NCBI RefSeq assembly: GCF_964355755.1
Contig: NC_092677.1
Coordinates: 9,508,101 to 9,572,100 of the forward strand
DNA: 64,000 bases
Reading direction: 5' to 3'
Source of the DNA: Antedon mediterranea
Lineage: Eukaryota; Animalia; Echinodermata
In this document: positions 1 through 64,000 of the stretch, piece by piece
How the letters are laid out: each line of letters begins with the position of its first letter
How positions within the stretch are numbered: position 1 is the first letter of the stretch
Translations under genes and position numbers: made by a program
The notes under the pieces: generated by a model
The model's input: the letters and a program-made list of their open reading frames with translations, nothing else
The model's database searches: none
What the model was told of the DNA's origin: nothing

Positions 1-550
1 TACAACGTAAAGAATATAGAGTTGGTCGCGGAAGGGAGGGAGGAAGATGGAGAGGGCAGCGGGTACCACAACCTATGAACTCATGTAGCATTTACTAACT
101 TGTTCATAATCACCCTGTGTATTATCATGATTCATCATCATCGTCGTCAGTATTCTTAACATCATAATCATCGGCTTCTTCTAATGATAATGTCATCATC
201 ATAATTATGCCACAATACAACATTATTCAAAATCAAATTGTTATACATTCCCTATAATTAATTTTATCTCAATATCCGGCACTAAGTTACTAACATACGG
301 TAAGCTTTAATTCTGAAATTAGAGTTGTTATTGCAATGAAAGAATCTCTTAACATTTTCTTTAATTTAATTACATCTTTTAATTTAAAAATCATGTTATC
401 AAATCAGGAAACCTATATTGATTGGGAAGTTACGTGTCGTTATGGTTATCCGTAACGACATACTACTAATTTTCAATATAAACACTGCTTAGTTTTCCTG
501 GTAACGAGACGCTTCAAACATATTCTGGGAAAAGCACGCAGTGAACTTGC

Positions 551-557
551 TATAAAA
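551..557 (+). promoter_or_regulatory. TATA box upstream of IRF-like gene 1
   Basis: TATAAAA about 50 nt upstream of ATG 606. Confidence 0.45.
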
Positions 558-605
558 CACCGGTTTGACAAAAGGCGGCCTTAGCTTATATGCAACCCGT
601 GAACG

Positions 606-2758
606 ATGACGCATCATAGTGGAGGTGTGGATCAATTTGGAAACTTCACCCACAATATCGGATATCCAACATTCGGGAATAATTTACCTGACCTCCCATT
701 GGATTTTCTTAATTCTTCGTTCGCCGCCGGATTGGAGGGGGACACTGCATCGGGGGCTGTGGACTGGATATCGAAGATGTACGCGGGAACGACCCCCGAA
801 ACAACATTTGTCACAGGTTCAACTGATTCCTGGGTGGTGACACAACCAGGGATGACACAGAGTGATGTAGCACCATCGAATCTGGTGTTAGGTTCGATGA
901 TGCCCACGACGATGCATTGTGGTGAGATTGCATCTACATCAGCATTGACATGTGAATGGGTTGAAAATAGGATTGGCACGTCGATTATCGATGGGAACAA
1001 GAAAATGGTTCCCAATAGGATACAGGGTGAGGCAGCATCATCAAACTCTTGGGACATAGGCTTCCCGATAGATTCTATGCCTAAGATGATGATGCGAGGA
1101 GATTTCCCACTATCTACCGGATTTGACGAAGGGACATCACATGTGAAGGTACCACAAATTGCCACATCAACCACGTGCGGATTAATTGATGACGGTGTAG
1201 GTCTAATGGATGGAGAGTATGAGGAGGAGGAGGAGGAGGAAGACGACGACGATGATGACGTCATCGCTATATCTAATCCCGTAGCACAACGTAGGCCGGT
1301 GCGTAAAACAATACGAGAAGGTAAATTGTATTTTTTTAAATAAAATTGAATGTTTGCTTTTACTACTATTGATTTATATTAATTATTGACTATTATTTAT
1401 GAGCAGGGCGGATCTTGGGAGGGATAAGGGAAAAGTTACTACCGTTAATCCAGGGAAGAGTGATATTAATTAATTAAACTATTCACTGGGTGGTCAGGAA
1501 GATGATGGTGATGATGAGGATGATATTAATGGCGTTACTATGTCAGGTGATAAATATGAAGATGGTGATAACTAATTTGAGATTTCGTATATGCACTGAG
1601 AATGACAATGACTTCGAAATAGCGTTACGTAAAGTTAATTGGTCAGATATCTAACCATAGCCATCAGCGCAAGCTCAAGGAGTATGAACGCCAGGGCGAT
1701 GGCGGTCGTGGGTTTTAGTGGCACCCAAGAATTACTTATTAGAATTACATTCTAATGTACTTAATTCGCATAAATTAAAATAGATCAGTAAGGCAAACAT
1801 TTGATGTCAACGACAATATAAACATTTTCTTACATAGCTTTACCATCAGAACTGAAGATAACTCTAAAATACCGCAAAAAGGAAGTGAAGTGTGTCGACG
1901 TAGATATCAGCAACGGGTTTCGTGTTGGCTATGGCGTCGTTCTAGATACCAGCAACGTGTTGACGTTTCCCACTGTGTGCGTTCCTAACATCCAGAACGA
2001 GGCCGATAGATATGAAAAAGAAGCATCAATGAAGGAATATAAGTTGAGAAAAACCGTACTTGAAAACCTCGAGAACGGGTATGTATGTATAATGTATGTT
2101 TTAGCGTCAAATTACGCAAATTGTAAATATACCGTTCGCAACTAAATGAAAGGCGCCAATGGATCAAGGGCCTAACTAATACCAACCTAATTATAATTTA
2201 CAAAATTACTAAACATTTTCAATGCTTAGAAGATTGTCCTTTTAACAAGTAATTTGTCAGGAAAGATTATGATGTAAGTCTTTTTAATTCCACAGCGTTG
2301 AGTTTAGTATTTCGAACGGAATAATCTACGCAACTCGTCGATGCCGCGCCAAAGTATTCTGCTTCAGTACTCAACAGCACAACGGACAAGATCCAGTAAA
2401 ACTGCAACAAGGGGTACCGCTCAAAATATTCGACTACAATTCCTTCGATGACACCCTCAGGGAATTTTATTTAAATCAAATTGGCGCCAATTCTATTGCA
2501 ACATCATTCCTAAAACCAAAGATCTTTTTCAGTTTCGCACAGGGATGGAAACCTATGCATGATCGGGATTATGTTTTAAGACGTTTGGGAGATTTGGTGC
2601 AACCAACTTCTTTAAATGACTGCCTTGTAACCATGGAGATTGTACCTCTACGCGCTGTGGATTTTATCATGGGGTTACCCGAAAGTCGTGACGTAGCGGA
2701 GTCGATAACCATGAGCTTAAAACAAGATTATCTTCAAATATCTACTTCACTAAACTAA
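606..2758 (+). CDS. IRF-like protein 1: acidic/disordered N-terminus plus IRF association domain (IAD), no DNA-binding domain seen; ~472 aa
   Basis: Exons 606-1320, 1838-2078 and 2296-2758 join in frame at GT-AG sites (phases 1 and 2). Spliced product: ...ALPSELKITLKYRKKEV...GFRVGYG...VLENLENGVEFSISNGIIYATRRCRAKVF...PVKL...KIFDY...KIFFSFAQGW...VPLRA...DYLQISTSLN*. This follows the IRF IAD motif order (L.I.l.YR, GcRl.Y, L..l.rGv.l, YA.RlC..rvy, P.kL, kiFD, I.l.FG..w, vP..A). In-frame TGA at 600-602 and TATAAAA at 551-557 upstream. Confidence 0.85.
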
Positions 2759-2794
2759 GTATGTTTTGTGTAATGCCAAATGCATGTCATGCTT

Positions 2795-2975
2795 AGCTAT
2801 TTACCCGGGCAATTAGTTTCATGGGTACAGTTATCGCTAACCTTGGTGGGAAAAAATTAGCTATTTACCCGGGTAATTGGTTAATTAGCTATTTACCCGA
2901 GTAATTGGTTAATTAGCTATTTACCCGGGTAATTGGTTTTATGGGTACAGAATTATCGCTAATTTTGTTGGGAAA
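2795..2975. repeat. Short tandem/duplicated repeat (AGCTATTTACCCGGGTAATTGGTT core) just 3' of gene 1
   Basis: Four copies of AGCTATTTACCCG(G/A)G..AATT; the ATGGGTACAG..TTATCGCTAA..GGGAAAAA segment occurs twice. Confidence 0.75.
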
Positions 2976-3349
2976 AATCTCACGACACGACACAAAATAC
3001 TATTACTAATATAGTATAGAGCTTTACTTCTGCTGCGCATGATTTCAATGTGGTCGGCGTTGCGATAGCTCCGTTAGTCTATAACAGTCTTCTTTATACT
3101 ACTATAGGAGGAATCCTCCTGCTATAGGAGGTATAAGGGTTAGTGAGCAAATGGACGAAATATTGTATTCGAGAATCTGTACGCAAACGCGAGGCATCGT
3201 TCGGTCACCAGAAACAATTATTCGTCAATAATGCAATTCTGAGTCGTAATTGACACAATTTATAGGGTTTTCAGAATATTTTTCTTGCCAGTAAAAATAT
3301 TAATATTTTTTTAGTACGTTATTAAATACCATACGTTTATTACATTGTC

Positions 3350-3471
3350 TTGGTTCCCACAAAGGAGACAACGCAGGACATAGACCCAGCGCAAGCGAGT
3401 TGACCAATCACAAGCGACAGTTCGCATTAATCCATCGCTTACTTCCGATACGTCTCTAGTGGGAACCAAGC
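3350..3471. mobile_element. MITE, family A (TIR CTTGGTTCCCAC...GTGGGAACCAAG)
   Basis: Terminal inverted repeats plus an internal ACGCAA/TTGACCAATCACAAGCGA core shared with the copy at 49152-49331 and with degenerate copies near 3990-4110, 10700-10800, 14345-14480, 14730-14810 and 51620-51690. Confidence 0.7.
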
Positions 3472-4320
3472 ATTATAGATAGTTAATATAAAGAATATCA
3501 TAATTGTTAATATAAATGTATATCAGCAGCTGAATTTATGTTTTTTACGTTAGTTAGTCTATTTAATTACCGTTATACTAAATATTTAATTTATTCCGGT
3601 TTGTATTATATTCTATTTATAAAATTGCTATCATTACTAAAACATTCCATTGACAAAAAAATTGTTGTTTTTTTTTACAATTATGACGTATTATTTGCAA
3701 TGCTTACTGTATGCAAACAGGCCTTTCATAACATGGGTATTTTGTGGTCTTTGGTTTTGGCCTATTAGAGGAACCATTGTATTGTGTTCATCCTTCCAAC
3801 GGAGGAAGTGATTATAAATGGAGTTGTCTTTAATGTGACAAATATGATGCCTACTGAATAGAAAGAACACGTTACAGTAACCATATACAGTAGACTATTT
3901 TGTATTATTATTATTGATTAATATATTGACAATTAAATGCACATGATCGATAAGTAGGCTTTCATTTGTGTTCCTAACGATATTAAGCTTAGTTTCCGGT
4001 GGTCACTAGAACGCAACGCGACGACATACGCGCGCGCAACGCAAGTGATTCAGAAGCGAAAAATATCTAATTGTCTCTTGTAATTGGTCAAATAACTTGC
4101 GGTTGCTAAGTACGTCCCAGTGTTTTAACACTGGGACGTACTTATAATAATTATAATATAATTATTAATATATTTTCCTTTCTTTACATAGCGAAATGTC
4201 TTAATTCGACTGTGCCGTGTCCTTAATACAGTAAAACCTCCACACATTATATTACATATTTTTAAAATAGCATACAGATGTTATGCTGTTAAGTAGTTGG
4301 CCAATGATAGATACATAATG

Positions 4321-4343
4321 TGACTCACACCGCGGGAATTTCC
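4321..4343 (+). promoter_or_regulatory. Adjacent AP-1 (TGACTCA) and NF-kB (GGGAATTTCC) consensus sites upstream of IRF-like gene 2
   Basis: TGACTCA at 4321-4327 and GGGAATTTCC at 4334-4343; a candidate non-coding first-exon donor (AG|GTAAAA) lies at 4601. Confidence 0.5.
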
Positions 4344-5094
4344 ATAAATCTATTTTTGAAAACAACATCGGCATTTATTGCAATATCCTGTATCGTTTTA
4401 ATACACGTTGCGTAAACACAACCATTCATCGGCACAAATTGATAAATGTATTGAATCGTGGGTTTTACAATCATTCTGGCGCACAATCCAGAACCAACAA
4501 CACACTAAACTGGGCATCGCTCAAGTAGGCATACATTGTACTCATTCGGCTCATTAGAACAAGACTAGATTGGGAGAAACTTGGCTGAATAATTAGTTAA
4601 GGTAAAACTGCTTGATTATCTTCAGTATTTGAATGCACAGAGAAGATGCACAATAATAATACGGTAGGCATCATAGTAGGCTATCAACCACCTCTGCTAT
4701 CCGCCATTGCGTGGGCGAGTTGCATTTAATTCTCTTTACCAGTTGGAAAACAAACTAATTAAGCACCGGTGAACTAGCCTATAGGCCTATATACAAATAG
4801 AGCTTCTGGTGGGTACGGTATATCGTCACCCACCTTTTAACCCCGGTTCGTGTGGTGACCACCCTCTCCCAATCCCCTTCTATCTTCTAATGAGGAAAAG
4901 CTGAACTTAGGTTAAACCTAATTATTCCAATCAATTGTGTTGTGGTCCAAGTATACAAAATCAAATAACATAACCAGTATCTAAATTTAACACAGGCACC
5001 TTGATGTTGTAATTTCGTCTTAAGAAAGTCACTACATAAAAATGATCTACCTTTGTTGACTGTCACAGATTCGATCAGAGGTAAACCATCCATC

Positions 5095-7216
5095 ATGGCA
5101 GAAAGAAATGATGACCACCAAACAAACCCCATCGTTACTGTTCAGACTAAAAATGGCCCGTTAGAGGTGAATACTGGACCATCACCAAAAGGTAGACACA
5201 TTTAACTTTTCATCACACATCAATTTTGCATTGTTGATTGCAGGATCAATAGAACTGGGAAATTGAAAACGGTATAATAAAAACCTTTCTACACCGCCAT
5301 AACAAGATGTAGGGGCTGTGTATTTGCCCGGGTCATACAGTACTACTCGACATTGAAAACAGCGTAAAATCTGTCCCGGGCCTAGCACCCGGGTAAGGAT
5401 GCGTAATGTATTCAGCGCTAAGCCATCAAATGAAATAGGTCATTAGTAATGAAGATTGGTAATATAAACTTTGTTTTCTATAGAGTACGAGATGAGAATC
5501 AAGGTTCGCTATCGGTCTGACGTTGCTTTGGATAAACGTATCGATATCCAAAAGGGTTGTTGTATTTATTATGGTGAACATTCATGTGAAAAGAGACCAG
5601 AGAGAATGCTTGTACCGCTTCCAGATGAGGAGAGTATTGAACGACAGGAAACCAGACAAGAAGTCAAACAATTGACAAAAGACATATTGGGGTTTTTGGC
5701 AAACGGGTAAGCTGTTGATAAAAAAAAATACATTACAAACCCATTTGAAGGTCGGGGAAGAAGCTAAAAATCCACCTATTCTAAAAGGGCCCCGCCTCAT
5801 AAGTAGGCCTACAGAAATGTTGCTAATAGTCTGTTTTATTATATTGTTGTTTTTGTTATATTTACGTGTTTAATGCAATCATTTGTATGGAAATAAGCTA
5901 ATAAGCTTTTTGGGCTATCCTGGAAAATCTTTATAGGCCTAAATGTAGGTCTATTATTTGTAATGTCAGTAATTTAATTATCACTTTCTATGTATTTTTA
6001 TGATTTTCCTAATAAATTTAAATCAAATCAAATACTGTACTGGCACCCGATTCTCCTGGGTTATCGGAGCTCCAGCGTACTTTTGAATTATAACTTTTGG
6101 CGCCACCCACAGCTATTATCTACCCTAACATTTTAAAGCAGTTGCTAGTATTTTTAAATTATGTGTGTGTTTTTTTACAGTCTGGTTTTAGAATACGGAC
6201 AGGATCGCTGTATATACGCGAGACGTCGTTGTCGCTCCAGGATTTGGTACTACAGCTCCCAACAAACCCCTGGACAAGATCCATTAGAGCTGAAGAGTGA
6301 CACAAATACAAAAATATTCGATTACGGCTATTTTTATAAGAATTTGTCTGATTGGTTCACAAACTACATGAAGGGAATACGAACAACATTAATTCGCCCC
6401 AAAATATGTTTTTCATTTGGCCAATCATGGCAGCCTTACCATAATCATCATGGAAGAGGCCCAGAGAGGCCCCAGCCAACAGCCATAGACGCCTGCGGGA
6501 TGTCGATGTACGCGGTACCATTAAACGCGCGTGACGCTATTCTTTCAATCGAGGAAGGACAGGATTGTTCAGAGACGTTGACGATGGGACTGAACAGTGG
6601 ACACCTGTTTATATCAAATGAGGAACGAGAAGAAATCTGTCAAGTGACAGAAGCATATAAAGTAGCCCATCAGCAACGACAGCAACAACAGTTACAGCAG
6701 CAACAACAGCAACAGTTACAGCAGCAGCAGCAACAACAGTTACAGCAGCAGCAACGACAACAACAGTTACAGCAGCAGCAACGACAACAACAGTTACAGC
6801 AGCAGCAACAACAACAGTTACAGCAACAGCAACGACAACAACAGTTACAGCAGCAGCAGCAACAACAACAGTTACAGCAGCAGCAGCAACAACAACAACA
6901 GTTACAGCAGCAGCAGCAACAGTTACAGCAGCAGCAGCAACAACAACAGTTACAGCAGCAACAACAACAGTTACAGCAGCAACAGTTACAGCACCAACAA
7001 CAGTTACAGCAGCAGCAAGATCAACAATATCAGCAACAACAACACCAACAAGATCAACTACAGCAGCAGCAACAAGATGATAATGAATTTGAAATCGAAA
7101 TGCAAGTCGACACTGACGACGTATGGACAGAAGCCGATATAAATGCTGTGTTGTCGGTAGATAATATCTTCAACGCAACGTCGTTGCAAGAACTGACGAG
7201 ATTACAACAAGCATAG
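5095..7216 (+). CDS. IRF-like protein 2: 32-aa leader, IAD, HLFIS motif, polyQ tract and acidic tail; ~451 aa
   Basis: Exons 5095-5191, 5484-5706 and 6181-7216 join in frame with the same intron phases as gene 1. MAERND...PKEYEMRIKVRYRSD...KGCCIYYGE...ILGFLANGLVLEYGQDRCIYARRRCRSRIWY...PLELK...KIFDY...KICFSFGQSW...VPLNARDA...GHLFISNEERE...polyQ. Confidence 0.85.
6671..7075 (+). repeat. Coding CAG/CAA polyglutamine tract punctuated by TTA (Leu)
   Basis: Repeated CAGTTACAGCAGCAGCAACAACAA-type units in the last exon of gene 2. Confidence 0.95.
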
Positions 7217-9472
7217 TCAAATTGATTCCTATTGGAGCAAATTAGACGCGTTTAGGGCATGACATTCACACACAACTCTTCCGTTAAAGAAACACTCACA
7301 CTGATACAGTTTGGTAAAGTTTTAGCGTAAAGTAACATTTGGTTCACGATGCCAATTAATTACAGATGTGTCTGTATACTATATAGTATAAATATGGTAA
7401 TTAAAATAATTGATATATTTTATTGATAAATTGATGCAATTTCAAGAATTTGCAGCTGTTTTTTTTTTAAATTTAGATGTACCGATATAATTTTGTAGCG
7501 GGGTATATAGTACAATACAAATTAATTATTAACGATGTATATAGTATAATAGTAAAATATATTTCATGCAGCGCTGCACTCACGTATTTCGACACCATGA
7601 AGCGTGCGTGCAAAAGCGGTACTATTTTCATCAACGTTTGCACGCGCGCATCAACATTAGTGTGTCACTGCAAAAAAATAAAATTCTGACATTTGAAACT
7701 GTAAATAATATTTAGTAGCAATACTAGGCGAGCATAACGTAGGCCTATTTATTTAAAATGTTTGTCTCTGAAATAAAACCATTAAAAATATCAATAATAT
7801 AAAGTATAAAGTGTAAGTTATGAAATATATCGGTACGAATCAGTCGTTAAGATTGATTTTCGTAAAACAGAGTGATTAGTCATGGATTTCATTCGGCAAT
7901 GATTAACCTTTTACAGGTACCGTATTAGATTGTGCAGATATTGATTTAAACAAAAGTTGTTGTTATTTAGTTCACGTATATTGATATTGCTATACATAAT
8001 CATACGTAGATTAGTAACTAAATAAAATTAAATAAATATTTAAATACTTAATGTTGCTTATTCTGTTTCCTAGTGTTTATAATAGAAAATCTAACTCAGA
8101 TTACTGGAAATGTGGGTAACAGTGATGTCCCTCTCAATTAAAATATAAAGTACATTAACAAAAGATGTCAGCCAGATATAAAATGTAAAGCCTTTAGCAG
8201 CAAGCCTGTTTTATTTCGTCGTTTATGCAGAATTAATGAAAAAAACGATGGGCCGCCGCCGTTACTCTTTACTTAGGATTTCGTCTGAAACTTGACATAA
8301 GTTATAGAGGGCGGTTAATTTGAATAAAAGGATCATCACGAAATTGTAAACTCTAGATGGAGACAATCGGGTACAGTATATACAGTACAACTAAAATTAC
8401 GGTATCGTAAGCCTACTTTTTGACTAGTAAAGAGACTATATACCCTATAGGCCAATTGGAATCATGGACATTAAACGTGTCCGATCCCCGGTCCGATCGT
8501 AAATGAAAAATACAGGATGCCTACTGCAGAGAGTAGCACAATTGACAGGATTGATACCTTGTGCGAGACTTGACATTTTAAAAAGCCTAAAATTAATAAG
8601 GGGAGAGGTGGGGAGGGTTCTGAACCAGAGAATCTAATACTCCTAGTAATTTGTAATTGTTACTACGGTTTTTTCAAATAAAACATTCGTCTCAGGCCTG
8701 TAACAGTAATGTTGATATTTTTTTCAATTTGACACGCACGAGATCACAAAAATTGATAAATTTAGTATATACAAACGTGTCACAGTTCAATGGGTTTCAC
8801 ACAGGAAAATTAATAATTTTAATGATGACAATTTAGTATTTAATTTTGAATAGGAGGAACAAAAAACTATTAGCAAAGACAAAGAACACAACACTACTTA
8901 TATATCAAGTATACATTATTATCTGCAAAGTGGTAGGCCTACACGGAAGTTGACTATCTACTAAGCCAAATATATTGGCTAAGCCTATTCAAATTAAACA
9001 TAATATTAGGCTTATGTCAACACGATAGCATAATAATAATTCAATATTTCGACGCATTATCACCAACCAACATGATACCGGTATAGAGTTAAAAACGGTA
9101 CGTACTTTGAAAACATTTTACTATAATTTAATGTGAAGACTAATACTTATGAACCGTAAACGCTAGTCCTTCAATCTCTATGAATGCGAGATAGAATTTA
9201 GTAGCTAGCCAAAAAAAATATTATTTCCCTACACAGTAAGTAGCCTAGCAGCAGGCTTAGGAGAGCGGCCTAATGCAATGTGGTGGTAGGCCTAGACCAT
9301 ATTATCATTTCCATCCATATCCAAATCAATGTTTTGATCACCATGAACTCAACCCTTTCATTAAATAAAAATACTAAATAATAAGCTTATTATTATAACA
9401 AAAACATGATTATATTAATAATAATTGAATACGCTATACCGCCCACGACGCCCGGTCGCACAAATGACCTAA

Positions 9473-9482
9473 GGGACTTCCC
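9473..9482 (+). promoter_or_regulatory. NF-kB-like site upstream of IRF-like gene 3
   Basis: GGGACTTCCC fits GGGRNYYYCC, about 260 nt upstream of ATG 9735. Confidence 0.4.
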
Positions 9483-9734
9483 CCACCATTATTATACGTC
9501 ATAACATACAAACGTATCATGCTTTGGTAACTATTTATCATGTTAATAGGCCTATTTGTACACGTGCGTTAATTCGACCGATACTGTGGGCATTTCGTCG
9601 AACCATTTCTCCATATTGTAACCTACTATTTTAGGCCTACTCGCTCTCAGCTAAAGCCTATTGCATGAATTTTGAAAAAACAGTAAAATAGTATATTTAT
9701 TTTCTTTTTACAGTGCAAACTACAGAAACTTGTG

Positions 9735-11993
9735 ATGGCCGACCATTTTACAGAAGGTAGGCCTATATTACTTATTTGTTATATTTATGGCCCACGACAA
9801 TTCAATTAGTCTTACATTCATCTGTAGCCTATCATTGGTCAAGGGCTTTTTCGTTCAGTCTCCACCGCACTGACCAAAGCAAGCAGGACCAATACGTCTG
9901 AGGCATACTGTACTAGATGCAGGGACTGGAGTCAGTATAGTGATCTGATGGGATGGGATGGGACCCAAGCTGTATTTGTCTACAGCACCCGATGGCCTAT
10001 TGCTGAAATGCAACCGAATTTTAAAATCATTAGTAGGCCTACACAGCGATATGGAAATGCCATCACTGATCAAAGGCTTCTCTCGTCCTGCAGTGCCCAC
10101 CTTGAAAGGCCGGGCCACGTCTGAGGAAAATACTGTACTATGCGGCAGGGGCCGCCATAAGAGTCAGTAGTGCTGATCTGATGAACCCCAGCTCTATTTG
10201 CTACAGCACCCGATAATAGTGCTTAAATATAACATTTAGTACAGTGATATAAAATTCTCATGATTGTGAGTGCGCCATCTTTTAAACAAATTATACTAGG
10301 TAAAGTATATCAGGCAAACAAAATAGTTTCTCTTTTCTGTACACATCCGGGGTATTGGTGGTCGTCATGTGGTATTTAATTTTGAGGGAACCTCTAATGA
10401 ATTATCTGTTTATCTTAATACAACAGCTCAGGTCCAGATAAACCTTAAGTACCGATCAACAGAAATCAAAAGTCAGATATTGGACTGTTCCACTGGATGC
10501 TGCATCTATTGCCAAGAACATTCATGTGAGCATGAGCCGTCAAGGAAGTTGGTTGAGCTACCTTTGAGCAACGACGACGCCGGTCGAAAAGAGACTAAAC
10601 TTACAAATAGACTGCTCATCGGAATGAAGCACGGGTAAGATTCTAAGCACTGAATATAAATACAACATGAATCATAGAAACAAAACGCCATAAATGTCAT
10701 TCACACTCGTGTTCTTATGACACAACGCAATGACGAACGTGCAACGAAAGTCAATTGACCAATCGTGATTGACAGTTTGGATGAACCATCGCTCGTGTTA
10801 TGGTTAATTACTTGTACGTACAGTACTTGCGGTGCGTGAGAACCAAAATTTACACAATTCTTTTTTTTTTGTCTAGTCTTCTCTTAGAATATGTCGACGG
10901 GTGTCTGTATGCGAAACGACGATGCAGTACTGTCATCTACTATCACAGCTCACAATACCACATTAATCATGACCCTATAAAAATTGAAAAAGACCAGAGG
11001 GTCATAATCTTCGATTACCCTGCCTTCAAAAATCAATTCATTAGCTGGTATACCCTTAAACTCACAAAATCAGACATAGAACCTTTCAAGCGACACAAGA
11101 TTTTTTTCAGCTTTGGACAAAGATGGCAACCATATCTCGAAAAACACAAAGAGATGGGAGAAAGCAGACCTCAGCCTACTACGTTGGACTCCTGTTTAGT
11201 GTCAATGAGCCTCGTTCCACTGAATGCGAAAGAGATGGTCATGGACACAGAGGCAGGTCGAAACGGTTCCGAGACCATTTCGATGGGTCTGAACCAGAAC
11301 TTTTTTTTCTTTTCTTTAGAAGGATCATCGCAGGTGTGTTCTTCTCTTGACAGGATGGCACAGAATTGTCGAAAAAAAATTCAAGAACATGAACAAGCCA
11401 GACAATCGTCACAAGAACTCGAAGAAAACATGAGTGTGGATCAACAGAATCCTGCAATAGAATTCGATAATCTTTTAAGTGACATTCTGGGCCTACAAGA
11501 ATCGATCGAAACCCGACAAAATGATGTTATGCAACGGCAAGGTATAACACAAAATCCGCATTTTGATATCCCTCAGCAGTATCCAGTAGAACAGCAGATA
11601 ACACGACAGCAACGTATAGATCAGCTGCAGCGGGAGTTCGAGGAAATACAACAGAATTGTGCAAACCAGCAACTACCAATGTCAGAATTGGGCCAACAGA
11701 ACGTAGCACAATGTCAAGACCAATTAGGAACATTACAGCCACATAACCAGCAGGCATGCTTGGCTGCAGATCTGGGCCAGCATGTTCAGCATGAACCTAT
11801 GGAACTTAATCACCAACCAATGCAACTATGCCACATAGAGGAGCAAATAGCTACCGAGTCGGCTCCTGCGAACGGTGAAATTATATATTTTAATTGGGGT
11901 AATGGTACTGAACGTCAAGTTGGGTTAACGTCTGAAGAGTGGTTGAAGCTTGTATCGATTGTACAAAATGAAAATTTACTGGAAACAAATTAA
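9735..11993 (+). CDS. IRF-like protein 3: 7-aa leader, IAD and long Q-rich tail; ~448 aa
   Basis: Exons 9735-9756, 10427-10634 and 10877-11993 in frame: MADHFTEAQVQINLKYRSTEI...TGCCIYCQE...LLIGMKHGLLLEYVDGCLYAKRRCSTVIYY...PIKIEK...IIFDY...KIFFSFGQRW...VPLNAKE. Confidence 0.85.
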
Positions 11994-12589
11994 GTTAAGG
12001 TACCCTCTGGTGGTACATGTACTGATATCGCAGCTGATAACAAAATAGACAGTGCTTAATTGACCAACTATTTAATTCATAAATAGAAAGTAGGCCTACT
12101 TGTTGATTCAGATTGTTATGAACCAAGTTATCAAAAACAATGTAATAAGGTGAATAATGCCATAAATAAATACAAGTAACTATATTGTAGTAACTAGTTT
12201 TGTAGAGTACTGTACAACTTATTATCCACCTAAGTTACACATTACTTAATATAACTATTACACCACGACGACGCAGCTATTGGACTTACTGCTTCCAAGG
12301 TGCGACCACCATCATCACCATAATTAAAACACGGTACGTATTTTAAAATCATTTTACTACAGTATTTAACGTGATACTGTATGTACCGTAAACCTTTCCT
12401 CTATACATCATGTGAAGATATTTAGTAGGTCTATCAATATTAATTCATACACGGCCTCATTTCCTACACGGTAGCAGCAGGCTTAGGACAGCGGCCTAAT
12501 GCAATGTGGTGGTAGGCCTAGGCCATATTATCATCCATCAATTATCCAAAATAAATTTTCAGTCACCATGAATTCCACTCTTTTATTAA

Positions 12590-13112
12590 AGATGTATTGT
12601 CCCTTTGTCAAATTCAAAAAAAAAAAAAAAGGGGGTCATTTTGAAGTATCATAATAGTTATTAATTTTCACCAAAAATTAGTCGAAAAAAAAATCATTTA
12701 ACTGAAATACAGACGTTTTCTTGTTCAAAAAATAACTTTGACTTCCAGTCAAAGTTTTCTATCAAAACATATCTCATAATGCAACACGCGTGTTTGGATA
12801 CCTCTGTATGCATAACCATAAAACTTCCTCGCGATCTGTGTGAGAACACCTTCTCATCCGTGACGAGTTGTAAACAATCCTAATTAGCATCATGCATAAT
12901 GTACTCATGGTTTAAAATCTTTATTTACTTTCGCTCAGGACGATTATCCAGACAAAATGTAATCAAATTAATTTAGCTGTTGCGTAAAATTGTTGTTTTT
13001 GGTTCGAATATTCGATTTAAAGTGAATAACTTTAATATTACTTTGATATGGCCAATTTAAATTTAGAATATGTTGACCTTCATTTTTTTGTGTTTCAAGG
13101 GACAATACATCT
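12590..13112. mobile_element. Non-autonomous Kolobok-like DNA transposon (TTAA TSD)
   Basis: TTAA|AGATGTATTGTCCC ... GGGACAATACATCT|TTAA. The paralogous region upstream of gene 3 has the empty site (single TTAA at 9361-9364). A related right end lies near 31168-31182. Confidence 0.85.
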
Positions 13113-13748
13113 TTAAATAAAAATACTAACAAAAACATGATTACATTACGATTGAATACCGTACACTATACCGCCCACATCCGCCCGGTCGCACAATGAC
13201 AAGGAACTTGGAACCCCCACCATTAGTTATACATCATAACATAAATATAAACGTTTGTGATTGGTAACTATTTATCATGTTAATAAATACATAACAACGT
13301 ATTTATAACCTGCGTTAATTCCGATATTGTGTTAGGACGGGCATTTTGTCGAAACATTTCTCCATTTTTCAATTACAAAACTGTTAATATTGGTATGTAC
13401 TATAATATATTGCTGTAATATAAATAACCGTAGAGTAGGCCTACATCAAGGTAAGTTCTGAACCATAAAATCTATATTCCCCTAAAATCAACAGTAGGCC
13501 TAACTACTTTTAAAATAGAAAGCGTAGGCTACAAAAGACTGATTCCCGTAACGCGTCATTGAACCAATTGGACCTTCTCGACAGTTCTTACTCTCTACTA
13601 CATCGCCAATTGGACCTTCTCGACAGTTCTGGCTCTCTACATCATCACCAATTGCATTTTTCATTACTGCTGAAAATATAGGCCTACGGTAGATTTCAGT
13701 TTTTTTTCTCTCTTTATAGTGGTAATTACTGTACTACTGAAATTTAAG

Positions 13749-15348
13749 ATGCAATACCAGTTTACACAAGGTAAAGTAAAGGAAAGTCCCGTGTTTTTTT
13801 AGGAGCTCATTGTGTGGTAGGGCTAGTTCCTTTCCTTAGTATTTAGGTACTCATTTATAGAGTGCATGGGAGTTGAATCCGGGTCTTTCTGATTAACATT
13901 CAAGTGCCTATATCCACTAGACTACCGTACCGCAACTCTGCAAGGTACTGTATAGTCTTTACATAAAAACGCTCATAGTTGTGAGTGCGCCATCTTTGGT
14001 TTGGTAATCGACATTTATGGTGTTTAGTTTAATTGGAGGAAACCTCAAATGAATTATCTGTTTAATTATCTTAATACACCAGCTCAGGTCCAGATAAACC
14101 TTAAGTACCGATCAACAGAAATCAAAAGTCAGATATTGGACTGTTCCACTGGATGCTGCATCTATTGCCAAGAACATTCATGTGAGCATGCACCGTCAAG
14201 GTTGATAGTTGAGCTACCTTTGCGTAACGAGGATGAAGGTGGAATAGAAACTAAACTTACAAATAGACTGCTTATCGGAATGAAAAAAGGGTAACATTTT
14301 ATAAACCCAAAATGGATGATTACATAGAAATTGTACATTATTGCTGGGTTTCCATCGCAAAGGACGTACCTGTGCGCACCTCAAGCAATTTGACCATTCA
14401 CGACGTGATGAATCATACGAACCGTCGATTGTGATTGGTCAACTCACTTTCGTTGCGCTTACGTCCTTGCGTCCTAACTTAAGCGTGATATTCGAAATAC
14501 GAAAATTCTCCAAATAAAATGTTCATATTGAACATCTTACTACTACTCGTCACTATTATATTCAATCTATTACTAACAAATTGGATTTCATGACCTGAAC
14601 ATGGTGGCTATCAATACGTTTAATGAATCCATCTTCATTCACATTCTGGTTCCAACTATTACACCTACGTGCATTTAAGCCAAGGTGCGACGAAAGTTAA
14701 TAGACAGGATGAACCACCGTTCGTATTTTAAGTTTGGTTCCCACTAGGACGTAACGCAGTAAGTAATCATCCATCGTTTATGATTGGTCAAATTACGCCC
14801 TAGTGGAAATCAGTAATTACGTTCAATTACCTGCGGATAAGTACATTGAGTTTTACTGGAGACTTAAGTCTTATAGATTATTGACATGTATTCTTTTTTT
14901 CTACAGATTTCTCGTAGAATATGCTGCTGAAGGTTTGTATGCGAAGCGACGATGCGATACTCCAATCTACTATCACAGCTCACAATACCACATCAATCAT
15001 GATCCTATGAAAATTGAGAAAGACCAGTGGGTCAAAATCTTCGATTACCCTGCCTTCAAAAACCAATTCATTAGCTGGTATACCCGTAAACTCATAAAAT
15101 CAGACATAGAACCTTTCAAGCGACACAAGATTTTTTTCAGCTTTGGACAAAGATGGCAACCATATCTGGAAAAACACGAAGAGATGGGAGAAAACAGACC
15201 TCAGCCTACTGCGTTGGACTCCTGTTTAGTGTCAATGAGTCTCGTTCCACTGAATGCGAAAGAGATTGTCATGGCCACAGAGGCAGGTCGAAACTGTTCC
15301 GAGACCATTTCGATGGGTCTGAACCAGAACTTTTTGTCTTTTATTTAG
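13749..15348 (+). CDS. IRF-like protein 4: recent duplicate of gene 3, IAD only, truncated by a frameshift (possible pseudogene); ~223 aa
   Basis: Exons 13749-13770, 14083-14290 and 14907-15348 are near-identical to gene 3. A 1-nt deletion after LNQN gives FLSFI*. Decayed tail homology with further indels continues to ~15527. Confidence 0.75.
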
Positions 15349-18300
15349 AAGGATCATCGCAGGTGTGTTCTTCTCGACAGGATGGCACAGAATTGTCGAA
15401 GAAAAATTCAAGACCATGAACAAGCTAGGCAACCGTCACAAGAAAACATGATTCTGTAACAGAATAATCTTGACATTCTGGGCCTACAAGAACCGATCAA
15501 AACCCGACAAAATGATGTTATGCAACGATTGTTATGCAATTAAAAAATTCATAAAGTCGTTCGTTTCCTGTATGAGCGTACGTCGAGCGATACGTGTCTG
15601 TAAATTTCTAAGATTTGCAAATAAATTGCCGATTTTCACCTGAAAAATAAATACTATACCGAGTGAATGATCGGCGGTTCCACACAGAGCACGCGCATCT
15701 AACATAGGCCTACGGCAACAAATGTTGTCTTCCTTTAAATAGTCCACGTGTGTGAGGAGGGGGAAAAAAGTACGATCGGTAGCATGCTGCATGAGTGTTT
15801 TTTCCAGGCCAAATAGAGGTCCCCCCCCCCCCCCACAGTGACAGTGACCCAAATACTTGGTGTCCGAAACCGATTACGATTAATGTGTGTCAAACACTAT
15901 GTAATAATAGATGAAGAATAATAATAAATAAAATACAATTTACAATACAAAAACAATATACAGTGCTGTACGGCTAATTACGTAATATAGAAGAGACACG
16001 ACGATGACGCAATTATGGGACTGCTTCCTAGAGACCACATAGTAAAGGTGTGCCCCTACTGTATATTCACAAAGTTTGCAGACCACTCACTGCAATACTG
16101 TGGGCTTTTTGAGAAACAAATTGGTCTGTTATAGGCTTAAACATTAACAATCTTGTTATGATAAATTGGTCAAAAAGTCAAACGAATGATAAACGCATCC
16201 ACGGATTATTAACGCAGGTATAATTATTTATTAATGTTTTTGTGACGTTTCAGAAAAGGTTTCTCGTGTATGAAATCATAATAGATATACCAGTATATCA
16301 ACACAGAATCACTATATCATTCATTAGATGATTTACGCATGCGTGACATAAGGTTAATTACGAATCCCGTTGTCTGTCAACATACAGTATGACTGAATGG
16401 CTAAACAAAGCCTCAAATCGCTAACTAGGAACAACAGCCGTATAATTCTGTTTGTTAACCATAGCCTAGAGAATCACTGAGATAACAGAAATATGTTTTT
16501 ACACGGGGAACGATGATGACCCGAACCAAGGCATCGTAACAACACCACACCATCACCATCTACTGCAAGCCTACAGTAAGAATCGTGCGGTAAGTACGCA
16601 ATATCTTTGCTACTGTGTATTTGTGCATCATCTGAAATGTGGTCAAAATGTGTTTATGTATTATTAGATAATTCAATAAGGAAACATTACAACTGAGATA
16701 AAGCAATGAAGTGGTCCATTGAGGTACCTAGAAGCATAGGAATTAGTTTAGGTCCTCTATTATGGGTGAGGTGAGTGACCCATTGAGGTATCCATCATGA
16801 TCCATCTCTTATGTTACGTAATGTTGAATATTATCTAGGACAGTAGTTAATATTTTTCAAAGAAAGTTTGTGGGTCGCTGATTTCAACAGAAGTAAACTC
16901 GAGGTTCCTGGTTCGATTAAGATGAGTATCAAATAAACAGTTTAAGTTATACAATCTAGTATAGGCGTGTCTGTGTATAGGCCTATATTGTAGGATCCTA
17001 AGGTCTTTGTTCCGTCAGTGCTGATTGCCTGCGGCATCAACATATGCACAATTCCTGTTGTGCTATTCAGCAGAATGCACATTAAATTGATTATGATTAG
17101 TGGTAATGCATTTAATCTACTATTTGGTCAAATTATAATACTGTATCTTCTGATAATTACGGGGATAATTAACGTATATTCAAGATAACACGCTTTGCTG
17201 CTATGTATATGGGGCATATTACGTATTACTGCACTAAGGTATTATTGTTATCATGGAGCTTATTCTTTACTCCATGTTGTTATGTGGCATACTACTACTA
17301 CTACTACTACTACTACTAATTTAGACTACGTACTAGTATACAGCATCGTGGTTCACTAATTTCTATTCGCCGTATTCTGATTATAGCATGACGGATACAT
17401 TTTTCTGGTATTATTATTTTTTTCTGTTTATTGTTGATACTTACCATAAATATGCAGCAGTCGCGAGCATGCATAAAACAATGTTGCTTTCTGAGAGGAT
17501 AATGGTCGGAGATGGACGCTTAATTACCTGCTGTTGTTGTTTCTACTTATGTAAAAATGCAACATTTAGGCCTAGGCCTAATGTTATTTAATTTCCTCGT
17601 TAACTGCAGTGATCGTTGATTACGAATCAGAGAGTACGACAATTAACTGACATTACAGAAAAAATCGATTTGATTGAGAGTGGATTAATTACACGTTTCG
17701 CTGATTTTTATTCATTGAAACACTGATTTCACGGTCATTGAAAAGTAGCAAGTTTAGACCTCTACAGGTCAGAAAAATGATCTGGAATCTTTAATTACGA
17801 TACCGTAATTTAACCGTAAGTATTGCGTCATGCAGCGAATGTGCGCGGGTCGCGTCATTTCATCAAAAATGTACCGTACACCATACGAAAATCCGCAAGA
17901 TCAACCAAAAACGGCACATTGTCCACTATAGTCTACTTTTTCTTGCTTGATTAAATTAAAAACAGTAACTCGGTTTTGGTAATTGGTTGTTATGACTTGT
18001 GTTAGCCTATAATATTATATTCTCTGATAGAACATCTCTATATTATTTTCCATAATTGTTTTATGCGTTCGTCACAATAACTTAAATACATTTGTGTATG
18101 ATTTGCATATTAATAGGCCTAATAATAATATATTTATACCCGCAATAAACTCATTATTTATAAAATTCATCATGCGTGCGGAAAATTAGGCCTACTCCGA
18201 TTCATACATCACCTCTCAGGGACTCTGGTATTGTTGTGGTTGCTACTACAATAAAACTATGACCATGAAGGTACACTGAAAAGCTCTTAGTTTGGCCAAG

Positions 18301-19740
18301 TTTCGTAATTATTTTTGGCTGAACACTTCAGGTTGAGGATATTGTTGTCAATAACAAAGTCCTTTTTGTGGTTGGTTTGTGAATTATGTGTGTTTATAAA
18401 ATGACGATATTGGCCTACAATGTTATCAAAATGAGCAGAATATTTCGTTAGTGTAGATAGCTAGTTCAAATATTGATAAATTACAATTTGGAAAGTAATT
18501 TGTTATCACGCCTTTTTTGTTTAAAATAATACCGTACTTTTTATAGGGAACCTTTGGAACCCAACACAGTGTTTTAATAGTGTTCCCTGAATAGGGATTT
18601 TCCGTGTTGTGTACAGTCTGTGGTTAAACATTGCCTCTCGTCACTGAATATGGTGTGTGTGTAATGCATAATAGTTCAATATGATATAAATCAAATATAA
18701 AATGCGTTATTAACATTGGGAGTGGACAACATATACGGGTAGGAAATAACCAATCCCCATATAATTCTATGATCCATAACCCACATATTAAATAATAAGA
18801 TATGTGACACACCCTTCACACAAGGCCCCTTCAGTCACTGAGCCATGTCTCCATTGACTGTAAGGATACACTCTCTCCATAAGCCGAAGGATTCGTCAAT
18901 ATTTTCGTTGTCTTGACAACGTATACTATGGAATGTGGGTTGGATTAAGCGCTGTGTAACGATTCAATAAGTTGGTGCTAAGTATTGTTATGTTACATAG
19001 TTCTCGTACATGCATTGTGCAGTACACTAAAGCTCGATCGTGTACATAGTAAAAATACAACTGTAATAAACAATTCGTATTGTTGCGTGCGTTGTGTTGC
19101 GGTTATCTCGCTAATCTATGGTTTATCTTCGATATATTCTTGGGATCTATTGTTTGATTATGGAAATATCGCTTTATGGTTTGAGATACGGTGCTGTAAG
19201 TAGTCTGTGATACTATACCTTTTCGAATGATTTCAATCGTGTGTTGGTTAGCTGCAGTACAAGCTAAGTGTTAACATATTATTCGCATTTCCCAAGTGAG
19301 TTAGAAGTTAGTACTACATACCTGGGGATTAACAGAATTGAATCCACAAACCAACCATAACAGGTAAGAATATCCTCGCATATAGTTCTGTGTCCAGTCG
19401 ATGTCTGTTAAAAAAGCCGATCTGGTTGCATTGTTGATGCAGCCTTTGTATTCATAGTAAGGAACTGGTCGAAAGGGACATCACATACATATTGTAATTC
19501 TGTTGTGTGTGTAAATAGGATTTTACCGTAAGTTATAGTGTCTTACATAGACTCTCAGTCCTAACCCTATACCAGCGAGTTCTCTTGAGATCTCAACACC
19601 TCCTCTCCTAGGATCTCCTATTGGTTTAGTTTGGATGTCAACTTACAGGATGATGATTGCGACCATACTTTTTACCCTCTTTACATCATAAAATTGCATT
19701 AATTAAATGACGTTTTCTCTATTTTAAAGATATCAGTAAC

Positions 19741-20987
19741 ATGGGATATGACGTTGATAGATTTGTTAGCAGTGTGAACGACGGCTTGTTGTGCTGTATT
19801 TGTCGAGACGTGCTGGAAGATCCTCTTCAATCTCCGTGTGAACACGCTTACTGCCGCTCTTGTATACAAGGTTGGCTGGTTCACGAGCAAGTTTGTCCAG
19901 AAGATCGTCAAAGTCTTCTCGAGTCACAACTAAAACCTTTATTTCGATACATGCGCAACGATCTTAATAATCTTCGCATCCGCTGTCTGAATCGCGACAA
20001 CGGCTGCGAGTTTACAACTGAACTCGAGAACCTCGCACGCCACGAGAGTGCGTGTGAATTCGGTACGCTCAATTGTCCGAATAAGAATTGTCCAGTTGTT
20101 ATGGAGCGACGAGAGCTTGATATTCACCTTGTGTCTTGTGAATACACAACGAAACAATGTCCGAAAGGTTGTGGTCTGACAATTCTAAGCTCTGATCACG
20201 ACTCCCATAATTGCGTAGGGGAGCTAAGGACGGAACTTGAACTATTAAGGTCAGAAATGATATGTAAACTGGAAGATCAACGTCATGAAAGCAAATTAAG
20301 ACTAGATTCACAACGAACTCATATGGTGCAGAAGATCAGTGGCATGCAACAAAATGTTGACGAACTTCGTGGTAAGTAGAAATCTTAGAATAAACACTAT
20401 CGGATGATTTATGGTTTGGAGAGCCCCGGGTGACCCGAGCTTCTGGTATCCCAACCCTTTTCAAAGTCCGAATAAAAAAGAGAAAAGAAAGCTAGGCAGG
20501 ACCAAGTCTTTGACATAAGGACTCCCGTCTATATCAACTTCCTAAATCGGCTCCTGAACATGATACGAAAGGTTAACAGAGTCCCGATCCTAAATGGCTA
20601 CCTGAATTCTAATCCATATCCATCTGCAGTTTCGAATTTCAAAAGAAGTCCAGGCCAAAATTATTGTGGAATGTGTACGGTGTCTGATGTGCTCATACAC
20701 CTACTACAGTAAGGGTACCAGAAGTCATAGACACCGTGTGTCTTCTTCAACAGCCCAATGCTTCAGACGCCGTTCTCTCATTTTCTTCCACAGGACAACT
20801 CTCTAATTTACAACACGAAGTCCGGTTGCTAAACGCTATGGAACGGAAACGCCGCCAAGACATGGAAAGGATGGAATTGGAAAAGAAAGAACTGATCGAG
20901 TTATTACAAGCCATTCGATTAGAAAATGAAACAGCAAAGAGTACATGTCGACAATGTAAAAGAAACGAACGAATCACGTCTATATAG
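19741..20987 (+). CDS. RING-finger E3 ubiquitin ligase, RNF41(NRDP1)/RNF151-like: RING, TRAF-type Zn fingers, coiled coil; ~274 aa
   Basis: Exons 19741-20371 and 20794-20987 (phase 1). MGYDVDRF...CCICRDVLEDPLQSPCEHAYCRSCIQGW...CPEDR resembles the RNF41 N-terminus (MGYDVTRF...CEHAFC...CPVDR). The C-terminal USP8-interacting domain is not seen; the protein ends ...RITSI*. Confidence 0.88.
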
Positions 20988-22750
20988 GAAAAAGGTATGG
21001 ACAATGATATAGGTAAAGTAAAAATAATTCAATTCAAACACAGTGATCAATATGTATAATTGCCGGCTTGATAAACCGCCTGTGATATACTGGAAATTAA
21101 TACATTTTTCCAAACGGCTAATGATGAAATTTGCGATAATAAGAAAAAACCCAACCGTGATTCGACCCCTGAATCTGCTTCGGAAGTAATGCAGGCATCT
21201 GAAACATTCATTATGGTTCAAATTCGTCTGTCGAAAATAATGTATGATAATAATATATATATGAAATCTGTTTCCTGCTAAACATTCGAACGTCTTCGCA
21301 GTCTCGCTTCTGGCTATGTGGTGCACATCTCAAGTGACAAACTTAGTAACTATAATTAATTAATATAAAAACACACAATATTTCCTTCAAAACCCCTCTC
21401 TCCAATCTCCAAAACCAGACATCACATGTTTTAAATAAAAGGACCATTATTCACATTAAACTATGCGAAACGAGCAGTTTCATGCTTTTTTTCAGACGAA
21501 CATACTTCTTAAATTTATGTGTATCATAACATAATTCACAAGATAAAGATATCATTGTTGTTAAGCTTGATTCGGAATGTTAAACATTCGTTTCAATGCC
21601 ACGTACGGGTCAACAGGGTTACTGTTCAAAATTGTTAAATATATACACGTATTCCAGGTTAAGCCCTCGCTAACAATTTCATAAACAAGAACTTGAAGTG
21701 CAACCGACCGAAAATGATTACGTCATTACGCCAATGTTTAAAACTGTAGTGTAAGCCAGGGAAGAGTGTAGTGCAATTTCATTCCTTCCCCGAATAAGCA
21801 AGCATCCATATTTGTTTGTAAATAAGCATTTATATTTATGCCACAATGACCGAAATCATATGGTAAAGTAGATAGGACTCTCAATTGGAGGAATCTCAAT
21901 GATTGGACTTGATCAATATCATGATAAGTATACAAAAAAGCCAATGAAAATTAACCACAGTAATTTATACTTAATATTTTAAACAAATTGAAATTGTCCT
22001 TTAGAGTAGATTGAAATAATTGTGCTATTATTAGATATGACTTGATCAATATCACTACAGTATAACTAAGTATACAGAAAAACACCAGAAATAACCAAAG
22101 TGGTTAGTAATAGTATCGTAACAAAAATTAAGTTTCCTATTGTCCTTTTCAATATATCGAAATCATTGCGGTTTTAAATTAGATAAGACTTGATCGATAT
22201 CGTTATAATGAAGAATATAAACATCAACCAAAACAACCACCACAGTGGTGAGTAAATTTTGTAACAAATTCAATTTCCTATTCTCCTTTCAGATCGGATC
22301 GAAATCATAAGAAAGAATAGAAAAACACTGAAAACAACCACAGTGGCTTTAATTATTGTAACAAATTCATCTGTCTATTGTACTTTTTACACCTGCTTTG
22401 AATGCGATTACAAATAATGACCTTCGTCAAAGTATCTATCTAAAATACGTTTTTTGTTAAGGTTTATTGTTTATTGGCTACAGTAAAAGACAATATGTTT
22501 ACTTTCTCTTTCAAACAAGTAGTCGCACAAAAGGCATAATATATGATTTAGTATTTACAGTAGTATTACATATCTATATTAAATATGTATCGTAAATATT
22601 GAATTTATTGCAAACGTACATAATATGAAATTATTGGAATATGATAACCTATGTTCAAAAGTACCATGCCTCATACATTTATTTTCTGGGACTAACAACT
22701 AAGAACTTCTTTGCTTGGCTTATTTGACAACCTAGTACGTTTTCACTTAA

Positions 22751-23375
22751 AGCCCCATTCCCTACGTTTTTTAGATCTAATTTAAGATCACAAACTATAT
22801 TTAATGTAAAAATAATACTATATGGTCCTATTGCGATAACTTTTTTCGTCTTTAAACGGTTATAAATGTGAAAAATAAATCGATTTTAATAATTATAGCG
22901 GCCCGCTATAAATCCCAAAATGCATTGCGCGCGGATTGATATTGTTGTTTTTCACCTGTAATTCGCCCACTTTTCGATCGATCGTGAAGCCAAAACAAAT
23001 GGAAGACTCTAACTTTTCAGCGAAAATACCGGGTTTTCCCCAATTTGTATCAACGGAGTCTGGCAAAAATAGAAAGACAATTAATGCAGCAACTATACAA
23101 CGTCAGGCTAGGTATATAGCTAGCGTACGATGTTCGTACGTTACCGATGTTTACCAGCTAGGCCTACAAAACTAAGCCTAGCTAGGCTAGGCCTGAGACC
23201 GTCCACGAGAGGTCGATCGCCGCGAGCTACTTAGGTAGTGCATTGTTTCTCACTTTTTATCATAATTTACCATAAAACGTACATTTAAGACAAGGAATGA
23301 CATGGTTTAATGTTTTTAAAGTGATATATATGTATTATTTTCCAAAAAACGTCCAAAATTGCAGGGAAGGGGTCT
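22751..23375. mobile_element. Non-autonomous Kolobok-like DNA transposon (TTAA TSD), second family
   Basis: TTAA|AGCCCCATTCCCTAC ... GCAGGGAAGGGGTCT|TTAA imperfect TIRs with AG...CT termini; internal palindrome TTATAGCGGCCCGCTATAA near 22893-22911. Confidence 0.7.
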
Positions 23376-25867
23376 TTAACATAATTTTTGTGGAATTGTT
23401 AACGTTGACATTACTGTAAAATATCTCTTTAGACGTGAACATACCATACCATATATACACAATGGTTATTAACATAAGCCTATCCTTTTCTACATATTCA
23501 ACAAATTCGCGAGGTCACAAAAGCTAATACTGTACACATAAAATCATAATCCTCCAAGGATAAAATGTACGCGTTCAGAGGTCAAATGTCAAATGAATAA
23601 ATATGAAATCACCAATCATGTAGTCCTAATGTAACGATGTTATGATTTAAATATTGATTTATATGCAACACGTGATGTGTAGTACGTTCGAAAATAATAA
23701 CAATTTTGAATGGAATTATATTTAATCATGTTAGTATAATAACTCACGGGATTAGTAGTATGTAAATAGACCCCATACTACTTTTTTAAACGCCAAGTTT
23801 AACCATAAAGATTGATGAGAAACATTTTGTTTACTTGGTAACAAGGGCATGACGCAGTTAAGCAATAAAACATGTTGATACATAACATAGGCCTAATAAT
23901 ATAAGTATGTGTGTATAGGGAATAACAGACGGAAATAGAATACATTAGGCCCCCTATCAGAACTGAAATTTCAACAAAGTTAGCAAGTACTGTGCAAATT
24001 CAAAGTAGGATAATTTCGAGCGTTTATGCAAATTTCCATTTCGTTTTAAACTTTTAAAAACTGGATTTTTACAATAAAATGTAAAGACCAATAGGGTATT
24101 CAACTTTTTTTGTTATATCATTTAAAGACATTAACTAAAGATATATATTCTTTATATTTCTTTTACAGATTGGGGTGATTTTTAAACTTAGTACATGTAC
24201 CTGAAACGAACGAATTGCACCATGGTAGGTACAGTAGGTGTACCCTACCATAGAAGACTACAAATGGTAAAAGATAGCCCATCAACTCGGCCAAAGTCAA
24301 GTCGACTCCAAGTCAAATCGGCCTCAAGTCAACTACAAAGCATGTCACAGCATCAAACAACTCAGAACGTTGGGAATAATTGCAATACATTAAAACGAGT
24401 AGATTATTCATCAGGACTGACCACACGATCCAGGCACAGCCTCTACATGATTAGGATTGGTCTTTCTCTTTATGTTAATGTGGCATGATGGAGAGGGCCG
24501 GGAATTAATTAATTTAACCAATTGTGGCGTTCACATTTAATTATATATATTAAAAGGAGATATAACCACGGAGGAACTATTCTTCTATGTTATATTCACT
24601 AATTCACTTCCTTTCATTAATGTACTGTATTTCTACGAATTGTTAATTAATGTTATTTATTTATTGCACAATAATATAATATGTTTACTTTAGTTGTACT
24701 AATTTGTCTGTAACGTATATAATGTAAATATCTATGTCATGAGCCACTGGTTATAAATCTTGAGAAACATTAATATGGGGTTTGGTCAATAGATTTCTTT
24801 AAAATTTGAGCAGCAAAAAAAAGGTAAACCTGGGTCAACTTGTAACACTGTTTAAGACCCGTCTGTAATAATAGATTGTGAGGGTCTAGTAGTGCATAGA
24901 GATATTATAGTGAACTAAAATATCTCTACGAGTGGTGCCATCATCTACACCCTCTGATTCATCATCTACACCCTCTGATTTCTAAATCTGATTTCGATAG
25001 GCTAAATGCTAATAGTACCTTTCATTACAATACTGTAATGCAGCAGTCTGTGTCTGATTAACACAATATGCTTTTAAAAATGCAATGGTCTATTTCTGAC
25101 CGACACTGTAACATGTATCTGTTACTGTATTTATATATTGTTTTATAAGATTTTAGCTCATTATCAATCAATTGTTACCACATTTAAAACACGATCTTTC
25201 ACATATTTTTTTAGTATTTATTATCAGTGTTTGTAATTAGTACACTTCAAATTGTTTAATAATTGTAAAAACTTGAATGCATATCTACATAACCCACCTT
25301 TTCTAAACTGGTGCTTCAATTGATTCTTTCAGTGATTCTGTATTCCTTCCATGTTATATCTCAATGTATGTAGCGTTTTGTCTTCATTACAAATGTTTGT
25401 TATCCATTTAATAAAACAGGGATAAAAATATTTTACTTTGTTAGTACGCCTGTGTCAACCGACTTACAGCAGTTAAGGTCTTCTTCTAATTGAAAAACAC
25501 CTTTGGTTTTAGTGATTTTTTAGGTTGAAATAACAATAACAAACAATTAATACTGGTGTCGAAAACATCCTGCAGAACTTCTATCAACAAGCAAAGTGCA
25601 AATGTTGACGATTAAATTATTGACGATGATAGCAAGCATTTCTGTTATTATACTTACCGTGACGTCATAAACAAAACTTCTTTAATACAAAATCATTTTT
25701 TTTTTTCAAATGTACATTTATATCTCTTTTATTCTAAGTACAAATTTTACATCAAGTTTTTACTTAATGTTGTTAAAAAATAATCTGGGATTTTCTTGTT
25801 TGACAAAAATTGTTTCAATATCTTGAAAATGGGTTTCTCGTTGTATATGTATATATATCTTTCTATC

Positions 25868-26211
25868 GTTTCTCATTCACGTACAGATTGTTCTAAAGCA
25901 GACGCTTGACAAAAAATTCCTCTTTGTTTTTTACCAAATTGTTATCATTCGTAATATAAATTACTCGGCCGACGTAAACACATGATCCCGCTAGTTTCTC
26001 ATTCACGTAGAGATTGTCCTAAAGCGGACGCTTAACATAACATTCCTCTTTGTTATCATTTGTAGTATAAAATACTTGGCCGACGTAAACACATGATCCT
26101 GCTAGTTTCTCATTCACGTAGAGATTGTCCTAAAGCGGACACTTGACAAAATATTCCTCTTTGTTATCATTCGTAGTATAAAATACTATGCCGACGTAAA
26201 CACATGATCCT
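25868..26211. repeat. Three-copy ~110-bp tandem repeat downstream of the VIRMA stop (possibly 3' UTR)
   Basis: GTTTCTCATTCACGTA...GCCGACGTAAACACATGATCC repeated three times. Confidence 0.85.
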
Positions 26212-26785
26212 GTTCATTAATATCCATACTTATGTTACGCATGTTTTACAAAAATGAGAAAAGGAATGGTTCATATAGCCTAGCCATTGCTGGAATTAGA
26301 CTATGTTCAAGTGCAAAAAAAGTGCATATGAAAACATTGTAGTGTGAAGTTGTATACATAAAATCACCATTGTCGGTTATTGTGTATATAGGTCAGGGGT
26401 CAACATGAATGAATGCAACTGGTATCTTTGTCCATCTCCAATAAAATGTGTTGGTATCCAGGTATAATTACTGGGTAGTCTGAATCAAAGGTTACAACTC
26501 TGAGACAACAAGTTCATGTACATCAACTGTCCCAGAAATATATCCATCATTTAGAAGTTCTGTTTTGGCAGTACAACATTAAGTACTTTAACATTATTGG
26601 GTTGTATTATTGCCAGCAATACATAAGTATCATATCATACACAACTGGATAGATTTTTCATTTACAGTGTATGAATTTACATGAATAAATAAATCACTGG
26701 AAAAAACACTTTTTCAACAAGTGAAGATTTCAACAAATTTATGTTAGTATTGTAAAAATCAAATGTGGATGTCTACCGGTAGTCT

Positions 26786-29700
26786 TCAGCGGGTGAATGA
26801 TCGTTGATGACGGTCTCGTCCTCCCTGTCGGTTGTATCCAGCTCGTGATCGCGGTGGAGGAAACCTGTATTTAAAATAAAAAACAAAATCTTTCAGAATC
26901 CAGGATTTAAATAATGATTTTTTCTAATGTTATACAAAACTTTTCAAATCTTTTTTCTTTCCTTCAAACAATACAATAAACAATATGCATTTGAGTAGAA
27001 TAAATGCAAAATAGCGGTTTATCTAAAAAAAAAATGACATACCTTCCGTGATCTGCTTTGCTCCCTTGTGTCGACCAGTGCGCTGGCCGAAAACCTCCTC
27101 TTCCTCTAGTGTTTGGTCTTCGCTGACTTGGGCCACCTCTACTTGGGCCTAAGCCACGCATACTACCTCTAGGCCCACCACGTATGTAAGGATTGTCTCG
27201 TCCTCTCCCTCCTGCTCTTGGTAGGGGCCTACTATCTTGCCTGCTATCAGGTCTGTGGAAAGACATAAATTATGTGTTTAATTATTATATAATGGTATTG
27301 TTCTTGGTCTTTAATTGGATAAGAAAGTTTATGAAATGCAAATCCTTATCAATCAAAAATACATCCTTACCTCCTATGAGGAAATCCCCTTCCTGGACCA
27401 GAAGAACCACGCCTTTCCCACTGACCACGCCCTGAACTCGGCCTTTGTGAACTGTCTGTAAAAAATAAATAATATAAAAACTACAATATTTTGTATATAC
27501 TACATTACAAAATATAATTGAGCAGTGTTTATTTGATAATAACTATTGTATATTATTTCCAATAATTGTATTATGTATTTGTGGAAAAGAAATTGTGGAG
27601 CATCAAATGTCATCTTTTACACTTACTTCTGTCACCCATTTCTCTTCTTCCGCTATAGCTACTCCCACTTGGTCCATTCCATGGACGACTGCCTTGAAAA
27701 CCGCCCCTAGACCCTCCCATAAATCCACGCCCATTTCTACCAGTAGGTGGTCCCTGCAATTGAATTAAATATTTTTTAATGCATACATTATTAATTTATT
27801 AATTTTTAATTGGTATTTTAACTAGAAATATAAATTGGAGCAAAGACTACCTTATTTGGTCTCTTGTGATCTGGCTCTTGCTCCATGGCAATAAAATCAT
27901 CAACATGCATAGAGGGCGGTCTGCTGGTGTTTTGAGGACGTTGTCTGAAAGTATCGTACGGCCTTCGTCCATAGGAATTACCACGTGTCATTCCTGTATT
28001 GAATTTATTTCAAATGCTTTAGTTTGTTTCTTTTAATTTTTACTTTACATAATGTAAAAAAATAATGATAGAGTAATATACAGAGAATAGAAAATGATTA
28101 TGTTTTACCATGAGATCTTTTGATAGCACCACCGGATTTATTCATACCGCCTGTTACCAGAGGAACTCGACGTCTAGATCTATAAAAAGAAAAAAGTGAA
28201 GATAACTACATTGAAAACGACTCAACAGTATAAAAAGTTATTTCGGATATTATTGATGAGATTGTCAAAACTGAAATAGATAAATTACCTTGTTGATTTT
28301 TTCTTTAATTTAATCGTGTCGGTGCTACCACGATCAAGCTCAGCTTTCAAATCAAACGTTGGGATACATGCAGCACGTAGTTCTTCTAAATCACAAGGCA
28401 CCTGAAATAAAGATAAAATAACTTTTATAATCCATATGTAGATTTGTGTTGTTTCTTTATATAACCTCAATGTATCATGATTGGTAAAAAGGCAGTTGTA
28501 GAATAACAACTTTTAGTTTTTTATTTGTTGTATGATTAGTTCATTTTGATCCCATTGGGACAGAGCGACAACACAGCGATTCAATTTTACTGGTTGTATG
28601 ATTAGTTCATTTTGATCCCATTGGGACAGGGCGACAACACAGCGATTCAATTTTACAGTTGTAGAATATAGTGATAAACAGCAAGGGGTTGAAATGGACC
28701 ACAACACCAAGGTAACTCCCTACTCTTTCCAAAAGATGTACTGGGTTCCTTTAAATGCACACAAGTGTAGGCTGTTTTAAGTAATTATCCAAGACTTGTT
28801 CTACGTCCAGAACTATGGTCAAGAAGTACCTTGGAACTGTGGTTTGCAGTTTCCCTCTCTAAACCGCTCGGCCACTTGATTTGATTATATTGTTACTCTA
28901 TTTCACCACTCAATTACTTACTAATTCAGGTTCAATCTCCCCTTCATCCATACCAGGTACTCCGATCCAATACGATGGGCTCCAGCGATCGTCATCGACA
29001 TCACCGACAACATACACAACACGCAAGTTCATCTGCTCGGTTAGACTCATTTGTGGAGGCAGTGTAATTTCACCAAGATCATTGCATTTCAACAGATCTT
29101 CAGTCTCTGTAAGGGTCTGTGATAGGGTAGCAATTGTCTCTAATAAACTTTCAAGAGTGAGGTCTTCCTTACAACAATCCTGTGTATAAGAAAAATCAGA
29201 AATGAAATAAATTAATTAAGAGCTCAGAAATATATAACATATATATAACATATATTATCACCATAATAGGACATATAAATAAGAAAAACTTTATTAAATA
29301 AAAAATGCTGTTGGTTGGAGTGTAGTCTGAATTGGGTTGTAGTATACATATACCACCTTGCAAATTGAACTCAGAATTGCTGGCAGTGGGCCTATTTCAA
29401 CTAATGCACAGGTGTATAGCATCAACCCTATGAAGGGCATCTTGTGCCAAAGAACACCCTGCAAAGCCTGTTTCTGGTATCCCACAAGCACATTAGTGCC
29501 TCACCCTGCTAGGGTGTAATACTGCCTCTGTCTCAGACCTTCCCAAGGGCCAAGGTAAGCAATAAATGCTCATTTGTAACCCCTATTGCAAGCATCCAAC
29601 CAACTTGTACTACACCCTCAACTATGATGCCAATATATATCACTGATTTCAAGAAATCTTTTTAAATTGGTGTTAAGTTTAACAGAACATTTTTTGGGTA

Positions 29701-32700
29701 TTTAAAAATTTACAAAAAAACACTATTCTGGTTTTGTTTCGAATGAATTACAGGCAAATTTATCTGTTTGTATACCATATACTGAAATAATGATTAAATA
29801 ATGAATTATGTCATCTTACTATATCTAATGAATATTCATAATAATTCATTAGCATAAAATAAAATTACCTATATTTAAATGACAATACATTATTCATCAT
29901 ATGAATACAATAAAAATCACTATTTAATTAAATTTTCTCTTTTAAATATTTCATGAATAATAATTTTGTTATCATTAGTTGAAAATTATCATTTGCATAA
30001 ATTTGCATTTAAACAAATGACATACCTCCAATGTTTTCTCCAAGGTTAGCAGGGGATGATCATTAGCATCCCAACGGAGCCATTCTCTTATTTTCTCCAC
30101 ACTCATGGTGTAAGTACGGTATGTTCCAGGTTCAACTTTGACCTCAGAATCTGTAGCTGGAGTGTCGCTGGTCAGAAGTAACTGTATAAAGTCAACACTG
30201 GTAGACAGTGTTGAAAGGCAGTCTGAACTTTCACGGTTGAATGAAGATTGTATTCGCATAAACAAGCAGTGCAGAGCAGTAGGATTGCGTTCTATAGCAC
30301 TTTTAATACAATAAAAAAAATGTTTAGTAATATTTGACAGCCTCCCTAAATAAATTTGAGGTGGGGTTAAGACTAAAATTGGCTTATACTTCACAGGAAA
30401 TTGGAAATACCCATATCTATTATTGTATAAGCCAATTTTAGGGGCAGTATAGTTATTAAACCAACAGCCAACTCTGTTGATACCTTTATTACGGACCATT
30501 GTTATGTCCCAAAGGGGGTTAACTATAATACAGGTGCTACTGTTAATGACGTGTTATGGTTATTTAGGCACAGAGTATAATTGGATTACATTCAAAATAT
30601 ATACCTCTTCACATGACAGAACCCATAATCATGGTCTAAAAGCATGCTCAAATGTCGTAATGCTAGTAAAATGGATGCATATGATTGGTCTGGACTGCTC
30701 ACATGATCCAACATAGCTGTGCACATAGCTTCCATATGCTCCTTACATGGAAGGCTGTTGGCCAGCTGGTCTGACAGTGGAATGGTATCATTGAGTTGAA
30801 GTGACACTTCTGGCCCACAAAGAACTTGCTCAATTGCCTAAATAATCAAAACAATGGAATACTGTAGTAATATTGGAACATTTCTGAAAATTTAAAAACA
30901 GAATTTGTCCAAAAGGCTCTAAAATTAAAATTATTTTTAAAAATTTCTGTTGTTGAATATGCCATTTTAATGTCACATAATAGTCAGTTTGAACAAAAAC
31001 AGGATCGAAATATAACCCAAATTTTCTCTGGAAAAATGTAATTTAAAGCAATATATATATATTGTCTGTCAGACAATGGTTTTTGGTTAAAATTAACAGT
31101 AACATAAGTGATTAATTTTATTAAAGTGCAAAATCTGAATTTATTAATCTTTATTTTTCATGTTTTTGGGGACAATACATCTTTCATATTACAATATTGT
31201 GAAAACTGGACTTTCTGGTAAACCATATAGTGTTCTGAAGAGGTCACTGACCCTGCTTACCATTATGCACTCCTGAGCTTGAAGGTGAGAGGTTGAATCA
31301 TGGACTACATTTAACAAAGTTAGCATTCGTGGAAGAATAGCAAAATATGGTTCTTTGGATTTACTACCACTTGTACTGCTAAAATAAAGGCAAAAATTAT
31401 AATGTATTAACTTTCAAAGAAGATGATTAATATACAATGGATGATGAAAGAAGAGGCAGAGTTAAAATATAACCTTTTATCATTCACCAAATGCCATTGC
31501 CATTCAATAGTGCGCACAATTGCCCACAATCTTCCAATCAAAGGACAGGAATTTATTTAGGTGTTATATACAAAGTATAATTTGTCAATATGTAGTACCT
31601 GAATCTGCCACTAAAATTCCAACAATATTTTCATATAACATACCTTGTTTTCAGCATGTGCAAAAACGCGACTTTGATGGAAGGTTGAGCGACAAGGTAA
31701 CTTAATAGGTTGAGTATGTGTACCGTGTTTGATCCACAGGGCCGCTCTTTACCATCTTCATCACAATCGCTTACAGAATCGTGTAAAGCTGTCAGAACAG
31801 CCCTAAATAATGTAAAAAAAACAGTTTTGAAAAATGGTTATATTTATTTATATTTTTATTTCCACATACACCACCCACAATGCATGTACATGGAGAATGC
31901 ATATTTTAAGATCTGTGTGGTTACCTTCGTTGTTTAATATCATAATATACTTATTTATTTACTGGTATAATTTTGGACTTACTGGACAACAAGCAAGGCT
32001 GTTGGTGCAGCCAGATCACCAAGTTGCATACATACTCTTCGAAGAGATTGCTGAAGAGGTAAACAACTGCTATCTAAAAATAGAAATACAAATTAGAAAA
32101 ACAAATTGTTAGAGTTTTCTTTTAAAGGAAGTTTGGTAAACTTATTTTAATTATTAATAATTTATACCAGGTCACCTCATCAGTAAAAGATTGGTCTTCC
32201 AGGGGGCACAGGTATGAGTGGCTGTGTCTGACAGTGTTTACCAGTACACTGGGGTAACCCCATACTCATCTCGAAAATATACCAGGTGCTTTAAAGTGCA
32301 CATGAGCTAGATAAGTAAACTGGACATACAGTTTATAGTCTTTATCCAAGAAGACTACTTCTACCACCAGAACCATGGAGCAAGTGGGCCTTGAACTCTT
32401 GCTGATGTTATGGTTACGTAATTACGGTTTCACTGCCTTAACCGATATTCCGCTCACTCTCTCCCCATCAAGGTATCCTGTTTATAGTTTTTAAACTACT
32501 GTATCAATATAATCTCCTATATACTGTTAAAACACCAACACATGGTAAAGAATTTAGCAAGTTAAAGATATCTTACTTGATACGTCTTTGATTATTTTCT
32601 GTATGTCTTCGCTAAAACAATGTAGATAACAGCTCCATAATTTACGTTGAATCAAGGCCTCATTTGCTTCATCTTTGGTTAAATTCTGAAAGAAATAATA

Positions 32701-35700
32701 TAATATATATTAACATAGCCTCCACTGTAATGATATGTCTAGTAGTTGAATGAAACTTAAAAGAGTTGTAAGAGCAAGGGTAAAGAGAATGGAAAGAACA
32801 TGAAAATGTTACATATTAAATCATGTTAAAACTTTAGAAGGTGCTATACTAGTACTTTATACTTACTTCCTGAGTTTGGATAGGTAGAGGTAATGGCAAC
32901 ATCTCTGAGAAGACAGTTAAACCACCAATGAAACTAAGAGGTGATAGTGGAATGTAGTTAAGAAGTTCCTTAAGCATCAAGCCCCAAGAACTGGAAATCA
33001 TTGCTGGAAAAAAAAAATAGATTGTTTACTTGGTGGTCCTTTATAAGCACTAGTCTTAAAGGAACCAATCTTATTAGGTGACACAAAGAATACTGCTTAT
33101 AACCAAACAATTTTATGCATTGAATTTGAACTATTATTTAAAATACAAGTAGATTATTATTATTATAGGGACCATTGTTTAGAACATGATATATAATGAA
33201 AATGTTATCCATTATAAATAATAAATCTACTTCTTCAATATACATTCACTCATAGACTATCTTATAACCAACTTACCTTCCTCTCTGATTGGTTGATCAG
33301 CGACGCATGATGTAAATGTTAGTAGGATATCCTGAATGTTGGACAACATGAGTTGAATGTCGTTGCTAACAACACCAGATGTAGCAGTCGAGCAGTGGAG
33401 AGCAGAAGACAGAGTCAACAGGTTTGTTACTAAGCGCTCATTACGGAACTAGAATGATGAGTCAAGGAGAGATAAACAACTTTTATTCAATAATTAATCA
33501 CAGATATTGCATCACATAAATTATTATTGGTTAACTAGGCACAATATCTAAATAGAGTGTAAAATTAAAACATACCTCAATAGAACTACTGCTCAGCAGA
33601 TCCGTAACCATTCTATGAATCAATTTCAAAAGAGGTGACACCATCGCTTCAAGGATGTATGCACCCAAGCAGTTTCCTCCTTGACTTACTTGCCAAGGAC
33701 GCAAAAACAAATCACCAATTACCTATAACATTACATTTTCATAGATTCAAAAATGTCAACCAGTGGTTTGTTTGGTGTAAGATTTTGTTTATGTAGATAA
33801 TGGTTACATTATTTTATTAAACATACCACTGTGGCACAGTTCTTTTATTTTATAAAATTAAAAACTTATTTATTGAGGGTGACCCAAACAGGAAATGCTG
33901 ACAAACAAACCGATCCCTAACAGTGGCGTAACGACTATGAGTGCTCACTGGCTAAACCCAGGGGCCCCAGAGCCTAAGGAGGTCCAGAGCATGAATAGCC
34001 CAATGCACCTACTCACTGTTAGAGGGTCTCTTTGTCTGTCACGTTTTTAATACACCATTGGCCCTTCACATAAAGAAACTACATACCTTCAGTAGGTCAA
34101 TGAATATGTTCATGGCGTCAGCTGAAAAAAGCTGAATTGTAGCAAGTTTGTAACGGAGATCTTTTTGTTGTTCTGCAAGAATAAAATACAATGAAGAAAT
34201 GAAAAGCTTTTAAAGATTTGAAGGTGGTACTACTATAATAATTATTATTTATATATATTATGTAAATAATCCAAAAATCAAATATAGTGAAATATAGTGC
34301 TTGAAGAAGGAAATCTACTACCAAAATGTGGCTCATAAAATTGGTTCTTTTTTGGAGACATCTGTATTCAAAAGCATGTACATTTGTAGTCATAACTTTC
34401 AACTAATTTGAGCAATTGTATGTCAACATGACTTTGCTTTTGGACAAATAAAATGAACTATATAACTATCACATTTACCTCCATTTTTCATGTCAACTGG
34501 AGGACATGCAAAATATTTGAGCACTCGAAGGCTAGTGACTAATCCTGGGCCTGATCCTGGCAAATCTGCAGACAGCGAAGCAGAATTCTTCTGAACGTAC
34601 TCTACCAATGTTTTGATACTGTTCAGATCATAGGAAATGCCTTTAACTGGCTCTAACCACTTGGTAAATCCTGTTTAAATAAAGTATAGAAAATTGAATT
34701 TAGACAATTGGTACCTTTCCCAGGTCAATACCATGACTAATCATCTCCTACTAAAGGTTAGTTAAATATCATCCCTCTTATTACCAGTTTTGTGACATAA
34801 AACAGTTTAATTTAACAACAGTTTTCACTTCTGATTCTTTTTATTATTACTATGTTCATTATTGGTTGTATATTTATTATGTTTCTGCCTCTGTATTTTT
34901 CTCTATTGCTTATATTTATCGTCTTTTTGTGACATAACATAACATAAATCTCTTTTATTCATCTCATTAACAAACAATAACAAGCGAGGAGTAAAACATA
35001 TTTTAAAAGATGAAAGGGACCTCCAAGAAACCCCAAGGGGCTTGTGATAGGAGGCCCACTAAAAACTAGTTACATTAATTAAGATACCGCAAAATGAATA
35101 AATAAATACAGGGGACGCGCATTATTATTTGTGAAAATAATGATATTATTATCATTAAAATCATTTTTGTAAAAACTTTTAGAGATAATGTATGCATATT
35201 CAAATAATAATTTGACCAAGCTATCTCAACATCCTAACTTTACAGAAAGTCAATGGAAATTGCTATCAAACATAGTGACATATGATTGGCTTGTCAGTCA
35301 GTTGCTTTCAGTAAGTTTTAGTAAAGAACACTAAAGGATTATAATTCATTCTGATCTGTTAATGCTATTACCATTCTCTTCTGCAGAACAGTTGATAATT
35401 CTTGTAGAATAGTTCTTCAATATGGTGACATCATCAAGGTACTGCAGTACACATTGCAGTAGATGTGATGCGTAACCATAGGAAACAGAAATTTGTATTT
35501 TATGATTAACTTCTAGTTCATCACCTAAATCAAACATAAATAAACCAATATATTTATTCATTTAACACATTACAATTGAATAATGAAAAAGGTAATGATG
35601 AGGGAAGTAATGATTATGATAATAATGTTATTGCTGGTACCGGTAGTCACAATGATAGATAGTTTTAGTGATGAAAATTTAAACTAAAAAACAGCAAAAT

Positions 35701-38700
35701 ATCTTTCCTTACCTGGAAACTCTAAGAAGGGCAATAAGTAATCCAAATGTGTGTCTAGGCCAAACACAGAAGCTAGACAACTTTTGCCTGTAGGGGAAAA
35801 CATCATTGTGTAGGCTGTTCCAAGTATCTCGGCTGCCTCCTCTCTCTCATTTCCACCCACAGACTCGCAACCATCAATAAGACCTTTTAACTTATCTACA
35901 TATTGCATCACTTGAAGGCTTTGTAAAAGTTGTAAGCCTAGGTTGCAAGACTCGTTTGATTCTTGAGTGTCATCGTCGTAGGTGTTGGTTAAGGCTTGGA
36001 TGATGGCTTTAGACGTATTGCAGTTTAAAGAGAAAAACTGGAGACCTAGAAAATTTTTGAAACATCAAATTAACTTAACTTTAAATATTAATGGAATACT
36101 AAAACTATTGATAATTTATAAGCTAGACAAAGGTTTTAACCTACCACTATGAGAAGCCATTAAAGACTGCATTAAGTCCCTAATTCCATCAAAAATTCCA
36201 TCATGAGTGCTGGTTGGAGGTGACACCAGTAACATCTGAACACTTTCAAGCAACTTACTAAAAAATAAATTTAAACAAATTTAAAAGTCTGGAACACAAA
36301 TTTATTGATTGGGTGGAAATTGAAATCGTCTTATTAAGAAGATACAAACCAGTTTTGGAATAGGTGAAAGAGCATTGGTCCAGGATCAGCAGTTGAGACT
36401 TCATCAGTCAACTTCACTGTCGTTGGGAATGATTTGATTGATGGTTGAACCTGAAAAAGACAAGAAATATATACAGAAAGTCAATAAACAATAACTGCTA
36501 CCATCGTAATACACTAAACTGCTGTGACCCTGACAGGGAAAATATGGCCAAAATTAGGATTATGTGGATGGTAAAGCTAAATGAATATTTGTAACTTTTC
36601 TAGCAGAAAGAAGCGACATCAAGGCAATCGAACAACATGATGCTGAGTTCCGGAGATGAAAAGGTTTAGGCTGAGTAACGATCAGTTCCATGCCCCTTAA
36701 GACACAGCAGAGAATATTTACATAGGACAGTACTGTTGGTATTTGTCGAAGCCAGACGTAAGATCAAAGGACTGTTACAAGTTCCTATCTTGGCAAGGCG
36801 AGCTCAGTGTCTTGTTCTTAGATTGCCTTGGTAACATTAACACCTTCTTACCAGTTTAAAAGAAGCCGTTCTGATAGTCTCCACTATCTGCTCGATACAA
36901 TCAGCAGCTGATTCAATGTCTTCCACCAGAGATGATGATGCTGGTTGGAAAGAGGGTTCTGCTGGTGCAATTCCTTCAGTTTCCATCCTCTGTGGAGGTG
37001 GTGTTTCTCTTGATGCCTCTGAAGAATCATCCTTGGTTGTACTTTTCTCTTCAGTGATTGTTTCCAAGTCGGTTGGTGGTGATGAATCAATTATGCTAAA
37101 TAATCAATCAATATTAATCAATCAATCAATAACAATAACCAATCAATATCATATATAAATCATACAAGCCCATATTATATATAAATCCATATTAATACAT
37201 TATGATGAATGCTTTGCACATACGGTTTATGAAAACATTCACAGTTTTGTAACTTTACCTTTGTGTAACAAGTCTTAACCTGCTAAGCACTTCGTATGCA
37301 TGGACCTTCTGTACAAGGGCAGTTGTAGCTTTCATTACTCGAACAGCTTGTTTTGAAAGCAGTAAGCCAAGAAGCATCTGGTACCCTGAGCTTTCAGGCT
37401 CATCACGTCTCCTCCGCTTAGGCGAGGGTGGCCCATCATCTTTGGTGGAAGACGAGGTCAGAAGGAATTCTAGGCCTGTCTGCCAATTGGTCAAACTGTC
37501 CAGGGCTTTAAGAGCCATTAGTTTTAAGGATGATGCCATGTGGTCAGCAAAAAGTAATTCAAGAAGACGTTTGACTGCATTTTTATCCTAAAGAGTAACA
37601 TTCAAAACAGTAAATTTGTGCTCTTACAACCAAGTGATCAGCATTGGTACCTTTAATATTATTGACCAATAAATCAAGTGGTCGAGCGGTCAAGATAGGG
37701 GCACCATAAACAACAGCCATGATATCGGAACAGACACACATCGATCATAGTTCTGGTGTCTATACAAGCCGAAATAGCATTCTAAAAACCAAACTTTTCA
37801 GATACCCAGACATTTTTGAATGTCAGTTTTTAGAAGAGGTTACTGTATAACTACAGACATTCTACGTAAATTGACATCAACCAGCTACAAAAATAATCCT
37901 TACAATAAATTTCTCTGTCAGCTGTATATCAGCAACTGCCACAGCAGCAACGATCTTCATTCCTACTTTCAGTTGCCTTGTATTAACGGCTAATGTCTGT
38001 GACAAAGCCACACTCAAGTCCAGTGCTTTTATTGACCAGTCCATTATAATGTCTACTTGTTGTTCATCTAAGTAAGCAAGCCATGGTATCACCAGAGGCT
38101 GTAGTTCCTCTAATGTACTAACCCACCTACAACAAAAAAAACAAATATAAATCAATGAATGGAAAACACTTTAATGAAGGATAACACAGTACTACAAAAC
38201 ATGCTCCTTAAAAAACTACTACAGTAATTCAAAATAGAAACTCATAAAGACTACTACTGTAGTACAATTGTGGTAAAAAGTGGTTTTTAATTGGAGGTAG
38301 GAAATTACCCCTCTGAAAAAATCTTTTTTTTTCAAATTGATTAGGAACTAAATAATTTTAACTTTTAATCAGTTTATTCATAAAATATCCTTAATTAAAA
38401 TGATAAATATTTTTAGCCGTGCAGATAGTTACATACTTAGATCCATAGTCATCTTCACTTTGACCTCTAATCAGGTCATTCAATTTTGTAACTTCATCTG
38501 GAACATTGTCATCAGAAGGCGTCGTTTGCAACTTAGCTTTTAATGTCTGGAATGGTGTGTTGTATGGAGCAGCAAAATTCTATGATAAAACACATTAATA
38601 GAGTAAGATCGATTATTCTGTTTGGGCTTATTACTTGCTCCTGGTAAACTACTGTATGAACACTTTTTTAACCTTAATAATAAGTGAATAAATATTTGAA

Positions 38701-41700
38701 TTTCATTGATTGACAATATATCCAGGAATATTAATTAAGCTAAAAGCAAAAAAAGTTAGTGCCTGTATGCACATGTAGACATTCTAGGGACACAAGCTTT
38801 TTAACTTTATGCCAAAGTTCAAAAGTTGAATAACATTTGACCAAAGGGTAATCCATATTCATATACCTCAAGTGGTTTGATAAGTGCTAGAACCTCAAAT
38901 GGGTCATAGATTCCTATGGTGTTCCAGCCTTCATCATCAGCAATCTGCTCTGGGTCAAAATCATCCTGTTTACAACAAAAGGTAGATAACTGGTTTATGA
39001 AATGTTATAAATTATATACATATTGAACAAAAATGAGAAAAGCCACCCAAAGAACCTTGTGTGCCGTAGTTCTGGGTTTTAAGATATTGACCACATAAGC
39101 ATAAAGTGTATTTCCACTCAATTCTCAATTAATATTAGCTTTTAACAATGTTCATATTAAATTCAAAATAATTTTGGTACATAAAGATTCTTACATCTTC
39201 CATTAAGTTTTCAAGTTCTTGTTCGTCTAAAACCTCTTCATCACTAACAATCTCTTCATAGGCATGCTCAATGACTTCTGGCGGTTCTTCTTCATCAAAG
39301 CCTTGAGTCACTGTGAAAATAATAAATCAAATTTGTTTCAAAATAATATCAATAATATGTCTATACAATACAGAATACATAACTTAGATTTAAATACATT
39401 AACTGTGGTCCTAACATTGGAAAGTTCAATATTGTGAAGAATGCATCTCATGCGATTTCCAGGCATGGTAAAAGGGGGAAAATGCGTTTAACAAGCTAGC
39501 TGCCTTCTAATAATAAGGTGTACATTTTTGGGATGGTTTTTTAATATCTAAAAAGAAAAAATTGCACCTTAGTGGGGAGACAGGCAGATTACTTAATATA
39601 TCTGGAACCTTTCACGATAATCAGGAAGCTTTGTGGTTTCATGGAAAAGAAAAATTATTATTTTCCAGTACAGATTTGTAATAAACAAAAGTTCATCACA
39701 TACCATCAGGAATGTCACTTGTTGAAAGATTTTTACGATTTATTGGAGACTGCTCAGGAGTAAGCGGTTCAAAGAGTTCTCCTTGATCTTCTCCTTCCAG
39801 ATCTTGAACATCAACCGATGATTCTGTACTGACTTCTGTCTTTTCTACATCCAAAGATGGATGTGACATACTGTAATTATCCGGAGCATCGATATCAGGG
39901 GGCGTGTGGGGTCCAGAAGGTTCCCCCGGAGGAGTCCTTGGCCCCCTGTGTTTTCGATGCTCTTCCCAATGATGTCCATGTCTGTCGTCCTCTCCCCAAT
40001 CACTAGTTTCTCGTGGTTCCCATGTATCAATGCTTTTCCAGTCTTCAACTTCCTCATTCCAGGTAGCTTTCCAATGTCCAGATGGAGGTTCTTCAATGGG
40101 TTTTTGCTCTTTCCACTGTTGTCTACTATCCTCAACATCCCAGGAGGTCTCGGGTGGTGCAACTTTAGGCCGCCATTCCTCAACTAACTCCTGACCATGG
40201 GGAGGTGTCTTTGGACCTCTCTTTGCATCTTTACCAAAGGCTATTATTTTTTGCTCTTCTTCCGTCATTCTTGGGATCTCCTCTTCTAATTGTATTGCCT
40301 CATCTGTTACCTTCTTTTCCCTCACTTTATCATCTAAAATTATAAATAAATATTTGACTAGTATACTACAGTTGAAGAAGATATATTTACCATTAAAGAA
40401 CTGTCTGAACCTCACCTGTTCTCTTTGAATGCGACTGCTGCTTTGGTGGAGGTGGGGGAGGTGGTGGAGGCGACTCTGACCGCCTATTCTGCATAGTTCC
40501 AAAGACAGCCAAAGTCACACTTGCATACCGGCCACGAACGACAAGTCCATCTGTGGGCAACTGAAAAAAGAGAGTTATACAGAGTGACTAAAGAAATTAA
40601 GATGCATAGATTGGGAAATTAACCGAACTATATTGATTTAAGGGTAGAACAGAAGTTTGTACTGAGCCTTATATGCATGTAGTATTATAAACCAAATGTT
40701 GTACCTTTGTTTTTGGTACTAGCTGTATTTCCCCACTGTCCTGATAATGGAATGACCCAATACGTTCAAACACAGCAGCTCCATGGTTGTTTAGATTGTT
40801 GGCGAAAAATTCTAAAGAAAATCCACCAGGCTGTGTCTGGCTGTAACATAAAAAAAAAGGAATGGGGTAAATATTGTAATTTGTAACTTATGCATCCTTA
40901 TTTATTAGGTTATATGCATGATATGCATATAACCTCTTGATTCTGTCAAAATCTTTATTTATTTATTTATTTATTTATTTATTCTTTCCTTAGCACTATT
41001 TGTCCGTGAATTATCTTGGCATCAGTTTCATCTATCTAAGTCAATTTTTCAGAGTATATTCCTTATGGCCAGGAATCGATGTGGTTATGTTTTCACGATG
41101 CGCAATCAAAAATTACGCGGTCTACGCGCGATTTAACGAAATCACGTTTGTAATCATATCTTCACAAACAAGAATCACTTTTAAACAAAATTTGGTACTC
41201 ATAAATTTCAGGTCATATTTCATCATATGGCAATACAATTACGTGCGTAGCGCATATAACGCATGCGTACGCGCGCTTAAAATGTTGAAAATTGTCAGAA
41301 TTTATTTTCGATGAAATTAGAGTACGTTTCAGGCAATTTTAAGCGTTTAAAAAATTGCCATGAGTGCGCAGATTTTTGCACGCGCACTGCGCGTCAAACG
41401 TTAATGCGCACTGTTTGTGTCCGATTACTGTTGTATAACCTTTCTTTAATAATATCATCATATTTTATTCACTTTTCAACGCGAAACAGCGTTATACGAG
41501 CACGTCAAAAGTGACGGGCTACGCACGTGTAAGTTAACAAAATGGTGAAAATATGCTAAATTTTAAAATTAATATATATCGTTAGAATGCTCGGGAACAC
41601 GTATTTTTTATTTAATTTTCTTGAAGTGTATATATCATATGTATGATTTGTTATGAAATTAGAAGAACAAAAGTTGATTAAGTCATCATTAATGGCACAT

Positions 41701-44475
41701 TAAATTTAACAAAATTAATTTCGACAATCAAACAAATTATAACATTTTCTTAGGCCAAAATAACAAACTTAACGTTAACTTTCTTCCTTAAGAAGTTCAT
41801 ATATTAAAGTTAAAAGTATATAGTTTGACAGTGCATCATTTTTTTTAATTTTTAAAGATGTCATCATAGTAAAACATTATAATTCATTGCGGTATGTAAT
41901 AATCTATCTGCACCAAAGTGGTTACTGCATAGTAAATACACGGAGGAATTTTTCTCCAACTTTTAGTCAGTTGTGTATGGCTCGATGGTCTGTGCTCGTG
42001 TCATGGCATTCAAAGTACCGAGTTCGAGTCTCACATTGGGAAACGAAATAAGATTTTTTTTTTATTATCCGTATTGTTCAAATTTATTTCTTAGTGTATA
42101 GATTATACACATGATTTATAATGAAATCTAGATAAAAAGTTACTTTATGCCTTTATTATTATGTAACAACAAATGCGGTTTATGACATTATACGCAGAGG
42201 GATCTTTGATCGGATTGTGATACCGGCTATGGTGTTCGCGTTAGCAAAGTCCTATCATATATTATAAATAATTAAAGATTCTGAGAAAATCAATCAATCA
42301 ATCAATATATCTTTTAAAAATCAATTATCTTTATTTAAATCAATGCATATAACCTATAATTCGTCATAGTGACGAATTAAATCTAGTTTATTTATTTATT
42401 CTTTCCTTAGCACTATTTTGTCCGTGAATTATCTTGATATCAGTTTCATCTATCTAAGTCAATTTTTCAGAGTATATTCCTCATGGCCAGGAATCGATGT
42501 GGTTATATTTTCACAATGCGTAATAAAAAATTACGCGGTCTACGCGCGATTTTACGAAATCACGTTTGTAATCATATCTTCACAAGCATGAATCACAATT
42601 AAACAAAATTTGGTACTCATAAATTTCAGGTCATACTTCATCATATGGCAATAAAATTACGTGCGTAGCGCATATAACGCTTGCGTACGCGCGCTTAAAA
42701 TGTTCAAAATTGTCAAAATTTATTTTCGATGAAATTAGAGTACGTTTCAGGCAATTTTAAGCGTTTAAAAAATTGCCATGAGTGCGCAGATTTTTGCACG
42801 CGCACTGCGCGTTAAACGTTAATGCGCACTCTTTTTGCCCAATTTCTGTTTTACAATCTTTCTTTAATAATATCATCATATTTGATTCAGGTTTCAACTC
42901 GAAATTGCGTTATACGAGCACGTCAAAAGTGACTGGCTACGCACGTATAAGTTAACAAAATGGTGAAAATATGCTAAATTTTAAAATTAATATATATCGT
43001 CAGAATGCAGGGGAACACCTATTTTTTATTTCATTTTCTTGAAGTGTATGTATCATATGTATGATTTATTATCAAATAAAGAGAACAAAAGTTGATTAAG
43101 TCATCATTAATTGCATATTAAATTTAAAAAAAATTATTTCGACAATCAAACAAATTATGTCATTTTCTTAGGCCAAAATAACAAACTTAACATTAACTTT
43201 CTTCCTTCAAAAATTCATATATTAAAGTTAAAAGTAAGTAGTTTGACAGTGCATCATTTGTATACATTTTAAAGATGTCATCATAGTAAAAAATTATAAT
43301 TCATTTCGGTATGTAATAATCTATTTGCATCAAAGTGGTTACTGCATAGTAAATACACGGAGGAATTTTTCTACAACTTTTAGTCAGTTGTGTACGGCTC
43401 GGTGGTCTGTGCTCGTGTCTATGGCTTTCAAGGTACCGAGATCGAGTCTCACCTTGGGAAACGAAATAAGATTTTTTTTTTATTGTCCGTATTGTTTGTT
43501 CAAATTTATTTCTTAGTGTATAGATTATACACAAGATTTATAATGAAATGTAGATAAAAATTAACTTATGTCTTTATTATTACGTAACAACAAATGTGGT
43601 TTATGACATTATACGCATATGGATCTTTGATCGGATTGTGATACCGGCTACGGTGTTCGCGTTAGCAAGGTCCTATCATATATTATAAATAATTAAAGAT
43701 TTTGAGAAAATCAATCAATCAATATATCTTTTAAAAATCAATTATCTTTATTTAAATCAATGCATATAACCTATAATTCGTCATAGTGACGAATTAAATC
43801 TAGTTTTATTATTACTTTTCTATTTGCTATTTATACTTACCCAACTGTAGGCACCTTGTGTAGATCAGGGTGTACTCTTGCACCCCATGGTATCACACGG
43901 ATCTCTTGTACAATCACTGGCCAGGTAAACTGTATCAGATCCAAGTTAGGGTCCTTGAAAAAATATTTAAAATGTCATAATTGTTATTATTAATTTATAA
44001 CTGTTATATTATTAATAGTTAGTAAATACTACTACTAATATTAATATAGTAGTATTTTAAACCAATTTATTAAATGAATTATTTTATATATAAAATAATT
44101 ATTTTATAGTATTGCCATAGGGTTAGGCCTATCGTTTTTTAATTGTTATCGTTTCTACAACAATTTATAAATCAAAAAAATATATTGTCTAGGCTATGCC
44201 TACTGTGTTCTACAAGGCACGGCACACAGTACTCAACATAGGGCGAGGGAAACTCGATGGAATATTTAGTGTCAATATATGAGTGAGTGAGTACAGGCGG
44301 CCGAGGCCTAGAATTCACAACACAGCTAGGCCTATAAAACATCTATAAACTCTAACACTAAATTATATCTATTAAGTAATAAATACATTCAAGAACATAA
44401 CTTTACATTTACCTTTGCATTTTCGTGACTAAAAGTTTCGCAAAATAACAATTTCATTGCTTCACTTTCCGCCAT
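26786..44475 (-). CDS. VIRMA: Protein virilizer homolog (m6A methyltransferase complex subunit), multi-exon
   Basis: First exon 44413-44475 MAESEAMKLLFCETFSHENAK; then DLIQF..VIVQEIRVIPWGARVH (~43841-43953), FSLEFFANN...VFERIGS (~40706-40840) and PTDGLVVRGRYASVTLAVFG (~40416-40560), matching the VIR_N domain. Also MASSLKLMALKALDS (37255-37587), DTFRQRPQNTSRPPSMHVDDF (~27895-27960), an RGG-rich tail and the C-terminus RHQRSFTR* (human RHVRSFTR). About 30 exons; internal boundaries approximate. Confidence 0.95.
28525..28658. repeat. Two-copy ~66-bp tandem duplication in a VIRMA intron
   Basis: GTTGTATGATTAGTTCATTTTGATCCCATTGGGACAG.GCGACAACACAGCGATTCAATTTTAC occurs twice. Confidence 0.85.
28680..28878 (-). 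mobile_element. Degenerate SINE with a Nin-domain-like core
   Basis: GACCACAACACCAAGGTAACTCCCTACTCTTTCCAAAAGATGTACTGGGTTCCTTTAA resembles my recollection of the reverse-complemented Nin-SINE core, and it ends in a tRNA A-box-like AACCGCTCGGCCAC. A second copy lies at ~32165-32455. Confidence 0.5.
32165..32455 (-). mobile_element. Second copy of the Nin-like SINE
   Basis: ACTGGGGTAACCCCATACTCATCTCGAAAATATACCAGGTGCTTTAAAGTGCAC...TATCCAAGAAGACT...CCAGAACCATGG is shared with 28680-28878. Confidence 0.5.
40904..42386 (+). mobile_element. Helentron-associated non-autonomous element (HINE/DINE-1-like), copy 1, in VIRMA intron 2
   Basis: 5' subTIR AGGTTATATGCAT (40907-40919) with adjacent inverted repeat ATGCATATAACCT (40923-40935); (TTTA)n microsatellite; 3' subTIR ATGCATATAACCT (42343-42355); hairpin AATTCGTCA-TAG-TGACGAATT (42358-42378); CTAG (42383-42386) followed by Ts. 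Confidence 0.8.
42387..43803 (+). mobile_element. HINE/DINE-1-like element, tandem copy 2 (lacks the 5' subTIR)
   Basis: Collinear, slightly diverged repeat of 40957-42386 that starts at the (TTTA)n tract and ends in the same subTIR-hairpin-CTAG. Confidence 0.8.
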
Positions 44476-45303
44476 GCCAAACAAAATCATCTATCCAATC
44501 CAATAACATAGCCTAGCCGTTAATAACCAGTCGTTATGTAGTTAAAAGAGTAAATTAATTTTGATTTCATTCATGTTTCTTGCATGAACCGCGAAAACAT
44601 AGTAATTCAATTAATGAAATCGATTAAACCAGTACCATCCAGTCAGTTCTAAATAAATCACTGTTGTCTTATGTTTGGTTTGATTCAATGGTCTGGTGCG
44701 AAGATTAAACGGTAAGCTTTTTATCTAGGCTAAAGGCTTTAAGTAGGCCTAGGCCCTAGTATAACTTCTATTTCTAGGGCATAGCGTAGCTTATCATCAC
44801 CTGCTGTTCCTATTCTGCAGCGGGGCAGGGGGAGGGTGATCTGAAAATGAGAAGAGCGGCGTGCTCTTTAATTTTATGTGTGAGATGGGCTATAATATCT
44901 AGGGCTAACCTCCTCCTGCTGTTGAGCACTTTTCTGAATAAAAAAACTGAATACTGTATTTGTTGTTGTTACAGAATTACAATCTCTGACAATCGCTCCA
45001 CCCGATAATTTCCCCAGCTCCGCTCCCTACAAATCTTGCTAATCCCCCAACAAATCCCCATTTATTTGGCATTTGGTTTGGGCTTACCAATGGAATGGTA
45101 AAAATCTACACTAGGCCTAATCTACTGTACGTATAACGCAAATGCTGTTTTTTATTACAGAAAAATTGTATAAAAAGAATGCCACAGCGACTATTTTTGG
45201 TAGCTGGTCAGTGTAGGTGTGAGGAGTGTTGTCCAAACCATTGTTGTGACTCATGACCCAAGTTTCTATTAAATTACTACTACTAAACTAAAGAACTTGT
45301 AAG

Positions 45304-48300
45304 ATGGAAACCAAAATACAGGTAAACAAATTAGAAACGGAAAGAAAAAGGGACATAATTAACGGAATACTAAGAAAAGAACAAAGCATGCAGAAAGGAG
45401 AAGGAAAGAAATGAAGGGTGATTCCAAAATAGATAAATGGAACGAATTAACCTATCCGACTGTTTTTTTAATTAAAGATCTCCTCACTGTCCAACTTCTA
45501 TGAGCAATGCAACTGAAGTAGTTTGAGGAGCTTGTAAGCTGCCAGTCGAATACTTATAAAAAAATTATTAATTAGTTAATAAAAACAAATATAAATGATA
45601 GGTTTTTTGTACAATAACATCTTTTTCTTTTCATAGTCTGAGGGTGTGATGCTTAGAGACAGTTTCCATGCTTTAAACATTCTCTCTGTACTCGATACGT
45701 ATCGCAAAGAAGGCCGAATGTGCGATGTTGTTCTATGTTGTGAAGGTCATTCTATACCGGCTCATAGGTAAGTACAATACCCCTTCACATTGCAAAACTA
45801 TTGAGGCAGCTGGAGTCTGCACAAACCAGGGCTTTTACATCTGCAAGTTTTCGTTTTAAACACCAGTGTACGTCTAGTGGTCCAGAGACATTTTTTCAGA
45901 GTTTAATATGAAAGAGGTATTTTGTTAATATATTTGTCTTGTTTGTTATTTATTGTTTTATTTTAAATTTATTTCAGAGTTGTCCTTATGTCATTTAGTG
46001 CATATTTTGAGGCAATGTTTAACAGCAATATGTCTGAAAGTAGCCAATCATCAATCACTATTCACAGCATAGTTCCTTCTGCTTTGGATGCATTGATTGA
46101 GTTTGCTTATACTGGGAATATATTGGTAAGATATGCTTGTTTGCTCATATACCATGGACCTATAAATTAAAATAGTTGCTCATACAGTACTACCCAGTCC
46201 TCCCTACTTAACACAGTTGAACGCAATGGCCAAAATGGGGGGGGGGGGGGCCTGCTGTTTATATCTGGTTCACTTGCACTCAATCCCAATCGCTGCAATA
46301 TGGATTATCACACCAGAACCACACATACTGTACAGTGTACCTTCCTCAATTTGAGCTCAAATAGGCAAATTGCTTTATTTTCTATACTATAGATTAATGA
46401 AAATAATGCCCAGGATATTCTTGTTGGCTCGTCAATGCTTCAGATAACCACAGTAACGCAGACATGCAGCCAGTTCATCCAATCACAACTCGTGTCTGAC
46501 AACGCCATCGGAATTCACTTCTTTGCCAAAATGTACTCGTGTACAGAACTTCTTAAAGCTGCAGACTGGTTAATAACTAAGAACTTTGTAAAAGTCGCAC
46601 AGAGCAACGAGTTCTTAGAACTTGACTCAGAGAAACTTAAAAAACTGCTGAACGACACCTCTGTTCGTATGATACTTGGAGAGAGAATTGTGGCCGGAAT
46701 TAGTCAGTGGTTTAGATATGATCCACAGAATCGGCGTGATGGTTTGCAAGATATCATTGAATATTTAAAGCTCCAGGGTCCGCATCCCCACCTTATGAAT
46801 AATGTGAACTTTGACCTATGTGATGTCGAAGACCAAGAGATGGTAGACATATACCAAATACACACTGTAAGGTTTTTCCCATTTTTTCAGTTGAGATGAG
46901 TTTAGTTGAGTCTTTGTAACAATGTTCTTATTTGAAAATATGAAAGTTTAAATATATATTTGATATTCCTAATTATCTTAATCACGATTGATGTTTTATA
47001 CACACAGGGTTTATTGGCAATTGGTGGGGTATGTGAAGGTCTAACACTATCATCAAACCTCTTCTATGCCGGGGAGGGTACAGGAGGGTGGTGCACTGTA
47101 ACCCCAAGTTCTGTAACTTTAGCTCCATTGAATCAGGCAAGATCAACCTTTGGTATAGCTACAGATGGCTCAGATGTCTATGTTGCGGGTATGAAAATGG
47201 TTATAATTTTACAACTGGGTTAAAACCAGTCCGTTTTTCCCTTTAAAAACCCAATATGTAGATAGAAGCTACAATATTTGACTAGTACCCCTTTCACATC
47301 GCCTAGCAAAACTCAAGAACATTAACAAGAAAATAAATAAATTTTAAAAATAGGTTTCATCTTTGTAACAATTTTCATTTAAAAAAGTGCAAAATTAGTA
47401 ATTTCATATACAGATAATTCAAATCAAAGCTCCCTTCACTAAAGTATGATATGTAAAATAATTTTAGTTTAAATATGTATACCTTTACAGGTGGTAGTAA
47501 CTCCTGCTATGCTCTGAATGTAGTTGAATATGTACCTTTACAGGTGGTAGTAACTCCTGCTATGCTCTGAATGTAGTTGAATATGTACCTTTACAGGTGG
47601 TAGTAACTCCTGCTATGCTCTGAATGTAGTTGAATATGTACCTTTACAGGTGGTAGTAACTCCTGCTATGCTCTGAATGTAGTTGAATATGTACCTTTAC
47701 AGGTGGTAGTAACTCCTGCTATGCTCTGAATGTAGTTGAATATGTACCTTTACAGGTGGTAGTAACTCCTGCTATGCTCTGAATGTAGTTGAATATGTAC
47801 CTTTACAGGTGGTAGTAACTCCTGCTATGCTCTGAATGTAGTTGAATATGTACCTTTACAGGTGGTAGTAACTCCTGCTATGCTCTGAATGCAGTTGAAT
47901 ATTATGAAAACATCAGTAACAGCTGGAAATTGCTCACTCCTCTTCAAGAACCCAGAAATGGCTGTCAAGCTGCGATGATCAACAACATGCTACTGGTAGC
48001 TGGAGGTCTCAACAACGACTATCTAAAGTCTGTGGAAATGTACAAGGTAGATCGTGAGACCTGGTGCTATGTGCAACCAATGAACTTCCATCGTGGCTTT
48101 TTTGCGGTTGACGTGATTGGTGGGATGGTTTACGCTGCTGGAGGTACAGGTAGGTAAAAGAGTCAAACATTCTCACCATCTGAAATAGATTTTAGAGTAA
48201 ATAGATTTTAGGGAAATTATTTCTAAATATTTATGTTTAAATGACTGAATAATTACTGTATAGGTAATTAATAAGTACTGTTACGTGTACACATGAGTAC

Positions 48301-48783
48301 ACAAACTATAAATATAAACATACAGGATGTACAGTAAAGTATTGTATGGACATTTTTTTATACTAACCTACAGGTGGGCAGCCTGGTTGCAATGATTATC
48401 TAAGTACAGTTGAACGCTACGACTCTGGACATGATAAGTGGACCGCTCTTCCCGAAATGAACGAAGCTCGTGGGAACTTATCCTGTGCAGTTCTCAACAG
48501 ATGCTTTTACGCTATTGGTGGCTTCAACGGACACTTTCTAAAAACCGTCGAACGCTTAGATCCACGTACAAACCGATGGGTGTCGGTGGCTTCTCTACGC
48601 AATTACAGAAGTTCTTCAACCTCGGCTATTTTGGATGGTACTATTTACACAATAGGGGGATTTGATAGCAGACATGTTGTGTACACTGTCGAAAAGTATG
48701 ATCCTGTGGCAGATTGCTGGTTAAAGTGTGATGCATTACCAGCCAGGATATCTGGCCTACAGGCTGTGTCTTTGTGCATTTGA
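45304..48783 (+). CDS. Kelch-like protein (BTB-BACK-6 Kelch; CUL3 adaptor family)
   Basis: Exons ~45304-45321, 45637-45767 (MCDVVLCCEGHSIPAHR), 45978-46125 (VVLMSFSAYFEAMF...LIEFAYTG), 46393-46866 (BACK), 47008-47188, 47862-48149 and 48374-48783. Six GG-containing Kelch repeats with VERYD...W motifs. The start exon is less certain. Confidence 0.9.
47476..47902 (+). repeat. 53-bp x 8 tandem repeat spanning an intron/exon junction of the Kelch gene
   Basis: TATGTACCTTTACAG|GTGGTAGTAACTCCTGCTATGCTCTGAATGTAGTTGAA; acceptor AGs end at 47490, 47543, 47596, 47649, 47702, 47755, 47808 and 47861. Confidence 0.95.
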
Positions 48784-49151
48784 CACTTCATATGAAGAAT
48801 GCATACATATTCATATGCATAGAAGTAGATATATTCAAATGATTTTATTTTGCAGAAACTGTCTGTTATTCGAAGTTTTGTAGCTTTGTATCTTGCATAA
48901 AATGCTGTTTTATTAATTTGTTTATGTAAACTGTTTGTGTTAAAAATAGTGATATTTTGAAAATTAACTGTTTTTTTTTTGTAAATAAAATGTTTAAAAA
49001 TATACATATAGCATTATAATTACAGTTTAAAAATTCAGCTATAATACAGGTAATAGACAACGCTTATAAGAATTATATATTAAACATTTACTTATGGTAA
49101 CAGTACTGTACTACTCTGGAGTTAATGTACAGTATATCAAAATAATGATAA

Positions 49152-49331
49152 AAGCGTGGTTCCCACTAGCGACGCAACGCAAGGACGTAACGCAACGCAA
49201 GTGAATTGACCAATCACAAGCGATGGCTTATTCGCTTGTGATTGCTAACTGTCTATAACTTCGCTTGTCATTGGTTAAAACGCTTGCGTTGCATTTACGT
49301 CCTTGCGTTACGTTCTAGTGGGAACCAAGCT
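49152..49331. mobile_element. MITE, family A, near-intact copy (possibly PIF/Harbinger-derived)
   Basis: AAGCGTGGTTCCCACTAG...CTAGTGGGAACCAAGCT with long internal inverted symmetry (ACGCAAGGACGTAA / TTACGTCCTTGCGT). Superfamily assignment is inference. Confidence 0.8.
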
Positions 49332-49611
49332 TTACTGGTGAATCAAAACTCATTCTATGTATATAGCAAACATAATTTTCACAGCAAACGCATATTTCTA
49401 AACTATTCTTTCAAATATGTCATCAAATTTGTACCTCTTTATACTTTTGTAATGTTGCTTTTCATTTTCGCATTACAATGTTTTAGCACAGGTTTTACAA
49501 GAAGTAGACTATACATACATGTATTTATCAAACATTGGTTTTTGATTAAATAAAAATAATAAATAGTGAGATTCATTTAAGGCATCTTTACTGTTATGGT
49601 CTAGTGTCACG

Positions 49612-50195
49612 CCTCTACTGTTACTAGTCAGGTGCCATGTTATGTCATCTTTAGGCCTCTACCTCTACTGTTATGCTTGCCTGGTCTGGTGCCATGTTGT
49701 GTCCACTTTAGGCCTCTACTGTTATGTCTGCATGGTCTGATGTTATGTTATGTCAACTTTAGGCCTCTACCTCTACTGTTATGTCTGCATGGTCTGGTGT
49801 CATGTTATGTCAACTTTAGGCCTCTACCTCTACTGTTATGCCTGCCTGGTCTTATGCCATGTTATGTGAACTTTAGGCCTCTACCTCTACTGTTATGCCT
49901 GCCTGGTCTGATGCCATGTTATGTCAACTTTAGGCCTCTACCTCTACTGTTATGCCTGCCTGGTCTGATGCCATGTTGTGTCAACTTTATAGGCCTCTAC
50001 CTCTACTGTTATGCCTGCCTGGTCTGATGCCATGCTATGTAAACTTTAGGCCTCTACCTCTTCTGTTATGCCTGCCTGGTCTGATGCCATGTTATGTCAA
50101 CTTTAGGCCTCTGCCTGTACTGTTATGCCTGCCTGGTCTGGTGCAGTGTTATGTCATCTTTATGCCTCTACCTCTACTGTTATGCCTGCCTGATC
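49612..50195. repeat. 57-bp minisatellite (~10 copies) overlapping the FCSK stop codon and 3' UTR
   Basis: Unit TTTAGGCCTCTACCTCTACTGTTATGCCTGCCTGGTCTGATGCCATGTTATGTCAAC. Confidence 0.95.
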
Positions 50196-53100
50196 CAGTG
50201 TCACATTGTACACCTCCATGTCATCCTGAAAGAAATTGAGAAAAAATGTGTTGCTGTCGATCTTTCAATGAATAAAAATTGTTTGTCCAGTCCACAAACA
50301 AACCTACTGTACAGTGTTGTAAGGTTAACTCATATTAAACCCAAACCTCTTATGTCAAGAAGCAGATTCTGCAAGCAGTGTTATTTACCTCAAAGTCCTT
50401 AAGAGCATTTTTCACTACATCACAGCCATTAGGTTCTTTAGTGACAGCACACAAGAATCCACCTCCACCAGCTCCTGTTAATATTTGTCCATATACATGT
50501 GGGTGAAGTGCATCCATGATTTGTTTGACTGTGGCTGGTTCACATCCAGTTGCCAGCAGTTTCTTCTGTTCCCAATAGGTGTTCATACAGCTTCCTATTT
50601 TTTCTAGATTTCCTATAGAAGAGGGAAAATAAACAAACAAGCACGATAAAAATAATTTAATGCTTTGTTCCTGTTGGACGCAAGGATGTACTGTATGCAA
50701 TGGATTATCAAAACTGTGAACCTATAGTGCAACCAAAACATTTTAATGAATTTGAACTTTTCCAAGTAAATGATGAATCCTAAACAGCTCTATAAAGCTC
50801 TGTCTACACTATCAATCTAGTTTGACAAAAATGTGTGATGTGCCCAAATATGGTAGTAATATGACATCATCATGTCCACATTTTTTATCACATAAAGTTT
50901 GATAGTGTTGACATAGCTTTAGACACTGGCTCTTTTTTTCTATAATTAAAGTTTAAACCATGAATGCTCAGATATTCCCATATAATTACACCATATGTAG
51001 TTTAATACCTTCATTAAACGCTGCAAAGCATTCCCATGCGTTTGCCTTCAAATTACGCACATTATCAACCACTTGTGGGATCCGTGCATACCAATTTCGA
51101 ACGACTTCTTGCAAAAGATTTCTAGAACAAATCATTCCAGTAGAAAAGAGGCAATTTAATACCCAACATTGTGTTTTTATTTTCCTATTATTGTTAGTTT
51201 ACATTCTTTTACAAAAAAATATGAAAGGATAGCAAAGGCATGTTTACCTTGCAAGGCGGGTTTTTCCAGTATAAACCAGTACAAACTGGTTGTTGAACCT
51301 GGCTAGCATATCGTTTGAGATGTCCACATGAGTGACGTCCACCTTTAAAGGTAACCCTGCTTTGCAATGTCCTATATTAATACCACCAGTTAGGCCTAGT
51401 AAAGAAAACATATATTTTTATAAAAATTGGCAAAATTAGTAACTCAGGATAGTCCCACAAATATTATATAATAATAATTACCTCCAACCTGATCTTGCCA
51501 TCCACCTCCAGTTGTCAATATTTGTTCCAAGTGCAAAACCTTTACAAAATTAAAAACACATTATTCACTCTGATAATATAAGTACTGTAATAAAATATTC
51601 TTAGTATTCTAGGTATTTATAAGCTTGGTTTGTACTTAGATGCAACTCAACTAAGTAGGCACAGTACAAATGCGTTGACCAATCACAAGCAACAGTCCAA
51701 ACATAATTTAAATACAGGTGATTGTGACTTAAATGGCTGTGCGTACGCTCGTGAAATATTGTAGACACAGGTAATGTTTTTCTGAATAATTAAGGCTACA
51801 TTCACACACACACAGATAAATAAAAATAAATAATACAAAGCATTGAAAGACTACACAAGTGTAAATGTAGCTTTAATAAGGAATAAACTGAATTAAGGTG
51901 ATGAATTAAATTATTGTGCTTGTTTGTTTATATTCGTATCACACGGGACAAGCCATACAATCGTAAAATATATCTTTTTGAAAAAACTGATTTTAATTTA
52001 TATCGTAATGCTCTTAATTCTGTAAATTGGGAAGAAGTTTATTCATCTTAAAAGGTTGAAGATGTTTGTCATAATTGGATTGACTTATTTAATAATTGTG
52101 TTGATAACTATATTATATCTAAAATTATAACTGTGCGTCCTAATGACAAGCCTTGGATTAATGCGCATATTAGAACTCTTATTCGCAAAAGAAATCGCGC
52201 CCATTCCACTCGAAATAACTCAAATTCGCATATGCAACGTTTTAAGAAAATTCGCGCAAAAGTTGTTAAAGCAATAAGAAAAGCTAAACAAACTTTTTTG
52301 GATAAACAATTTGATTTATTAATGAATAAAAACTGTGATTCAAAAACTTGGTGGTCTACCATAAATTCAGTTTGTAATTCCAAACAATATTATAAGATTC
52401 CTCCAATCAAATTAAACGATGATGTCCTAACTTTAAATAGTGAGAAAGTTAAAGCGTTTAACAATTATTTTAAATCTCAATCGTTTATTCCTAATCATGA
52501 TGATTTTCCTACGGACTTCACATATAGAACTGCATCGAGACTCTCAACTCTCAAATTATCTGTTGATGAGATCATGAAATTATTAACTATGCTGGATAAA
52601 AACAAGGCGATGGGACCTGATGAAATTCACAGTATCATACTAATAGAATCTGCTGAAATTATTGCACCCCATTTGACAAAGCTTTATAACTTCTGCATAA
52701 GCCAAGGATATTTTCCTGTGGAATGGAAAAAATCAAATGTCATTCCTCTGCATAAAAAAGGCAATAAATCCCTTATTGAGAACTACCGCCCTATATCCAT
52801 ACTTTCCAACTTTACAAAAATTTTTGAGCGTGCAGTTTTTGATATAGTATATAAATACTTTGTGGATAATAAACTTCTTACTCAATTCCAATCTGGTTTT
52901 ACACCAGGTGACTCGACAACGTATCAACTTCTTTATCTTATAGATACATTTAATAGAGCTTTAGATTTAAGGAAAGAAGTAATCTCGGTATTTTTGGATA
53001 TTTCCAAAGCCTTCGATAAAGTTTGGCATAATGGGATTATATACAAATTAAATCAATATGGAATTAATGGCACTCTTCTAAAATGGTTCCAAAGTTACTT

Positions 53101-56100
53101 AAACTCACGTGAGCAACGTGTTATTATTGAAGGAACTACCAGTCCTTGGGTGACCATTACAGCAGGAGTACCCCAAGGATCTGTTTTGGGTCCATTTTTA
53201 TTTATTGTATTCATAAATGATATGGTTGATAATATCAAATCTAATATTAGTTTATATGCAGATGATACTTCGTTATATGATATTTGTACAGATCGTAATA
53301 TTTCAGAACAAAAATTAAATGGTGATCTTAATGTCATTTATAATTGGGCAAAAAAATGGAAAGTAACATTCAATGCTAACAAAACGAAAGCTATACTGTT
53401 TACACGTAAACATTTAGATAACTATGTTAGTTTAAATTTCAATAATGTAAATCTACAATTTGTAAATGATCATAGGCATCTTGGTGTAATGCTTAATGCA
53501 AAACTCAAGTGGGATTCCCATATCCAATCTGTAATTAACAAAGCGTCTTTATCTTTAAATATGCTACGTCGTGTCAAACATATTCTACCTCGACAGGCTC
53601 TCTGTCACATTTACATATCACACGTTAGACCATTAATGGAATATGCAGCTCCTGTTTGGTGTAATATCCCAGATAAATTAAGTGATGAACTAGAAAATAT
53701 CCAGATTTCTGCAGGTAGAATATGTACTGGTGCGTGGAAACATACAAGTCATAATGCATTAAGACAAGAATTAGGCTGGTTATCATTGGAAAAACGTAGA
53801 CAATTTCTTAACCTAATACTGTTTTTTAAAATTATTCATAAGTTAACACCGGTGTATCTTTACTCCTTATTTAATTTTTCTGACAATATTGAAGTTTATA
53901 ACTTGCGTAACATCCGAAATATAATAATTCCATTTTGTAAGACCACATCATATCGTTTATCTTTTGTCCCATCTATTATAACACATTGGAATGAGTTAAA
54001 TAATGAAATAAAAAATTCCTCATTTCTTGTTGAGTTTAAAAAATTGCTACTGAAATCCAATTTGTTTGAAACAAAAAAACGTTCTTATTATGATACAGGT
54101 GATAAGAAGATTAACCAAATTCACACTAGAATCCGACTTGGTTTCAGCTGTCTCAATTCGCATTTATTCTTACATGGACTTCGGGACAATCCAAATTGTA
54201 CTTGTGGCTTTAATGTTGAGAATCCGCTTCATTTCTTATGTTACTGCCCTAATTATAATACACAAAGAGATATTCTACTTGTAAGCGCTAACTCAATTAT
54301 TGAGGATATCTTAGCCAAGGATTTTTCTTTAACATTTAATTTTACATTTTTAAGTGAAATTTTTATTTTTGGTTCCGATCTTCTTTCGAATTGTGAAAAT
54401 GCTTTATTATTTTATTATGTACAACAATTTCTTGTTAATTCTGGAAGATTTAATTGATGTTTCTGTTAGTTGTTTTAAAATGTTGTATTTGTTAATCTGA
54501 GGCGCCTTGAAGCTAAGATGGTTCCATCTTGTAAGGCGCCTCTGTGTAATATACTGAATAAAAAAAAAAAAAAAAAAAAAATTAAATTACTCACTGCATG
54601 TATAAGTGATGAATTGTCATAGGACTTTCCAGAAGTCTTCCAAAGAACAGCTATCACAGCTCCTGCTAAGATGCTACTGGTTCCAAGTCCTACAAGACAA
54701 AATAAATATAAATATATGTGTATTCATCCAGTGCAAGAAATATTTTGTCAAGTGAAGTTGTAGCTTGATCTGGGTCCTCGGTTCAAATCCTGATTTCTCA
54801 AGCAAAAACAACTCCACTCTCAAAGACTTTTTTAAATACTTTTTAAAAGCGCTTACCTGAACCATGGGGAAGATCTGACCAGGTGTGAAGCTCAAACCCA
54901 CCACCGTATTGTGACTGGAGCTGATCAGCAAGTGAAATGCTTGATGGAAATTCTACAAGTTCTGCGCAGATGAATGCTGCTTTCAGAAGAGCACCTATAA
55001 TATGAAAATTAATATGCAAATATGCAGTGAAAGGTATAATGAAAATTAATTTCAGGTGATGAGGTAGACCAGTACAATATTAAAGTGCACCTGTATGCTA
55101 TTCAAAAAGACCTGTACACAAGTACACCTGTAACACTATTAAAAGACACCTGTACACCTGTATACTATTCAAAAAGACCTGTACACAAGTACACCTGTAA
55201 CACTATTAAAAGACACCTGTACACCTGTATACTATTCAAAAAGACCTGTACACAAGTACACCTGTAACACTATTAAAAGACACCTGTATACTAATCAATT
55301 AATTATACAACTTCAACACATACCTGGGGCTTGTGGATTATTGTAATCCTGTAGATCACTTAAAACATTGCACTCGATATGAACACTATGATTATTGTTA
55401 CACTTTAGAACCAGAGATATATGAGGCCTGAAAAAGAAATAATTATTTACCAAAAACAGTTTTGCTAGGCGATGAGAAAGGGGTATAATTAGATAGGTCT
55501 TCACTCTCAATGTGGAGATAGTGCAAGAGTATACAGTAGTTACTAAACAAGTAAGTCCAGTGGATTAGATTTTATCTCTTTCTAAACTTAATACTACCTG
55601 GATGAATGATAATGTACATATCCGTACAAAATTAAGACTTAATAATCTCCTTACGTGTGAATTTTTTTGCACTTTGCTCCAATAGGACGTTTTCCATCCA
55701 ACTGAATTGCAGCATCGATGACCGCCCCACCGCTCTCGTACGTAATAGGTGGGGTGTCTGACCAGCCGCCAGATATGTCAATCCTTGCAGGACAAGTTGC
55801 AGTCACCCACTTCTCCATAGGTGGAGGCTCACAGGGTGAAGTTGATATAAACTTTAAAATATTTAAAAAATTAGAGATAGAGAGAGATTCTATGCACAAT
55901 CTATGTAGCATTTTAATTTTACAGGAATTTAGTTTAGTGACTAGGAGGTTATTAGGGGAACTAACTATTGCTGGAGTAGAAAATATACAATGGATTACCA
56001 CAACCTCACATCAGATGAGTGTTTACCTTACTTACCTGTCTAGCAGACATAACAGCATGTCGGATCAAGATCTGTGCAGCACCCTCATAATGTCTTGCTG

Positions 56101-59100
56101 CCCTCACTAGTGTTACAGGTTGATTCAACCAATCACCTCGAACCTTCTTTAGAAGTTTTACACCTTCTGAAATCCTTTCACTCTGAAGGAAAGAAAAGAA
56201 AATTAGAAGAAATTTCATTGTATAATTACAATATTAAGTCAACAATATGTAAAACTCACAATTACGCACCTCTAGTAGATGAAATGCTGGCTGCCATTCT
56301 GCATTTCCTGCAGGACCGCTACGAAGACCGCCCTCATTATTTGCCAAAGCTCCGAGTACGCCTGCTATACATACTAGTGTTCTGGCAGCAACTCCTTTAG
56401 ACTCGGTCGTACAAGCAACTGATTAGAAAGGAAAATCAAGAAGGTACTTAAACAGTTTAACAAATACGGTTAATTTAAGGCAAATTATATGTGGTAAAAA
56501 TCGAATCAAATTTTAATTCATTTAGCAATCTTTCAATGACAGTATAATAGTCAAGTTGATGATGTAGATTCTTCATTATTTTAAAGACAAAATTGACTGC
56601 AAACATTTAAGTTTTATCAAACCTTCATCAAGAACATCCAACAACTGACTAGCATACTTCTCAGCAACTAAACTCTTGAAGAGATTCTGAAGTCCATCAT
56701 CTGTGCCATTTTGAAGAACATCCCAGACATGTCGACGACCACTGATGTAAAATAACTCTCTACAAACAGCAACAAAATATAAGTAGTACACAGTACAGTA
56801 TCTTTTATATACCGGCGCCTTTCAATTCACGGCATGTGATTGGTCAATCACTATAGTAACTGCCATGCCGTCGAACTATAGACTGGCTAAACTGCGCATA
56901 TCTGTTTCCTCTATCTTTCTTTCAATATAACGACAGTTGCGTAGCTAGCCCTAGCCTAGCCTACGATGGTTAACTTGTGTACTGTAGATCTGACTTATTT
57001 AGAGGATTTAGTAAGCTTTACGGTCAGTTAAAATATGAAGAAACAAATAAAATTTGCTTTGGGAATATTTGTTGCATATCTGAAAGCGACAAATTAGGTG
57101 AATGTATGTAACTTTGCAAATTCAATTTATTCACTCATCGATTACATCAATTCAATTATCTCAAAAAGCAATTATCCACAAATCTACTCAGATTTCAACT
57201 AAAAAAATTTACCTTCTCCAGTCGAACTCACTAGAATGATCAATAGAACTGATGATATCTTCAAATGATAGTCTCCACGAATAGCGCCATCTAGATAGCA
57301 CGTCTGGGTCTTGCTCACCGGTAACTAACCATAAGACCTCTTTCACACCAACAGTCTTTGTGTGATGCCAAACAGGAAAGAGCTTCGCATTAAACAGTGT
57401 CTTTTCATAGTCTGACTAAAAATAAAATAATAAAAATATGCCTCTGTTTATGTTATAAATAGACATGCATGTTACAGTATATCAGGTGTTTTCAATGACA
57501 TTTAAGTGTTGAATGTGACAACTCTACAGCTTGTGTTGAATGTTTTACATCACCAAGAAAATGAGAAGCATTGTAGTCTACAGTAGTAGGGTCAATCATC
57601 AGGTCACTACTTACTATATCACATGACCATAAATCCTCAGCTGTTATACCAGTCCTGTTGCTGAACATTACCCATGGTTCATTGCAAAATAGTAACTTTC
57701 CTTTTACCAGAGGGTTCTGAAAAAGTGGTGATACAGCAAATCATTAAATTCTAATGTAACAAATTTCTCACCTTTTATAAGCTAAGTAGAGTTGAATTAA
57801 CATTATAATTATATTTATATGGTATATGGCCCAATCCCGTCATGACAGACGATAACCTCAGGTCCAAAATATTATTTAACTAAGCTAAGTACTTTCTCTG
57901 CTACGGATGAGTTCTGTTGGGTTATTTGTTAAAATATTTGTATACAGAATTTTACAAGCATCTGCAATTAGGTTTTTAACTACCCTGCCGAGTGACAAAT
58001 ACTACGAAGCAACATATGCTAATTGGTAAGCAGTTTCAAATTTAGAACGCCAGGATGTTTTGTTGGAGGAAAGAGTTTCCCAAGAACCAGTGGGAATATT
58101 AAAAGAAAACAGATCATGCTTAATAAATAACATCTTTAAAACGGTGTTTTGGACGTCTGCGTGTATTTCTAAACTATATTTAATAATTATAGTACTGTAC
58201 TAATAAACCTGTAAATGGTCCATTTTCCCCATGATAGTGTACACCTGAGTTTTCTGAGTTTGTTCACCACCAAGTTGAATGTTAAATCTCTGGAAAACCA
58301 TGCCGGTATCTAAAATTACGTTATCCTGAAATTAAAAAGAACTACATACTGTATACTTTACTGTATATTCACACACACTTGTATTAAACAACACATTAGG
58401 CTTACTTCCTCAAAATCAAGCGGAAAAGAGGTGCTTTGTCGTACACACTAATGTGGTTTTCATTTTATTTTTAGTATGAATTGTGCTGCATATAAAATGC
58501 TGCTAAAACACTCCTAAAAACCTTTATTCTTTGTAATCTCTTTCTGTTTTTTCTCTCAGTGTATAAGCACTTCATAAATCGAACAACATAACATAACATA
58601 AAATTTAACAAATGTCTAGTTCTATTTATCTAGCATTTAATGATGAGGTAATGATATATTATCAATATTATTAATAACTATAAATTGTGTATTATTTTGT
58701 TGTGACTAAATTGTATTCATTATATATTATGTCAATATACGATTTACCTCTATGTCTGTTAAGTCAATCCCATACAACACAGAACTTTTACCAATCTTCA
58801 TGTTCCCCTGATATAACAACAAATAATTGTTTCCATTCAAAATAGAATTATCTTTAAAGTGTGATGTGCCTAAATATGGTAGTGATATGCATAAATATCC
58901 TAGTGATATGACATCATCATGTCCATATATGGCCACATCACATTTTTTTGTCATATAATGTCTGGTAGTGTAGACAGAGCTTAAAATCATGTGATTAAAG
59001 GAAAGAGAATCATTTATTTCAGATGTTTTAATACAAAACAATCAGTAACAGAAAGTCTATACCTTGATTCTGCAGTGCGAGATTACAGAGTCCAAACCAA

Positions 59101-62100
59101 CTCGAATGTCCCCCTCTAGGACAGAATTAATCACTACACTCGACTCATCAACTAACTCTGGTTTCTTGAAAATGAATTTGAAATTAAAATAAATGCACAT
59201 TATAATACTGACTCAGAAATAAAAATAGGGCAGTGCTTTTAAGCCTACACAATTGTCTAGGGTTTCTAGTTCCATGATTTTGGAAAAACTGGATGTAAAA
59301 TTTATTTTATTGTGTAACTGTACCTGGATATAACAATGCTTCCTATTGGTCCACCTTAAGTACCTATCCTGGTCTGATTTCAGAGGGCAAATTGTTAAAA
59401 ATCTTCGAAATTCAGACGCATCATTAGCCAAATAGTTATAGCTACCATCTTGGAAAAGTTCTACAAAAGTAAAAAAAAAAAAAATTAATAATTAAAATCA
59501 AACCTAAAAAAGACAAATTTGCAAGTTTAAATAAAACATCAACCTTTCTATCCAGTATATACTGTAGTATCAACAACCAGTTAATAATTAAAAAATTGTT
59601 TGTTAAATTCATACTTTACATATGCCCATTGTAATTTACAGTATTTTAGCAATAAATATTAATATACCACCACCCATTGTTTTAGCTGTAATCAAGTTAT
59701 TGTCAAAAGCTCTATCTACACTATCAACTAGTTCGACAAAAAAGTGTGATGTGCCCAAATATCGTAGGGATATGCCCAAATATGGTAGTGATATGCCCAA
59801 ATATGGTAGTGATATGACATCATCATGTCTATGGGCACATTTTTTTGATATGTGTAGACAGAGCTTTATATAGTAGTGTAATTAGATAGACCTGCTTGCA
59901 ACTTAGTTCCTCTCAGATTCTTCCACATAATTGTCAGTGCTTGAATTATCTCCTTGTTCACTTCTATCTTCTGGCCGCTTCTTGGACGCCCGCCAATTCT
60001 TTTTCCCGAAATGAAATCACCTTCGTTCACGCCAATTGCCATGCACAAAAGCATATCAAAGAACAATGACATCTGTAAAGAGAATCCACTCAATATAGTT
60101 TGCTAATTGTCAATTCGTGGAAGCTTAGTGGTTTCCCTCAAACCCCAAGGTCCAGGGTTCAATCCTGACATAGTGCACATCTTGAATTTTACCGTGTATC
60201 TTGAATGTAAAATGTACTTACAGTATATACTTACTGATATTGATTTGACTCCACTGTCCAGACCCATAAATGTGCATGCATCCAGTGGTGGTAATACACA
60301 AAAGGAGGCTAGTTTTTCTGATACTCTAATCAACCAAAACAGAATAATATACTATTGAATGCATTAAACTATTGAAAAATAAAATTAGAACACTTTAAAT
60401 TACTGTTTCTATTATCAATTAAACTATTGAAGACATTATCTTTATACTTACTTTTCAGAGAAAAACACAATACCAGCGACGAGTGGAACGTTTCCGTCCG
60501 GTAGGGTACACTGTTTAAGGGTGGTTGGTGTTCCCTTGTAAATTATATCTTCTATTAATCCCTGGCCAGAAAAATAAATGCAAAGATTTAGAAAAGTACT
60601 CAGGACGAGCACATCAGAAATAAAAGATAAATGTCTTCTACTCCTATACTATTGTATTTGCAGTGCATATAGCCATGGAGTGTTTGTAAAGGGTGTTAAA
60701 CTAGACTAAAAGCAATCAATTAGATAACCTCCTATTGCCATATTTGTAAATATCATATTGTTTTTTTTGGGCAATAAAAATAAAAGTGAAATATAAATAT
60801 ATAAATATTAAAACTTTACTGAAGTTGAACTCATGACCCTGAGATTAGACCCAGGCATCTTTAAAAAAATGAAATATCAACACTTACTTCTTTACTAATC
60901 TTGTATACTCCATGATTCCTTGCATAATCTATACTGCCTGGTACTGTTATTGCACGTACACCCTGAAAATCTGTCCAGTCTAGATCCACATCTCCTGGGA
61001 TGTTTAACAGCATCTCTGTACTGCATACCCAGACACCAGGGGGAGTTTTGACGGCAATCTGAACAGTACAAACAAAAATAGCTTATTGGTATTGTCATGA
61101 ATGACCCAAGATAATAGGGGTCGAAAGGAAAAATGGGAAAGGATGTGACAATACCACAGAATATTTCCTCACCTTAAAAGTCATGAGATATAAGATATAG
61201 TCAAGGTTGCATGTAAGGGCTTCATAACCTTCATCTGCCACTGTCTGTAGGCTGACTGGTAATGTAACAAAAGCCTTACCGCAAGCATCAAATACATAAT
61301 CACGACCCTAAATTATATCAGGATAGAAAAAACAGTTTAAATAAGTATGATTCCTTAAGTATTTTATCAGCTTTATAGAGCTTTTCTAAATTTTGTAAGT
61401 CTTTGATTGACACAAAATGTAGTAATGATAATTCAATAATTACAAAGCAGTTTTCTACTGTATAAATGAAATAGTACTGGATTATAGGAATTGAAAAAAA
61501 ACTAACAGAAAATTTAATGAATTGTTATAGTTAGTGTGAATGGGAAGTTGTCGTTCTTAAGAGCCCCAAATATTCAATTTCATTTTAAGTACTGTCCTTT
61601 AAAAACAATAATAAATAGCTATTTTACCGCATGAAGAATCAAGATTCTTGCACCTGTTAAAACGTCAACGTTCAATACCTATATATAAAATATAAGGCAA
61701 AAACATCTAATCAATCAGTTAAAACTAAATTGACAATAACACTTTACATAAAAGTGATTATATCCCATACAATTAGAATACAGTAGGTAAATTTAATATT
61801 TCAAAATTGGAAGAACATTTCTATAGAAAACAAAATTTACCGTAAAGTTTTTCTTAGCGCTCAGATGCTCAGCAAGTACTAGTAGTGCGTTCAATGTTGC
61901 ACCACCGCTTCCAACACTGCCCCCTGGATCTTCGACTGTGACAATTACAACATTCTCATCGATGAGGCCCATTTTCTTGCGTATTTCAAGCTCTACAGAA
62001 TAAATGTGAATTAGAACTATTTAGAACTAGTTGAATGGTTTGATAATCTTTAACAAACTGTAGGGTTTTAGTTTTCATTCTGGAAAAACAAATTTGGTCC

Positions 62101-63282
62101 CCTAAAGATTCGCGGTTTTAAGAGAGTACAGTAAACTCTTCCAATTAAAATACTATAAACTATTTACTTATAATATTTGAATATAATTATATTATCTTAT
62201 CAATTGCCAGTTTTCAAATAAATGGAAAATAAAGTATATATGACTATGACTAAAAGTATGGATACAGTTTAAAAATAAATTAAAACACTTATATTATTAA
62301 AACATAAAAAATAATAATAAAAATAATCACACAATAGTTTGACAGTGTAGACAGGATTAGGATTAGAAAGGGAAGGATTACTGTATCAAAGTGGAATGTG
62401 GTTTTGAATGATTTTAAGCTTTTGTGAAAATGATCAATTGACACAATGTTAAAGAGATTGTTAACAAAATGACGATGAATAAAAACGTTTATAGTACAAG
62501 ACTCTATTGTACAATGACAATAAATAGGTAGGTATAAAAGGCAATCCAATTCTAAGGTACAGTGGGTTGGGATTAGTGAGCCCATTAAATTGTTATCAAA
62601 ACTATGTTAAACGGTAGCTCTAAAATTTATGTTGTAAAACTGTTGAAACAAGTATTGTGAAATCAAGCCCCTTTTTTTTTTACATTTTTTGGAAAAAATT
62701 CTTGGTTTTCAAAGAGTATTAGGAGGGTCAACTGTAAAAGTAACACCATAGGATTATTATTATGGTAATTATTAAATGAAATTTTAATAGTATCTATTGT
62801 TTTAGTAAAGATGCTACCTCGTTGGTACACTTGAGCGTCTGTCTTAGATCGACAAGTGAGTGCTATTGCGGTCCACTGTGCTCGTCTTTTCTTGTACCTC
62901 CCAGTGTTATCAATGCAGTCCAGGTGTTCCAGCTACAAAATAACATTTTAATTTGATAGTTAATTAGTATTAATATGGTACCATTTCAATGATAACACAA
63001 TATTACATTATATGTATACAAGTATTTGCAGAAGTTAAGGTAAAAAAGAAAAGAAAGCAATTTTTATGGAGGGAGGGTTTAGAGGTAAACACAAGTACTG
63101 CTTCATATTCACTGTGTTTAACATACAATACTATTTCTATCAATTTTATAATTATTTCAAAAATACAATTATGAACAAAATTACAGAAGGTTTACCAGAT
63201 TTTGAAGTCGTTTTGTTTCAGAGATCCATTCAGTAATTTCAGCCTTGTCGCTGTCACCAGCAGCAGATGTACTTCTGTCCAT
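50160..63282 (-). CDS. FCSK: L-fucose kinase (fucokinase domain plus GHMP kinase), multi-exon
   Basis: WTAIALTC...QVYQRE (62818-62932), VEDP...[20 protein letters not shown] (~61841-61992), [21 protein letters not shown] (~56035-56182), [25 protein letters not shown] (55635-55851), [60 protein letters not shown]...GAGGGGF (50389-50612), last exon 50160-50225. Putative first coding exon 63196-63282 (ATG at 63282) is less certain. Confidence 0.95.
50794..50921. mobile_element. MITE, family B (TIR AAAGCTCTGTCTACACTATCAA)
   Basis: TIRs plus a GTGTGATGTGCCCAAATATGGTAGT core; other copies at ~59707-59867 and a partial one at 58857-58983. Confidence 0.75.
51914..54579 (+). mobile_element. 5'-truncated non-LTR retrotransposon (LINE, CR1/L2 group) in an FCSK intron, antisense to the host gene
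   Basis: RT ORF, short 3' UTR with stem-loop, AATAAA-like signal and poly(A) at ~54560-54581. Candidate TSD AATTAAATTA at 51904-51913 and 54580-54589. No endonuclease domain seen; one in-frame TAA at ~52049 upstream of the long ORF. Confidence 0.9.
52133..54457 (+). CDS. LINE ORF2 remnant: reverse transcriptase with C-terminal Cys/His motif
   Basis: [57 protein letters not shown]-x-C...HFLCYC. Confidence 0.93.
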   Translation: MRPNDKPWINAHIRTLIRKRNRAHSTRNNSNSHMQRFKKIRAKVVKAIRKAKQTFLDKQFDLLMNKNCDSKTWWSTINSVCNSKQYYKIPPIKLNDDVLTLNSEKVKAFNNYFKSQSFIPNHDDFPTDFTYRTASRLSTLKLSVDEIMKLLTMLDKNKAMGPDEIHSIILIESAEIIAPHLTKLYNFCISQGYFPVEWKKSNVIPLHKKGNKSLIENYRPISILSNFTKIFERAVFDIVYKYFVDNKLLTQFQSGFTPGDSTTYQLLYLIDTFNRALDLRKEVISVFLDISKAFDKVWHNGIIYKLNQYGINGTLLKWFQSYLNSREQRVIIEGTTSPWVTITAGVPQGSVLGPFLFIVFINDMVDNIKSNISLYADDTSLYDICTDRNISEQKLNGDLNVIYNWAKKWKVTFNANKTKAILFTRKHLDNYVSLNFNNVNLQFVNDHRHLGVMLNAKLKWDSHIQSVINKASLSLNMLRRVKHILPRQALCHIYISHVRPLMEYAAPVWCNIPDKLSDELENIQISAGRICTGAWKHTSHNALRQELGWLSLEKRRQFLNLILFFKIIHKLTPVYLYSLFNFSDNIEVYNLRNIRNIIIPFCKTTSYRLSFVPSIITHWNELNNEIKNSSFLVEFKKLLLKSNLFETKKRSYYDTGDKKINQIHTRIRLGFSCLNSHLFLHGLRDNPNCTCGFNVENPLHFLCYCPNYNTQRDILLVSANSIIEDILAKDFSLTFNFTFLSEIFIFGSDLLSNCENALLFYYVQQFLVNSGRFN
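55088..55292. repeat. ~70-bp tandem repeat (about 3 copies) in an FCSK intron
   Basis: CACCTGTATACTATTCAAAAAGACCTGTACACAAGTACACCTGTAACACTATTAAAAGACACCTGTA repeated. Confidence 0.9.
59707..59867. mobile_element. MITE, family B copy with an internally triplicated 21-mer
   Basis: AAAGCTCTATCTACACTATCAA...TGTGTAGACAGAGCTTT; GATATGCCCAAATATGGTAGT-like unit repeated. Confidence 0.75.
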
Positions 63283-63430
63283 GTTAAAGTCGATGTGTGC
63301 ACGCTTTAAAATAAAATATATTCATGCACATTACTATGTTTCCCTAACATTCAATTACAGTCAAGTGAACACCTAACATTTATTGTTGAATTCATCGATG
63401 GAGAAATTGTTTACAAAGTGCAAATTGAGT

Positions 63431-63669
63431 GGAATTGTGGCTTGGTGGTTATGATGCTTGGCTACCATTCTAAGGGTCCTGGGTTCAAGTCCCGTCACAT
63501 GTCAGGATTTTTTCTAAGGACCAAATTACTCCACTCCCAAAGACTTGTAATAAGACTTTGTTTATGTAGAGCATCTTGTGTATATGTTTGTCTTGTGAAC
63601 CTCTGAGGGTCCCTAATGATCAGCAATAGCTGGATGGATCACCCTCATTAAATATGGTTTAAAAAAAAA
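63431..63669 (+). mobile_element. tRNA-derived SINE
   Basis: A box TGGCTTGGTGG and B box GGTTCAAGTCC, followed by a non-tRNA body, a tail with an inverted repeat (TGAGGGT...ACCCTCA) and an A-rich end. Degenerate heads at ~60120-60175 and ~54770-54830. Confidence 0.7.
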
Positions 63670-64000
63670 GGGACATAATAAGATGGGGTTGTAGGGGAAA
63701 TAACGCCGGCGCCACCTAACTACACACTCAGAGGGATATAATTTATAGAACTGTGAATATGTTTAGGGTCATAATTAAGTCTAAACAATTATCAATGGCA
63801 TAGGCGTATCCTGTATAATATTAGAGCCATTGTATTGCATCTATGATTCCTGCTACACTATAAAAATAAATGCTACATACTATGGTCTGTTTATTATTAT
63901 TGTGCAGTCACAAGAGAATGAGAAGGTTAAACTAATTGTATTTCTTTAAATAAACCATAGGGTCATAACCCATGCTGAATTTATAAAGTACCTTCTTTTA

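Follow-up and report, generated by a model that had tools for sequence, protein, structure and literature searches.

The DNA examined here is a 64,000-nucleotide stretch of the crinoid Antedon mediterranea, referred to below as the window. It carries a tandem array of four genes on one strand, g1 to g4, that encode an interferon regulatory factor (IRF) association domain (IAD) without a DNA-binding domain (DBD). This arrangement had been proposed in an original prediction made from the sequence, and it was borne out by the spliced models and by RefSeq, which agree. All four models have open reading frames and GT-AG introns, and they are the same as the RefSeq models of A. mediterranea. The intron phases said to be common to the genes were found in 4/4: the intron ahead of the IAD is in phase 1, and the one that interrupts the codon of a conserved glycine is in phase 2. 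The proposed first coding exon lengths of 238 (g1), 32 (g2), 7 (g3) and 7 (g4) amino acids were confirmed, as were the short intergenic gaps, which measure 2.3, 2.5 and 1.75 kb from stop to start. Pairwise identity of the IAD is 33–45% among the paralogues and 85% for the g3/g4 pair. The earlier reading had overlooked an extra non-coding first exon in g3, g4 and probably g2, along with a frameshift and loss of the C-terminal tail in g4. Four gene models stand, but perhaps not four working genes: g4 is cut short and may be in decay.

RNA support comes from one sequencing run of one study, X1, in the form of contigs, which cannot show levels. That X1 represents RNA is a guess that relies on its GT-AG joints; the cover in runs X2, X4 and X5 is unspliced and DNA-like. 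The genes had been expected to be transcribed, and this was upheld by X1 joints in g3 and g4, which are spliced from non-coding first exons of their own, and by a spliced g2 contig. The features that follow lie on the forward strand unless stated otherwise.

The predicted TATA box of g1 (TATAAAA, 551-557) and the in-frame TGA (600-602) just ahead of the start codon are both present in the sequence. One X1 contig starts at 585 and X1 cover is zero in the bin 223-444, a weak hint given that contigs cannot show starts. Exon 1 (606-1320) encodes a 238 amino acid acidic low-complexity N-terminus with no DBD and no Pfam match. Exon 2 (1838-2078) encodes the N-terminal half of the IAD and on its own matches Pfam IRF-3 at E 0.003, and exon 3 (2296-2758) encodes the C-terminal half, ending in the pLxIS-like motif YLQIS. 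The 472 amino acid product is identical to XP_071959414. Its first 30 residues are similar to the N-terminal part of the orthologue in Anneissia. In a structure model residues 1-193 are predicted to be disordered, mostly with pLDDT < 50, while residues 241-450 have the same fold elements as the IAD of the g4 model. The transcript extends to at least 3419, since an X1 contig spans 2295-3419; the same contig continues for 85 letters that are compatible with exon 2 by depth arithmetic.

For g2 a non-coding first exon is placed at 4441-4601, with its left end not fixed and an in-frame TAA right before the donor. The donor is in the sequence and the bin depth (26.5 seen, 26.0 expected) agrees with the exon, whose joint is inferred. 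The first coding exon (5069-5191, ATG at 5095) encodes 32 amino acids. It is followed by the exon for the N-terminal half of the IAD (5484-5706; Pfam IRF-3 E 1.7e-5) and by the last exon (6181-7216), which encodes the C-terminal half, the pLxIS-like motif HLFIS, a polyglutamine stretch at about 6670-7080 and an acidic end. The spliced 525-nt X1 contig has a single depth of 35.9 at 5111, 5482-5705 and 6222. The coding model (5095-5191/5484-5706/6181-7216) gives a 451 amino acid protein that equals XP_071957863/4, and the 3' end lies near 7921.

The non-coding first exon of g3 lies at 8980-9097, with an in-frame TAG at 9026-9028. Its left end is approximate, and its reach of about 100 nt was inferred from bin depth. 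It is joined to the first coding exon (9714-9756, ATG at 9735, 7 amino acids) by a GT-AG joint, 9097 to 9714, with a depth of 36.4 in X1. The exon for the N-terminal half of the IAD (10427-10634) is spliced to the last exon (10877-11993) by a joint, 10634 to 10877, also seen in X1. The last exon encodes the C-terminal half of the IAD and a Gln-rich tail. The pLxIS position is degenerate (FFFFS), and a conserved C-terminal motif is common to g3 and Anneissia. The coding model (9735-9756/10427-10634/10877-11993) yields 448 amino acids and equals XP_071958141.

The non-coding first exon of g4 (13340-13392) has a left end that is not fixed, no methionine in frame, and stops further upstream. An X1 GT-AG joint with a depth of 13 connects 13392 to 13720, where the first coding exon begins (13720-13770, ATG at 13749, 7 amino acids). 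The exon for the N-terminal half of the IAD (14083-14290) is skipped, out of frame, in the one g4 contig displayed. A joint from 9756 to 14083 was considered as a g3-g4 chimera and rejected; the first 36 codons are identical in the g3 and g4 exons. The last coding exon (14907-15348) encodes the C-terminal half of the IAD and is shortened by a frameshift. Compared with g3, one nucleotide is missing near 15330; this brings an early stop at 15346-15348, with further indels behind it, so that g4 has no C-terminal tail. A decayed remnant of a g3-like tail, containing several indels, can be followed in the g3/g4 DNA alignment over 15349-15527. The coding model (13749-13770/14083-14290/14907-15348) gives 223 amino acids and equals XP_071959100. 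The g3/g4 dN/dS is 0.44 (33 vs 20 changes), and the branch leading to g4 is longer than that of g3 (0.11 vs 0.045). g4 may be a minimal decoy without a tail, or else a gene on its way to becoming a pseudogene.

The absence of a DBD was upheld with Pfam PF00605 and with a DBD profile of our own. PF00605 matched 0/100 tryptophan-containing forward-strand ORFs (>=24 amino acids, window positions 1-19700) and 0/5 whole proteins, and g4 likewise had no match. Over 3470 six-frame ORFs from the whole window our profile gave a best score of 5.1 bits (E 5.1). As controls, 14/14 held-out crinoid DBD pieces of 20-40 amino acids scored 10-48 bits, and 4/7 pieces of 15 amino acids scored above 10 bits.

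The spliced proteins matched Pfam IRF-3 (PF10401) and no DBD profile, as predicted. The E values were 2.3e-18 (g1), 1.5e-22 (g2), 2.6e-22 (g3) and 1.1e-21 (g4), and 4/4 passed the curated cut-off with 67-81 bits. The SMAD MH2 profile was far weaker, with a best E of 7e-7; only g1 passed its cut-off, with 30.1 bits compared with 67 for IRF-3. A PDB profile search gave 3e-14 for IRF4 and 0.01 for MAD. Structure comparison also preferred the IRF IAD over SMAD MH2 for the g4 model (pLDDT 88.7). Foldseek placed IRF4, IRF5 and IRF3 on top (1.7e-13) and SMAD after them (9e-10), and VIA gave a Z of 20.5 for IRF5 (rmsd 2.4, 183 aligned) and 18.5 for SMAD2. Sequence identity in the fold matches was 19-24% for IRF3/4/5 and 11-16% for SMADs. 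These results support the classification of g1-g4 as IAD-only proteins derived from IRF rather than SMAD. In a Pfam scan none of the proteins had a further folded signalling domain. PAT1, YceG and CW_7 matches on the tails were below cut-off and were disregarded.

Database gene models of IRFs that lack a DBD were found in a second crinoid, four sea stars, a brittle star and a sea cucumber, although a DBD missing from a database entry is no proof alone. No named sea urchin member came up among them. The Anneissia orthologues are LOC117113843 (g1 type) and LOC117113824 (g3 type). The best match outside the array is the complete crinoid IRF LOC117113798 of Anneissia (153.6 bits), which, judged by scaffold length, appears on the same scaffold as the DBD-less genes; a complete IRF appears to share a scaffold with DBD-less models in Acanthaster as well. 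Trees, which included no SMAD rows, grouped the array with the crinoid DBD-bearing IRF at 100/99, 99/98 and, in a smaller set, 92/72. Judged by these trees, the array descends from an IRF gene. Its probable source is the echinoderm IRF4-group gene, whose 3' exons would have been duplicated in tandem. The array had been called lineage-specific; its grouping with the crinoid complete IRF agrees with this, but the build is not confined to crinoids, as DBD-less models occur in three other classes.

Of 150 matches listed, 78 were DBD-less rows, and 59 of these were left out because they were short, might be partial or had no long N-terminus; g2, g4 and both Anneissia proteins are among the 59. Of the remaining 19, 2 grouped with vertebrate-like rows that have a DBD, and these seem to be faulty models. 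A single origin of the echinoderm DBD-less rows was rejected with 24 rows that included a fifth Antedon protein (p 0.023), and was not rejected with 17 rows once that protein and near-duplicates were left out (p 0.106); the groups were named after the first tree had been seen.

Two other accounts of the array can be weighed at this point. In one, the IADs are alternative cassettes behind a single shared DBD upstream of the window. Every IAD exon does begin in phase 1, in g2, g3 and g4 the first coding exon has a splice acceptor and a frame that is open ahead of the ATG, and a complete IRF appears on the same scaffold in Anneissia and Acanthaster. We consider this account highly improbable, however, in view of the nearby first exons from which g3 and g4 are spliced and which are unable to encode a DBD, the TATA box and in-frame stop of g1, the separate RefSeq genes in both crinoids, and N-termini that are conserved between the two. 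In the other, the genes are transcribed, functionless relics of partial duplications. The frameshift, longer branch and skipped exon 2 of g4 would fit, and for g4 alone the chance of this is perhaps a little short of even. For the array as a whole it is remote, because the frames of g1-g3 are intact despite their divergence, the g1 and g3 types are retained in a second crinoid genus, and the same build recurs in three other classes.

The reading that we prefer, with a probability of about 0.5, is that g1-g4 are competitive partners predicted to dampen and tune the complete IRF. The IAD-only proteins would stand in for the complete IRF, either in its dimers or on the proteins that activate it, and in this way would probably tune the switching of immune genes. 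The innate-immune role given to them in the original prediction is putative, and so is the choice among decoy, adaptor and co-activator. Two arginines that presumably align with R211 and R285 of IRF3 are present in 4/4 proteins. g1 and g2 keep a pLxIS-like motif, which is degenerate in g3 and absent from g4. g1 and g2 could accept phosphate and dimerise with the complete IRF, giving pairs that have a single DBD, while g3, with a degenerate acceptor, and g4, with none, would act by partner occupation only. The switch of vertebrates may not apply here, since the crinoid complete IRF itself is without a clean pLxIS motif and many invertebrate STINGs have no known pLxIS tail. In IRF3, R211 and R285 bind phosphorylated adaptors and hold the dimer locked (PMC7672473), and the two arginines would do the same here. 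A precedent is human IRF-3a, which has an incomplete DBD and inhibits IRF3, with which it forms heterodimers (PMC8636596).

Sites that fit the NF-kB consensus lie upstream of g2 (4334-4343), in intron 1 of g3 (9473-9482) and, on the reverse strand, in the intron after the first coding exon of g4 (13781-13790). Each is a weak hint. The 16 kb locus has 3 such sites vs 0.6 in shuffles (P about 0.03, post hoc), and the other 48 kb of the window have 4. ISRE-type sites were not enriched, with 3 in the locus vs 9 in the remaining 48 kb. The NF-kB-type sites would make g2-g4 inducible feedback genes.

Every intact member (g1, g2 and g3) has a long disordered stretch that is acidic or rich in Gln, as do other echinoderm DBD-less models. 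Such a region counts against a pure decoy, which has no need of it, and suits an activator. The main rival to competitive partnership is a tethered co-activator, in which the IAD binds a partner that sits on DNA (the complete IRF or a STAT, ETS or bZIP protein) and the disordered region supplies or diversifies an activation surface, so that DNA binding and activation are split over two genes. CBP is bound by the IAD fold in solved IRF3 structures. Acidic-hydrophobic tiles of 39 amino acids, which we take as a criterion for activation domains, occur in 10/22 DBD-less proteins vs 0/5 of the nearest complete IRFs, and the median charge per residue of the region is -0.09 in DBD-less proteins vs -0.04 to +0.03 in those five. 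Compared with all 56 complete IRFs, however, neither the tiles (15/56, P 0.18) nor the charge (P 0.20) differ significantly, so the regions may be inherited linker. The region is also N-terminal in g1 and C-terminal in g2 and g3, and the DBD-less IRF isoforms described (PMC8636596) are inhibitory or neutral. We regard co-activation as somewhat unlikely.

More doubtful still is a role as cytoplasmic adaptors or scaffolds that act independently of transcription, in kinase or adaptor clustering or in cell death, with the IAD as a phosphopeptide-binding module. The nuclear-import signal of IRF9 lies inside its DBD (PMC11841930), so loss of the DBD may hold the proteins in the cytoplasm. Transcription-independent roles of IRF8 and IRF3 are reported (PMC9381507, PMC8066409), and the polyglutamine of g2 could drive assembly. 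The lack of any additional folded signalling domain argues against it.

The array has parallels in known systems. The array resembles the IRF4-group IRFs (the IAD1-bearing IRF3-10, with PF00605 and PF10401) in IAD sequence and fold, in the two arginines that presumably correspond and in the pLxIS-like motif of g1 and g2, but differs in that the tryptophan-repeat DBD is missing, the N-terminus is short or else acidic and disordered, g2 and g3 have Gln-rich tails, and the genes stand in tandem. Smad7, which is inhibitory, and Drosophila Expansion are SMAD relatives without the DNA-binding MH1. With them (PDB 7cd1, 4r9p) the array shares a SMAD/FHA-type fold as a stand-alone regulator gene that does not bind DNA, a parallel rather than membership as its sequence and fold are nearer the IRF IAD than MH2. 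Herpesvirus vIRFs are likewise diverged IRF-like genes clustered in tandem, and they interfere with the partners of IRFs in the host, but they are viral and retain a degenerate DBD-like domain, whereas the array consists of intron-containing host genes. IRF-3a and other DBD-deficient IRF3 splice isoforms also combine an intact IAD with an incomplete or missing DBD, and the heterodimer is the inhibitory route there (PMC8636596). Those isoforms are products of one gene; g1-g4 are separate genes with their own promoters, diverged from one another and kept across genera.

Literature searches found no description of such DBD-less IRF genes and no papers on MH2-only SMADs. IRFs have been defined and counted by the DBD, and genes of IAD-only build would therefore have been missed; a survey by DBD profile gave two IRFs in sea urchin (PMC2885996). 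We tentatively propose, at somewhat less than even odds, a phylum-wide class of DBD-less IRF genes in echinoderms that has been overlooked. It would have arisen next to the complete IRF, probably more than once, and one DNA-binding subunit would be served by diversifying, interchangeable regulatory subunits acting as brakes or boosters. The class would be an IRF counterpart of the inhibitory and MH2-only SMADs, and would have escaped family surveys because these searched with the DBD. Echinoderms are close relatives of chordates and are not known to have interferons. If the role of g1-g4 is as proposed, echinoderms would control IRF output by dedicated partner genes and not by splice variants. 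The paralogues make up a natural series, with the acceptor kept, degenerate or lost and the tail in front, behind or absent, on which one could study the work of the IAD and its phospho-switch in the time before interferon signalling arose.

The original prediction, made from sequence alone, described four plus-strand tandem genes (g1–g4) encoding an IRF association domain (IAD) without a DNA-binding domain (DBD). The gene models are present as described. Joining at GT-AG sites gives open frames of 472 (g1), 451 (g2), 448 (g3) and 223 aa (g4), and all four share a phase 1 intron ahead of the IAD and a phase 2 intron within a conserved glycine. RefSeq proteins of the feather star Antedon mediterranea equal the models (g1 XP_071959414, g2 XP_071957863/4, g3 XP_071958141, g4 XP_071959100). 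What the prediction missed is the decay of g4, which has lost one base near 15330 relative to g3, stops at 15348 and carries a decayed tail 3' of the stop. That the array is a relic is very unlikely. g3 and g4 separated recently (dS 0.16, dN/dS 0.44, first 36 IAD codons identical). A polyglutamine tract of ∼135 residues in g2 (∼6670–7080, + strand) has Leu/Arg interruptions at short intervals (LQQQQ units) in a coiled-coil-like pattern. Dispersed short repeats whose depth in public runs is very high (3350–3480, 4000–4100, 5880–6040, 10725–10814, 12690–13120 and 14380–14800), part of them located in array introns, are probably small mobile elements.

The domain of g1–g4 is an IRF IAD. As predicted, Pfam IRF-3 (PF10401) matched 4/4 proteins at 67–81 bits, while SMAD MH2 exceeded the Pfam cut-off in g1 only (30 bits). 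A profile of crinoid sequences run against the PDB gave 3e-14 to 4e-11 for IRF4 and IRF5 and 0.01 for MAD. The structure of g4 was predicted from 87 rows (pLDDT 88.7). Foldseek ranked IRF4, IRF5 and IRF3 first with this model, and VIA placed it nearer IRF5 (Z 20.5, rmsd 2.4, 183 aligned) than SMAD2 (Z 18.5). The Atlas result was consistent with the IRF assignment.

The searches agreed with the prediction that the window holds no DBD. The Pfam IRF DBD (PF00605) matched 0/100 Trp-containing plus-strand ORFs in positions 1–19700. Our own profile, built from 32 DBDs and run unfiltered on 3470 six-frame ORFs from the whole 64 kb, reached a top score of just 5.1 bits, and tblastn with 33 DBDs as queries gave no match in the window below E 0.2. 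As a control, held-out crinoid DBD pieces of 20–40 aa were recovered by the profile in 14/14 cases at 10–48 bits. Pieces of 15 aa were recovered in 4/7, so very small DBD exons could be missed. The g1 N-terminus (∼240 aa) is predicted to be disordered. The array genes are a real feature, IRF-derived and DBD-less, and because the family-defining domain is absent they are not IRF transcription factors by that definition.

Transcripts were examined in contigs of one public run from one study (X1), guessed to be RNA, in which rare long-range splice forms may escape. GT-AG joints in X1 (9097->9714, 10634->10877, 13392->13720 and 13770->14907) show that g3 and g4 transcripts begin in their own non-coding exons close by. 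Read in frame, these upstream exons are without Met, and that of g3 has a stop at 9026, provided the contig has the reach implied by bin depth. In the displayed g4 contig, exon 2 is skipped and the frame is lost. A 525-nt contig links the three coding exons of g2, on the basis of one depth at three positions. From bin depth (26.0 expected, 26.5 seen) we infer that g2 also has an exon further upstream, with its 3' end at 4601 and an in-frame TAA at its donor. For g1, one contig starts at 585, downstream of a TATA box and upstream of an in-frame stop, and a second is consistent with the exon 2–3 splice. Splice acceptors and open frames occur at the first coding exons of g2–g4. It is most improbable that the genes share a DBD.

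Anneissia japonica has one protein of the g1 type and one of the g3 type; both lack a DBD, and their N-termini are conserved. Among 1.84 billion representatives searched, the best match that is not part of the array was an Anneissia complete IRF with DBD and IAD (LOC117113798, 153.6 bits). It is probably on the same scaffold as the Anneissia DBD-less genes, in part because accession numbers adjoin. A fifth Antedon DBD-less protein, XP_071958914, is recorded on a chromosome of equal length but lies outside the window. DBD-less models with long N-termini were found in Acanthaster planci, Asterias amurensis, Asterias rubens (two), Patiria miniata, Holothuria leucospilota and Amphiura filiformis. 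The Acanthaster model appears to share a scaffold with a complete IRF, and for Holothuria, public-run assemblies yield 426-aa proteins that cluster with the genome model. Among the 150 matches listed, a DBD is present in 72 and absent from 78; the latter are mostly short and may be fragments, and identities were retrieved for 10 of them.

Two trees built on the IAD place the crinoid array with the complete IRF of crinoids (support 100/99 and 99/98), apart from a weaker group (95/78 and 86/85) of 17 other DBD-less rows that includes all named non-crinoid ones. This suggests at least two origins of DBD-less IRFs, or homogenisation within crinoids; a formal test on origins was mixed (p 0.023 and p 0.106). 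The claim of a lineage-specific family is supported only in part, as DBD-less IRF models also occur in sea stars, Holothuria and Amphiura.

Other features were seen among the relatives. The g3 C-terminus (11900–11975) and its Anneissia counterpart P0004 (LOC117113824) end in a conserved 25-aa motif, YFN-W/F-G ... EEWLK, preceded by ∼200 aa of Gln-rich tail with little conservation; the motif is a candidate partner-binding site. Isoforms X1 and X2 of LOC117113824 (P0004, P0007, P0006) differ by many substitutions throughout the last exon, a pattern that points to a tandem duplicate of this exon or to an annotation that fuses two genes. Four relatives (P0013, P0068, P0071, P0080) have two or three IADs per protein, with or without a DBD; these may be true multi-IAD proteins or models that join neighbouring genes of a tandem array.

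The next gene downstream of the array (19711–20987, +) encodes a RING plus TRAF/Sina-type zinc-finger E3 ligase, whose start we take to resemble RNF41/NRDP1. In mammals RNF41/NRDP1 regulates MyD88 and TBK1. The other neighbours (26964–40514, −; 46393–48783, +; 50350–62932, −) are a virilizer-like and a fucokinase-like gene, judging by their translations, and a BACK-Kelch gene by Pfam. An 801-aa open frame (52052–54457, −), by eye like a non-LTR retrotransposon reverse transcriptase, lies within another gene's intron.

All four genes have the pair of arginines that lies in the Y-R and YA-x-R-x-C motifs, and this pair presumably corresponds to R211 and R285 of IRF3. A pLxIS-like motif ends the domain in g1 and g2, is degenerate in g3 and is lacking in g4. 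In human IRF3, R285 binds the adaptor pLxIS phosphoserine and R211 locks the dimer (PMC7672473). With docking and dimer surfaces kept and DNA binding lost, the simplest role would be competition with the complete IRF, in likeness to human IRF-3a, for which competition with the full factor is also known (PMC8636596). We put the chance that g1–g4 act as decoys at about one in two. NF-kB-consensus sites near g2–g4 (3 against 0.6 expected, counted post hoc) would suit induction in a feedback loop. A tentative and rather unlikely reading, though the main rival, is that of a tethered co-activator. In its favour, every intact member has an extended disordered region, acidic or Gln-rich; these regions are more acidic than those of the five nearest complete IRFs, although not when compared with all 56. 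A cytoplasmic scaffold is doubtful. Function is something we infer only, and paralogues may differ in direction of effect, even opposite.

We found no description of IAD-only IRF genes of echinoderms in the main texts of the accessible literature; supplements of PMC8662601 may list such proteins, and prior mention is possible. Array-type proteins are present in databases under automatic names. DBD-less IRF models are more widely distributed than the original prediction held.

Follow-up and report, generated by a model that had tools for sequence, protein, structure and literature searches.

A serine motif after the IAD in tandem IRF-derived genes of the feather star Antedon mediterranea

Four tandem IAD genes and their domain content

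The window, the whole stretch of 64,000 nucleotides analysed here, comes from the crinoid (feather star) Antedon mediterranea and carries four neighbouring tandem genes related to interferon regulatory factors (IRFs). RefSeq models of 472, 451, 448 and 223 amino acids for genes 1 to 4 (P0001, P0003, P0004 and P0005) match the window sequence identically. Motifs were read from the DNA together with stop-to-stop open reading frames, and the features are listed below in window positions.

606 to 2758, plus strand: gene 1 (P0001, 472 amino acids), three coding exons at about 606–1323, 1838–2078 and 2296–2758
2336 to 2338, plus strand: codon of R333 in gene 1, the first Arg of YATRRC, an invariant Arg (25 of 25 sequences)
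2726 to 2743, plus strand: gene 1 motif DYLQIS (GAT TAT CTT CAA ATA TCT), followed by T-S-L-N and TAA at 2756–2758
2732 to 2743, plus strand: L-Q-I-S codons of gene 1, the serine being S468 of P0001 and the Ser column of alignment A4
5095 to 7216, plus strand: gene 2 (P0003, 451 amino acids), exons from the ATG at 5095–5191, 5484–5706 and 6181–7216
6599 to 6616, plus strand: gene 2 motif GHLFIS (GGA CAC CTG TTT ATA TCA)
6605 to 6616, plus strand: L-F-I-S codons of gene 2, from DNA reading, pattern scan and alignment
9735 to 11993, plus strand: gene 3 (P0004, 448 amino acids), ATG in a small exon at 9714–9756, then 10427–10634 and 10877–11993
11298 to 11315, plus strand: gene 3 motif NFFFFS, serine kept and Phe at both hydrophobic positions
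13749 to 15348, plus strand: gene 4 (P0005, 223 amino acids), exons from the ATG at 13749–13770, 14083–14290 and 14907–15348
15328 to 15348, plus strand: end of gene 4, NFLSFI (15328–15345) and TAG (15346–15348)

A tblastn search with P0001 placed residues 1–239, 239–319 and 318–472 at 606–1322, 1837–2079 and 2291–2755, and the last exon of gene 1 matched the protein at 100% identity. Splicing of genes 2 and 3 was seen in run X1, which comes from another sample and contains spliced RNA contigs; the contig joints, all with GT..AG ends, were 5189>5482 and 5705>6180 for gene 2 and 9096>9713, 9754>10425 and 10633>10876 for gene 3, which also has an untranslated exon with its end at 9097. The layout of the proteins differs from copy to copy. 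P0001 has a long low-complexity and acidic N-terminal region, which alignment showed to be common to the Antedon copy and its ortholog in Anneissia, followed by the IAD and a C-terminus four residues past LQIS. P0003 runs from a short N-terminus through the IAD and HLFIS to a stretch of poly-Q and then an acidic end, P0004 has an IAD followed by FFFFS and a Q-rich tail whose end is conserved, and P0005 consists of an IAD only, truncated by a frameshift when compared with gene 3.

All four genes encode an IAD and no DNA-binding domain. The profile PF10401 of the IRF association domain (IAD1, a beta sandwich of the SMAD/FHA type) matched five of five crinoid proteins at 64.8–80.6 bits (cut-off 27; P0001 67 bits), and the profile PF00605 of the N-terminal tryptophan-repeat DNA-binding domain of IRFs matched none of these five, nor any of 120 plus-strand open reading frames of at least 30 amino acids in window bases 1 to 17,185. 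The sequence-only reading had suggested that copies 1 and 2 could be phospho-activated, which cannot mean an activated DNA-binding factor since none of the four genes has the domain for it. When the predicted structure of the IAD (model 2) was compared with known structures, the best match was IRF5 (3dsh; Z 19.7, rmsd 2.2, 181 residues aligned), followed by IRF4 (5bvi; Z 19.1) and IRF3 (5jem; Z 18.8), with the MH2 domain of Smad2 tied for fold (Z 18.5). The MH2 profile PF03166 matched P0001 only, at 30.1 bits (cut-off 25), below its PF10401 score, and a profile search with the crinoid IAD gave values of 2.3e-14 for IRF4, 3.1e-11 for IRF5 and 0.04 for IRF3, placing IRF4 closest.

The tail serine and the pocket arginine

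An L-x-I-S motif directly after the IAD of copies 1 and 2, together with a YA(T/R/K)RRC segment in all four copies, had been proposed from the letters of the window, and this description held. The DNA reads YLQIS at 2729–2743 and HLFIS at 6602–6616, all four tail motifs fall in one column block (alignment A1), and the Y, A, R, R and C of YA.RRC are invariant among the four window copies (alignment A3). Strict L.IS occurred exactly once each in P0001 (position 465), P0002, the Anneissia ortholog of gene 1 (309), and P0003 (249), always at the aligned tail position, and was not found in a whole-protein scan of P0004 or P0005. The loose pattern hydrophobic-x-hydrophobic-S occurred 2 to 9 times per protein, so that its matches alone say little. 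In the structure prediction, residues 459–472 of P0001 lack secondary structure and stay below a pLDDT of 50 beside a core that reaches at least 90, and the tail is thus predicted to be disordered.

The residue that precedes the L of L-x-I-S is Tyr in gene 1 (YLQIS) and His in both P0002 (HLQIS) and gene 2 (HLFIS). The Tyr of gene 1 is not hydrophilic, and pLxIS calls for a hydrophilic residue at this position.

P0002, from the related crinoid Anneissia, ends in SDHLQISN, so the motif is kept in the ortholog of gene 1. Of the tail positions 13/22 are identical between these two, against 111/201 of the core positions, and for genes 1 and 2 the figures are 9/22 and 65/191, so that the tail is about as conserved as the domain core. 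In a MAFFT alignment of 25 sequences (A4) the S468 column held Ser in 23 and joined SLQIS of zebra-shark IRF7, LLQIS of the canonical Acanthaster IRF and LQIS, LHIS and LQVS of three mollusc IRFs, with the caveat that MAFFT can pull serines of Ser-rich tails together. Among the 151 best hits, 130 rows have a residue in this column, which is Ser in 108 of them. The Holothuria relative P0017 has Asn in the column. Chance does not account for the L-x-I-S serine. The sequence-only reading had depended on the motif aligning with the IRF3 and IRF5 position and on its conservation in related species; the motif aligned with those of other IRFs and was conserved in the ortholog.

The exact spacing was less uniform. 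The serine lies at an offset of 32 from the VP anchor in the crinoid copies, of 29–31 in the canonical IRFs of echinoderms and of 28 in shark IRF7, and a HMMER search of the PDB with the tail alone found no IRF. Structure-guided comparison with IRF3 and IRF5 upheld the IAD fold, and counting from the last aligned residue put the serine about 6 residues farther along than IRF5 S436 or IRF3 S396 (numbering from passages of PMC3297630).

The arginine pocket residue was uniform throughout, as the R333 column of A4 held Arg in all 25 sequences. The Arg of YA.R.C aligned with that of IRF5 'yaiRlc' and IRF4 'yakRlc', and the canonical echinoderm IRF carries the same residue. We take R333 to be the equivalent of IRF3 R285, on the basis of the IRF5 and IRF4 alignments and of family alignments.

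The motif letters in human IRF3 and IRF5 are LHIS and LQIS, respectively. In vertebrate IRF3, IRF5 and IRF7 the IAD is likewise followed by a flexible serine tail with L-x-I-S, and the crinoid copies resemble this switch in sharing the column of shark IRF7 SLQIS, in the invariant pocket arginine and in having the IRF5 IAD as best structural match. According to passages of PMC7672473 and PMC3297630, the tail sites are S386/S396 in IRF3 and S462 in IRF5, the latter being the key activating site (PMC3297630); the phosphorylated tail of one IRF3 docks on the basic surface of the other, and R285 touches the phospho-serine of pLxIS (PMC7672473). The crinoid copies, known from sequence and predicted structure, differ from these IRFs by lacking a DNA-binding domain and by a spacer that is 4–6 residues longer, and in gene 1 the protein stops four residues past the motif, so that no helix follows it.

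Our main reading, to which we assign a probability of roughly 0.5, is that these are tandem IAD-only proteins derived from IRFs, in which the L-x-I-S serine of copies 1 and 2 belongs to a family-wide post-IAD motif and likely forms a kinase-controlled docking tail. The same conservation fits a structural or other role as well, as Ser is also found in 65 of 69 relatives bearing a DNA-binding domain, an IRF4 (P0050) among them, and so does not single out a TBK1/IKK switch; IRF4 is not known to be switched by TBK1/IKK at this site. It is possible, although doubtful, that the copies are constitutive IAD partners that titrate canonical IRFs or co-factors by expression level, the tail serine being no switch but a structural or interaction element that all IAD1 domains have inherited. 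The closeness of the crinoid IAD profile to IRF4 would agree with this, as would kB-like sites close to the 5' ends of genes 2–4, which fit transcriptional control, but the tail is predicted to lie outside the fold and is yet conserved like the core, and the pocket Arg is invariant. Moreover, the motif is at the very C-terminus in many relatives (1–17 residues from the end in most IAD-only echinoderm proteins), as are the phospho-tails of R-Smads and IRF3/5/7.

Variant and lost serines in genes 3 and 4

The motif had been described as lost in copies 3 and 4, which is correct for gene 4, by frameshift, and incorrect for gene 3, where the serine is kept in the form F-x-F-S. In gene 3 a T-rich run (aac ttttttttc ttttct ttag) encodes NFFFFS, and the corresponding run of gene 4 is one base shorter, with the result that the motif serine is lost. 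P0006, the Anneissia ortholog of gene 3, reads NFIFVS at this position (I-x-V-S, serine present) and shares the tail and the C-terminal end with gene 3. A run X1 contig placed on gene 3 showed a 1-base gap at 11301 and gene 4 letters at 11307 and 11314.

The DNA of genes 3 and 4 is 87–89% identical, with similarity continuing beyond the gene 4 stop to 15527, and gene 4 is a recent duplicate of gene 3 found in Antedon only. This origin, the frameshift with its stop and residual homology, and a dN/dS of 0.41 between the two genes, indicating only moderate constraint, could be interpreted as the decay of functionless duplicates, either both copies 3 and 4 or just gene 4, with motif differences reflecting drift and no graded set. 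We consider this unlikely, as dN/dS below 1 argues against free decay and gene 3 has an open frame of 448 codons, spliced RNA contigs and an ortholog with the same tail and end. Gene 4 retains an intact IAD, and its deletion is also present in the second sample, in the run with spliced RNA. Overall, the observation of the sequence-only reading was confirmed and its interpretation was partly supported, with kinase targeting, binding of phospho-adaptors and a graded activator/inhibitor set as its putative parts.

Echinoderm relatives and possible roles

IAD-only relatives were present in all five echinoderm classes, with examples from Acanthaster (P0013), Asterias (P0012/P0158), Amphiura (P0027), Antedon (P0005) and S. 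purpuratus (LOC100893779, P0039). These RefSeq models are like the crinoid genes in being IAD-only with the same tail motif column, and they are known by automatic names only ('interferon regulatory factor 5-like / 6-like / 4-like'). In the paper texts searched, no mention of LOC100893779 was found. Going by passages of PMC2885996, surveys identify and count IRF members by the DNA-binding domain, with the consequence that IAD-only genes go unseen.

The crinoid copies probably act as signal-controlled partners or decoys of a true IRF. In the mechanism we propose, a kinase of the IKK/TBK1 type would phosphorylate the tail serine, and the phospho-tail would dock in the arginine pocket of another IAD, belonging either to the canonical echinoderm IRF, which has the same motif, or to a paralog. 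Because the crinoid copies cannot bind DNA, such pairing would act by modulating the canonical IRF. Copy 1 may serve as a dominant-negative partner or decoy, copies 2 and 3, which have Q-rich or acidic tails, as co-factors, and copy 4, an IAD without the tail, as a constitutive binder that cannot be switched, comparable to an inhibitory Smad.

Alternatively, copies 1 and 2 may be adaptors in the manner of STING, MAVS, TRIF or TASL, which present a phospho-LxIS and bring the canonical IRF to the kinase while their own IAD sits in the signalling complex. Passages of PMC7672473 and PMC5753338 describe the adaptor motif as a short L-x-I-S stretch, located in disordered sequence, with a phospho-serine that an IAD arginine reads, and the ELM class LIG_IRF3_LxIS_1 was defined for adaptors (PMC5753338). 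The crinoid motif is similar in lying within a predicted disordered tail, and the canonical echinoderm IRF has the pocket Arg, but the motif is attached to the IAD itself, inherited from an IRF tail and not borne by an unrelated adaptor, and is preceded by Tyr or His. Furthermore, the domain profile search found no membrane anchor, CARD, TIR or other upstream-coupling domain and the canonical IRF already carries its own motif, which makes an adaptor role quite improbable.

R-Smads possess a C-terminal SSxS tail that inhibitory Smads lack. Besides the common fold, the crinoid family is like the Smad system in having a serine tail at the extreme C-terminus and paralogs with and without it, gene 4 resembling the inhibitory Smads. 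It differs in that the sequence family is that of the IRF IAD and in the lack of an MH1 domain and of SSxS. A broader and more speculative proposal is that echinoderm 'headless IRFs' form an old, undescribed IAD-only class, present in all five classes, often beside a canonical IRF gene and with the phospho-tail kept. Such a class might provide a Smad-like layer that tunes or relays IKK/TBK1-to-IRF signalling, in which copies 1 and 2 would be switchable, copy 3 a variant and copy 4 tail-less.

These findings bear on the question in comparative immunology of how the IRF activation switch originated before interferons. As the locus shows, the post-IAD serine motif and the arginine pocket predate vertebrates, and echinoderms duplicated the signalling half of IRF by itself. 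The copies offer a natural series for tail function without DNA binding, from the L-x-I-S tail through the F-x-F-S tail to no tail, and the sea urchin member LOC100893779 makes testing feasible in a laboratory model. If true, the headless-IRF layer would be a level of regulation that is missing in vertebrates or occupied there by unrelated pLxIS adaptors.

An IAD-only gene cluster and its transcript structure

The window is eukaryotic, has a G+C content of ~35% and contains, between bases 600 and 15,350, four plus-strand genes that each encode an IRF association domain (IAD; PF10401) over two exons with a phase-2 intron between them. Tblastn searches with P0001 and P0002 (the protein of gene 1 and its Anneissia ortholog) recovered only these four copies in the 64 kb, and the last exon of gene 1 showed 100% identity to P0001, the 472-aa RefSeq protein of Antedon mediterranea.

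Genes of the cluster and their proteins
Gene 1, plus strand: P0001, 472 aa, RefSeq annotation
Gene 2, plus strand: P0003, 451 aa, RefSeq annotation
Gene 3, plus strand: P0004, 448 aa, RefSeq annotation
Gene 4, plus strand: P0005, 223 aa, annotated 'interferon regulatory factor 4-like'

Pfam analysis showed that all five crinoid proteins matched PF10401 (64.8–80.6 bits; cut-off 27) and none matched the IRF DNA-binding domain (DBD; PF00605). No PF00605 match at E up to 0.1 was found among 120 of the 143 plus-strand ORFs (at least 30 aa, starting before base 17,000), a scan confined to the plus strand within the window; the other 23 comprised nine IAD or N-terminal ORFs that were scanned separately and 14 alternative-frame ORFs inside last exons. 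The start of the gene 1 protein (MTHHSGG..DQFGN) is common to its Anneissia ortholog, which argues that this N-terminus is real.

Splicing was assessed from one sequencing run (X1), whose sample and study differ from those of the DNA runs X2–X4 and which was taken as RNA on the basis of contig joints across introns with GT..AG ends, its record giving only 'RNA? (a guess)'. Such joints were found in gene 2 (5189>5482, 5705>6180) and gene 3 (9096>9713, 9754>10425, 10633>10876), and none for gene 1 or gene 4 among the X1 contig rows listed. The gene 3 joints fix its start at ATG 9735 within a 43-base exon, in agreement with P0004, so that the protein opens with MADHFTE and the IAD follows directly.

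In gene 2 the poly-Q segment (6688–6991) is encoded by a long CAG/CAA repeat where the contigs of all runs break, making its assembly length the least certain part of that gene. Very high-depth repeats were present in all four runs at 2836–3969, 12475–13608 and 14176–15876, and contig joints connecting ~3417–3476 with ~14430–14773 indicate that one mobile repeat lies both downstream of gene 1 and within the gene 4 intron.

A conserved serine motif after the IAD

The sequence-only reading had described a short serine motif after the IAD in genes 1 and 2 and altered forms in genes 3 and 4, together with a basic YA(T/R/K)RRC segment in all copies. Each was located as claimed, and the Y, A, R, R and C of the basic segment were invariant in 4/4 copies.

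Post-IAD motif positions
2729–2743, plus strand: YLQIS, gene 1
6602–6616, plus strand: HLFIS, gene 2
11298–11315, plus strand: NFFFFS, gene 3
15328–15348, plus strand: NFLSFI-stop, gene 4

An exhaustive profile search was decisive for identifying the motif. Of its 248 hits (E up to 0.001), the best 150 were sorted into two groups by source names and a Pfam check of 30 (9 with PF00605, 21 IAD only). Among the matches listed, IAD-only proteins occurred in all five echinoderm classes, and the tail motif was found in these as well as in canonical IRFs, which combine a DBD with an IAD.

Tail motifs in canonical IRFs
Anneissia P0007: PLFS
Acanthaster P0010: LLQIS
Diadema P0023: LLKFS
Zebra-shark IRF7 P0040: SLQIS
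Patella P0035: PLQIS
Liolophura P0030: SLHIS
Gigantopelta P0022: PLQVS

IAD-only proteins by echinoderm class
Crinoids: Antedon, Anneissia
Starfish: Acanthaster P0013, RAQIS; Asterias P0012/P0158, RIQIS/RIQLS
Brittle star: Amphiura P0015, MLQIS; P0020; P0027
Sea cucumber: Holothuria, in clusters of P0017 (HLQLN) and P0041 (LIKVS)
Sea urchins: S. purpuratus P0039 (LOC100893779), LFGIS; Diadema P0019, LFKFS; P0011 (two IADs)

P0011 (Diadema setosum, 772 aa) has two complete tandem IADs without a DBD, the IAD-only architecture in duplicate. Outside echinoderms, the short IAD-only matches came from unnamed predictions in ENA/Logan or from a Saccoglossus model since superseded, and were set aside.

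In a MAFFT alignment of 25 sequences, the first Arg of the basic segment (R333 of gene 1) was Arg in 25/25, and the column of the gene 1 tail serine (S468) was Ser in 23/25, the exceptions being gene 4 (Ile, through a frameshift) and Holothuria P0017 (Asn). A second alignment of 151 proteins had this column filled in 130 rows, with Ser in 108; by class, with DBDs called by an HMM built from eight Pfam-delimited DBDs, these were 65/69 proteins with a DBD and 43/61 without. The proposal that extra basic residues after the Arg (336, 338) track motif retention was dropped, since Val at 338 also occurs in canonical IRFs that carry the motif.

Positional homology was examined by spacing and by structure. 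The distance from the conserved V-P anchor to the Ser was 32 residues in 6/6 crinoid IAD-only copies, 28–35 in other echinoderm IAD-only proteins, 29–31 in canonical echinoderm IRFs, 28 in shark IRF7 and 20–23 in molluscs. An AlphaFold model built on the 25-sequence alignment had an IAD core with pLDDT of at least 90 and matched IRF5 best (3dsh; Z 19.7, rmsd 2.2, 181 residues aligned), followed by IRF4 (5bvi; Z 19.1), IRF3 (5jem; Z 18.8) and Smad2 MH2 (Z 18.5). The crinoid-protein profile against the PDB found IRF4 (2.3e-14), IRF5 (3.1e-11), Smad MH2 (0.02) and IRF3 (0.04), and ESM Atlas gave generic IRF and Smad clusters only. The last structurally aligned residues were model 448 with IRF5 422 and model 453 with IRF3 387; counted from these, S468 sits ~6 residues more distal than IRF5 S436 or IRF3 S396. 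The crystal-numbered S436 of IRF5 corresponds, through the 26-residue offset given in PMC3297630, to S462 of variant 5, the key activating site in the accounts of PMC3297630 and PMC7228753. Together, the anchor distances and the structure-based count indicate that the motif occupies the homologous position, behind a slightly longer spacer. It is the true post-IAD serine motif of the IRF family, and of ancient origin.

Model residues 459–472, which contain LQIS, had pLDDT <50 and no secondary structure, and this part of gene 1 is predicted to be a disordered tail. A tail hairpin in a first model, built on too shallow an alignment, was absent with 25 sequences and was dropped. HMMER searches of the PDB with a single 52-aa tail or a 5-row profile covering the final 80 residues found no IRF, the isolated tail being too short and too divergent for this method; a profile built from the initial 80 residues of the last exon recovered IRF4 and IRF5, and not IRF3.

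As described in PMC7672473, R285 of IRF3 touches the phospho-serine of pLxIS motifs, and the C-terminal part of an IRF3 molecule, once phosphorylated, docks on the basic surface of another. The crinoid proteins have kept both halves of this lock and key, the tail Ser motif and the Arg. IRF4 P0050 (2.7e-121 against the IRF4 IAD 5bvi) also has Ser in the S468 column (tail ..PEHI[S]SPEDY), which makes the motif a general IAD1 feature and no specific mark of a TBK1/IKK-switched subgroup. IRF4 is not known to be switched at that Ser. Conservation thus supports a functional tail element and falls short of proof for a kinase switch.

Divergence of the four copies

A tree of 25 IAD rows paired gene 1 with its Anneissia ortholog (support 100/99), joined gene 2 to the gene 3 lineage as its sister (90/86) and showed genes 3 and 4 to have duplicated in Antedon only (100/99), their ortholog being Anneissia P0006. 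The IAD of the canonical Anneissia IRF fell in one clade with the crinoid copies (88/89), and a single origin of all echinoderm IAD-only proteins had low support (34/46). The N-terminal part of gene 1 is long, acidic and of low complexity, and the protein stops 4 residues past LQIS; genes 2 and 3 run on collinearly into Q-rich tails, the C-terminal end of gene 3 being conserved with P0006.

The Ser of gene 3 is kept as F-x-F-S (I-x-V-S in P0006). Genes 3 and 4 share 87–89% DNA identity, a likeness that extends ~180 bases beyond the gene 4 stop, and their IADs differ at 19 synonymous and 33 non-synonymous positions (dN/dS 0.41). The T-rich run of gene 4 is one base shorter than that of gene 3, which brings in the stop; as the gap and the gene 4 letters also occur in an X1 contig, this deletion is no assembly error. 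A hidden intron at the gene 3 T-rich run was rejected, since such an intron would be much too short, the long frame runs on and RefSeq reads across the run.

The motif had been proposed as a pLxIS-like switch kept in copies 1 and 2 and lost in 3 and 4, forming a graded activator/inhibitor set. The canonical form does stand in genes 1 and 2 and loss by frameshift in gene 4, but gene 3 carries a variant that retains the Ser; the observation is confirmed and its interpretation partly supported.

At the end of gene 3 (11850–11993) and in P0006, ~35 residues after the Q-rich stretch are conserved (..YFNWGNG..EEWLKLVS..) without a Pfam match, a small module no longer present in gene 4.

Genomic neighbours and the echinoderm family

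Sites of the kB-like pattern GGGRNWYYCC occurred 7 times against 1.79 expected, a number reached in 0/100 shuffles; three of them fall close to the 5' ends of genes 2, 3 and 4, and one ~1.1 kb upstream of a RING/TRAF-type gene. These sites hint at NF-kB control of the cluster. The ISRE core GAAANNGAAA occurred 12 times against 4.7 expected, without concentration at 5' ends. The RING ORF adjoining the IAD-only cluster is a possible signalling E3 ligase.

Other features of the window
4334–4343, 9473–9482, 13781–13790, 18594–18603; also 20418, 27380, 53165: kB-like sites
19741–20379, plus strand: intronless 212-aa ORF, RING finger, Sina-type and TRAF-type zinc finger
46393–48780, plus strand: BACK/Kelch (KLHL-type) gene
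50353–60102, minus strand: exons of a fucokinase-like gene, GHMP-kinase C-terminal and fucose pyrophosphorylase domains
52052–54454, plus strand: 801-aa reverse-transcriptase ORF inside the fucokinase-like region

Outside the window, on the same chromosome-size contig, P0008 (303 aa) is a fifth Antedon mediterranea IAD-only protein. In the tree it falls beside the IAD of the canonical Anneissia IRF (98/93), and it may represent another paralog or an incomplete model of Antedon's own canonical IRF.

The Anneissia orthologs P0002 and P0006 lie on one contig with the canonical IRF P0007, and in Acanthaster the IAD-only P0013 shares a contig with the canonical P0010. Within the limited coverage of our search of the literature on DBD-less IRF or IAD-only proteins, no description of the echinoderm family was found; IRF surveys, as set out in PMC2885996, search via the DBD. 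The carrier is of more interest than the motif, namely DBD-less IRF relatives across echinoderms, often beside a canonical IRF. By homology, the favoured mechanism would be pairing with the canonical IRF through a phosphorylated tail and an arginine pocket, these proteins acting as its putative modulators.
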